Source of the DNA: Alphaproteobacteria bacterium
Lineage (GTDB): Bacteria > Pseudomonadota > Alphaproteobacteria > JAUXUR01
Reading direction: 5' to 3'
Length of the DNA: 64,000 nucleotides
Assembly: GCA_030696155.1 (NCBI GenBank)
Contig: JAUYSY010000088.1
Coordinates: forward strand, 7,014-71,013
The stretch's first letter is position 1. Each line of letters starts with the position of its first letter. Under the pieces are notes generated by a model. That model saw nothing but the letters and a program-made list of their open reading frames with translations, made no database searches and was not told the origin of the DNA. Below, piece by piece: positions 1-64,000 of the stretch. The position numbers were made by a program, and so were the translations under genes.

Positions 1-104
1 TGAAATAACTTTAGATTCAGACAAGGAATGACGCGCGATGTGTAGTCTCTTCCTACATGAGAAAGGTTTGACGATGTATCAATTTGAAGTTATTTCACTA
101 TACA

Positions 105-1664
105 TTAATGTTCAGAATAATTTACACTAATTGTATTTATGTGATCAAACATTTTATAGCTATAACGTACAGGAATCTTTATAGAACAATTTTTCAACGT
201 CTTTATAATAATATCATCAACATAAAAGTTAATTTTATTTAAAGAATTTAATATCTCAATCTTAATTTTAATAACACCATCCCTTTTATTAACATAAAAA
301 GCATATTGACCATTAATTTTAATTGAGTGAATTCTTCCATATTCATTTAAATCAATGTTGCCACTTCCTTCAGCTTGATTCCAAAGATCTCTAAAATTAC
401 CGCTCTTTCCAGAAGTGGATATAAACATATATTCGTCAAATGGCACCATATGATACACTCTTTGTCCAAATTCATTGTATTCAAATTTCCATTCATGTCT
501 TTTGATAATATTTGCATAGGGTGCTTCTAATTTATTGAAAGCCGGATAGGTAAAACAACGCATTTCAGGGGTCCAATCCAAGGTATTTATATCTTTTTTA
601 TAAACCTCTCCCCAAGGCCAAATTCCAACATATATTGATCCGCCATAACGAACCATAACCATCAATTCTCTCTCGTTTTCTGAAACAGGATTAAGAATAG
701 GTGGTTCCATTGTATCTATTTGTTTATCATCTATTATTTTATGGATGTGTCCTGATGGATAATGTCCATATAGCATTTCACCGTCGAGTTTTAAAGCACA
801 GTAAAGTTGATTACTGATTCTATCGTAATTAGTACCTATACACTTTATTCCATTTTCGGATGCTTTATATATCCATCCATGAGAAGTGCATAAAATAAAT
901 TTATTAAATTGACAAGAAATACAATATAAAAAATCATCTTTATCTTGAAGTCTTGATGCAAATAAAAATTTCCATTTGTTTCTAGCAACGTTAAATTTAT
1001 AAATTTTTAATGCAGAAAATCCAATACCATCGGGATCAGATTCTGGATTCACAACAACATTTAAACAAACATAATCTCCAGATAATAAATACTTACCTAT
1101 TATTCCTGGTGAACCTTCTTTCAAATCTGGAAAGTCAGTGAATTGAATAGTCTTTCTGTTTTGAGTTAAAGTCGTATCATTAGAAAATGTATAATAAGGG
1201 CTAAATTGTATTTCATCTAAATTAAAAAATCTATTTGTGTCTATGTCGTATTGAGACAAAAAGACATTTTTTTTAGTTGATAATGGATAAGCATATAAAC
1301 GCCCATCCTGAACCATAAGGCCAGTTCCCGTTGAGTCTTCAAAGGGATTATTATATAAAAAACAATCTTTAGTTATTATATTTAGAAATTCAGGATGAAT
1401 AGAAAAAATAATTCCATATGGATTTGAGGATCTGGTTGTTTGCCAAGAAAATAAATGAGAAATCGAAAAAATAATTTTATTGTTCATATCCACAAAATCA
1501 AAGATATTATCTATCTTATTTTCTGATAAATTTTTATTATCAATTTCAAATTCAATAACAATATCTTTAACAGCAAAAACATTAAAACTAAAACTAAAAC
1601 TAAAAAATAAGATATATAAATATTTAAACATTAAAAACCTCAACAAGTTATATTGTAAATACAA
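105..1664 (-). CDS. Family-A paralog 1: hypothetical, probably secreted protein (~500 aa); function unknown
   Basis: Long ORF. The N-terminus after internal Met (~1631) is hydrophobic and signal-peptide-like (MFKYLYILFFSFSFSFNVFA). It shares conserved blocks (WQTTRSSNPYGI, SPYYTFSNDT, LYGHYPSGRIH, QQIDTMEPPILNPV, GIWPWGEVYKK, EFGQRVY, NEYGKIHSIKINGQY) with ORFs 9793..11280 and 32392..33915. Confidence 0.6.
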   Translation of the reverse strand: MYLQYNLLRFLMFKYLYILFFSFSFSFNVFAVKDIVIEFEIDNKNLSENKIDNIFDFVDMNNKIIFSISHLFSWQTTRSSNPYGIIFSIHPEFLNIITKDCFLYNNPFEDSTGTGLMVQDGRLYAYPLSTKKNVFLSQYDIDTNRFFNLDEIQFSPYYTFSNDTTLTQNRKTIQFTDFPDLKEGSPGIIGKYLLSGDYVCLNVVVNPESDPDGIGFSALKIYKFNVARNKWKFLFASRLQDKDDFLYCISCQFNKFILCTSHGWIYKASENGIKCIGTNYDRISNQLYCALKLDGEMLYGHYPSGHIHKIIDDKQIDTMEPPILNPVSENERELMVMVRYGGSIYVGIWPWGEVYKKDINTLDWTPEMRCFTYPAFNKLEAPYANIIKRHEWKFEYNEFGQRVYHMVPFDEYMFISTSGKSGNFRDLWNQAEGSGNIDLNEYGRIHSIKINGQYAFYVNKRDGVIKIKIEILNSLNKINFYVDDIIIKTLKNCSIKIPVRYSYKMFDHINTISVNYSEH

Positions 1665-2096
1665 ACTATTTTACAAAATAAAGAATAATAATTTATTTAT
1701 TGTATACACAACAAAAAGAAATGTCAATAAAATTGACATTATTGCTAAGGTATGCTTATTAAAAATTTTAATAAACGTTTCTTTTTTGCAAAAATTCTTC
1801 CGCATATATCGGTGAGTGCATTTTCAAAAATTGCTAAAAGGAAGATTATCAAGAAAAGTTCAGGAGTAATTTCCGGAACTTCGAAAAAATTACTGAGGGT
1901 ATCATTTTTATGATAGAGAATTTTTTAGCACTACCAGAGATAATGTTGCAGACAATATTATCAATAACCATATCGACAATCTTCAAACGCAAAAAAGTCA
2001 TCTAATATGAAAATATTTCATTAGAATGATACAGACTTCCAGCAAAGATTCTAACCTGCCAGATTCAGGCGGTATGGGAATTCATAATTTTTTTAA

Positions 2097-3419
2097 TTAT
2101 TCAATTTCAATTTTTTTAATTATTATATTTTTTGGATAGTCAACACATAATTTTATTAATACATTATGCTCCCAATTATTTGTTATAATAATTGTTCGTT
2201 CTTTTCCATTAATACCAAAAAGTTTATTTTTTTTAATTGGTATTTTCTTTTTTTCTAGTCCAATTTTTTCTAAAAATAAATCAAAAATACTTCTATTAGA
2301 ATTATTTTTTGGCATAAAATTTATTTTAATACCTCCAATTCCACCAACAACTAGTTTAATTTTTTTTGCATTTTCAATTTCTATTGTTTCATCAGCGAAT
2401 ACAACACCATCCAAAGTAGAATTGTTCCATAAATCTTCAGATCTGCTATGTATTTTAACAAATGGTTTTTGGTAATCAATATTTTTTGAAAATTCTAATC
2501 TATCTGATATTTTTGTACTTAAAATTTTCAAATCTAAATCTAAATTATTTTCTTTTTTTGAAGTAAACATTAACCTAAACGGTTCTTCTGTTTTTATAAA
2601 TGAATCTTTTATTTCATTAATGCCTTTTTTAATATAAAAGGTATTTAATTTACTGGATGAAATAATTTCACCTAATTCATTGTAGCTTAAATAATAAGAG
2701 AATAATTTGTAATCACTATTAGAATATACTTTAGTTGAATATGTATAATTATATTTACCTTTTTGTTTTAATTGGTAATTTTCGTAACTATTTGGAGAAT
2801 AATAATAATCCTCATTTTCATTGCTTAATGAAAATGATTTTTTAGAATAATCCATTTGATTTAAAATTTCTTCAAATATTTTTTTTATTGATGGTTTAAT
2901 TTTTTTTATTTTGATGTTGTCGACAAGCTGTTCATTAAAATTTTTATTTAATTTTATAATTTTCCAACCCGCTTGATTGAAAACAACTTGAGACAAATGC
3001 GGATCGTTCAACAAATCGTATAATTTTGTAGAATACAAAGTAGGGTCATTATAATCATTAATCAAAAAATAAATAAAATCGTTTTCTATAAATTTATTGA
3101 ACAAATCTTCTGTGCTTTTATTTGATTTATTTAATATTTCGTATATTTGTTGACTATATAAATGAAACGGTGTTGGTTTCATGTATATAAGCTCTGCTTG
3201 TCTCATTGCTACTACTTTATTTTTACCAATAATAGAATTAACAGCTTTAATTACAAAAGATAAAGAATTATTTCCATGTAAGATTTTATGAAAATCCGAA
3301 TTATAAAAGGCATACGATTTTATATTTTTATAAAAATGTATAATGGGTATACTTGATAAAAGTACCACAAAAAAACAAAAAACAATGTATTTAAGTTTTT
3401 CTAAAACGAATGATGCCAT
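2097..3419 (-). CDS. Single-pass membrane protein with large extracytoplasmic domain; conserved partner of the GT-C-like gene (paralog of 19497..20777)
   Basis: One N-terminal TM helix. NDYNDPTLYSTKLYDLLND and AGWKIIKLNK motifs are shared with 19497..20777 and with the C-terminal domain of 29002..31029. The start overlaps the upstream GT-C gene by 29 nt. Confidence 0.6.
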   Translation of the reverse strand: MASFVLEKLKYIVFCFFVVLLSSIPIIHFYKNIKSYAFYNSDFHKILHGNNSLSFVIKAVNSIIGKNKVVAMRQAELIYMKPTPFHLYSQQIYEILNKSNKSTEDLFNKFIENDFIYFLINDYNDPTLYSTKLYDLLNDPHLSQVVFNQAGWKIIKLNKNFNEQLVDNIKIKKIKPSIKKIFEEILNQMDYSKKSFSLSNENEDYYYSPNSYENYQLKQKGKYNYTYSTKVYSNSDYKLFSYYLSYNELGEIISSSKLNTFYIKKGINEIKDSFIKTEEPFRLMFTSKKENNLDLDLKILSTKISDRLEFSKNIDYQKPFVKIHSRSEDLWNNSTLDGVVFADETIEIENAKKIKLVVGGIGGIKINFMPKNNSNRSIFDLFLEKIGLEKKKIPIKKNKLFGINGKERTIIITNNWEHNVLIKLCVDYPKNIIIKKIEIE

Positions 3420-4830
3420 ATCTAGAAAATACCTTTTCAGTAAATAATGATCCTATTAAAGCCATATGCAAAATAGGCTGTAGCATGTATCTATGGTTAT
3501 GTAAGAAGATATCTATACCTATAAAAGAGGCAAAAAGAACACCGAGATAAAACATAAAAACTATTAAAATTGAAAAATCTAAAAAAGTATTAATTTTAAA
3601 AATAGTATTAATTTTTCTTTTAATATAAATGATACATGCAGGAATGGTAATAAGATAGAAAAATCCAAAATTTCTATATTCAAAAAACATTTTTCCAAAT
3701 CCATAAAAGAATTTTTCAGAGAAAGAAGACACATCTCTATCTAGTTTTCTAAAATGAGTAAAAGCTTCTTTGTTTTCTTTTGCAATATCCATTGTATAAA
3801 GATCACCGAATATAGATCCTAATACGTCATATATTTTTATAAAATCAAGAATAACAACAGATAAACATACTAAAAAAGAAACACAAATATAAGTTATTGT
3901 TTTTATTAATTTTTTTCTATTTTTTATAAATACTATTGTAAATAAAATAAACAATGTTAGAATCCCAGAGCTGTGGACAAACCATGATAAACCTATTGAT
4001 AAACCCAATAATATGTAATTTGAATAATTATCTCTTTTGATGGTTAAGTAGGCAAATAAAGAGGCTGAAAAAAATGTTAAACACCTTATAGGGTCAATAT
4101 GAAAACCAAAAGACATCAAAAAGAAAAATGGAAAACTTAATACAAGAAATGTTGCAATAAAAGGATTTTTTATATGTTTCTGATAGGTTGATATTTTTAT
4201 TAAGATAAATGAAATAATAATAGGAACCATTATTACAAAAAATTTAGAATTTAAATTTTGAATATCAACATCAAGTAAGACTGCACCAAATGCCAGGTAT
4301 GAAGGAAAACCAAGGGGATGTGTAAGGGGTAGAACAAAACCTTTTATAGCATCTTTAGAAGGATAATCATATATAAAGCTTTTGCCTAAGATCAATCTTG
4401 AAATATGAAAATACTCTATTGAATCGTTTTCGATAACTGGAAAAAAAACACAAGATAAAATTAAAAATAAAAGCAAAACAACAACAAAAAACAAAACAAA
4501 AATATTTTTCAAATTATATTTTAAAGGTAAAGTATAATTATTAACAATAAACAATTTTAATTTTTTTAAATAAAATAAAGAATAAAAAAAGAATGGAAGT
4601 GTCGTTATAGAAAACAATGTATAAAAAGATTGTTCATTAAGAATTCTAGTGAATAACAAAAAAACAAAAGAAACAAAAGGGATTCCAATACCTAAACATG
4701 CACAGAACAAAAATCTTTTTTCTATTTTTGTTGCATCATAAGGAATACATATATTATAAAATGTAAATGGTATAAATATTGTTATAGCTAATATTTTTGA
4801 TATTTGAATTAGTATATCAATAAAATTCAT
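3391..4830 (-). CDS. Polytopic membrane protein, GT-C fold glycosyltransferase-like (ArnT/PMT/Gtr-type); paralog of 18097..19539 and 29002..31029
   Basis: More than 10 predicted TM segments. The first loop carries an acidic ENDSIEY motif followed by a conserved HPLGFPSYLAFG block. The same arrangement recurs in two paralogs (GNDPLQY...HPLGYPGLLAWG and ENDALEY...HPLGYPSLLVFQ). Confidence 0.55.
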   Translation of the reverse strand: MNFIDILIQISKILAITIFIPFTFYNICIPYDATKIEKRFLFCACLGIGIPFVSFVFLLFTRILNEQSFYTLFSITTLPFFFYSLFYLKKLKLFIVNNYTLPLKYNLKNIFVLFFVVVLLLFLILSCVFFPVIENDSIEYFHISRLILGKSFIYDYPSKDAIKGFVLPLTHPLGFPSYLAFGAVLLDVDIQNLNSKFFVIMVPIIISFILIKISTYQKHIKNPFIATFLVLSFPFFFLMSFGFHIDPIRCLTFFSASLFAYLTIKRDNYSNYILLGLSIGLSWFVHSSGILTLFILFTIVFIKNRKKLIKTITYICVSFLVCLSVVILDFIKIYDVLGSIFGDLYTMDIAKENKEAFTHFRKLDRDVSSFSEKFFYGFGKMFFEYRNFGFFYLITIPACIIYIKRKINTIFKINTFLDFSILIVFMFYLGVLFASFIGIDIFLHNHRYMLQPILHMALIGSLFTEKVFSRYGIIRFRKT

Positions 4831-5001
4831 TTTGACCCTGCAAAAAAACCATCCTTATTGTTTTACATGATTAATATCAATGTTTCAAGGTTAAAATAAA
4901 TTTCATAATTTTCTGGTTTTTCGATTTGGTAAAAACTGAATGTTAAAAACAAGTGAAACTCCATGGGGCAACCCCCGTGGTGTTTCGTTAGAACAATAAA
5001 T

Positions 5002-5532
5002 CTAGATTATTGTTTTTTTCATTATTATTTTTTTTCCACTAGAAAAAAAAATAATTTCGTTAAATAATAGTTTATTATATAAAAATCTAGCATTATTAGC
5101 ACTGTTAACAATTAAAAAAACATTCTTCTTTTTTGTTTTTTTTAAAACATCTTCAAGTGCATAACTTAAAAGCTCTTTTCCTAGCCCCTTATTTTGATAT
5201 TCTTGTACTATACTCGTTGAATAAAGCCATAATTTTGTAGATAATCTAAACGTTGCATATCCTATAATTTTATTATCAACATACAATATATATGTTAGAT
5301 CAGGTGTTTTTAAAAGATAATTTTTTAATTCTGAATCAAGAGAATCTTTGAAATTATTTCTATAAATTTTTAAAATTTGCTCTATATCATCATATGATTT
5401 TACATAATCAATTCTTTTTTTATTTTCTGTGCATATTTTTAAATTTTTAATTTTATTTTTTTTAAAATTATTCATAAAATTATGTAAAATAATTTCAGAA
5501 TAACTTATAAATAAAAATAAAATTTTAAACAT
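5002..5532 (-). CDS. GNAT-family N-acetyltransferase
   Basis: Acetyl-CoA binding-like motif QNKGLGKELLSYALE at the expected position in a 176-aa protein. Confidence 0.7.
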   Translation of the reverse strand: MFKILFLFISYSEIILHNFMNNFKKNKIKNLKICTENKKRIDYVKSYDDIEQILKIYRNNFKDSLDSELKNYLLKTPDLTYILYVDNKIIGYATFRLSTKLWLYSTSIVQEYQNKGLGKELLSYALEDVLKKTKKKNVFLIVNSANNARFLYNKLLFNEIIFFSSGKKIIMKKTII

Positions 5533-6569
5533 TATACACCTTCCTTTAGTAAGGAAGGTCCAATCATTTCATTAACCCATTCAGGTGATTTACGTATAAC
5601 AAAAGAAACTATTTTTCCTAAAGAGCCATCTCTTTTTATACTTTTTTGTTTTTTACAATGTATAACGCTTGTTGGAATGTCATATATATTTTGTGTAAAT
5701 TGTTTTTTGAAGTTTATTAAACCTGTATGAAATTTTGGTGCTGAACCTAAATCAAAAACTGAATGCTGTTGATTAAAAGAATATTTAATGGCTTCCCAAA
5801 GCAATAAATTCATTGGTCTCTGTAAAATGGCTTCAGGATTATCAAATGACCCGCCATAGGAATATAACGCTTTATTGTTATGATAAAAAATCATTATAGA
5901 TGCGCATAATCTATTATTATGAAATGCATTAAATATTAAAGTTTCTTTATTCAATTCACTATGAATTTCAGAAAATAATTTTTTTGGATATAAAGGTGAT
6001 CCTTGTCTTGTGCGTGTTTGTCTAATTATTTTGTAAAAATTTTCATAATCTTCGACCGAATTACCAATTTTAATTTCGATATTCTTGATTGCTTTTTTAA
6101 TATTTCTTTTATTAGTATCAGCAAGAGATTTAAAATATTCATCCGATGATTTAAAATCTTTGATAGAGACGACAGATATACAATTTTCGTTAGAAATTGT
6201 AACGTTTTCAGAAAAATCTTTAATATTATCTCTAAATTCAATATAATTGTATTTATTTGATAATGTTGAAAGTAAATTATTAATAGACTCTTTTTTTATA
6301 AAATCATTTTTACTTATTATTGGAACAGAGTGTGAAAATGGAATCGAAATTAATCTTTTTCCTTTTAATAATCCATTAACCTCAAACAAATTAAAAACAC
6401 ATGAAAATTCATCATTTTCTTCAGATAAAAAATACAAGGGTTTAAAATTATAAGTATTTTTTGTTACATTCATCCATCCAAGCGTATGATATATTTCTGA
6501 AATTTCAGATTCATATATAAATTTATTATATTTTTCTATATTTTTAGGATTTAAACTTAATAAATTCAT
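5532..6569 (-). CDS. FemAB/CelD-like (Acetyltransf_6-type) acyl/aminoacyl transferase; start reassigned to internal Met (TAATG coupling with upstream gene)
   Basis: Segment KRNIKKAIKNIEIKIG...FYKIIRQTRTRQGSP and overall size resemble FemAB-family / CelD-like GNAT-fold proteins. The ORF-track start at 6665 would overlap the upstream gene by 97 nt, whereas Met at 6567..6569 abuts its stop. Confidence 0.45.
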   Translation of the reverse strand: MNLLSLNPKNIEKYNKFIYESEISEIYHTLGWMNVTKNTYNFKPLYFLSEENDEFSCVFNLFEVNGLLKGKRLISIPFSHSVPIISKNDFIKKESINNLLSTLSNKYNYIEFRDNIKDFSENVTISNENCISVVSIKDFKSSDEYFKSLADTNKRNIKKAIKNIEIKIGNSVEDYENFYKIIRQTRTRQGSPLYPKKLFSEIHSELNKETLIFNAFHNNRLCASIMIFYHNNKALYSYGGSFDNPEAILQRPMNLLLWEAIKYSFNQQHSVFDLGSAPKFHTGLINFKKQFTQNIYDIPTSVIHCKKQKSIKRDGSLGKIVSFVIRKSPEWVNEMIGPSLLKEGV

Positions 6570-7375
6570 TATTTTTTCCGCATATATTTTATTGTATTCT
6601 TTAAAGCCACAGATGCAATATCCATTGAAAAAGATAATATATGTGAAGAAAAAGAATGAGACCATCTTTCTGGATGAGTTTGGATGATAATGTTATTAAA
6701 TTCTACATTATTTTTATTTTTGTAAATAAAGTCGATAAGACTGGACGTGCTTTTTAAGTTTGATAAGTCTAATCCATTTTTTTGAACATTATCTCTTAAG
6801 TTCGATTTTGTATTTCCCCAACTACGTGATGTATCTGTAAAATATTGAACTTTTTTATAATCAATCGAAATATAAGGTTCAGCAATAATTCCATTGTTTG
6901 TAAAGTCAAATTTTTTCCACAAATCTCTATTATCATATTTTGATAATGGACTACCGTGCATACATATTGTTTTTATACCTACTATTTTTCTAAAATTTTC
7001 AAGTTCACTTTTAAACAAATCATATGCTTTGGAGTAATCTCCTTTTGACTTTGAAAGTGTTTCGTAATGATACCCAATTTCATGCCCCAGAAGTTCAATT
7101 TTTTTAATAAGTTTTTCATTAAAAACGATAGGAATATGCCTAAAATAATAGGTTGATTTAATAGAAAATTCATTTTCTAATTCAGCCATTTTAAATGCAT
7201 TATAAGGAATTCTATCAACATCATGACGCATAATGATGCATTTCTCATTTTTTAATTCATTATAATTTTCATAAAATGATTTAAAATCAAAAAATTTATA
7301 CCCCATTTTTTGAAGGGAAAGGAAAAGGACTTTGTATTGATCAAGTGTAAAATCTTTAATATAATTTTGGGGCAT
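6569..7375 (-). CDS. Putative polysaccharide deacetylase-like (CE4-like) protein
   Basis: MRHDVDR motif near the N-terminus and downstream GHEIGYHYE His-containing block resemble divergent NodB-homology deacetylases. Weak. Confidence 0.35.
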   Translation of the reverse strand: MPQNYIKDFTLDQYKVLFLSLQKMGYKFFDFKSFYENYNELKNEKCIIMRHDVDRIPYNAFKMAELENEFSIKSTYYFRHIPIVFNEKLIKKIELLGHEIGYHYETLSKSKGDYSKAYDLFKSELENFRKIVGIKTICMHGSPLSKYDNRDLWKKFDFTNNGIIAEPYISIDYKKVQYFTDTSRSWGNTKSNLRDNVQKNGLDLSNLKSTSSLIDFIYKNKNNVEFNNIIIQTHPERWSHSFSSHILSFSMDIASVALKNTIKYMRKK

Positions 7376-9176
7376 TTTTTATAATTTCTATTGCATGATT
7401 TAAATCAAAGCCAACAACGCCTGCATATTCTTTCATAGACTCAAACCTTGGTTTGTTATCAATATTAATTTTGTCCATAGCCTCTTCTCTTGTAATAAGA
7501 CCTTGACGAATCTGTGAGCTTCTAAAGGTATCGTTTTCACTAAAACCAGCCATCTCCATATAAATATAATTGTAAAAAGCAGCAGTTCCGTCGCCTATTC
7601 GCCAAGTAGTATCAGAAGATTTTTCTGTTTCCCAATTATAATTATTTTTTAAAACATCAATAAGATGTTTTTCATCCCAATCTATATAATCGTAAATGGA
7701 ATGTATATTATGTTTTAATATATACGCACAATAAAAAGCAAATGCAGTATCGTATAAAGAAGAATTAAAATATCTCACATTTTTTAAATATTCTAAAAAG
7801 AAATATTGAACCATTTTAATTTTTTGAAGCTTAGGAACATATGTATACCAGCCATTTGATTCTTTTACACCACAAAATCCTGATTTAAATCCACTTTGCT
7901 CCATCTTATTTCCAGCAAAAAAGACTAAATCTATATTTAGATTTTTTGAAATAACTTGTGGATGGTAAAAATATTCTTTATCACCTGCCATTAATAATGT
8001 AACCATTCCTAATGATGGTCTCTTAAGCCAGGCTAATAAATTCTTTTGAACATATTTTCTTTTTTTTGGAATATCTGCTGAAACAAGTATATTTTCAACA
8101 CCAAGCTGACCGCACATTCTTGCAATATTACGTCTAGCAAGATCTGTAACCATGCCCCAGTCATAAGTATAAGTAACGGGATTCATACCGAGCTCTACTT
8201 TTAAGACATGAAGGGCGTAAGAGCTATCACGGCCACCACTAAAAGCAAGTATACAATCAGGCGATCCATCATTTTTCTTATGTTTATCACATAAAGCCCT
8301 TAAAGCATCAATACCTAACGGTTTGTAAGGAATATAGGTATTGCAAATAGAACAAACACCATGCGCATCAAATTTAATTCCTGGAAAAGTTTCAGGAAGT
8401 ACGCATTTAGAGCACCTTTTAAGATTTATTTTTTTTATGTTATTTTTGTTTATATCTATTAATTGGTATTCTTCTTTTTTTAATTCTATTTTTTTAATAT
8501 CGCCTTTTTTTAGTTGATGTACATTTATATCGTTAAAATATTTTTTAGAAATATTTTTGATAAATGTTTGCTGAGAAGCAAAAACAACCGCATTATTTTT
8601 ATCTTCTAAATAGTATAAAGATCCAGTATTTGTGCTAAGTGTTAAAATGTTTTCTTTTTTAAAAAGGCACGCTAAGGATGCATCTCCCTCAATTATTGAG
8701 TAGAAATCATTTAAAGCACTCTCAATTGATGTTTCTTTAATTTTTTTATCTAAAAATTCTGGAATTACGGCGGTGTCAAGTTCTGATTTTGGAGATTGAT
8801 TTAAATGATCTTTCCAAATTTTTTCATAATTGCAAATTATACCATTATGAATTACTACTATATCTTTTTCTAAAACGGGTTGATTATTAAAAACATTAGA
8901 ACGATCGCCATTCGTGCAAAGCCTTGAATGTCCTAAAATCAATAAATCTCCGTTTTTTATATTAACTTCATCTAGAAGGTTTATTAACTCCTTCTCTTTC
9001 ATTAGCTCTAAAACAGATCCCTTGTGTCTTAAGATTTTAATTTTTCCTTGATGGCGTATTGCTATACCACTTGCTTCTTTCCCACGAGAGTTGGAAAGTT
9101 TAGCCAGATCAAATAGTAACTTTTTCCACTGTCCATCAAACTCTTTATCTATATAAAACCCAAATACGCCACACAC
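7356..9176 (-). CDS. Fusion amidotransferase: class-II (Ntn, Cys2) glutaminase domain + zinc ribbon + PP-loop ATP pyrophosphatase of the WbuX/PseA N-acetyl-sugar amidotransferase type
   Basis: Starts MCGVFGFY (Cys2 nucleophile). Then CSKCVLPETFPGIKFDAHGVCSICN (CxxC..CxxC). Then AFSGGRDSSYALHVLK (SGGxDS PP-loop). Paralog of 20777..22612. Confidence 0.6.
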   Translation of the reverse strand: MCGVFGFYIDKEFDGQWKKLLFDLAKLSNSRGKEASGIAIRHQGKIKILRHKGSVLELMKEKELINLLDEVNIKNGDLLILGHSRLCTNGDRSNVFNNQPVLEKDIVVIHNGIICNYEKIWKDHLNQSPKSELDTAVIPEFLDKKIKETSIESALNDFYSIIEGDASLACLFKKENILTLSTNTGSLYYLEDKNNAVVFASQQTFIKNISKKYFNDINVHQLKKGDIKKIELKKEEYQLIDINKNNIKKINLKRCSKCVLPETFPGIKFDAHGVCSICNTYIPYKPLGIDALRALCDKHKKNDGSPDCILAFSGGRDSSYALHVLKVELGMNPVTYTYDWGMVTDLARRNIARMCGQLGVENILVSADIPKKRKYVQKNLLAWLKRPSLGMVTLLMAGDKEYFYHPQVISKNLNIDLVFFAGNKMEQSGFKSGFCGVKESNGWYTYVPKLQKIKMVQYFFLEYLKNVRYFNSSLYDTAFAFYCAYILKHNIHSIYDYIDWDEKHLIDVLKNNYNWETEKSSDTTWRIGDGTAAFYNYIYMEMAGFSENDTFRSSQIRQGLITREEAMDKINIDNKPRFESMKEYAGVVGFDLNHAIEIIKNAPKLY

Positions 9177-9792
9177 ATCTATTCTCTGTAATTTTAGTTA
9201 TAAAACGATATCGTCAATCTATACAAAAACAAAAAAAAATCAACTAAATTCTCTAAAATTAATACTTAAAAAGTTTTATATAAAAAAATACGCACATTTA
9301 ACAGTTAAGTGCACAATCAGGATTTATTTTTATAAGCCAAGTAACTCAAGATTACCCTAGCAAAAAGGAGAACATCTTATAACGAATTATCACCACCTGA
9401 TCTATGAAAAACGTTGCCAGATTTATGCACTTTTGAAAAGATGTATAGGAGTATTGTCTATAGCTAAAGAGTTGGAACATAGTGCGTCTACTTTTCTTAT
9501 TGAAGAAAAATTAACAACAGAGCAATAAAGTCCGAAACAAATTTCAGGTTCGCTTAAAAATAACACGAAACATCAATAAGCTATGAATCTATTTTTCTTG
9601 AGCTTGTTTGAATGCTCTTTTTTTATAATTATTTTAATTTTTTTTCCAATAATCTTTTTTTAATGCTACAATCAACCTGGAAGGTCTCAGTTTTATCATG
9701 TATTTAAATCTAAAGATTTAAATACTAAAATTATACGGGATATATATGACTAGTTTTTTAAAAAAATTATATATTTTACTACCATTAACATA

Positions 9793-11280
9793 ATGTTAAT
9801 TTTGAATTCATTTCAAAACAATGCTGAGTGCAATGATTTTGTTATTAAATTCGAAATTAAAACAAAAAATTTAATTAAAAACAAAATAAATAACATATTT
9901 GAACTAACGGATGAATTTGGTAAAAAAATAATTTCTATAGTTCATTTAAGCACCTGGCAAACAACTAGATCTTCAAATCCATATGGAATCATTTTTTCTG
10001 TTCATCCCGAATTTCTAGAAGAAGCAATTGAAGAGCATTTTATATATGATAATCCATTTAAACATTCAACCGGAACTGGCCTTATGGTTCAAGATGAGTG
10101 TTTATATTCATATCCAATTAATAGCACATTAAATGAAAACAATGTGTTATTAAAGTATGATATAAATCAAAATAAGTTTTTTAGTTTAGATGAAATACAA
10201 TTTAACCCTTATTACACATTTTCTAATGATACTATATTAAGTGGCGATAGAAAAAACATTAAATTTACCAATTTTCCAGATTTAAAAGAATCCTTATCTG
10301 GAGCAATAGGTAACTATTTATTATCTGGAAATTTTATTTGTTTGGATTTTATTGTTGATAAAGAATCCGATCCAGATGGTATTGGATTTGTTGCATTAAA
10401 AATGTATAAATTTAGCACTGATGAAAATAAATGGAATTTTTTGCATTTATCTAGATTAAAAAATAAAAATGATTTTTTATATTGTATTTCCTGTCAACTT
10501 AATGAATTTATTTTATGCACATCTTATGGATGGATATATAAAGCATCTGAAAATGGAATAGAATGCATAGGTACTAATTATGATGGAATCAGCAATCAAC
10601 TTTATTGTGCTTTAAAATTCAACGATGAAGTGCTGTATGGACATTACCCATCAGGGCGCATTCACTTAATAACAGATACGCAACAAATAGATACAATGGA
10701 ACCTCCCATTCTTAATCCTGTTTGGCCAAATGAAAGAGAATTAATGGCCATGTGTCTTTATGCTGGCTCTGTTTATACTGGCATTTGGCCCTGGGGTGAA
10801 GTTTATAAAAAAAATATAAATACATCCGTTTGGGCCCAAGCAATGAGATGTTTTGATAAACCAGATTTTAATCAATTTAATGAAGCACCTTATAAAGATG
10901 TTATAGAAGCCAATGGGTTAAGTTTTGTTTATAATGAATTTGGACAAAGAGTTTATCATATCGTTCCCTATGATGAATATTTATTTTTATCAACGTGTGG
11001 AAAAAGTTCTTGTCCAAGAGATTTATGGAAAAATGCAGAAGATCATATTAATTTAGATGAATATGGAAAGATCCATTCAATCAAAATTAATGGCCAATAC
11101 ACACTTTATATTAAAGCATCAAGTAAGTTTACCTTGATTAAAATTGAAATACTTAATTCTTTACAAAAAATTAATATTTACATTGATAAAATACTTATAA
11201 AAACGCTAGAAAATTGCGTTGTTAAAATTCCTGATAAATATAATTATCAATTTTTTGATGAAAGCCGCATTAGAAGCTGA
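9793..11280 (+). CDS. Family-A paralog 2: hypothetical protein (no obvious signal peptide; possibly N-terminally truncated)
   Basis: Same conserved blocks as 105..1664 and 32392..33915. The C-terminal half shares long near-identical nucleotide stretches with 32392..33915. A stop lies a few codons upstream of the first Met. Confidence 0.6.
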   Translation: MLILNSFQNNAECNDFVIKFEIKTKNLIKNKINNIFELTDEFGKKIISIVHLSTWQTTRSSNPYGIIFSVHPEFLEEAIEEHFIYDNPFKHSTGTGLMVQDECLYSYPINSTLNENNVLLKYDINQNKFFSLDEIQFNPYYTFSNDTILSGDRKNIKFTNFPDLKESLSGAIGNYLLSGNFICLDFIVDKESDPDGIGFVALKMYKFSTDENKWNFLHLSRLKNKNDFLYCISCQLNEFILCTSYGWIYKASENGIECIGTNYDGISNQLYCALKFNDEVLYGHYPSGRIHLITDTQQIDTMEPPILNPVWPNERELMAMCLYAGSVYTGIWPWGEVYKKNINTSVWAQAMRCFDKPDFNQFNEAPYKDVIEANGLSFVYNEFGQRVYHIVPYDEYLFLSTCGKSSCPRDLWKNAEDHINLDEYGKIHSIKINGQYTLYIKASSKFTLIKIEILNSLQKINIYIDKILIKTLENCVVKIPDKYNYQFFDESRIRS

Positions 11281-11579
11281 GCGTATTTCGCAAAACTGTA
11301 CCATTCGCTAAAAAGATGGTTAAATCAAAATACAAATGGCCTGGTTCAACGACACCTTACAATACAGAAGAAAAAATATTAGAAGTTCAGAACAAACCAA
11401 AGAACAGACCACGAAAATCGTTAAGCTATAAAAAAACGTAGAGAGTTTTTTTATAGCCCATTAAAACAAATCCTGATTGTACATATCACTGTCGATTTAT
11501 CATTTACTATAAATTTAATTGGTTAAAAATGTCATTTTCTATGTTGTCTTTTACACAATTATTTTAACAACAAATTTTA

Positions 11580-12413
11580 CTAAATAGAACCATCAAGTGA
11601 TTCATCAATTTCGTCGATTAATTTATTTAAATTATCCTTAATCACAATTTTCTGTTGCAATGTAAGCTTTGAAAGAGATTTTTTTTGAATTTTCAATTCA
11701 TTTTCATTAAAAGCAAGCCTAAGAACTGAAAACGTTTTTTTTATCTTTTTAAAAGAAGCGTTCCCACTCATCCCTTTTATAAAATCAGCTTGCTCATCTT
11801 GTGAAGAAATATTGAAAAGTTTTCTTAGATTTTCGCGGCCGCGAAAATCTGTTTCCAAAATTAAATTCTGCACATCTGGATGAAGTGTGTTTAATTTAAT
11901 CAATTCTGAAATTTGAGAATTAGAAAGACCAACTTTAGACTTAAGTTCTGTCTGCCCTCCCCACCCAACTCTATCTATTAACGATTTTAAAGCACGCGCA
12001 ATTTCCATTGGATGCAAATCCTGACGTTGGACATTCTCAATAAGAGCAATTTCTTCCGCTTTGGCAAGATCCTCAACAATTATACATGGAATTTTTAACA
12101 ACCCAACAAGTTTTGCTGCTCTTAATCTACGCTCACCACTAATTACCTCAAAAACCAATTCATCACTTGAGCTTCTTAGTACAGTTAATGGTTGCCTAAT
12201 ACCATGCTCTTTTATAGTAACGGCAAGTTGTTCGATCTCCTCTTCGGAAAACAATTTTCTTGTTTGTTTATTATATGGCTTTAATTGATCAATAGAAAGA
12301 TACGCAACTTCATATCGTTTATCATCACTAAAAACACTTACTCTTTTTGAAACCGATGTATTTGAATTAAATTCATTGGATGTTATTCTAATTTTTGCAT
12401 TATCTATTTTCAT
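11580..12413 (-). CDS. parB: ParB/Spo0J-family partition protein
   Basis: ParB box ISGERRLRAAKLVG. Position immediately downstream of a ParA gene. Confidence 0.8.
   Translation of the reverse strand: MKIDNAKIRITSNEFNSNTSVSKRVSVFSDDKRYEVAYLSIDQLKPYNKQTRKLFSEEEIEQLAVTIKEHGIRQPLTVLRSSSDELVFEVISGERRLRAAKLVGLLKIPCIIVEDLAKAEEIALIENVQRQDLHPMEIARALKSLIDRVGWGGQTELKSKVGLSNSQISELIKLNTLHPDVQNLILETDFRGRENLRKLFNISSQDEQADFIKGMSGNASFKKIKKTFSVLRLAFNENELKIQKKSLSKLTLQQKIVIKDNLNKLIDEIDESLDGSI
11829..11848. promoter_or_regulatory. Candidate parS centromere site: 20-bp perfect GC-cored palindrome ATTTTCGCGGCCGCGAAAAT (inside parB)
   Basis: Perfect palindrome read directly. GC-rich core in an AT-rich background. 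A near-identical copy lies in the parA-parB intergenic region. Confidence 0.45.
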
Positions 12414-12428
12414 ATAAAACCCTAAAAC

Positions 12429-12444
12429 TTTCGCGGCCGCGAAA
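12429..12444. promoter_or_regulatory. Candidate parS site: 16-bp perfect palindrome TTTCGCGGCCGCGAAA between parA stop and parB start
   Basis: Perfect palindrome read directly. 18 of 20 positions match the 11829..11848 copy. Confidence 0.45.
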
Positions 12445-12445
12445 A

Positions 12446-13426
12446 TTAAGCAGCCACTTTAACATTACTATTTTTAGAACTTTGCTGTACAAGCTCATGA
12501 ACTAAATCCATTACATCTTCAAAAGCAGCAGACCTTGATTTGCAGAAAGCAGAAATTGGAAGTCTCATTTTTGCAGCAATGTTTATATCTTCTGATTTTC
12601 TCACGACAGATCCCATAACATGGTTTCCATAATTCACCCTAAGAGCACCCAACACCTCTTGAGCGATGGCCGTCTTAATCTCATACTTATTAGGTATAAT
12701 ACAATAATTGGGATTTAACCCCATGTCATGATAAAAATTATTCATCTCATTAATAAAAACACCCAAACCATTAAGACTGAACGGCTGTGTTTCACATACA
12801 ATATTAAGCCTATCACAAGCAACAAGAGCATTAAGATTAAGCGTACTAATTGTAGGGTTACAATCCATAATGATAAAATCATAATCTTCACACAGTGGAT
12901 CTAAAATGAGTTTTAGCTTTTCTTCTCTCTTATTTTTAGAACTTAACGGAACCTCGATCCTTGTCACCGATATATTTGAAGGAATAAGATCTAATCCAGG
13001 CATAACTTTTACAATAGCATCATCAACAGAAACACCATTTATCATAATATCATATATTGTTGGACCACTCCAATCTTCTGGAACATTCATTACATTTGAT
13101 AAATGTCCCTGAGGATCTAAATCAATGCATAAAACTTTAAAACCCAAAAGAGATAAATGCGTAGCAACCTGATAACACATACTTGTTTTACCAGTACCAC
13201 CTTTAAAATTATAAAAAACATGTATTTTTTGAAAGATTGGTCTTTTGTGACTGGCATAAACCAAATCTGTAATTTCACGCGTAACTGAAAATGGATAACG
13301 CTTTGTATAATTATTATCATTATGAATTGGCTGAATATTTTGAGACACAATTAACCTTGACACAATAAGTGGTGTCGCTTGGCAAAGCTGTGCAATCATA
13401 GCTTGATTATAGGTGATGTTTTCCAT
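12446..13426 (-). CDS. parA: ParA/MinD-family partition ATPase (with N-terminal extension)
   Basis: Deviant Walker A FKGGTGKTS, followed by CIDLDPQG. 326 aa with ~70-aa N-terminal extension typical of type Ia ParA. Confidence 0.9.
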   Translation of the reverse strand: MENITYNQAMIAQLCQATPLIVSRLIVSQNIQPIHNDNNYTKRYPFSVTREITDLVYASHKRPIFQKIHVFYNFKGGTGKTSMCYQVATHLSLLGFKVLCIDLDPQGHLSNVMNVPEDWSGPTIYDIMINGVSVDDAIVKVMPGLDLIPSNISVTRIEVPLSSKNKREEKLKLILDPLCEDYDFIIMDCNPTISTLNLNALVACDRLNIVCETQPFSLNGLGVFINEMNNFYHDMGLNPNYCIIPNKYEIKTAIAQEVLGALRVNYGNHVMGSVVRKSEDINIAAKMRLPISAFCKSRSAAFEDVMDLVHELVQQSSKNSNVKVAA

Positions 13427-13678
13427 TTTTATCTCTTAATCTAGTCTTATTGGATAATTACATAAATTTTTACAAGATACAAGTTATATTCAATTAAATC
13501 AAAAAACGTATCATGCTTCTTTTTTAGCTTTTAAGCATAATCCAAAAAATAATAACATTTTCTTTGATTGTTAAAAATTCCCCCTTGACAAGAAGAGTTG
13601 ATTTGTTGGTTAATAGGATATGAATTTTGGGAAAGTTTAAAAAAACATTTTCGTAAAATTTAAATTTTAAACACAAAC

Positions 13679-13711
13679 AAAAAAAACCTTCTGCTATAAC
13701 AGAAGGTTTTT
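13679..13711. other. Perfect stem-loop flanked by an A-run and a T-run (AAAAAAAACCTTCTG-ctataa-CAGAAGGTTTTT) in the parA/rep divergent intergenic region
   Basis: 7-bp perfect stem and 6-nt loop with A8 upstream and T5 downstream. Bidirectional terminator-like, but not at the 3' end of either flanking gene. Confidence 0.4.
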
Positions 13712-13839
13712 CTTACACATGAGCTTCAACACGCTCAAGATCACACAAAGTATCTTGAGTCTATAACAAACAATACGTAATGTCAAACAAATGTTGTTGC
13801 TTGTATGTGTATTAACTTATAAAGAGTTGGATCACACAC

Positions 13840-14943
13840 ATGATAAAATCTAAAGTTTTATTACAAGAAGATAAGTGTCTTGTTATGCAGCCGGAACTTA
13901 TTAAAATTGCGGGCAAATCAGCAGCATTATTATTACAACAAATTCATTATTGGATTAGTAATGAAAATGTTCAGGGTAAAATTCATAACAAAATGAAGTG
14001 GATTGCAAATTCCTACGAAGCATGGACTTCTGACATTAAAATAATATCAAGAAGCACTATTGGAAGATCAATAAATACATTAAAAAACTTAGGCATTCTA
14101 TTTGTTGAAAAATTGTCTGATTTTAAAAACAATAGAACAAATTGGTATACAATCAATTATAATCGTATTACTGAAATATTATCTATCCCTAGTATTGATC
14201 ATTCCGTACAAACTTCTTCGCATTTAAACGCTATCCCTGATCAAAATGTTATAGATGAACAATTCAAAATGAGCCCATGTTCAATTCAAAATGAGCCGAT
14301 GTATATAGATAAGAAAACAAACAAAGATATCTTAATAAATCTTAATAAATCAATAAATAATTCTTTTTCTGTAATTAAAAAAGAAAAAATAAAAAAGCCG
14401 TTGACAAAACAAATGATTGATATTTGGAATGAAATAATTAATCCGGATGTAAATTATGAACTTACTAAAAATAGATGTAAGTTTCTTGTTGCAGCTCTTA
14501 AATATAAGTTTAATTATGACATAACACAATGGAAAAATTATTGTTTTAAAATAAGTAGCAGTGATTATTTAATGGGAAAAATTAAAAATGGATTTAAAAT
14601 TTCTTTGGATACTATTTTAAAATTTGATTTTATTCAAAAAATTTTTGAAAAACAATTTGGTGTTAAAGATTTAAAAACTTCTTTTGAAACCGAAGAAAAC
14701 ATTCATCAAAAAATTGATGATACTAAATTACCATACGAAATAAAAGAAATACATCATAAAATTTGTGAAAAAATAGGTACTGCAAAATATATTTCTTGGT
14801 TTAAAGATACGAAAATATTTAAATTATCAAATTCAATAGATATTTTTGTTGATAATAATTTTAAAAAACAATGGATAGGAACAAACTATCAACGTGATCT
14901 TGAGAATTTATTTGGCATAAAAATTAAGATTATTATTAATTAA
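13840..14943 (+). CDS. Putative replication initiator / wHTH DNA-binding protein (divergent from parAB)
   Basis: N-terminal winged-helix-like segment (ISRSTIGRSINTLKNLGILFVEKL), as in DnaD/RepA-type initiators. The position opposite parAB across a 413-bp AT-rich spacer supports the call. The functional assignment is inference. Confidence 0.35.
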   Translation: MIKSKVLLQEDKCLVMQPELIKIAGKSAALLLQQIHYWISNENVQGKIHNKMKWIANSYEAWTSDIKIISRSTIGRSINTLKNLGILFVEKLSDFKNNRTNWYTINYNRITEILSIPSIDHSVQTSSHLNAIPDQNVIDEQFKMSPCSIQNEPMYIDKKTNKDILINLNKSINNSFSVIKKEKIKKPLTKQMIDIWNEIINPDVNYELTKNRCKFLVAALKYKFNYDITQWKNYCFKISSSDYLMGKIKNGFKISLDTILKFDFIQKIFEKQFGVKDLKTSFETEENIHQKIDDTKLPYEIKEIHHKICEKIGTAKYISWFKDTKIFKLSNSIDIFVDNNFKKQWIGTNYQRDLENLFGIKIKIIIN

Positions 14944-15075
14944 AAAGGTTATACAGGTTTAAAAATATGATGTTTATAAATAAGTATCAATTATTTTTTT
15001 GTTTAAACTTTTGAAAGTGTATCATATGATCTTTAATCTAGTTTTTATTCTGCAGTAAATGTGATATAAAAAAAT

Positions 15076-16239
15076 ATGAAAATTTTATTAACCGCAGGCA
15101 TTAATATAAATCAAAACAACGCATGTTCAATTAATTTTTTAAGAACAGCAAATTCTTTTTCTTATCTATCAAATGATGAAATCATTATTTTTACTGCTGA
15201 AAAAAATTCAAAATTATTTTCAATATTAAAAAAAAATAATATTATTAAAAAAAGTGGTTATTTTAATAAAAAACTTCCAAATTCAATAAATTTTCTTATT
15301 AATATTCCTAAAATTTTAAATATTGTTAGAAAAGAACATATTGATATTGTTTATATACGTTATAATCTTATGAGCTTTTTTCTAGTATTTTTTATAAGAT
15401 TTTTTTCAAATACTTTTATCGTAACAGAACATCACGGATGGGTTGAAGATGAATTAAAATCGAACAAAAAAAGTAAACTTGTTTCATTTTTATTTAAAAA
15501 ACTTCAAATATTAGATGTTAAAATGGCTCACTTAGCACGTGTAGTCGTGGATGGTATAAAAGAAAAATTTGTTAATAATGGAATAAGACAAGAAAAAATA
15601 GTTGTTTTTCAAAATGGTACCGATATTGCTTCTTTTGAAGATAAAAAGAATTTTAAAAAAATAAAATCAGATTATTATAAAATAGGATTTATAGGAAATT
15701 TAGCTGCGTGGCAAGGTGTACATATTGCGTTAATGGCAATGCCTATCATTCTTAAACATAGAAAAGATATAAAATTAATAATTATTGGAGATGGCCCTGA
15801 AAAGAAAAATCTTGAGCAGCTGTCTCATTCTTTAAATTTAAAAAACAATGTTGATTTTTGCGGGGAAGTTTCTTTTCAAGATGTTCCTTTAGTGTTGTCT
15901 GATTTTGATATTGCTATTGCACCTTTTACCTCTGAAAGAAATAAAAAAATTGGATTAAGTCCTATTAAAATTAGGGATTATGCAGCATCAGGGCTTGCAA
16001 TCATCTCTTCTGATATTAAAGGGATTTCTGATTATGATTGGCTTATTAAAGTGCAGCCAGATGATCCGGAAGCCTTGGCAAAAAATATTTTACATTTGGT
16101 TGAAAATGAACCCCTTAGAAAGAGTCTTCAAGAAAAATCAAAAAATTACGCTTTTGAGCATTTTGATGTAAAAATAATAGGTGCAGCCATTATGGCTGAA
16201 ATTACAAAAATAAAAAACAAACAATTAAGTGGCAAATAA
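15076..16239 (+). CDS. Glycosyltransferase family 1 (GT-B, GT4-like)
   Basis: C-terminal GT1 signature region IGFIGNLAAWQGV...IIIGDGPEKKNLEQL...FCGEVSFQDVPLVLSDFDIAIAPF. Confidence 0.85.
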   Translation: MKILLTAGININQNNACSINFLRTANSFSYLSNDEIIIFTAEKNSKLFSILKKNNIIKKSGYFNKKLPNSINFLINIPKILNIVRKEHIDIVYIRYNLMSFFLVFFIRFFSNTFIVTEHHGWVEDELKSNKKSKLVSFLFKKLQILDVKMAHLARVVVDGIKEKFVNNGIRQEKIVVFQNGTDIASFEDKKNFKKIKSDYYKIGFIGNLAAWQGVHIALMAMPIILKHRKDIKLIIIGDGPEKKNLEQLSHSLNLKNNVDFCGEVSFQDVPLVLSDFDIAIAPFTSERNKKIGLSPIKIRDYAASGLAIISSDIKGISDYDWLIKVQPDDPEALAKNILHLVENEPLRKSLQEKSKNYAFEHFDVKIIGAAIMAEITKIKNKQLSGK

Positions 16240-16245
16240 TATAAA

Positions 16246-18096
16246 ATGTGTGGTATTTGGTTTTCATTTTCACGAGAAATATCATCAAATGTAATTGATA
16301 TCATTAAACACCGTGGTCCAGATGATGCAGACTTTTTAAAGTTCGAATCTTCATTCGGCCCAATTTTTATGGGGCATAGACGTCTTTCAATTGTTGATGC
16401 GTCTTCTGCGGGTCATCAACCTATGGAAGATACAATTCATTCGTTGTGGATTACGTATAATGGAGAGATTTACAATTATAAAGATTTACGCCAAGAACTT
16501 GAAGGATTTGGACATCAGTTTAAAACTAATACAGACACAGAGGTTATTTTAAAATCTTATGTTCAATGGGGCGAAACATGTCTTCATAAATTTTCTGGGA
16601 TGTTTTCTTTTGTAATTTATGATAAAAAATCAGACCATATTTTTGTGGCAAGAGATCCATTTGGCATAAAGCCACTATATTATTATCAAAAAGGAAATTT
16701 TTTAGCTTTTGCATCGGAGATAAAACAATTTACGTGTTTAGAAGATTTTGAACGGCGTATTCACAAAAAACGTGCTTATGATTTTTTAAAAAATGGTATT
16801 TTTGATCATCGCGACGACACTCTTTTTGATGAAGTGAAGCAAATAAGGGGCGGGGAGTGTGCGTTTATTTCTTTAAAGGATTTTAAAAAGACACACTCTT
16901 TTAAGAAAAAAAAATGGTATGTGTTACCACATCCTGATTCAATTCAAATAACACTCAAAGACGCAATTGATCAATTTAGAGAAAAATTCAAAAAATCAGT
17001 TCAAGAACATCTTATGTCTGAGGTGCCTATTGGTTTTTGTCTTTCGGGTGGGTTGGATAGTTCGTCAATTGTAGGTATGGCCGATTATTTAAAAAATACA
17101 AAAGAACTTGTTACGATTAGTGCATGTTATAATGATAAATTTTTTGATGAAAGAGAATTTATTAAAGCTGTTGTTGATAAAACAAATTGTACTTCTCATT
17201 TTATTTTTCCAAAAGAAGAAGATCTTTTGGCTGATATCAAAAAAATAACATGGCATCAAGATGAACCATTTGGAAGCATGAGTATTTTTGCTCAATGGTC
17301 TGTTTTTAAAGAGGCGCATCAACATGGTTTAAAAGTAATGCTGGACGGGCAAGGTGCTGATGAACAACTTGCAGGTTATCTGTTTATGATGCCGCATTAT
17401 ATGAAGTGGCTTTTAGCGCGTCATCAATATATTGATTTTGCAAGTTTTGCTCTTAATTTTTCAATGAGCGAGCCTGTTTTTGTTTTAAGGTCACTAAAAA
17501 GATTATTTAACAAAAAAAATAAATCAAAAGAATTAATAATTAATAATAATTATTTTTTAGAAAATGAAGAAAATTATTCAACAGAAAAAAATGCATTAGA
17601 CTATTTAGATCTATCAACTTCTTCTGATATTGGTAATTTATGTTCTGCTTACGTTCAGTCTCTTCATTTACCAATGTTATTGCATTATGAAGATAGAAAT
17701 TCCATGGCACATTCGATAGAAGCACGTGTTCCATTTTTGGATCCAAAACTTGTTGAGCTTTCTATTGCTCTTGGTAATTCATATAAATATAAAAATGGGT
17801 ATACAAAAGTACTTATAAGAGAAGCAATGAAGGATATTTTACCATCTAAAATTTATAAAAGAAAAAGCAAATTAGGGTTCTCTGTTCCTGAAACAAAGTG
17901 GATTAGGGGTACCTTAAAGAATTTTATAAAAAATTCAATTGGTAAAGCATGTAATAAATTTCCAGAATTTTTTGACAAAAGTTCATTAATGGATTATTTA
18001 GGAGAGAGCTTAAATGGATCACACCATTTTGATTTCACTTTATGGCGTATAGCGAGTTTTGGAGAATGGTCTGATATGTTTGATGTTAAATTATAA
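16246..18096 (+). CDS. asnB: Asparagine synthetase B-like glutamine-dependent amidotransferase (WbpS-like, as found in polysaccharide loci)
   Basis: MCGIW N-terminal Cys2, HRRLSIVD, and PP-loop SGGLDSS. 616 aa. Confidence 0.9.
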   Translation: MCGIWFSFSREISSNVIDIIKHRGPDDADFLKFESSFGPIFMGHRRLSIVDASSAGHQPMEDTIHSLWITYNGEIYNYKDLRQELEGFGHQFKTNTDTEVILKSYVQWGETCLHKFSGMFSFVIYDKKSDHIFVARDPFGIKPLYYYQKGNFLAFASEIKQFTCLEDFERRIHKKRAYDFLKNGIFDHRDDTLFDEVKQIRGGECAFISLKDFKKTHSFKKKKWYVLPHPDSIQITLKDAIDQFREKFKKSVQEHLMSEVPIGFCLSGGLDSSSIVGMADYLKNTKELVTISACYNDKFFDEREFIKAVVDKTNCTSHFIFPKEEDLLADIKKITWHQDEPFGSMSIFAQWSVFKEAHQHGLKVMLDGQGADEQLAGYLFMMPHYMKWLLARHQYIDFASFALNFSMSEPVFVLRSLKRLFNKKNKSKELIINNNYFLENEENYSTEKNALDYLDLSTSSDIGNLCSAYVQSLHLPMLLHYEDRNSMAHSIEARVPFLDPKLVELSIALGNSYKYKNGYTKVLIREAMKDILPSKIYKRKSKLGFSVPETKWIRGTLKNFIKNSIGKACNKFPEFFDKSSLMDYLGESLNGSHHFDFTLWRIASFGEWSDMFDVKL

Positions 18097-19539
18097 ATGA
18101 CATATATATATTTAATAATAAAAATTTTAAATATATTTTTTATAGCTCCAGCAAGTATATATGCTTTTTTATGCTCTACTCAAATTAAAATTAGATATAA
18201 TATTATATATTCTTATGTTTTTGCTTTTGGTTTAATTCCATGGTTTTATATATTATTATTAAGAGTATTTCCATACCAACATTCTGGATTTTATATATTA
18301 TTAACCATTATTCCTTTTGTCTCTTTGTTGGTTTTGAAAGCTAAATTCTTTAGGTTTTTTTTGAATGAATTTTGTATGCTAAAATCAATTGCAAAAAAAA
18401 TAAATAAATTTTCTTTTTTTTGTTTTCTTTTTATGATTTTTTTCATTATGTTATGGTTTTTAAAAAAACCATTGCTTGGAAATGATCCATTGCAATATTT
18501 TTATCTTTCAAATCTTATAGATAATTTAAAGGAAATTTCTTTCTATCCATCAACGACTGCTGTTGATGAAAGAGGGTTTGTTGTACCATGGTCTCATCCT
18601 TTGGGATATCCAGGTCTTCTTGCCTGGGGTAGGCTTGGATTATCGAAAGATATTGGTCTTTTCTTTGCAAAGATATGTTCATTTTCAATGACATTTTTTC
18701 TTGCTTTAGCGCTTATTATTGTTCTTTATAAAGAAACAACTCGTTTTAATTTTTGGGCCTCTTTGTTGTTACTAACAACACCTTTATGTTTAAGTGGTGC
18801 ACTTGAATGCCATATTGATTCAAGTCGTATGCTTCTTTTTTTTGCTTCTTTTTTGCTTGTCTATGAATATCTTAAAAATGTTTCAGAAAAAATTATTTTT
18901 CAGAAAGATGTCATTTATTTTTTAATTTTAGGTACTTCATTTGGCTTTTCTTGGTTTTATCATTCATCTGGCATATTAACATATGTTATATGTATGGGGG
19001 TGTTTTCAATCATTTTTCTTTTAAATCAAAGGAAAGAAATGTCGTTTTATGTAATGCTAAAAAAGTATATTCCTTTGATTTTTTTGACGACTTTGACAAT
19101 GGTTTTAATTGTTTGTGTTGATTTATATAATTCGTTTAAGGTTCATGGAAAAATTTTAGCAGATTTAGAAAATATAAAAATAATTAATTTTATGTCAGAT
19201 GAATACAAAATGTATTTTGATTTAAGTAGAGGTATAAAGACTTTATGTGATAAATTTGTATTTGGTATTTTTAAAATATTTACAGAAATAAGTATATTTG
19301 GTATTGTTTATTTTTTATTTATTATTTCTTTGTTTTTGTCTATAAAAATGATAAAAACTAATAATATTTTAACTATATATAATTTTTCAATATTTTTTGT
19401 TTTTATCTTTTATTTGTTTGTTGTTTTTGCAACAATTGCTGGCGTTGGTACATTTGCATTTAATCCAAGGTATTTACTTCAAATTCATCCTATTGTTTGT
19501 CTCGTCGTAGCGCTTCAGATGAAAAGGATATGGAGATGA
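18097..19539 (+). CDS. Polytopic membrane GT-C fold glycosyltransferase-like protein (paralog of 3391..4830)
   Basis: GNDPLQY loop motif and WSHPLGYPGLLAWG block. Multi-TM. Start abuts the asnB stop (TAAATG). Confidence 0.55.
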   Translation: MTYIYLIIKILNIFFIAPASIYAFLCSTQIKIRYNIIYSYVFAFGLIPWFYILLLRVFPYQHSGFYILLTIIPFVSLLVLKAKFFRFFLNEFCMLKSIAKKINKFSFFCFLFMIFFIMLWFLKKPLLGNDPLQYFYLSNLIDNLKEISFYPSTTAVDERGFVVPWSHPLGYPGLLAWGRLGLSKDIGLFFAKICSFSMTFFLALALIIVLYKETTRFNFWASLLLLTTPLCLSGALECHIDSSRMLLFFASFLLVYEYLKNVSEKIIFQKDVIYFLILGTSFGFSWFYHSSGILTYVICMGVFSIIFLLNQRKEMSFYVMLKKYIPLIFLTTLTMVLIVCVDLYNSFKVHGKILADLENIKIINFMSDEYKMYFDLSRGIKTLCDKFVFGIFKIFTEISIFGIVYFLFIISLFLSIKMIKTNNILTIYNFSIFFVFIFYLFVVFATIAGVGTFAFNPRYLLQIHPIVCLVVALQMKRIWR

Positions 19540-20777
19540 TACGTTTTTTAAAAAAATCATTAATTTTTATATTAATTTTTTATGGTATTTTTTATTATAT
19601 ATTGCAAATTGATTATTTTTCATTTAACGATTTAAGGTTAAATGATTTTAATAAAAAAGATCAAAATTATTTTTTAAAATTATTTTCTTTTTTAGAAGAA
19701 CGTAATTATAAAAAAGCTTTTGTATTACGAGATGGTGAGTTTTTAACATATTCTAATTTAAATATACAGCATATTTTTGATGATAAAACAATTGATTTTA
19801 CGAATGATATAAATAAAATATATGATTTTGATTGTATTATTAGTAATCATTATAATGATCCAATATTTTATAAAACAAAATTAAATGATATTATAAATCA
19901 ATATGATAAAAGTTCATTGGTATTTGATGATCTTGGGTATAAGGTTTTTGAATTAAATAAAACCAATAATACAATTAATTCAGAAGGTTTTAAATTTGAT
20001 GTATCTGAAATAGATTTTTTGAAAAATAGTTATTTTTATTTAACACATAAAAATGAATATCCATCATTGTTGGCTAAGCCAGATATAAAATATGATGAAT
20101 TTCCCATTTTAGAAGATGGATTTTATGATTGTATATGTGATATGGAAATAATAGCTAATGAAGATTCTATTGTTTTGTTTTCAATTTTAAATTACGAATC
20201 TTACAGAAATAATTATATTCTTAAGGATACTTTATATTTAAAAAAAGGAAAAAATAATATTTCAACACGGTTTTTAACTACGAGCAAACCCTTTAGATGT
20301 TTATTTTCGTCTAAAAAACATCCTATTTCTATTGAAAATTTTAAAATAAATTTTTATAAAAAAGAAAATAAATTTTATGATTTAAATCAAATTTATCCAA
20401 AAACATATTCTATGTTGTTTGATGGTGGTAATATTAAATCAAATACACTTATTTTTTTTCAAAATAAAGATAAAAATTTTAAGTTAATCAATATGGATTT
20501 AGTTGGAGATGGTGAAGTTTTTTTATCAACGTTGAACTTAAATGGTATAAATAAATTTTTATTAAAAAATTCTTTTAATAATTTTTTAATAAAAATTTTA
20601 TTATTTTTTAATGGAGATAGTTCTGTTTTATCTATTGGCCAAAAATCAAAAATAATAGAAAAAAATATACCTCCGAACTCGATTCTTTTTTTACAATTTA
20701 AAAAGAATCATATGAACGAAAATGCAAATTTTGTTATACAAAATATCAAAATTATAAATGGAAGCGAGAACGATTAA
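19497..20777 (+). CDS. Single-pass membrane partner protein of the GT-C gene (paralog of 2097..3419)
   Basis: N-terminal TM. NHYNDPIFYKTKLNDIINQ and LGYKVFELNK motifs. Overlaps the upstream GT-C gene by 43 nt. Confidence 0.6.
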   Translation: MSRRSASDEKDMEMIRFLKKSLIFILIFYGIFYYILQIDYFSFNDLRLNDFNKKDQNYFLKLFSFLEERNYKKAFVLRDGEFLTYSNLNIQHIFDDKTIDFTNDINKIYDFDCIISNHYNDPIFYKTKLNDIINQYDKSSLVFDDLGYKVFELNKTNNTINSEGFKFDVSEIDFLKNSYFYLTHKNEYPSLLAKPDIKYDEFPILEDGFYDCICDMEIIANEDSIVLFSILNYESYRNNYILKDTLYLKKGKNNISTRFLTTSKPFRCLFSSKKHPISIENFKINFYKKENKFYDLNQIYPKTYSMLFDGGNIKSNTLIFFQNKDKNFKLINMDLVGDGEVFLSTLNLNGINKFLLKNSFNNFLIKILLFFNGDSSVLSIGQKSKIIEKNIPPNSILFLQFKKNHMNENANFVIQNIKIINGSEND

Positions 20778-22612
20778 TGTGTGGAATATTTGGATTTTAT
20801 ATTGATGAAAAATTTACAGGCAAATGGAAGAATCTTTTAGAAGATCTTGCAAAACTTTCTCATTCACGTGGAAAAGAAGCAAGTGGTATTGCTATTAGAC
20901 ATCAAGGGAAAATTAATGTATTAAGGCACAAAGATTCAAGCCTTGATTTAATTAAAGATGATGAATTTAAGTCTATTTTAAAAGAAATTGATATTAAAAA
21001 AGGAAATATATTGGTATTGGGTCACGCCCGTCTTTGTACAAATGGTGATCGTTCAAATATATTTAACAATCAACCTGTTTTGGATAAAGAGATTGTTGCT
21101 GTTCATAATGGTATTATTTGTAATTACGAAGATATATGGAAAAACTATCTGAATTCCTCATCTAAATCTGATCTTGATACCGCAATTATACCACCATTTC
21201 TAGACGAAAGCCTTAAAACGCTTTCTATAGAGGAATCCCTACAGAAATTTTATGACGTAATAGAAGGTGATGCATCCCTTGCTTGTTTATTTGCACGTCA
21301 AAATGTATGTACGTTAACAACTAATACTGGATCGCTTTATTATCTTGAGGATTCAAATGGGTCAATTGTTTTTGCTTCACAAAAAACTTTTATAAATACA
21401 ATTTCTAAAAAATATTTTAATAATATAAAAACACATCAACTTAAGCCTGGCGATATAAAAAAAATAGAATTACCACCTTCTATTAAAACTATTTTTCAAG
21501 ATTACAATAAAGTTGCAAAAAATTCTGTCGAACTCAAAAGATGTACTAAATGTATTTTGCCACAGACTTTTCCTGGAATTGCTTTTGATGAAAAAGGCAT
21601 TTGTAATATTTGCAATGAGTATAAATCGTTCAAGCCTTATGGTCGTTATGCCTTAGAAGAATTGTGTGACAAAAATCGTAAGAAAGATGGATCGCCTGAT
21701 TGTGTTTTGGCCTTTAGTGGTGGTCGTGATAGTTCTTATGCGTTGCATTATTTAAAATGTGAGCTAGGTATGAATCCTATCACCGTCACCTATGATTGGG
21801 GTGTTGTAACTGATTTAGCGCGCCGAAATATAGCGCGTATGTGTGGTAAATTGGGAGTTGAAAATATTCTTGTATCTGCGGATATAGATAAAAAAAGAAC
21901 CAATGTTAGGCTTAATTTAAATGCATGGTTTAAAAATCCAGATTTAGGTATGGTTAGTTTATTAATGGCGGGGGACAAACAATTTTTTTATTATCCTCAA
22001 AAAATTAAAAAAGAGCTTGATATAGGATTATTGTTTTTAGCCTCTCATAGAATGGAGCAAAGTAACTTTAAATCTGGATTTTGTGGTGTACATGAAAGAA
22101 ATTCATGGTATTTTGATGTAAAAATTACACAAAAAATAAAAATGATTTGGTATTTTATATCAAATTTTATAAAAACACCATCTTATATTAATAGATCATT
22201 GTTAGATACGGCTTATTCGTTTTATTGTTCTTATATGATGAAACATGATCTTACTGTTTTTTATGATTATATTCAATGGGATGAAGATGTTATTAATTCC
22301 GCATTAAAAGAACATTATAATTGGGAAACGGCAACTTCAACCACAACTACTTGGCGTATAGGTGATGGAACAGCTTCCTTCTATAATTATATCTATTCAA
22401 CAATTGCTGGATTCACAGAGCATGATACATTTAGAAGCACGCAGATAAGAGAAAATATAATTACGCGTGATGAAGCATTATCAATGGTAAAAAGAGACAA
22501 TGTTATGCGCTTTGAGGCTATGAAAGATTATGCAAAAATGATAGGGTTTGATTTAAACAAAGCCATTAATATTATTAATGAAGCACCTAAACTATACTCA
22601 AACGTAAAATAG
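20777..22612 (+). CDS. Fusion amidotransferase: Ntn glutaminase + zinc ribbon + WbuX/PseA-type PP-loop (paralog of 7356..9176)
   Basis: MCGIFGFY start. CTKCILPQTFPGIAFDEKGICNICN. AFSGGRDSSYALHYLK. TAATG overlap with the upstream gene. Confidence 0.6.
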   Translation: MCGIFGFYIDEKFTGKWKNLLEDLAKLSHSRGKEASGIAIRHQGKINVLRHKDSSLDLIKDDEFKSILKEIDIKKGNILVLGHARLCTNGDRSNIFNNQPVLDKEIVAVHNGIICNYEDIWKNYLNSSSKSDLDTAIIPPFLDESLKTLSIEESLQKFYDVIEGDASLACLFARQNVCTLTTNTGSLYYLEDSNGSIVFASQKTFINTISKKYFNNIKTHQLKPGDIKKIELPPSIKTIFQDYNKVAKNSVELKRCTKCILPQTFPGIAFDEKGICNICNEYKSFKPYGRYALEELCDKNRKKDGSPDCVLAFSGGRDSSYALHYLKCELGMNPITVTYDWGVVTDLARRNIARMCGKLGVENILVSADIDKKRTNVRLNLNAWFKNPDLGMVSLLMAGDKQFFYYPQKIKKELDIGLLFLASHRMEQSNFKSGFCGVHERNSWYFDVKITQKIKMIWYFISNFIKTPSYINRSLLDTAYSFYCSYMMKHDLTVFYDYIQWDEDVINSALKEHYNWETATSTTTTWRIGDGTASFYNYIYSTIAGFTEHDTFRSTQIRENIITRDEALSMVKRDNVMRFEAMKDYAKMIGFDLNKAINIINEAPKLYSNVK

Positions 22613-22622
22613 AGATTAAATC

Positions 22623-23570
22623 ATGTACAAAAACAAAAAAATAGCGGTTGTTGTTCCTTCTTTTAACGAAGAAACACAAATATCAAAAGTTATTACGACG
22701 ATGCCTGATTATGTTGATCATATTATTATTATTGATGATAAAAGCACAGATAATATGGCGGCTGTTGTTGAAGAGCATTGTAAAACAAACCCTAAAATTG
22801 TGCTAATTCGTCATGAAATTAATCAAGGTGTTGGCGGGTCAATTGCAACAGGTTATAAATGGGCACGTGATCATGAATGTGATGCAACGGCTGTTATGGC
22901 TGGTGATGGTCAGATGGATCCAAATGATTTAGCAGAGCTTTTAGACCCGGTTGTATCTGGCGAGGTTGATTATTCTAAGGCAAATCGTTTAATTTATGCA
23001 AAAGCTTACGAAATTGTGCCCAAGGTTCGTTTTTGGGGAAATGCTATTTTATCATTACTTACAAAAATAGCATCTGGCTATTGGCATATATCTGATTCAC
23101 AAACAGGTTATACAGTTATTAATCTTAAAGCGCTTCAAATAATCGACTGGGATTTAATGTATAAACGTTATGGCCAACCAAATGATTTGCTAGTAAGGTT
23201 AAATATTCATAATTTTAAAGTGCGCGATATTCCTCAAAAACCTGTTTATAACGTTGGGGAACAATCAAAACTTAAAATTAGAAAAGCCATTTTTACAATA
23301 AGTATTTTATTACTGAAAAAGTTTTTCTGGAGATTAAAAGAAAAATACATTATAAGAGATTTTCATCCTCTTGTTTTTTTCTATTTTTTCGGATTTTTTT
23401 CACTAGGCTGTTCTTTTTTGTTTTCAATTCGATTTTTCAGATTATGGTTTGTTAATGGAGAGGTGCCAGAGGTCACATTGATTTTGTTATTATTCATGCT
23501 TGCTGGCGGTGTTCAAGCCATTTTTTTAGCCATGTGGATGGATCAAGATTATAATAAGGAATTAAGGTGA
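22623..23570 (+). CDS. GT2 polyprenyl-phosphate sugar synthase (GtrB/ArnC/DPM1-like) with C-terminal TM helices
   Basis: IAVVVPSFNEE...IIIIDDKSTD N-terminal GT-A signature. 315 aa with 2-3 C-terminal hydrophobic helices, as in GtrB/ArnC. Confidence 0.85.
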   Translation: MYKNKKIAVVVPSFNEETQISKVITTMPDYVDHIIIIDDKSTDNMAAVVEEHCKTNPKIVLIRHEINQGVGGSIATGYKWARDHECDATAVMAGDGQMDPNDLAELLDPVVSGEVDYSKANRLIYAKAYEIVPKVRFWGNAILSLLTKIASGYWHISDSQTGYTVINLKALQIIDWDLMYKRYGQPNDLLVRLNIHNFKVRDIPQKPVYNVGEQSKLKIRKAIFTISILLLKKFFWRLKEKYIIRDFHPLVFFYFFGFFSLGCSFLFSIRFFRLWFVNGEVPEVTLILLLFMLAGGVQAIFLAMWMDQDYNKELR

Positions 23571-25384
23571 GATTATTTTTTTTAATTTTTTTTTCGTTAT
23601 CATTTGGTTATAATGTTAAAGCTGAAGATTATGAAAAATCTTGGCATAATGTTCCTTTTGTTTCATTTGATAACGAAAAAAAAACAAGTCTTGAGTTTAA
23701 ACCACAAGATATTCTTTTCAGAATAAAAAATGAAAATGATTATATAAATCTTGAGCCCAAAAATCTTCCTTTGAAAATAATTGAACACAAAGAAAATAAA
23801 ATTATTTTTTCAAAAAAATTATTTGATGGAGAAAATCGTATTTCTATTTTTAATAAAAATACTTTTTTAAAAGATATTGAACTCCCAAAAAATTTAAAAA
23901 AATTCTTATTTATGAATGCAGCAATTGGTGAAAAAGAAATTGTTGTTATTTATTATAATCCTGTCTCTTTTAGGCACTTTTTCTATCGAATTAATCTATC
24001 TGATTATTCTTTTGATGAGTTATGGGTAAGAGAAGCTGATTGGGGTAATAAGCATATTTCGAATCATTCATTATGTATTAATGCATTTCATTTTAATGAT
24101 CCAGAATATGGTAATAAAAAAGCTATTCATTTTATAGCTGGAAATGTTGTTTATATTTATAGAAACATTATAACACCAAGTTTTGATCGATTTGAATTTC
24201 CAAAAAATTATGAGTTTTTAACATATCGGCAAGAGGGTGATAGATTCATAGGGTTTTTTAAAAAATCTAATTTTTCAGATAAAATAGATAATACAAAATT
24301 AATACAATCTATTGATTTAAAAACACGTAATGAAACGAATGATACTTTTGAATTCTCAAATGATAAAATTGAGCATTTTTTTGAGTCTTTTGAGCCATCT
24401 GGTATTCTTAATATGGGGTGTAATAATGAAGAAGGTTTGGTGCCATGGTCTCAAACATATTATTTAAACGGTCTTATTAATTTGGTACAAAATTGGCAGA
24501 TGTTTGAAAAACATCTTTCTGATGAAATAATCTTTAAATTAAAAAATAGATTAACAATTGAAATATATTTGTTAGATAGACTGATAAATGAATATGGTCT
24601 TATCTCTTTTAGGTATTCTGTTGATCGTTTTCCAATTTTAGGAACGCTGCATTGTGCTAGGATTTATAGAGTATTAAGACGATATGAAGAACTTCTTATA
24701 TCTCCGTTTAAATTGACATCAAAAAATTATATTGATGATTTATTTTCACAAAAAATAGATCAAAAATTTTTTGACACTATAGTTAGATCAAGTGATGATA
24801 ACACGGGTCTTAAAAAGGGAGAATGTTATTTAACAGCAAAAAAAAATGCGCCTTTTCCACATGATGGATTGAATCTACCCTATAATTATATGAACTCTCT
24901 TACAAGTGAATTTCCCTATATGAATTTAAAAAAGGACTCTCCTCAAGAAAATTTTATTAAAGATGCATCCATTATTTTTCTTAGAAATGAAGAATTTTAT
25001 AAACATTTCCCTCAAAATTTCGAATGGCACTATTCTTGGGGTAAAATGAGGGAGGGAAGAGAGGCAAAAGAAGATCTTTCAATTAATTTACCTTCTTATC
25101 CCCCTGATAATTCAATGGCGCATATATCCTATAAATCTATTGATTTAATAGGTCTTTTGACAGTTTTGAAATTTCATCCAGATGTTTTTCCAAAAGGCTT
25201 TAAAGAATATGCGCTTGATGCCGTTAAAAAAGGGGGTGTATATCCTTTTGTCTATGAAGAATTAAAAGATTATAAATGTGATTTAGATCAAGATGTTGCT
25301 CATTATTATTCTTTTCCATTGGCACCATGGGAATTACAAAGTGCTTCTATTGCTTGGCTTTATTTACTAAATAAAACAAAATGA
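23567..25384 (+). CDS. Hypothetical secreted protein (605 aa)
   Basis: N-terminal signal-peptide-like MRLFFLIFFSLSFGYNVKA. Translationally coupled to GT2 upstream and to the flippase-like gene downstream (4-nt overlaps). Confidence 0.55.
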   Translation: MRLFFLIFFSLSFGYNVKAEDYEKSWHNVPFVSFDNEKKTSLEFKPQDILFRIKNENDYINLEPKNLPLKIIEHKENKIIFSKKLFDGENRISIFNKNTFLKDIELPKNLKKFLFMNAAIGEKEIVVIYYNPVSFRHFFYRINLSDYSFDELWVREADWGNKHISNHSLCINAFHFNDPEYGNKKAIHFIAGNVVYIYRNIITPSFDRFEFPKNYEFLTYRQEGDRFIGFFKKSNFSDKIDNTKLIQSIDLKTRNETNDTFEFSNDKIEHFFESFEPSGILNMGCNNEEGLVPWSQTYYLNGLINLVQNWQMFEKHLSDEIIFKLKNRLTIEIYLLDRLINEYGLISFRYSVDRFPILGTLHCARIYRVLRRYEELLISPFKLTSKNYIDDLFSQKIDQKFFDTIVRSSDDNTGLKKGECYLTAKKNAPFPHDGLNLPYNYMNSLTSEFPYMNLKKDSPQENFIKDASIIFLRNEEFYKHFPQNFEWHYSWGKMREGREAKEDLSINLPSYPPDNSMAHISYKSIDLIGLLTVLKFHPDVFPKGFKEYALDAVKKGGVYPFVYEELKDYKCDLDQDVAHYYSFPLAPWELQSASIAWLYLLNKTK

Positions 25385-26607
25385 ACAAGGCCTTTATTTA
25401 TAATTTTGGAAGCATTGGTGTATTAGGCATTGTTGGTCTTTTGCTTAATATTCTTATGCCTATTTTTTATGGACCAGAAGGATTGGGTCTTTTTAACCTG
25501 ATTATGGCTCTTTTTATTGTAGCCTCGCAATTTTCAGTATTTGGCCTTCATTATTCAACGCTTAAATATACGGCCGAACATACTGAAAACTATATCTTAC
25601 AAAAAACAATTTTAAGTACGGCTCTTTTGAGTTGTGCCATTATGTGTGTTCCCTCTCTACTTTTTTGTTTTGTTATTCCATTCATTATTCCTGGACTTTT
25701 TAAATTTGAAAATGCACAATTTTGTTGGTTTATAGCAATTCCAGGTCTTCTTTTTTTTAGTTTTAATAAAATCTTTCTTTCTTTTATGAATGGTCAAAAA
25801 TTTATGGAGCGATATGCTATTGGTATATCGCTCAGATATATTTTTATGTTACTAACATTTTTGCCATTTATGGTGTTTAGTCTCGATTTAAAATTTATAT
25901 CTTTTGTTTTTTTGATTCCTGAAGTTTTGCTATTTATTTGGTGCATATTTTATAATTATAAATATATAAAAATATCCTATTTAAATTTTGATTGGATTCA
26001 AAAACATTTTACATTTTCTATAAAAAGTTTTTTAGCAGGCGCATCAATTGAGCTCAATAGCAGGGTAGATGTTTTAATTTTATCTTATTTTCAAACAGAA
26101 AAAGAAGTTGGTATATATAGTTTTGCACTTTTTTTTGTAGAAGGTATTTTACAAGTAATTTCAGTTTTTAGAAATATATTAAATCCATATTTAACAGAGC
26201 TTTATTATAAAAAAGATATTGATGAATTATCAAAAAAAATAAAAAAATTTGGTAAAAACTCACTTCTAATATCTTTTGTATTATCTATTTTGTGTGTGCC
26301 ATTATTTTTAATACTTTATTATTTTTTTAATGAAGAATTTTATTTAGAATCTTTGAATGTTTTTTTAATAATTATATTTGGAGTTACAATATCATCATTT
26401 TATCTACCCATTCAATTTTTTGCAAATCAAATAGGTAATCCTGTTCAACAGACAAAGATAAATCTTTTTATATTAGGATCTAATATCATACTTAATATGA
26501 TTTTTGTTTATTTTTTAGGCCTTTATGGTGCTGCTATAGGAACATCACTTAGTTTTGTTTCTTCATTATTTATTATTAGAAATTACATGAAACGGTTTGT
26601 TTCTTAA
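25381..26607 (+). CDS. Polytopic membrane protein, Wzx/MOP-type oligosaccharide flippase-like
   Basis: ~12 predicted TM segments. The C-terminal GLYGAAIGTSLSFVSSLFII region is typical of polysaccharide-biosynthesis (Wzx-like) flippases. The assignment is inference. Confidence 0.45.
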   Translation: MNKAFIYNFGSIGVLGIVGLLLNILMPIFYGPEGLGLFNLIMALFIVASQFSVFGLHYSTLKYTAEHTENYILQKTILSTALLSCAIMCVPSLLFCFVIPFIIPGLFKFENAQFCWFIAIPGLLFFSFNKIFLSFMNGQKFMERYAIGISLRYIFMLLTFLPFMVFSLDLKFISFVFLIPEVLLFIWCIFYNYKYIKISYLNFDWIQKHFTFSIKSFLAGASIELNSRVDVLILSYFQTEKEVGIYSFALFFVEGILQVISVFRNILNPYLTELYYKKDIDELSKKIKKFGKNSLLISFVLSILCVPLFLILYYFFNEEFYLESLNVFLIIIFGVTISSFYLPIQFFANQIGNPVQQTKINLFILGSNIILNMIFVYFLGLYGAAIGTSLSFVSSLFIIRNYMKRFVS

Positions 26608-27557
26608 TTTTTGATCATTTTAGAAATGATTTTATTACCTATGATAGGTGAAAAATGTGAGTAATCAAGCCAATTAGTTCCAGGTTCTGTTTTAAAAAAT
26701 TTTAAAAAATCATTTGAAAAATCAATAAAATGTATATTGTTTTTAGAGCAAGAAAGTGAAATTGATTCTTTCCATTCATTAAATTTATTAAAATTTTTAG
26801 AATTAAAATAAGATAATAACGTTTGAAAATGAATAGGGGATATATAAATAGCTAATTCAATATTTTTTTTTGAACATAATTTAATAATTTTTTCTATAAA
26901 ATTAATAGAGATTTTTTTATAATTAAAATCTTTAAGATAGGATGTGTATCCATCCAACATTAATATTGATGTTTCAGTCTCTCTCTTTGTTGTTTTATGA
27001 AAACCATTTTCTTTCCAACTACCCTCTGTTGATTCAATATCTTTGGTTTTTTTTCTAGAATCTTTAAATGCGGAATAACTTAAAAGAGATCCAATTAAAT
27101 TGTTTATATAAAAATAAATATAATTTTGTTTTATGGTGTCCTCTTTAAAATCTTTTTCTTTTAAAGAGTCAATATTAAACATCCAATAATCAAGACCAAT
27201 TACTATTTTTTTTGGATGATTAATTTTAAAATGGTTTTTCAATATATGATACATTTCATATATTTTAAGGGACGAAATACCTAAATTATAAGGTTTTTTA
27301 TATCCATATTTTAGAAATTCATCTGGATCTATACCTCTATATACTCTTGATGAGCCTATTATAAGCAAATCTGCATTATATTTAATTGCTTTGATTGGCT
27401 TTATAAAGCGCTGTTTTGTATCAAGGGAAAGAGAATGTTTCCAATTTGGTTTATCAGTCCAAAACCAATATGGATCTTTATAAAAATTATAAATACTAAG
27501 TGAAAAGCTTAATATTAAAAAAGTGGAAAATAGGTATAAAAAAAATGAATAACGCAT
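26604..27557 (-). CDS. Periplasmic partner of the MBOAT O-acyltransferase (AlgJ/DltD-like role)
   Basis: N-terminal TM anchor then a soluble domain. Located immediately downstream (same strand) of the MBOAT gene, as in algI-algJ / dltB-dltD pairs. Sequence similarity is not verifiable here. Confidence 0.35.
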   Translation of the reverse strand: MRYSFFLYLFSTFLILSFSLSIYNFYKDPYWFWTDKPNWKHSLSLDTKQRFIKPIKAIKYNADLLIIGSSRVYRGIDPDEFLKYGYKKPYNLGISSLKIYEMYHILKNHFKINHPKKIVIGLDYWMFNIDSLKEKDFKEDTIKQNYIYFYINNLIGSLLSYSAFKDSRKKTKDIESTEGSWKENGFHKTTKRETETSILMLDGYTSYLKDFNYKKISINFIEKIIKLCSKKNIELAIYISPIHFQTLLSYFNSKNFNKFNEWKESISLSCSKNNIHFIDFSNDFLKFFKTEPGTNWLDYSHFSPIIGNKIISKMIKN

Positions 27558-27565
27558 TTTCTCTC

Positions 27566-28963
27566 CTAAAAATTAAAATATAAAAAAGAATCTGTTTTGG
27601 AAATTTTTAAAACAGATAAAAAACAAATGATTCCAAATATGATTCCAAAAAATTTATATAATTTTTTATTTTTAAGTAAATTAAAATGTAAAAATTCAAA
27701 TGAATTAGGTGAAATTGTACAAAATAAAAATACTAAAATTAAATAAAAAATAGTAGATAGGTTGTTTTTAATGTTTTCAATTGCAATGAAATCTATATTT
27801 AAAAGACCTTTATATATATCAAAAGCTTGATATAGGTCTTTTGATCTAAAAATAACCCACATTAAATGTACAATTAAAAAAGTAAACAAAATTTTTAATA
27901 TTTTTGGTAAATTTATATTAAAATTATCTCGTATAATATGATTTATTGTAATTAAAACGCCATATAATAAGCCCCAAACAATAAAATTATAGCCTGCGCC
28001 ATGCCATAAACCAGCAATTGTCATGGTAAGGATTATATTAATGTATTTTCTATATGTTCCATATTTATTGCCACCTAAATTAAAATAAATATATTCTTTT
28101 ATAAAATTTGAAAGTGTTATATGCCATCTTTGCCAAAATTCAATAATTGATGCTGATTTATAAGGAGAATTAAAGTTTTTAGGGAGTTTTATACCAAATA
28201 GATATCCCAATCCAAGAGCCATTTCAGAATAACCTGAAAAATCAAAATAAATTTGAAATGTGTATGATAATGTACCAATCCAGTGATCTAAAAAATTTTT
28301 ATCTATGAATGGTTCTGAAAAATATGCATCTGCTAAAATTGAAAAAGAATCAGCTATTATTACTTTTTTAAATAAACCAATTGAAAAAAAAAATAAACCT
28401 ATATTGATATAATTGATTGTTGGATTTATAGAGCTCGCTTTTTCTATAGAATCTCTATATTCTCTGTAATAATAAATTGGTCCAGCGATTAATCTTGGAA
28501 AAAATGTTATAAAAAAAAGATAATTAGAAAAACTTTTTATTGTTGTTTTTTTATTGTATATATCTGATAGAAAAGATATTTGTTCAAATGTAAAAAACGA
28601 TATACCCAAAGGAAGAATTACATTAACAAATGTAAAATTTTCAAATAAAGATGACGATATAAAATTAAAATATTTAAAATAAAATAATAATGATAAATTT
28701 AAAAATATGGATACAAAAAATATTGTTTTTTTTAAATATTTTTTTTTAAATGAAGAAATAGATATTCCTGATATGTAATTGAATAAAATAGATATTACGA
28801 ATATTTTTAGATCAAAAAAAGACCAAACACTATAGAAGATCAATGAGATTATAGAAATTGTATATTGTTTGATTTCTATCTTTTTTAAAGAATTCACAAT
28901 TCTATATAGAAAAATAGAAATTGGTAAAAAAATATATATAAAGATATATGAATTGAATAGCAT
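27566..28963 (-). CDS. Membrane-bound O-acyltransferase (MBOAT; AlgI/DltB family)
   Basis: Signature WQRWHITLSNFIKEYIYFNLGGNKYG ... LWHGAGYNFIVWGLLYG with the conserved catalytic His. Confidence 0.9.
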   Translation of the reverse strand: MLFNSYIFIYIFLPISIFLYRIVNSLKKIEIKQYTISIISLIFYSVWSFFDLKIFVISILFNYISGISISSFKKKYLKKTIFFVSIFLNLSLLFYFKYFNFISSSLFENFTFVNVILPLGISFFTFEQISFLSDIYNKKTTIKSFSNYLFFITFFPRLIAGPIYYYREYRDSIEKASSINPTINYINIGLFFFSIGLFKKVIIADSFSILADAYFSEPFIDKNFLDHWIGTLSYTFQIYFDFSGYSEMALGLGYLFGIKLPKNFNSPYKSASIIEFWQRWHITLSNFIKEYIYFNLGGNKYGTYRKYINIILTMTIAGLWHGAGYNFIVWGLLYGVLITINHIIRDNFNINLPKILKILFTFLIVHLMWVIFRSKDLYQAFDIYKGLLNIDFIAIENIKNNLSTIFYLILVFLFCTISPNSFEFLHFNLLKNKKLYKFFGIIFGIICFLSVLKISKTDSFLYFNF

Positions 28964-29001
28964 AGATCCTCGTGGTATGGTTTTTTTTTAAAAAGGCCTA
29001 A

Positions 29002-31029
29002 TTGATGAGTTTATATACCACAATTTTTCTATCTTGTATGTTTTTTTTCGTTTTACCTTTTTTTATGTCTTGTATTTTCGATCAAAAAAACAGATTAAAA
29101 ACAATCATTTCATTTGGTTTGATGCCTCCAATTTTAGGACTTATTGTTTATTATTTATTCTCTCTTTTGCCAGGGAAAGAAACATATTTTTATTTAAATT
29201 CAATATTATTGATATTCATTTTTGCTTTATTAGGTTTTTTCTTAAAAAGAAAAAAAATAACTTTTGAACGTGAAATATATGCAGGAATTCTTTTGTTTGT
29301 AATATTTTTTGTTATGTTGCTAGGGTTACCTCTTTACGAAAATGATGCTCTTGAATATGCCAATATGGCTAATATTTTTTTTAGAGATAAAAGTTTTTCT
29401 ATATATCCTTTTGTAGAAGCAGATCCAATAACTGGATTTTATACACCGATTCGGCATCCTTTAGGATATCCTTCTCTACTTGTATTTCAATTGCTTATAG
29501 GATTTAAGGTAGAATTAGCGGTAAAATTTACTAATGCTTATTATATCGTTCTTTTTGTCTTTTTGATTTCTAAATATGTTGGGCGTTATGGGATATTATA
29601 CATATTATCAGTTCCACTATTTATTTATGTTTTTTCGACATGTCAAATTGATGTTTATCGTATTTTCTTATTCATCTTATCAATTTGTATTTTGTCCGAA
29701 TTTTTTGAACGCAAACAAAGTATTTTTTGGACGTCTTTAACACTTGGATTAACGCTTCTGGCACACTCTATTTCTGTTTTATGTCTAATGTTTATAGGGT
29801 TTGGCTTTGTTTATATGCCTAAAAAAGAATGGTGGAAATTAGCCATTGTTTGTATTGGATCAATTTTGATTGGAGGTGAGGTCTATATTAAAAACTTTCT
29901 TGAATTTGGAAAAATAGTAACAGACACTAATCCAGTATGGGAGCTTGATAATATTAATGAAAAAGCAGATCTTGCTTTTAGAAGGCGTATAGATACGACA
30001 TTTAATTGGATTTTATTTGGTCTTCTTCAGGGGTTTACGAAAATACATTTTTTTGGGATTCATTTTTATTTAGCATTTTATGCAATAATCAAAAATGGGT
30101 TTAAAAAAAGGTCAATTCTTTACACGATGTCTTGCTTTGGCGTCTTTTTGTTTTTTTTGATTATTGTATTTTCTGGAAATCTAGGCGCTAAAAATCCAAG
30201 GTATTTTTTAACGATAATTCCTTTATTATTTTTTATATATCAACCTGTTATAAGCAATTCATTGCGTAATATATATATTGTTTTTACGTTGTTTTCTTTG
30301 TATGGGTTTAAATTTTTTTCCAATTGGTCAACATATTCGATTAATGATCCTATTCATCAACATGTAAGTAAAAAATTCTTTGATCAATTGAATGTATTAA
30401 AATTAGATGGAAAAGTATTGGCTTTTGAGCAAGAGCTTTTTGTGTTTTACGGCAAAAGTAAAATTCTAAAGGATTTAGATCCTGTTATGATAGATTTTTA
30501 TAAAATGAATACAAAAGAAAATGCACTTAAATTTTTAGAAAAAAATGATATAAAGTATATATATTTATCACCATATATGCCGGCAACTTTCTATAATTCA
30601 TATATAGGTGAAATTGCGGGAAATCCTACATATTCTAAATTACTCATAGATGAATCGGGATATAGGCTTTTTAAAATAGATAAAATAAAAATGATAAGTC
30701 CTGTTGTTGAGTTGAAAAATAACCTTATTATTGAAGACGTTAATAATATATTTTTTAAAAATATATATCAAAAAAATCAAATTTATAATTTCAAATATAT
30801 AGATAATTATGATAGTAATTATGACGTATGTATGAATTTAGAATTTGATGGTAATGGATTTGCTGAAATTTATGTAGGAGATGTCAGTTATGGGCGTGTG
30901 GGCGTGCTTAAAAAGAAAAACTTTTATCTTCAGTTTAAGCAAAAAAATGGGCTGGATCATTTAACAATTTCTACTTATAAAAATACTTTAATGAATAAAC
31001 ATAGCATATTATATTGTAAACATGATTAA
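29002..31029 (+). CDS. GT-C fold membrane glycosyltransferase-like protein fused to a C-terminal partner-type domain (third paralog)
   Basis: ENDALEY + RHPLGYPSLLVFQ in the N-terminal membrane part. The C-terminal soluble part carries NPTYSKLLIDESGYRLFKIDK, which matches the DUF partner motifs of 2097..3419 and 19497..20777. Confidence 0.55.
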   Translation: MMSLYTTIFLSCMFFFVLPFFMSCIFDQKNRLKTIISFGLMPPILGLIVYYLFSLLPGKETYFYLNSILLIFIFALLGFFLKRKKITFEREIYAGILLFVIFFVMLLGLPLYENDALEYANMANIFFRDKSFSIYPFVEADPITGFYTPIRHPLGYPSLLVFQLLIGFKVELAVKFTNAYYIVLFVFLISKYVGRYGILYILSVPLFIYVFSTCQIDVYRIFLFILSICILSEFFERKQSIFWTSLTLGLTLLAHSISVLCLMFIGFGFVYMPKKEWWKLAIVCIGSILIGGEVYIKNFLEFGKIVTDTNPVWELDNINEKADLAFRRRIDTTFNWILFGLLQGFTKIHFFGIHFYLAFYAIIKNGFKKRSILYTMSCFGVFLFFLIIVFSGNLGAKNPRYFLTIIPLLFFIYQPVISNSLRNIYIVFTLFSLYGFKFFSNWSTYSINDPIHQHVSKKFFDQLNVLKLDGKVLAFEQELFVFYGKSKILKDLDPVMIDFYKMNTKENALKFLEKNDIKYIYLSPYMPATFYNSYIGEIAGNPTYSKLLIDESGYRLFKIDKIKMISPVVELKNNLIIEDVNNIFFKNIYQKNQIYNFKYIDNYDSNYDVCMNLEFDGNGFAEIYVGDVSYGRVGVLKKKNFYLQFKQKNGLDHLTISTYKNTLMNKHSILYCKHD

Positions 31030-32254
31030 TGAAAATATAAGCATTTTTTCTGAAAATTTATTAAAAATAAAAAATATAAATCTTATATCGATTGGTTTGT
31101 TTTTTAATAAAATATTAACATCGATAAGTTTATTTTTTATAGCTAAATTCTATTCTCCACAAGAATTTGGTGAGTTTGGATATTATATGTCGATCTTGTC
31201 AATATTATTTCCATTTTCAATATTAGGAATGGAAAATTTTATATTTATAAACAAAAATAAGTCAAAAACAATAAATAATTTTATTTATATTCATTCTTTT
31301 TTCTTTTTTTTATTTTTATCTATAATGTTTTTAGTTTTTTTTAGTGAAAAAAATTATCTATTTCTTATTATGCCGTTAAATTTATTTTTAATGACTATAT
31401 TTGATGTGATTTTAAATAATTTTATAAAAGATAAAAAGTTTAGTTTAAATTTATTATATAATTTTTTGTTTTGCATAATTACAATTGCCATTCAAATTTC
31501 TAGTGTTTTGTTTTTTAATAAAAATGTTGCATATTTAATTATTGGTTTTATGGTTGGTTATTTATTACCATTAAGCTTTATTTTTTTTATAAAAGAAAAC
31601 TCGTTTTCATTTAAAAAAAATAATATTCTATTTTTTTATAAAAAATTTTTATTAAAAAATAAAAATTATATTTTTATGTATTTAATTCTAACAACATTAG
31701 ATTGCTTAATTCAGTTTTTTCCATTTTTTTATATTAAAAATACATTCGGATTTGAAGATTTAGGGTCATATTTCTTATGTAACAAAATTTTTTATTTACC
31801 AATAGCAATTATTGGTATGTCTCTTTCTAAATATTTTTTAATTGAAATGAGTAATCCTAAAATTGTTATAAAAAATATTTATTTTTTTATAATAATTTCA
31901 TTATTTCTAGCAATTTTAATTTATGGATCATTGTTTATTTTTAATAAAATAGGTTTGTTTGTTTATTTTTTAGGTCAACAATGGATAGAATTAGAATATT
32001 TGATAAATATCAATATATTAAAATTTATTTTTGAATTTTTTGTTTTTCCATTTATTGGAATATTTATTATTAAAAATCAACAAAAAAAACTAATTTTTAT
32101 AAAAGTATTATTTTTAATAATATTATTCTTAGGGTTTTTGTTTATAAAAGAATTAAGTTTTATTGATGGTATAATATTTTTGAATGTTTTAAATATTATA
32201 TTTTATATAACAATATGTTGCTATTGCTTCAAAATTTTATTCAATAAATCTTAA
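31022..32254 (+). CDS. Polytopic membrane protein, possible second Wzx-like flippase
   Basis: 410 aa with ~12 TM and a size and layout similar to 25381..26607. Low-complexity, AT-driven sequence. Confidence 0.35.
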   Translation: MINENISIFSENLLKIKNINLISIGLFFNKILTSISLFFIAKFYSPQEFGEFGYYMSILSILFPFSILGMENFIFINKNKSKTINNFIYIHSFFFFLFLSIMFLVFFSEKNYLFLIMPLNLFLMTIFDVILNNFIKDKKFSLNLLYNFLFCIITIAIQISSVLFFNKNVAYLIIGFMVGYLLPLSFIFFIKENSFSFKKNNILFFYKKFLLKNKNYIFMYLILTTLDCLIQFFPFFYIKNTFGFEDLGSYFLCNKIFYLPIAIIGMSLSKYFLIEMSNPKIVIKNIYFFIIISLFLAILIYGSLFIFNKIGLFVYFLGQQWIELEYLININILKFIFEFFVFPFIGIFIIKNQQKKLIFIKVLFLIILFLGFLFIKELSFIDGIIFLNVLNIIFYITICCYCFKILFNKS

Positions 32255-32391
32255 GGATTTTAATATTTTTTTCTTTGTTAACTTTTCATATTTTTTATAT
32301 TACGATGAAAGCATGTGTTAAAAAATGAACATTCTTGTAATGTCATACGCACTTATAAAAATATAAGAAAAATTAATGATAGTGGGTTTGT

Positions 32392-33915
32392 ATGATTAAA
32401 ATAGTAACTGTAATTTTTTTTTTCATAATTTTTCAAGCAGTTGCAGTCAAAAATCTAACAATTGAATTCAAAATAAACAGCCAGGATTTAATAGATAATA
32501 AAGTTGAAAATATTTTTGAATTTACAGATGAATTTGGAAAAAAAATAATTTCTATTTTTTATTTATTTTTTTGGCAAACAACAAGAGCTTCAAATTCATT
32601 TGGTATTACCTTTTCTGTTCATCCTGATTTTATGCAAAACGTTTCTGAAAATAATTATTCCTATAACAATCCTTTTGTAGATTCAACTGGCAATGGTCTT
32701 ATGGTGCAGGATAGAGATTTATATACTTATCCTTTAAGTACTAAACAACAGGTTTTTCTATCAAAATATGATTTGGTTAATAATGTTTTTGTTAATTTAA
32801 ATATATCTCCTTTTAGTCCTTATTACACGTATTCTAATGATACAATATTAAGCGGAGATAGAAAAAATATTACATCTAATATATTTCCAACATTGACAGA
32901 AAATACTCCTGGTGTTATTCAATCGTATCTTTTGTACAAAGATTATATTTGTTTGAGTGTTCTAGTTGATGCAGCGCATGATTTAGTTACTGGTACAGGA
33001 TTTTGTGCCATCAAATTGTATAAACTAAATACTGATCGTTGGTTATTTTTATGGGCATCTAGACTTCAAGATGATGATGATTATCCATATTGTATTGCAT
33101 ATCAATCTAATGCTTTTATTTTTTGTACACACCTTGGTTGGATATATAGTGTTTCTGAAAGCGGCGGCATAAAAAATATAAAACTAAATTATGAAAAAAT
33201 TAGCAATCAAGTATATTGTGCTTTAAAAGTCAACGGTGAAATGCTGTATGGACATTATCCATCTGGTCGTATTCATTCAATAACAGATACGCAACAAATA
33301 GATACAATGGAGCCACCTATTCTCAATCCTGTTGGATCAAACGAGAGAGAATTAATGGCCATGTGCCTTTATGCTGGCTCTATTTATGCTGGAATTTGGC
33401 CTTGGGGTGAAGTTTATAGAAAAAATATTAATACATCCGTTTGGAGCCAAGCAATGAGATGTTTTAGTAAACCTGCTTTTAATCAACTTATAGAAGCGCC
33501 TTATGCGGATACTGTTAGAGAAAAGGGATGGACATTAGATTATAATGAATTTGGGCAAAGAGTGTACCAAATGCTTCTTTTTGATGAATATCTTTTTATG
33601 TCTACTTGTGGAAAAGATGGTTATTTTAGAGATTCTTGGAATGAAGCTGAAGGAGATAGTGATATTGATTTAAATGAATATGGAAAAATTCATTCAATTA
33701 GAATTAATGGACAATATACTTTTTATCTTGATCCATTAAACGATTTTACAACAATTAAAATTGAAATATTAAACACTTCAGGAAATATTAATTTTTATAT
33801 TAACAATATTCTTTCAAAAACATTAGAAAATTGTGTTGTTAATATTCCAGATAATTATAATTTTAAATTTTTTAATTACAGTAACCCAACTAATGTTTCT
33901 TTAAGTTCAGATTAA
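32392..33915 (+). CDS. Family-A paralog 3: hypothetical secreted protein
   Basis: Signal-peptide-like N-terminus MIKIVTVIFFFIIFQAVA. Same conserved blocks as the other two paralogs. The C-terminal half is ~80% identical to 9793..11280. Confidence 0.6.
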   Translation: MIKIVTVIFFFIIFQAVAVKNLTIEFKINSQDLIDNKVENIFEFTDEFGKKIISIFYLFFWQTTRASNSFGITFSVHPDFMQNVSENNYSYNNPFVDSTGNGLMVQDRDLYTYPLSTKQQVFLSKYDLVNNVFVNLNISPFSPYYTYSNDTILSGDRKNITSNIFPTLTENTPGVIQSYLLYKDYICLSVLVDAAHDLVTGTGFCAIKLYKLNTDRWLFLWASRLQDDDDYPYCIAYQSNAFIFCTHLGWIYSVSESGGIKNIKLNYEKISNQVYCALKVNGEMLYGHYPSGRIHSITDTQQIDTMEPPILNPVGSNERELMAMCLYAGSIYAGIWPWGEVYRKNINTSVWSQAMRCFSKPAFNQLIEAPYADTVREKGWTLDYNEFGQRVYQMLLFDEYLFMSTCGKDGYFRDSWNEAEGDSDIDLNEYGKIHSIRINGQYTFYLDPLNDFTTIKIEILNTSGNINFYINNILSKTLENCVVNIPDNYNFKFFNYSNPTNVSLSSD

Positions 33916-34107
33916 CAAATTCTATAAGTTATATTTTAGTATCATCAAACGGCCGTTTTTTGATACTAAAATATCGATATTAAAAAACGACTGAATCAAA
34001 GATATATAGAGTGCTTAAAATTATCATTAACTTATATCATAAATCAATATATCATAAACTCATCAATACTAACCATTTATGATATAAAAATAAGGAAGCT
34101 ATTCTTA

Positions 34108-34677
34108 ATGAGCAAATTAATCGGATATGCACGTGTTTCAACATCAGGTCAGGAACTCAATCTTCAGATCGATGCGCTTAAAAAAATTGGATGTGAAAAA
34201 AAGAATATTTTTACGGATGTTGTCTCTGGCTCTAAAACGGATAGGCCTGGATTAAATGAGTGTTTAGAAACTTTACAATCAGGCGACACACTTGTTGTTT
34301 GGCGATTAGACCGTTTAGGGAGGTCAATGTCTCATCTTGTTTCAACTATCGAAAATTTGATTGCCAAAAAAATTGGATTTAAATCTATTTCAGATGGACA
34401 TATAGATACAACGACGGCATCAGGAGAGCTTATATTTAATATATTTTCGTCTCTTGCTCAATTTGAACGACGCCTTATTCAAGAAAGAACAAAATCAGGA
34501 TTAGAGGCAGCACGAGCAAGGGGCAGGGTAGGGGGCAGAAAACCAATAAGCAAATATAACTCAAAAGTATTAGCGGCTCAAAAATTACATCACGATAAAT
34601 CAATGCCAATAGAAAATATTTGCAAGGAGTTGCAGATTTCAAAACCAACTTTATATCGCTATCTTAAATTGAAGTGA
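34108..34677 (+). CDS. Serine recombinase (resolvase/invertase family)
   Basis: GYARVSTSGQ catalytic-Ser motif and C-terminal HTH. 189 aa. Confidence 0.9.
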   Translation: MSKLIGYARVSTSGQELNLQIDALKKIGCEKKNIFTDVVSGSKTDRPGLNECLETLQSGDTLVVWRLDRLGRSMSHLVSTIENLIAKKIGFKSISDGHIDTTTASGELIFNIFSSLAQFERRLIQERTKSGLEAARARGRVGGRKPISKYNSKVLAAQKLHHDKSMPIENICKELQISKPTLYRYLKLK

Positions 34678-34983
34678 AGAATCTTACTTCAAAAAATCTC
34701 CAAAATCGATTATTTTTGTAAAAAAATCACTTTCGGCTACTTCTTCTGACACACCATTTATATGAATAAAAACAGGGCGGCAGGAAAAGTTTTTCAGAAA
34801 AAATTGGATTATTATTCTCCGTAAAATGATAAATGTCAATTTTTGGAGATTTTTTTTAAGCTAATTTTATAGTACAAGCGCAAAACCATGGGGCTTGCCC
34901 CGTGGAGTTTCACTATTATTAAAATATTTTTTGAATATTAGATTTATGATAAGTCAGATCTTCGAAAAAGGGTAGAAGGAATT

Positions 34984-35793
34984 TTATACATTAATAACCT
35001 CTTGAATCTTAGGCTTAGTGTATTCAGCAGCTCCCGCTTTAACGATCAGATTGTTACATGGCTGCCAGTTGGCTTTGCTATGTGTATGACCGCAAAGTGC
35101 TAAAAATTCAATATCAGTATTTGCTTGAGCGATTTGCATCAGCACATCGCCTGTTATTTTTGATGAGAAGAATGGAAGAAAATCATCGTTGCTTATTTTA
35201 CCTTCATGCATACAGGCTTCTTTAAATGGTGGCACATGAATCAAAATAATAACTTTTTTAGGACGATTATTGCTAATGGCATCAGACAATCTCGCTTTCA
35301 AATGCTGGGCATCTTGATCGGCTAATTGCTGCATTTTCTCAAGTAACATGTATTTACCAAAAATGTTGCTTTGAAACAGATCGATGATCATTCGGCTGTC
35401 ATTTAGGGTGACACAACTATTGGTATAATCCCCATATCTGCCATCGGCCCAACAATCTTCACCGAGCAAAATAGTTTGACTCCCTAGATCGTGCACACCA
35501 GACGCTGGAAGCCAATGAAGTAACGGTTCATTTTTGGTTAGATCGCGCATTTCTTGGCGTAATGAATCCACTTGGCCGCGGTAATAATCATGGTTGCCGA
35601 GCACAAAATATATTGGTTTTTGAATTTCTTTGACCATTTCCTTTAGAATTTCTGAAACTGATGGCGCTTCAGCAATATCGCCGCTAATCAAAATCATATC
35701 ACCGGATATCGCTATTACTTTTTTGTAAAACTCCATTCTGCGCTCTGGCCCTAGAAAGTTAAGATGAATGTCTGTTAGCCAAATCAATTTCAT
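34984..35793 (-). CDS. Calcineurin-like metallophosphoesterase
   Basis: LTDIHLN, ISGDIAE and VLGNHDYY motifs. 4-nt overlap with upstream AbiEii-like gene. Confidence 0.8.
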   Translation of the reverse strand: MKLIWLTDIHLNFLGPERRMEFYKKVIAISGDMILISGDIAEAPSVSEILKEMVKEIQKPIYFVLGNHDYYRGQVDSLRQEMRDLTKNEPLLHWLPASGVHDLGSQTILLGEDCWADGRYGDYTNSCVTLNDSRMIIDLFQSNIFGKYMLLEKMQQLADQDAQHLKARLSDAISNNRPKKVIILIHVPPFKEACMHEGKISNDDFLPFFSSKITGDVLMQIAQANTDIEFLALCGHTHSKANWQPCNNLIVKAGAAEYTKPKIQEVINV

Positions 35794-36575
35794 GGGAGCC
35801 TGCTAATAATCTTATCTATAACGAGTTGATAAGCTTCTTCGAAGTTCCAGTGCAATTTGGAAGGCAATAAAATGCTCATATCCATATGGAAATCACGATG
35901 ATTTTTCTTCTGATCGAGATTTTTTATGAATTCTTCCCGTGAGATCTTCACATCGTTATAAATGCAATATTTAGAAAAAATTTCAAAAACTCTATCCAAG
36001 TTAATCAATTCTTGCTTTGTAACGTACCATAAATCAAATAAATCTCGCCCTTTTCGACGTTGGTATAAGGCGCGCAGTTTAGTTGCTATAAGCTCATCAA
36101 TTTCATAGGTGACAATATCCGCAGAGCCATTAAACCATTCAGATTGCACATCTAATTTCTCTAAGCGAAAAGGTAATACCTGAAAATGCTCAGTGGTGTT
36201 TATTTCAATTTTTAGTTTTGCTGGTAGTGTATTAATAGCCTCGTATTTATAAATTAATTTGGCACTGCGTTCGGTAATTTTCCATTTTGGATCACCAAGC
36301 CATGGTTTTAGAAGCGCTCTGATTGCATCAATTGTTTTTCCGATAGGTTCAGATCTTTTTTGTACGAAATCAATGTCTTCACTATATCTTGCTGGTGGCT
36401 TTAGAAATAGTTTATTGAGTGCGGTACCGCCACGAAAAACAAGTGCATCTTTTATGTATGGCTCGTTATACAAATCAACCAGAGCCCGGCTAATAATTAA
36501 ATCTTGTTCTATTTGTTCAAGTGTCTGCCATTTGACAGTTTGACGCCAATGTTCAATGAAAATTTCTGGAATCAT
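35790..36575 (-). CDS. AbiEii/AbiGii-family nucleotidyltransferase toxin (type IV TA)
   Basis: FRGGTALNKLF...RYSEDIDFV signature of the DUF1814/AbiEii family. 4-nt overlap with the upstream antitoxin-like gene. Confidence 0.7.
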   Translation of the reverse strand: MIPEIFIEHWRQTVKWQTLEQIEQDLIISRALVDLYNEPYIKDALVFRGGTALNKLFLKPPARYSEDIDFVQKRSEPIGKTIDAIRALLKPWLGDPKWKITERSAKLIYKYEAINTLPAKLKIEINTTEHFQVLPFRLEKLDVQSEWFNGSADIVTYEIDELIATKLRALYQRRKGRDLFDLWYVTKQELINLDRVFEIFSKYCIYNDVKISREEFIKNLDQKKNHRDFHMDMSILLPSKLHWNFEEAYQLVIDKIISRLP

Positions 36576-37378
36576 AAATCGCTCTCTATTTCTGTATTAT
36601 TAATAATTCTCCACTTTTTACATCTGGGATAGCCGGTTTTAGGTATTTCAGAAGCAAGTGGGAGATATTTTAGTTTGTGCTCTGCGACATACGAAGCAAG
36701 AGCATTAATAATTATTTCAGCATGGTTATCATCTATAATTTCAATATTGTCTAGGATATAACCAATGCGTTGCAATTGATGTTCAGCTTTGATATCCTTC
36801 GCAAGTTTTATAAGCTTGGTAGCATCTAAGTTTTCAACCAGCTCTGATAAAACCGTTGCTATATGGTTTAAGCCACCTGCATGGTTCGGGTAATTCAGTA
36901 AATCAAGCGCTATCAATTCAGGGGTTGCTATTTTAAGGTAACCGGTACTAACAGTAAAATTTTGGATCGGTAAAGCTGATATGGATTTTTTATAAATAAA
37001 CTCTATCTCTATATCACCAAAAGTTAATGAATGTTTAATTCTTTTGTCTGATATAACCTGGAATCTAGCAGGTTTTTGGTGCGTAGCTCCATGGAACAAC
37101 CCTGCGGTTAGCAACGCAACATAATAATTAGCACCTAAATATTGCATCATCAAAGGAACTAATTCTTTTGCTGGTATAGAACCATGCGGTTGATGTTCAG
37201 GTGGAATGATGACATACAAACCTCTGGCAGGTGAAATCACATCCCTAGTTTTAAGTAACCGATGTAAGGAAACCCTCGCATGGTTGTGTGAAACGTGAAA
37301 TTGCGCAACGATATCCTCGATGGTAAAGCAGCGTTTTCCATCTTTTCGGATATCTTTTATGTATGATTGTAAATTCAT
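36572..37378 (-). CDS. AbiEi-family antitoxin / transcriptional regulator
   Basis: 268 aa with N-terminal wHTH-like region. Operon position upstream of the AbiEii-like toxin. GC-richer than flanks. Confidence 0.5.
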   Translation of the reverse strand: MNLQSYIKDIRKDGKRCFTIEDIVAQFHVSHNHARVSLHRLLKTRDVISPARGLYVIIPPEHQPHGSIPAKELVPLMMQYLGANYYVALLTAGLFHGATHQKPARFQVISDKRIKHSLTFGDIEIEFIYKKSISALPIQNFTVSTGYLKIATPELIALDLLNYPNHAGGLNHIATVLSELVENLDATKLIKLAKDIKAEHQLQRIGYILDNIEIIDDNHAEIIINALASYVAEHKLKYLPLASEIPKTGYPRCKKWRIINNTEIESDL

Positions 37379-38684
37379 AGCTTTTCATGTCCTTAAAGTT
37401 ACTAATAACGTAACTATAGAGACACGATAAGCTTGTTTTTTGTGTAAGTCAAGCGCAACGCATTATTATGAGCTCTTCATGTCCATAAAGTTACTGATAG
37501 TGTTATTATTAGGACATACGAAGATGTTAATTTGATTATTTTGCGAAATGTCAAAAGGTTCTATTTATATAAAAGAAAGGCCACCTTTCTAAGGCCTTTC
37601 TTTTAAAAAAGATCTAAATAAGATTACGATATCTTTCTTTGAATCCTTGAAAAACTTCTCTGATAGTTGCAATAATTTTACCTTCATTAAGCTCATTATT
37701 TTCCCAGAGATTGAGATCAATATTCGTTGGCTTCAACATGTCTTGAAGATCAATAAGAAAATTATAATTTACATAATAAAAAAGATCATAAAAAGGGAAA
37801 TCAAACAATGCATCATTCTCTACGTTTTTTGTATATTTAATATAACGATCACAAGGAATTTTCGGACCTTTTGAATTCTCAGCTTTGATAAAATCATAGA
37901 TCGTTAATAAATTTTCAGGATGTATATGCGTTTGGATGTCAGTTTCGTTGTTGTAAATATCTTCAGTTTTTTCGCCCTTATCATTGAGTTATTAATTGTT
38001 TTAAAGAACACCCAGAAATAAGATTGAATACGCAACGAATAGCAAATGAAACTGGACTTCCTTTAAGGACGGTTGCATATGCACTTTCAGGTCTGTTTAA
38101 AAATAATCTTATACAAAAATCTGGACAAGGCTCTGCAACAAAATATCAAATAACTTTTTAATATTTAGGCGAATAAATAGGTTCTATTTTATCTGTATAT
38201 TTTTTATGCCATAAAAGTGATATTTTTTGCTATTTATAGGACATGGAGATTTTATTTAAGCTCCTTATAGAAAGCATTATAAATGATAACGACTATTATA
38301 AAAGGCGTTAAAATTAATCTGTAATAACGTATTGATATGTTGTTTCTATGGGTTTTATATAAAATTTTTTAGATTTGGTTTTTCGTAAATATTGATTTCA
38401 ATGGTTCTGTCGTATTTGTGTGATTTGTGTAAGACAATCGAATTTACCTCTAAGGCATTCTTTTGATATTATTTTTTGTATGTTTTAAACATATTTATCC
38501 CCAGAAAATGGGGATAACATTTTTTTATTTTTTAAGAAGTTGTTATTAATTTTTTTCCTTTATCTCTCCAAATATTTAATTGTTGTTCATGATCTCGCAT
38601 TTCAGAATGAAGTTCATATACAGCTCCTAACAGGATCGATATACAATTGTAAACGCCAATATTTCAAGTGGTGATAAAGAAGAT

Positions 38685-41600
38685 ATGCGTCTTCTTGGCA
38701 ATGATGATGCCGCGTCCACTTTCATTAAGCTCCCTAACATTTTGAAAATATTAGCCAATACCTTTGGCGTCCCAGCCATTAACGCCCAAATAAAGCAAAT
38801 CGCTGATCAAATCGTCAAAGGCGTGTTCCTAGAAACAAACTGGGCGGGCTTGCCTTATACGGGTAAATTACGCGCGGATATTCTGTCTATCCTTAAAATG
38901 TTCGGGTTTGCAGAAGAATTCGACGACCAATTGGTGTTGGGCGATGCAGTTGTGATTGCCCGTGTGCTTGAAGATGCAGCACTTCGACTTGTGGGCAAAC
39001 CCTATTTCCATGATGCGAGTCGTGGGCAAATGCCCGAACAGCAAGTCAAGGATTTGCTGGTTAATATGGTGGCGTTTTCCCGCCAATATTGGGCGCAATT
39101 GGATTTCAAAAAGCCGTTCCCTGAACATATGCGCCATCTTGTTACCGAACCAATGTTATGGCTGGTGCAAGAAGATCTGACGGTTGGTGCTATTAGCTTA
39201 AAACTGCTCATGCCCTATATCGTTTTTCCAAATGCGTATTTGGCGGAAATTGATGATCAATTGAATGGAATTGCTACTTATAACAGTATTGATGTGACGG
39301 TTTCGGATCTTGCTTATATTGAAGCGCCTCTCATTGTAAAAGAAAGCTCGAGTTTCGATTGTAAAGACTTTATAACCCGTATGCGTCGTGATTACGGCAG
39401 CAAGACTTTATACAATTCAAGCGTTAAAAATGGTGTAACAACTATTCATGATGCTTACACAGTGCCCACCATTACGTTCCATGATCATGAGAAATTCCAT
39501 TTTGGGAAAAAATTAAACGTCAAAGCCAGCAATAATATTGTTAATGATGCGGGTCGCATCTTCGCAGATGTCATGCATTTCCAAGCAAAAGGCGATATGT
39601 ATAATAGCGGCCAAATGTGTTTTGTGGATTCTTTAAAAGCGAATATTAACGGGTCTTTCAGCAATGACATTATTGTTGTGACTGAATATGACGAAGTCAA
39701 CGGCGTTAAAGGAACCAGAACCTATACGGGACACGCGGCACGCAATGCAATCAAAGCAAATTCAGGACAAATACTTGCGATCGGCGACGGCAAAGGTCTG
39801 TTCGATGTTAAAACAGGTAAAGACTTCAACCATCGCGGTATTATTGACGTTAATGACGTTAAAATAGTAGCAAATGGAAATCTTAAGATTGAAAATCTAC
39901 CTGACCAATTTGTTGTTCGCTGGGATCCTGGGGCTGGATCTAAAAAAGGCATGGATTGTTTCTCGATCGCCTCCCAATTTACACCGTCGGAAATCCGAGC
40001 ACGCGATGGCTCTGTAAAGCTTGTCGTGGGCGGAGATGCTACGGTGTATGCGTCTTTATTAGCTGCTGCTGACGATATTATTGTTGAGGCAAAGGGTTTC
40101 ATAAAGGCGGAAGCCAAGGGCGAGTCTTATCTAGGTAATGTCAGCATTGAAAACGGCAGACGAAATCGCACTATCAAACAAGAATCGGACATCATCATCC
40201 AGAAAGTGCAAGTTGTTGCAAATGGCAATGTCCGCATGATTGCGCATAAAAATGTTAATATTAAAGGTGGTGATATTGTGGCCGGCCTTGAAGTTGAAAT
40301 TGTTGGCGAAAACATCAATCTAACGCCGATTCAACTCATTGCAGAAAATAAAGTCAAAGAATATGGTTCACGTGGTTTTTCTTATTACAAAAACAATATG
40401 ACTTATTCGACTTCCAATGTTGCCACAACCGATATTCACGCGAATAGTATTAAGCTTTCCGCTAAACATGATGTGAATATTAAGGCATCGATGCTGATGG
40501 CGATGGAAGACATTACGATTAATGCCGGCAATAATATTACAATTGTTGAGGAACTCGTCGAACATTATGTGCACAGCAAAAGCTTTTCAGCACATTTGAA
40601 TTTCTTTGGCAAAAGGGCGATGGATCGCGTTTTAAAGAAAGACATGCGTGGGGCGACACGTGCTTTCGCGCAGGAATTTGGGATTTTAAACCAAATGAAT
40701 CGCTTGATCAAAGCGAAACATGGGCCCGATGTGGCAATTGAAAGCGTGAAATCCATCCTTGATTTATATAAAGAATATCAAGCCATTGATAAAATGGGTT
40801 TTGTTAATTATTGCAAGAAAGCGGCTGTTGAAAAGCTTTTAAGTTCAAGTGCTTCTCTTGAATTTAGTCAAGAAAAACAACAATGGTTTGAAGCGATTTT
40901 GCCCGTGATGCGCGCGAAAAATATTCTGATGAAAGCGGGGAATAATATCAATTTGCGTGGCCTTCAAGCTAAAGCTGAGACGATGAGTCTAGAGGCTAAA
41001 GGCAATATTGATATTCGTGCCGCACAAGAATATTATAATTACCATAAAAAAATACGCACATTAGAAGTGCATACAAGTGCGAATTTTGATCCGGTCAATA
41101 ACGAGTTCTTACTGCCTAATGTTGGTTTTTCGGCTGGCTATCAAAGTTGCTCAAATCATGGCGTGAGACATAAAAATTCACATATTGTTGTGGATAGATT
41201 CGAAGCCCGAACACCCAATACATTGACGTTGGAAGGCGCTACAATCAAAGCAACAGATGTCAAAATCATTGCCAATGCGTTGTTGATGAAATCCTTGGTG
41301 GATACTGAATCTGGGCGCAATAAAGCAATTTCTGGCGGGTTGGATCTGAATTTGGCAAATGGTCAGTTAAGCGGCCATGTTGAGGGCAGCAAAGGGTCTT
41401 ACAGCAAAGCTAAAGTCAACGAACAAACAGGCATCACGGCTTTGGGCGAGTTCATCGCAGAAATCGGCGATTTAACGCATTTGCAAGGGGCATATATTGA
41501 TGCTGTGAACAGTACATTAAAGACGGCGCGTTTTCTTCATAATAATGTTGAAGAATATGACCGATCGAAGCAAACGAGTTTCGATACAGGCAGCTTCAAT

Positions 41601-42911
41601 ATTAAGAAATTCGATATGCCTGGTTCAAAGAAGGATGCGCCAGCAAAACAAGATCAAAATAATGCACCGAAAACGGATTTCGGCATTACGGATGTAGGCT
41701 TCTCGAGGAACTCGTTATTTGCTTTAGTGGATGCTTCCTATCAAAGCAAAAACCAAAAAGGCGTGCTCAAAGCTGGTGCTTCGTCTGGTGTGCAAATCGT
41801 CACGCAATCGGATATTGGCAATTTAAATCGTGATTTAAGCCAAGCGCGCGAATTGGTCAAAGATCACAAGCATTATGTGCGGGTTTTAGTACCTGTTGGT
41901 GATCCAAGTGAATTTATTGAAACCCTCAAAGAGATGTTCAGTGATGTTCAAGGATTGTTTCAATCGGCTGAAACGAAAAGAGAACGCCAGGAAATCAAAG
42001 CGTATAAACAGATTTTTGACGCTATCGAAGAACGCGATGATTTAACGCAAACTGAAAAAGTACAAGCGTTTCAAGCAGCAAGTAATGTGTTGAATCAAAT
42101 GAAGGAAATTCAGCGCGAAACAGCTTCATTAGAAAAAGATATTTCTAAAATTGAAGATAATTTCTTTTCAAAGACAAAAGAAACGACGCCCCATGTTCCT
42201 GTTGAAATAAAAGTTGAAAATCAACCTGGTTGCAACGGTGAGGATGGATGTTATGAAGTACACATTACACGAGGTCATTATGATTATACGAAAGGCACCT
42301 TACATTCAGTTGCCAAGAAAATACGTTATCTTCAAAATGCGTATGAAGATTTTAAAGAAAGCCAACCCAAATGGTTGCGTAATACTTTAAATGCGGCCAT
42401 GGGTGTCGCAGGCTTTTGTGCAGGTGGACCCCTTAAGAAGATTGGTCAAAAACTTGCCACGATTGCGGTTGCTGAAGGTCTTCATATTGGTGCAGATGAT
42501 TTATTAGATCATATCGAGCATAGTGATAGTGATCGAATAGCAGATATGGAAAGCTTCCTGCGTATTACTAGAAAAGATACGCTTACTTTTACTGGATTGT
42601 TCTTAGGTGTCGCGATTTACAAAGCAACACCTGGCGGCACGTCAAAAGCGGCACTCAAGGCAAAAGAACGTAAGTTTGCACGTGAACAACATGGTGATAC
42701 GCATATTGATGGAGGAAAAGCACATAAAATAAATCCCGCACTTCTTACGGGTATTGCGAAAATCCGGTATGATTGGGAAAACTTCGTACGTCAAAAATTG
42801 GTGGAAGGATTTAAGTTTGAACGGCATCATATTGTGCCAAAAGAATATGCAAAGCACGATGCTTTTAAATTAGCCGGTACGCATGTTGATGATAAAATGA
42901 ATCTTGTGTAG
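38685..42911 (+). pseudogene. FhaB/CdiA-like polymorphic toxin fragment (no N-terminal secretion/TPS domain) with C-terminal AHH/HNH-type nuclease domain interrupted by in-frame TAG at 42909..42911; reading frame continues to 43172
   Basis: Haemagglutinin-type beta-helix repeats (VVANGNVRMIAHKNVNIKGGDIV, IHANSIKLSAKHDVNIKASM, ITINAGNNITIV). C-terminus ERHHIVPKE...NLV-TAG-LPRKG...THRGKHYQPY matches the AHH nuclease pattern. A stop codon lies 18 codons upstream of the first Met. GC noticeably higher than surrounding DNA. Confidence 0.55.
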
Positions 42912-43122
42912 CTTCCCAGAAAAGGAACAGAAGCTGAATTAAAAACAGGTGCGACAACGCATCGTGGAAAGCATTATCAACCATATAAGAAGGAAGTTAA
43001 TGAAGCTTTGGATAAAATAAGGGATGAAGGTCTTGCTAAGGGATGGACACAGTCCCAATTTAAAGAAAAGCTTCATCATTTTATGGATGATTTTGGTGAG
43101 CAATTATTAAAAGGTAATAAAC

Positions 43123-44025
43123 ATGTCAATACATCAGGAGAAAGGTTTCATCATGAAATCCATCCAAAATAATAAACCATATAAATGGGGTGTATTAGAA
43201 AAATATCCTGAAAAATATTTTGCAAATTATGATTCTGATAAAAGTCCTGATGCGTTTTATTTAAGACGATGTTTTAAATGGCCTGATGATTTACCTGAAA
43301 AATTGAATAATATTTGGAAAAAAAAAGTAAACCCTCCTTATGTATATTATTATGATGTAAAAGGGGATAAAGAACGACTTTTAATTTATGATTATATATC
43401 AAATATTACAAGTGTGCCTATTGTTAATAAAAGGACAAGGATTTTATTAGAAGAGTTTTGTCCTAATGATGTGCAATTTATAGACACTGAAATTCAAACA
43501 AAAAATGGCATTATTAAAGATGAATATTATGTGATTAATATTTTGAATAAAGTAGATGCCATTGATATGGAGAAAAGCGATTATTCTTATGAAGAAGATG
43601 GTGCTATAAATTTTAAAAAAGTATATTTTAAAGAAAATTCTATGAAAGGCCATTGGATTGCGCGTGATCAACAAGAATTTGGTATTATTTTAGTTTCAGA
43701 CGCATTAAAAAAATTATTTAGAAAACATAAAATTAAAGGCCCTGCTTTTTGGACAGATGTTGAGGCTTATCGTTATACGCCTACCTATGAATCAATTCCA
43801 AGATTTTTTGAAAATAATTTTAAAATTGCGCTTTCATATTTTCAAAGTGATTTAGAAGTTGATAGTAGTTTTCAGATATTAGTGCGTCGGTTGGATCGGA
43901 TACCACTTCATATGTTGGATGTTTTAATTGAAAAAGTTTCTGATTTATCTGATGAAGGCAAGAAGCGTTTGGAAAAAATAAAGGTTTTGGTTGAAGAATT
44001 ACGTCAAAAGCAAATGGGTGGCTAA
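43123..44025 (+). CDS. Putative immunity protein for the upstream nuclease toxin domain
   Basis: Intact 300-aa AT-rich ORF starting within or overlapping the end of the toxin reading frame, the classic toxin-immunity arrangement. No recognisable motif. Inference from context. Confidence 0.4.
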   Translation: MSIHQEKGFIMKSIQNNKPYKWGVLEKYPEKYFANYDSDKSPDAFYLRRCFKWPDDLPEKLNNIWKKKVNPPYVYYYDVKGDKERLLIYDYISNITSVPIVNKRTRILLEEFCPNDVQFIDTEIQTKNGIIKDEYYVINILNKVDAIDMEKSDYSYEEDGAINFKKVYFKENSMKGHWIARDQQEFGIILVSDALKKLFRKHKIKGPAFWTDVEAYRYTPTYESIPRFFENNFKIALSYFQSDLEVDSSFQILVRRLDRIPLHMLDVLIEKVSDLSDEGKKRLEKIKVLVEELRQKQMGG

Positions 44026-44312
44026 GATTTTACGAGGTTAGAGGGCATTGCGTCACAGTAAAACTGTGCCAAGAAATTCATGCGAATGTGAAAATCAATA
44101 ATAAAAGCATCGTTGAATTTTTTTGTTTTTTTTGCGGGGCCTTTCTTTTTAGGCCCACTCAATGTCCTCTTTCAAGGCCCTCCTTCTTCTTTTTTTGTCA
44201 TCTGTGGGAAGGGGGGTTCTTTTAATATGAATATAAAAACCGATCTTAGACAAGTGAATTTTAAATCGACATTTATCGGCCTAACAGCCAGCAGATGTTT
44301 GAGTGGGAGAAT

Positions 44313-44427
44313 GGCATTGCGTCGCAGTAAAACTGCGGCAGAAATTCATTTGAATTTCTGGGGCTAAAGCCCACGCAATGCCTTTACCTCCACCCACATC
44401 TTTTTTTTACGGCTAAATTCCGCGAGC
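44313..44427. repeat. Palindromic cloverleaf-like repeat element, copy A: 70-bp core with 10-bp terminal inverted repeats GGCATTGCGT/ACGCAATGCC and three internal hairpins, plus ~45-bp conserved tail
   Basis: Read directly. ~90% identical to 45474..45590. Partial copy at 44046..44090. Confidence 0.7.
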
Positions 44428-44573
44428 TGTTAAAACCAGGAGCGAGGTTCTATTCATTTTGTATAAAATTGTTAAAATTCGATATGTACTCTAGGTTTTA
44501 TTTGCTATAATGATCACAATTTATATCTTCTGATGATGTAATCGGATAAAATTAAATATAATAGGATAAAAAC

Positions 44574-45440
44574 ATGCGCGAACTTATTGATCCAAGGGTT
44601 GATTTGGCCTTTAAAAAAATTTTTGGCGTTGAAGAAAATAAAGATCTTTTAATTTCTTTAATTAATTCTGTTGTATCTCAAGAAGATCAAGTTCAAGATG
44701 TTGTACTTTTAACTCCTTATAATCCGCAAACATTTCGAAGTGAAAAATTATCAATTCTTGATATTAAAGCTGTAGGGCTGGATGACAAACGTTTTAATAT
44801 TGAAATTCAGATTAGTGATGAAGCGGATTATGATAAAAGAGCCCTTTATTACTGGGGTAAATTATATACAGAACAATTAAAAACAGGTCAAGATTATGGT
44901 ATTTTATGTAAAGCGATTGGGATTCATATCCTAAATTTTATGTCGATTCCGGATTCTAAGAAATATCACAATATTTTTACGATTAGAGAAAAAGAACTCG
45001 ATATTGAATATTTTAAAGATTTAGAACTACATACGATAGAACTTTCAAAATTTAATGCCGATGAACGTTTTACACAAGTAAAAACGGCTCTTGACAGGTG
45101 GGTTGCTTTTTTAACGCGTCAATCGTTGATCAATCGTGAAAATGTACCTGATCCGATGAATCAGCCCGATTTAAAAAAAGCCCTAAATGTATTGGATGTC
45201 ATGAATTTAAATGAAGAGGAAAGAAATTCTTATGATGACCATTTAAAATGGTTGCGCATAGAAGCCAATACACTCAAAAAATATAAAAAAGATGGATATG
45301 TTGAAGGTCTTGAAGAAGGTATTAAAAAAGAAAAATTTGACATAGCTAGTGCAATGATTAAGCAAAAGTTTGATGATACTGTTATTATGCACTTAACAGG
45401 TCTTTCTCAAGAAGAAATAGAAAATTTAAAAAGAAGTTAA
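44574..45440 (+). CDS. Rpn/YhgA-family recombination-promoting nuclease / putative transposase (PD-(D/E)XK)
   Basis: N-terminal DPRVDLAFKKIFG motif. C-terminal GLEEGIKKEK...LTGLSQEEIENL tail typical of the family. 288 aa. Confidence 0.75.
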   Translation: MRELIDPRVDLAFKKIFGVEENKDLLISLINSVVSQEDQVQDVVLLTPYNPQTFRSEKLSILDIKAVGLDDKRFNIEIQISDEADYDKRALYYWGKLYTEQLKTGQDYGILCKAIGIHILNFMSIPDSKKYHNIFTIREKELDIEYFKDLELHTIELSKFNADERFTQVKTALDRWVAFLTRQSLINRENVPDPMNQPDLKKALNVLDVMNLNEEERNSYDDHLKWLRIEANTLKKYKKDGYVEGLEEGIKKEKFDIASAMIKQKFDDTVIMHLTGLSQEEIENLKRS

Positions 45441-45473
45441 TTAACTGTTTTTTGTGTATTACTAAAACAGAGA

Positions 45474-45590
45474 GCATTGCGTCGCAGTAAAACTGCGGCA
45501 GAAATTCTTTTGAATTTCTGGGGATAAAGCCCACGCAATGCCTTCTCTTACCCCACATCTTTTTTTTACGGCTAAATTTCCCAAGCGGAT
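45474..45590. repeat. Palindromic cloverleaf-like repeat element, copy B (direct repeat of 44313..44427, flanking the Rpn-family gene)
   Basis: Read directly: AGCATTGCGTCGCAGTAAAACTGCGGCAGAAATTCTTTTGAATTTCTGGGGATAAAGCCCACGCAATGCC followed by the conserved tail ...CACATCTTTTTTTTACGGCTAAATT. Confidence 0.7.
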
Positions 45591-46223
45591 AATAAAAAGA
45601 GACGGAGACCATAAGCATTTGATAGGGTTGAGAGAAAAAAGAGATCGAGAACCTGGGCAAATAAAGCTATAAATTAATAATAAAGTGAGAGAAAATAAAT
45701 AGTCAAATATAAGCACAGATAAAAAAATTGAGATCGAGAGAATAAGCATTAAAAAAAACGAGACCGAGAAACTAAGTAACCGCCTATCATATTTATATTT
45801 ATAATAAAAACATGTGCAGTTTTATCTACCGTTTCAATCTCCAAACGCATTGCCCTATTAGGGGTATCAAGCCCATCTTAATTCAAAAGATTTAGAAAAT
45901 CTCTTATCTATCAAATCAATGACTTTAAGAAATCTTAGGCCTCCAATTGAGAGGATATACAAAATTGCAGCTTTTCACTGACCTTAACGGGATCCTGTGG
46001 AAGAACCCCATAAGGTTCAATCAACAACCAGAGCGATGCCTTTAGCTGTTTGTTCAGCGATTCGTCTTAGCTTTTCATTGAAGGGAAGAACATCAAAGGT
46101 GTTAGTATATTTTAATGAAGCAATGCGTTTTGAGTCGAAAACAGTAGAAGTTATCCTAAGTTTTTTAAAAACAATTGTATCCTTAATCATGGATAAATAT
46201 TAAAAAAAATATATATTTTTTTA

Positions 46224-47663
46224 TTAAATCAGAAGTAAATCTTCTATATTTATAATTTTATAAAAATAATTTTTTTCATAAACTCTATCTGATACATCGC
46301 CTAAATGAAAAAGAACCGGTGCAATCCCAAATCCTTTTGGAATAGAAAAACGACTTATTTTATCTTGAACAGATTCAATAATTTCAGGACCAATATTACG
46401 GCGTTTAAATTTAAATTCGCACAAAAACAAATTATGACTCCTCGTTTGTACTAAATAATCAATTTGGCATCCGCGTTGTCTTGTTGTTTTATGCTGAATA
46501 TAAGGATTATCATTTGCAATATCTGCAGGATTTATACTCAGAAATTTCAACAAAAGAGGACGATTTTGTAAAAGCAAACTCTCAACTTGAATACCCATCA
46601 TAGATTCCCATCCTGCTAATTGATTAATGGATAAATCTTGATAAGTTCCTTGCTCAATTTTCAAGCGATTCGGTTCTATGTATTTTATATAAAACCTTAA
46701 ATAACAGTCTGTTAATCTATAAATACTTTGTTTGCTAATATGCCCCGTTTTTAAAGACCATTGATAATGTTTTGTTACAAAACCGCAAATTATTAAATCT
46801 TGCAGCAATTCACTAAAAGTACCACTTCTTGGATAATCAATAGATTCGCGTAAAATTGACAATGTTTTACTTCCATCACCTAAAGAATGAATAATATCTT
46901 TATGGGTTTTACCATGTCCACCAAATAAATCACTAAAAATACGATCAAATTCACCAATTAAAATACCATCTTTTACAAAACACAAACGCTTAAGATTCGC
47001 GTCTGCCATTTCCATTGGATTGATTTTTTCTAAATACCAAGGAATTCCGCCTGTAATAGAAAGAATTTCAAAAATTTCATAGGTCGAACCTTTAAATCCT
47101 ATGGTTTTAAGAAATTGAGCACATTCAGGCAATGATAAAGGAGCTAAATCAATTTGAAGTGAAATACGTCCAAAAAAAGCAGTACTATTAATAATGTTTT
47201 TTTCAATCCATATTGATACAGAACCGCAAAAAACTAATATTAATTGTGAGAATTTCTGAAGATATAAATCCCACCAAATTTTTAATTTTGGAATAAAAGT
47301 TGGATCTTTGTGTCCCATCCAAGATATTTCATCAAATAAAATAACAGTCTCTATTCCTTTAATATGAAGGGAAAGATGATTAAAAGCATCACTCCAATCC
47401 GTAAAACTTAAAGGTGGCACTTTAAAATGTTGTGCAAATTGACGTGCAAAAGCATCACGTTGATCTTGCGCTGTTATAGCTTTTGTAGGTGCAAGACCAG
47501 AAAAACTAAGAAAATGTTTATTTTTTGAAAATTCTTCAATTAAACGACTTTTGCCAATGCGTCGACGCCCCTTAATAACAACAAGCTTTGGACCTTGCAT
47601 TTTAGCAATTTGCTTTAGATTATTAAGTTCATTTTCTCGTCCAATAAAAGTCTTCATCAACAC
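46224..47663 (-). CDS. AAA-type ATP-binding protein (archaeal-ATPase/DUF234 family)
   Basis: N-terminal FIGRENELNNLKQ...LVVIKGRRRIGKSRL Walker A region, characteristic of the PF01637 + DUF234 family. 479 aa. Confidence 0.7.
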   Translation of the reverse strand: MLMKTFIGRENELNNLKQIAKMQGPKLVVIKGRRRIGKSRLIEEFSKNKHFLSFSGLAPTKAITAQDQRDAFARQFAQHFKVPPLSFTDWSDAFNHLSLHIKGIETVILFDEISWMGHKDPTFIPKLKIWWDLYLQKFSQLILVFCGSVSIWIEKNIINSTAFFGRISLQIDLAPLSLPECAQFLKTIGFKGSTYEIFEILSITGGIPWYLEKINPMEMADANLKRLCFVKDGILIGEFDRIFSDLFGGHGKTHKDIIHSLGDGSKTLSILRESIDYPRSGTFSELLQDLIICGFVTKHYQWSLKTGHISKQSIYRLTDCYLRFYIKYIEPNRLKIEQGTYQDLSINQLAGWESMMGIQVESLLLQNRPLLLKFLSINPADIANDNPYIQHKTTRQRGCQIDYLVQTRSHNLFLCEFKFKRRNIGPEIIESVQDKISRFSIPKGFGIAPVLFHLGDVSDRVYEKNYFYKIINIEDLLLI

Positions 47664-48062
47664 TCACATTTTGCGCATTACCTACATATGTATAACATGC
47701 GCAGTAAAAATTACAAATAATTATTGCTCAAATTAAACATATGTGCGTTATGCGCAAAAAAAATTTGTTTTCGTTATTTTATTTGGGTTTCCCAGCATAT
47801 CCAGCCCAAATTGGCAATTACATCAAAAGAATCACTATTCTCCAGCTTAAAAGCGGATTATAAACAAATGGAATTAATGATATACGGGTGCTAATCAACA
47901 AAAGGAGATAAAGTATCATAGAACACATAAGGATGACAAGCGAATAATCTTAGAAAATCGTTTTTTATCAATATGTTATTAGGTGTTTTTAATTCCCAAT
48001 GTCCTATTTTTACACGTTTAGGCCCAGTAGTAAGATCTGTGCTATTTAGTGCCACTTTCTAA

Positions 48063-48236
48063 AAATCATGTCTTTCTCAAGAAATCTCTCCACATAAACT
48101 AAGACATTTTTTATTCACGTGGCTCAAAAAACAAGGCATAGATGATGCTCTTATTCAGCCGTATTCTGGTCACAAAAGCAGGCAATCCCTAGAGATTTAC
48201 TCAAAACTCTCCATCACAGATGCTTAAACTGGATAT
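48063..48236 (+). pseudogene. C-terminal fragment of a tyrosine recombinase (integrase) gene, flanked by 37-40-bp perfect inverted repeats (48017..48056 / 48281..48320)
   Basis: Translation ...[38 protein letters not shown] matches the integrase C-terminal R...H...LGH...Y motif region. The flanking IRs were read directly. Confidence 0.45.
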
Positions 48237-48386
48237 GAGAGCGTTATCAAAAAATTACCGATTTAAGCTTACATTTTACCTAAGTGGCACTAAATAGCAC
48301 AGATCTTACTACTGGGCCAACACCACCCCTATTATGTTCAAAGTGGACATAAATTCCTTAAGTCGGTTCCTTGTTCCATTACTCCC

Positions 48387-48746
48387 CTAACGCCTAATTC
48401 CAAAAATTAGAAAAGCATACCTTTTAAGTGTAGACAAAAAAGAAGGAGGTTTCTTAGTCACAGAAATATACCGAGGTAAATTATCATCACAGGGGGCAAG
48501 GTTATTGCGCAAAATCCACCCTCCTGGACCATCAAGGGAGGACAACTCTTTTTGAAACGCCGGATTATAAAATTCTTGCCATTTTAAGGGAGCATCCCAC
48601 TCTTTAAGGTAGGCCTGACGTTCGATGTCATTTAAAGAAACCCAAAAAGGCAACCAGACCCCAAGAGCCCAAACTTCACCCTCTTGACGCCAAAATATAT
48701 CCGAAGGCAAAAAACCAGGATACTCAATCCAAGGGGGATTACACAT
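48387..48746 (-). CDS. Hypothetical protein (119 aa), GC-richer cargo gene
   Basis: Intact ORF with non-AT-biased, Trp/Pro-rich composition. No motif recognised. Confidence 0.4.
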   Translation of the reverse strand: MCNPPWIEYPGFLPSDIFWRQEGEVWALGVWLPFWVSLNDIERQAYLKEWDAPLKWQEFYNPAFQKELSSLDGPGGWILRNNLAPCDDNLPRYISVTKKPPSFLSTLKRYAFLIFGIRR

Positions 48747-48764
48747 CTTCTTCTTTTTGTTCCT

Positions 48765-64000: not shown

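Follow-up and report, generated by a model that had tools for sequence, protein, structure and literature searches.

A small family of cloverleaf-folding DNA repeats at toxin, immunity and Rpn gene junctions of an uncultured alphaproteobacterium and its relatives

The 64-kb stretch of DNA analysed here (the window) carries a polymorphic toxin gene, an immunity gene and a nuclease gene in succession, and all of the features described below lie on its forward strand. The toxin, a protein of 1408 aa with filamentous-haemagglutinin repeats (Pfam Fil_haemagg_2), is encoded at 38685..42911, and its N-terminus is nearly identical to that of toxin t1 of contig L035, which carries an AHH toxin domain. 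An Imm11-family immunity gene (Pfam Imm11, E 1.4e-17) follows at 43123..44025. Its product is 58% identical to the immunity proteins of L035 and L029, with a near-identical C-terminus, and its last ~45 codons are part of a block that is conserved along with a repeat beginning 15 nt past the stop codon. This repeat, at 44040..44170, is a long-form element (covariance-model matches of 22.8 and 28.8 bits; segmentation checked against the sequence). An earlier reading of the locus, made from the sequence only, had taken 44046-44090 for a 45-bp partial copy; that segment proved to be the 5' part of a complete, diverged long form, the orthologues of which are found at L029 231-362 (minus strand) and at L035 5473-5603 and 11112-11230.

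The long form is followed by a spacer, X (44171..44308), which by alignment is conserved in L029 and L035. Folding places in X a terminator-like hairpin with G.U pairs (44174-44221) and then a U-rich run, and the spacer also holds the start of a short, non-conserved ORF (ATGAATATAAAA...). Short-form element A (44309..44386) was recognized by its fold and by covariance-model matches of 101.6 and 99.5 bits; its core, at 44313-44382, is extended by 4 nt of stem on each side. The orthologue of A, at L035 11371-11440, has no adjoining Rpn gene. Tail A (44387..44457), identified by repeat search and alignment, contains a 25-mer at 44395-44419 and then a degenerate GAGA-type repeat (44433-44457). The alignments further define a conserved region upstream of the Rpn gene (44461..44573), which starts at GTATAAAAT in all Rpn-bearing loci and includes a promoter-like extended −10 (TGCTATAAT, 44503-44511), a putative promoter assigned from sequence only.

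The gene at 44574..45440 encodes a PDDEXK_2/Rpn-family nuclease of 288 aa (Pfam PF12784, E 1.8e-56) that also has an HTH_Rpn_C domain and tetrapeptide repeats, which vary; on a Logan contig, this protein is listed with PF27070. Its previous designation as an Rpn/YhgA gene is correct as to Rpn, on the strength of PF12784 and HTH_Rpn_C, but the protein is not a PF04754 YhgA-like protein proper. Short-form element B (45469..45546; covariance-model matches of 95.2 and 94.5 bits) has its core at 45473-45542, 32 nt past the Rpn stop codon. Tail B (45547..45593) carries the 25-mer at 45554-45578 and, as a sequence motif, a promoter-like TTTACG-17-GATAAT (45565-45593), the equivalent of which in L035, TCTACG-17-TACAAT, lies upstream of an orphan toxin gene. 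Four GAGA-type direct repeats of ~24-26 nt (AAAARGAGAYNGAGA...TAAGCRTT) occupy 45594..45778 (4 matches against 0.28 expected), the first two of which are conserved in L030 and L031. The cores of A and B confirm that two direct repeats flank the Rpn gene, and both sites had been placed correctly except that the core of B starts one base earlier than had been thought, with A rather than G at position 1. The cores are identical at 67 of 70 positions. Over the whole units of 115-119 nt, the identity that had been put at ~90% is slightly lower, at 87% with one indel. The conserved tail that had been seen after the repeats is also real: the window holds exactly two occurrences of the 25-mer (CACATCTTTTTTTTACGGCTAAATT), where chance would give 0.

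In each copy, a terminal inverted repeat (TIR) of 10-14 bp closes three hairpins (H1, H2 and H3), which together form a four-way junction. The TIR is perfect over 10 bp (GGCATTGCGT/ACGCAATGCC) and can be extended to 14 bp (AGAGGGCATTGCGT) in most copies, and H2 is a perfect 10-2-10 palindrome. The 10-bp inverted repeats enclosing three hairpins are thus exactly as the sequence-only reading had described them. The minimum-free-energy fold of the repeats is the predicted four-way junction, with z-scores as RNA of −6.4 (A) and −4.8 (B) relative to shuffled sequence. As single-stranded DNA, the 70-nt cores gave z-scores of −9.4 (A) and −7.8 (B), and none of the shuffles was as stable. The long form at 44040-44170, which folds into a four-way junction on its own, consists of a 14-bp TIR (AGAGGGCATTGCGT / ACTCAATGTCCTCT), H1 (CACAG/CTGTG), H2 with a 33-nt loop insertion and H3 (GGGCC/GGCCC) with a 10-nt loop. 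Short forms measure 70-78 nt and bear a T-rich tail of ~45 nt, and long forms, in which the loops of H2 and H3 are expanded, measure about 112-131 nt; loop sequences and lengths (3 to 33 nt) are free to vary. The element is not a tRNA, as ARAGORN at default settings found none in it; at 80% thresholds the program made one weak 'tRNA-Stop' call on B, and at 70% it made many false calls. Membership of an Rfam family was likewise rejected, because nothing in the window matched at gathering thresholds and the best hit of a permissive scan, the miRNA mir-242, scored 22.5 bits against a gathering score of 54.

These copies belong to an undescribed small family of DNA repeats of ~70-130 bases, each a three-hairpin cloverleaf, in an uncultured alphaproteobacterium of low GC content and close relatives of it. 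The family numbers 11 distinct copies over six sequences, namely the window and five metagenome contigs. The earlier suggestion of a repeat family is borne out by these copies, which occur in other genomic contexts and in several metagenomes and not at this locus only. With the filters off, covariance-model scans found three copies in the window, all inside one 1.5-kb stretch, and no fourth copy in the 64 kb; contigs that derive from this organism or a related one, ~46 kb in all, gave none. The density of copies in these ~64 kb and ~46 kb is far below that of REPs, and in the sequence scanned the copies are confined to toxin/immunity/Rpn junction blocks, one of them (L035 11371-11440) without any Rpn gene nearby. 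The TIR motif occurs in the window only at the elements, bar single-mismatch chance sites. A TIR-pattern scan of 185,579 representative genomes returned 27 matches, all of which we took as chance: each was single, lay in a high-GC genome and lacked interior similarity, and by our own estimate ~23 were expected. The genomes scanned thus do not include the source species. A metagenome scan with the element found one contig only, L029 (1.4 kb). The viral contigs, plasmids and phages searched did not contain the element; a literature search with its sequence gave unrelated primer matches only, and a protein search with the 95-aa antisense ORF across the element gave no match. Rickettsia plasmids and phages showed no similarity to the element. 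The host clade is itself related to Rickettsiales.

The fold has been kept by evolution. The core 3' of Rpn is 90-94% identical between lineages, as compared with only 70-72% at synonymous-type third positions in the most divergent pairs, and the spacer and tail adjoining the core are much more diverged than the core. Twelve columns vary among the short forms, 6 of which are unpaired positions, and the other 6 comprise a terminal pair, a loop-closing pair, one G.U-compatible change and one disruptive change. Because MAFFT misplaced the 3' arm of H2 in the alignment of long with short forms, the copies were segmented by hand and the segments were checked against the sequences. Compensatory changes were seen at H1 pair 2 (GC5/AT3/GU2), at H1 pair 6 (UA6/CG3) and at closing pair 6 (GC7/AU2/GU2), and paired indels have added one A-T pair in H2 and one C-G pair in H3; the covariation across copies thus backs the multi-stem fold. 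In this segmentation 91.7% of cells are paired, against 29-44% when the partners are slid, and 3 of 500 shuffles scored as high in covariation, statistics that are modest given only 11 related sequences. The G.U pairs (17) do not significantly outnumber the A.C pairs (10), so that strand bias does not tell an RNA-level role apart from a role at the level of single-stranded DNA.

The elements have a fixed position and orientation after cassette genes. Long forms begin 15-33 nt after the stop codons of four immunity genes and upstream of a G.U-containing terminator-like hairpin, and therefore lie within the 3' UTR. Short form B lies 13-33 nt past the Rpn stop codon in all four Rpn lineages of at least 79% identity (the window, L030, L031 and L035). 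The L035 array reads toxin, immunity, long form, Rpn, short form, toxin, immunity, long form, X, short form. As the blocks are inherited as units, the recurrence of one orientation does not amount to a set of independent observations. At the cores, a terminator scanner found no intrinsic terminator, and a U8 run starts 17-20 nt past the closing stem, which argues that the core is not a canonical intrinsic terminator; the hairpin in spacer X is the better terminator-like candidate. Because short form A, in the window and at L035 11371-11440, follows this hairpin, it may lie outside any 3' UTR.

Several rearrangement breakpoints coincide with the edges of the element. In L031, homology to the window sets in precisely where the upstream core ends on its outer side, and a truncated S66 peptidase gene of 50% GC is fused there to the TIR at the microhomology GGGCA(C/T)TG. 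This copy (L031 5051-5163) is the sole one that touches an ORF, and it cuts the peptidase at residue ~201 of ~317. The question had been raised whether copies insert within genes in the manner of RPE; the one gene-overlapping copy is a truncation joint and not an in-frame insertion. Since the closest intact S66 peptidases, from Saccharimonadales, are only 79% identical, they do not define an empty site or a target-site duplication for L031. In L035, an unrelated immunity gene meets the conserved block 8-12 nt before the TIR, and the upstream copy of L030 is truncated within H2. Between X and the tail, the window carries a short core, and at the orthologous position L029 and L031 carry a long core that points the other way. 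The tails of the upstream copies are of another type than those of the downstream copies, each type being conserved on its own, and the right-hand ends of the Rpn unit vary. Because the upstream copy in the window keeps the A-type tail, which is found without Rpn in L035, we rejected core-to-core integration of a circular Rpn cassette for the window. The tail types show instead that Rpn entered downstream of tail A, with no crossover within the cores in the window, and that the upstream copy is part of the toxin-immunity junction block, not half of a symmetrical Rpn transposon.

One interpretation of these results is that the element is a lineage-restricted, structured palindromic junction repeat, similar to REP/BIME, which forms the 3' boundary of cassettes in polymorphic-toxin/defence islands and doubles as a recombination joint. 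We favour this reading tentatively, judging its chances to be a little short of even. The element would be co-transcribed with the upstream gene, and its very stable fold would provide the cassette with a protected and insulated 3' end, as in REP/BIME. The promoter-like motif in the tail may restart transcription into the next cassette. Because the same palindromic sequence recurs at every boundary, the element would also be the place where cassettes join, get lost, are truncated or flipped, the joining possibly occurring by homologous, template-switch or microhomology-mediated recombination. The transcription, the RNA stabilization or insulation, the promoter activity and the recombination pathway in this scheme are predictions drawn from the DNA letters. 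The roles proposed for REPs are the stabilization of upstream mRNA, the punctuation of operons and that of hot spots for recombination (PMC3733652, PMC2817692). Like them, the element is an extragenic palindromic repeat just past genes, and here the fold is kept while the loops vary. REPs differ in being single 20-40-nt stem-loops, linked to RAYT and present in hundreds of copies, whereas the element spans 70-131 nt, folds into a four-way junction closed by 10-14-bp TIRs and has very few copies, at toxin/defence junctions; its multibranch fold of three hairpins is not a single 20-40-nt imperfect palindrome, and no RAYT transposase was seen with it. Independently of Rpn, the element extends the known intergenic repeats of bacteria by a type with a four-way junction, and it offers a natural example of island assembly, in which repeated palindromes mark off polymorphic-toxin and defence cassettes from one another and probably shuffle them.

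Rpn is the name that NCBI gives to the family of the flanked gene. Rpn nucleases are widespread, toxic, recombination-promoting defence proteins. The protein of the window has 2703 homologues, many of them named Rpn family, from Rickettsiales and Alphaproteobacteria MAGs. The element does not co-occur with the family as a whole. Of the Rpn lineages with identities of 79% or more, 4 of 4 carry it 3' of Rpn, in three genomic contexts, and it has been retained through ~14-21% divergence of the Rpn protein (14% over aligned columns, 21% by BLASTP), so that the downstream copy travels with this Rpn clade. The element is absent near Rpn homologues of 62-66% identity (L039-L043, L048, L049) and at the plasmid Rpn genes of Rickettsia, Cardinium and Megaira (at most 66% identity). 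No comparable structured 3' region was found after other Rpn genes, the downstream sequences of which are unstructured or form simple hairpins. This clade is an exception to the published view that rpn genes have no flanking repeats (PMC10400941), as it has kept a structured 3' repeat.

The element could be the DNA on which this Rpn lineage specifically acts, in line with the suggestion of the sequence-only reading that the repeats are substrates of the nuclease. The candidate nuclease would recognize the folded four-way junction or a hairpin and cut it at its base or at the tip of H2, and the breaks would move, delete or join Rpn and neighbouring cassettes. The conserved short form behind Rpn and the breakpoints, which fall within H2 or at the base of the closing stem with microhomology, are consistent with such cutting. 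Published work describes the true in vivo target of Rpn as unknown and states that Rpn could generate substrates for microhomology-mediated assembly, and the PD-(D/E)XK clan to which it belongs includes junction-resolving enzymes (PMC5350276). However, Rpn is not needed for an element to be present, as the copies after immunity genes and at L035 11371-11440 show, and the more distant Rpn homologues lack the element. In addition, E. coli Rpn has no sequence specificity and rpn genes are reported without flanking repeats (PMC5350276; PMC10400941), and an ascertainment bias enters because all of the Rpn-linked contigs were found via Rpn. We consider it unlikely that the element is a substrate of the nuclease. 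The fuller proposal is that the cloverleaf is the specific in vivo target of the PD-(D/E)XK nuclease of this lineage, and that cutting of cassette-boundary copies drives RecA-independent, microhomology-joined movement of the nuclease gene itself and of toxin-immunity cassettes. We regard this candidate scheme as quite unlikely; if true, Rpn and the cloverleaf would be a new kind of mobile cassette, a nuclease plus a structured site. The element is short enough to be synthesized, and is thus a concrete candidate substrate for Rpn.

Another scenario makes the element a MITE of the kind of Correia, ERIC or RPE, a non-autonomous transposable element that the transposase of another locus would mobilize in trans, in either orientation, into preferred intergenic targets. 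The likeness to these MITEs (Correia/NEMIS, ERIC, RPE) lies in the TIRs, the size of 70-130 nt, the absence of coding capacity and the stable secondary structure, and the putative outward promoter in the tail would be a further similarity to Correia elements. The sharp homology boundaries at the TIRs, the core found in both orientations between the same flanks and the copy that overlaps a gene end also fit a MITE. Nevertheless, none of the 11 copies is flanked by a target-site duplication (left flanks end in AGAG, AGAT or GAAT, and right flanks start with TTTA, TTCT or TCTT), and no empty site was found for any of them. In the sequence scanned, the element, unlike MITEs, shows neither dispersal nor in-frame insertions, its copies being restricted to the junction blocks and absent from the rest of the window and from the 46 kb of related contigs. 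No transposase with these TIRs was seen, and none adjoins any copy; a DDE_Tnp_1 gene in L031 lies 3 kb from the element. Moreover, orthologous copies co-diverge with the host genes and yet keep the fold, which argues for selection at the locus rather than recent bursts of transposition. We therefore think it improbable that the element is a MITE, and the label MITE-, REP- or RPE-like in the sequence-only reading fails on defining features, namely target-site duplications and, over the ~64 kb and ~46 kb, dispersed copies. As for membership of RPE by sequence, which was judged by blastn against PLSDB (Rickettsia plasmids included) and by the TIR-pattern scan, blastn matched only the Rpn coding region and not the element, and the TIR pattern gave only the chance matches.

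A third possibility is that the element is the site of a dedicated site-specific recombinase, the folded element acting in an integron-like manner as attC for the exchange of cassettes (toxin-immunity, X and Rpn). The presence of one element per cassette 3' end, the architecture of the L035 array, the perfect palindrome in H2 and a Pin-like serine recombinase 10 kb upstream in the window speak for this view. As in attC, structured imperfect palindromes stand at cassette 3' ends, the fold is conserved more than the sequence, and terminal loop length varies. Identity with attC was nonetheless rejected, because the R''/R' core sites (RYYYAAC/GTTRRRY) are absent; the element ends in AGAGGGCATTGCGT ... 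ACGCAATGCCCTCT, with no GTTRRRY. It also differs from attC in being a junction of three hairpins, where attC is one bulged hairpin, and in having cassette ends around it that are not precise. The right-hand ends of the Rpn unit vary. The Pfam scan of 16 window ORFs, which lie between 29 and 53 kb, showed no IntI or other tyrosine integrase, and no integrase appears in the gene tables of L031 and L035. The serine recombinase recurs in contigs without the element, and the tail types place the entry of Rpn downstream of tail A and not at a core-to-core crossover. Taken with these points, a dedicated recombinase is very unlikely.

Equally doubtful, in our judgment, is that the element is an independent sRNA or a cis-regulatory RNA with a promoter of its own, which might act on Rpn or on the toxin-immunity genes as an RNA antitoxin or a regulator. 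The conserved fold, the bias of substitutions toward loops, the compensatory changes and the consistent association with toxic gene products would suit an RNA. On the other hand, there is no Rfam match and no convincing promoter upstream of any copy, the core occurs in both orientations, and loops that vary freely between 3 and 33 nt would be unusual in an RNA that pairs with or binds a specific partner. Finally, the view that a local duplication merely copied a functionless palindrome that had arisen by chance, to which the clustering of the window copies in a single 1.5-kb stretch might point, is refuted by the copies in other contexts and metagenomes, by the separately conserved tails of the upstream and downstream copies, by the conservation of the core above the synonymous rate and by the compensatory changes.

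The junction repeat that we favour also invites comparison with the dRS3/RS repeats of the Neisseria intergenic mosaic elements (NIMEs), which are short and inverted-repeat-bounded, punctuate the maf/tps toxin-immunity arrays and are thought to promote cassette exchange. NIMEs are unrelated to the element in sequence and architecture and have no known association with Rpn, and they are not known to form a cloverleaf. The two resemble each other in being short repeats, bounded by inverted repeats, that lie among toxin-immunity cassettes.

The two direct repeats around the Rpn-family gene are real. Their short-form cores, c1 (44313-44382) and c2 (45473-45542), span 70 positions each and are identical at 67, and the repeat units including tails (115-119 nt) show 87% identity. 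In each, a perfect 10-bp terminal inverted repeat (TIR) surrounds three hairpins (H1 to H3), as the sequence-only reading had it, and the minimum free energy fold of both is precisely this four-way junction. With flanks, the RNA fold z-scores of the two cores were -6.4 and -4.8; as single-stranded DNA, the bare cores gave -9.4 and -7.8, and no shuffled sequence folded equally well. The 25-nt motif of the tail is present exactly twice in the window. What had been taken for a 45-bp partial copy belongs to a long form (44040-44170) that is complete though diverged and that the covariance model of the core (R1) matches at 44044-44141 across the whole model length. It has a 14-bp TIR (AGAGGGCATTGCGT / ACTCAATGTCCTCT), an H1 of CACAG/CTGTG, an H2 whose loop carries a 33-nt insertion, and an H3 of GGGCC/GGCCC with a 10-nt loop. 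Long forms of other contigs, folded alone, adopt the identical junction, with z-scores down to -8.6. R1 and a second covariance model, R2, run with filters off, found no further copies in the window. When the same Rpn gene was assembled independently from short reads (L001, a Logan SRR13727522 contig equal to window 44318-45503), the contig broke inside both flanking cores, as expected if the cores are repeats exceeding the assembler k-mer.

In all, 11 distinct copies were found in the window and on five metagenome contigs, L029, L030, L031 and L035 among them, which excludes a mere local duplication, in which copies would be confined to this locus. In L029, a JGI metagenome contig, the orthologous immunity gene is followed by a long form at the same position as in the window. 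Upstream of Rpn, L031 carries a second copy, of the long form, its core inverted relative to its own tail, and L029 ends in the same inverted-core type. L035 contains two long forms, each after an immunity gene, one of which is unrelated to Imm11. A scan for the TIR pattern in 185,579 representative genomes gave chance matches only; plasmid, phage and viral collections held no copy, nor did R1 or R2 detect one in the contigs (about 46 kb) that carry the same recombinase as the MAG. One possible explanation is that the element is a substrate of the Rpn nuclease, as the sequence-only reading suggested. Every contig encoding one of the closest Rpn homologues (95%, 85% and 79% identity with the window protein, from several independent samples) has a short form 13-33 nt past the Rpn stop, and this stable association with one Rpn clade makes the element a concrete, testable candidate for the natural Rpn substrate. 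There is also a short form with no neighbouring Rpn (L035 11371-11440), and R1 and R2 found no copy at seven loci whose Rpn homologues are 62-66% identical, the 3' regions of these more distant genes being unstructured or forming simple hairpins. We consider this explanation unlikely.

From one Rpn lineage to another, the 3' core is 90-94% identical; for the pairs that differ most, codons of conserved residues agree at only 70-72% of third positions, and the flanking spacer and tail have changed far more than the core itself. All copies were segmented by hand and the segments verified against the sequences. Twelve columns vary among the short forms (six unpaired, two in the terminal pair, two in a loop-closing pair, one G.U-compatible and one disruptive), and the loop-closing pair is compensated once. 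When long forms are included, H1 pair 2 occurs as GC (5), AT (3), GT (2) and AC (1), H1 pair 6 as TA (6) and CG (3), and closing pair 6 as GC (7), AT (2) and GT (2). The long forms also carry matched indels, with exactly one extra A-T pair in H2 and one extra C-G pair in H3. On the length-matched alignment, 91.7% of cells pair, as compared with 29-44% when partners are slid, and the observed covariation score was reached in 3 of 500 shuffles. Because the sequences are few and related, this support for a maintained fold is moderate, not overwhelming. With 17 G.U and 10 A.C mismatches, the strand signal is not clear.

Cross-locus alignments delimit a conserved block that runs from the last ~45 immunity-gene codons through the long form, spacer X and short form A (c1) to tail A, and is present without Rpn in L035. 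Spacer X holds a conserved hairpin (44174-44221; CCCUCYUUC...GGGAAGGGGGG) followed by a U-rich run, with G.U pairs functional on the plus strand only; the hairpin, downstream of the long form, is probably the actual terminator of the toxin-immunity operon. The Rpn unit proper starts at GTATAAAAT, ~105 nt before the start codon, contains a TGCTATAAT motif, and always ends in short form B (c2) and tail B. The upstream and downstream tails differ, and each type is kept across contigs. It follows that the window's direct repeats belong to two family lineages inherited separately, and these tails rule out a recent duplication or core-to-core integration as their origin. The L035 array (116-16149) reads toxin(AHH), Imm11, long element, Rpn, short element, orphan toxin, unrelated immunity gene, long element, X, short element, Fic (opposite strand), orphan toxin; its orphan toxins have a common 5' homology stretch (ACCTACCCGACCAATTC...GGGATCC). 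Past core and tail, window 45594-45778 contains four direct repeats of ~24-26 nt (AAAARGAGAYNGAGA-N3-5-TAAGCRTT; 0.28 matches expected by chance), the first two of which are conserved in L030 and L031. Repeats of this type, which look like putative iterons or protein-binding sites, also occur at 44433-44457, L031 6384-6455 and L030 ~1395-1470. A 36-nt inverted repeat, 75% complementary (45825-45860 and 46113-46148), holds in its left arm CTACCGTTTCAATCTCCAAAC, the motif preceding the L035 orphan toxin genes, and is probably what remains of an orphan-toxin 5' homology region. Its right arm is overlapped by an ORF of 57 aa (46017-46190, minus strand).

Several breakpoints fall at or in the elements. 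In L031, the sequence becomes similar to the window precisely where the upstream core has its outer end. Left of this point lies an S66 LD-carboxypeptidase gene (4459-5115; ~50% GC in a ~33%-GC contig), truncated at residue ~201 of ~317 and fused to the TIR; its closest relatives (79% identity) are from Candidatus Saccharimonadales. The first 8 nt of the TIR coincide with native GWAL codons of the gene, which places the joint at the microhomology GGGCA(C/T)TG. With its neighbours (AadA-like and FAD-monooxygenase genes and a DDE transposase), it apparently forms a horizontally acquired, resistance-like block. At a second site in L035, the joint between the unrelated immunity gene and the conserved block lies 8-12 nt before the TIR; the upstream copy of L030 has lost its left half, core similarity starting within the 3' arm of H2. 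The orthologous junction of X and tail carries a short core in one orientation in the window and a long core in the opposite orientation in L029 and L031. How far the Rpn unit reaches to the right varies among the window, L030/L031 and L035, in agreement with the variable ends, lacking TIRs and target-site duplications, described for rpn regions (PMC10400941). A MITE would, like the element, bear a TIR; no target-site duplications were found at the 11 copies, and we regard this possibility as improbable.

We tentatively favour a structured boundary element of the REP/BIME kind, restricted to this lineage, and class it as a new form among the small structured intergenic repeats already known. 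Transcription would carry it at the 3' ends of cassette genes, its very stable fold shielding or insulating the RNA. Being a palindrome that recurs, it would also be the preferred joint at which cassettes are gained, lost, truncated or inverted. An attC-like site of some unknown recombinase would also be a folded repeat; no integron attC core sites were found, nor an integrase among the 16 window ORFs scanned with Pfam or in the L031 and L035 gene tables, and such a site seems very unlikely, as does an independent sRNA, the structured fold having no match in Rfam. No tRNA was detected (a marginal call appeared only at lowered thresholds), the core holds no canonical terminator, and no literature match to the sequence was found. 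The repeat family first noticed is confirmed and extended, and its proposed interpretation stands in part only. The element's tail contains a conserved promoter-like TTTACG-17-GATAAT, with a TCTACG-17-TACAAT equivalent upstream of an L035 orphan toxin, which hints at a putative terminator-plus-restart module.

The flanked gene (44574-45440) encodes a PF12784 PDDEXK_2 nuclease with an HTH_Rpn_C domain, whose homologues NCBI names 'Rpn family'. In the C-terminal region (window 45270-45330 and L031 ~6100-6170; columns 1079-1114 of the cross-locus alignment), lineages differ by inserted tetrapeptide units EGLE/KGLE/KGIQ. This fits the hypervariable repeats of four amino acids reported in RpnL/RpnS (PMC10400941) and suggests a bona fide Rpn toxin carrying a predicted internal antitoxin. 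A toxin and defence island surrounds the elements. The window belongs to a 73-kb contig of a MAG labelled 'Alphaproteobacteria bacterium' at NCBI, and its GC content ranges from 21 to 41%. Directly upstream are a 1408-aa haemagglutinin-repeat toxin gene and its Imm11 immunity gene, preceded by an AbiEii/AbiEi pair (35790-37378, minus strand) and a Pin-like serine recombinase (34108-34677, plus strand), whose near-identical paralogue lies on a second contig of this MAG. Downstream are a PDC-S27 candidate defence ATPase (46224-47663, minus strand) and a 747-aa protein with a YoeB-toxin domain at its end (50389-52632, plus strand).
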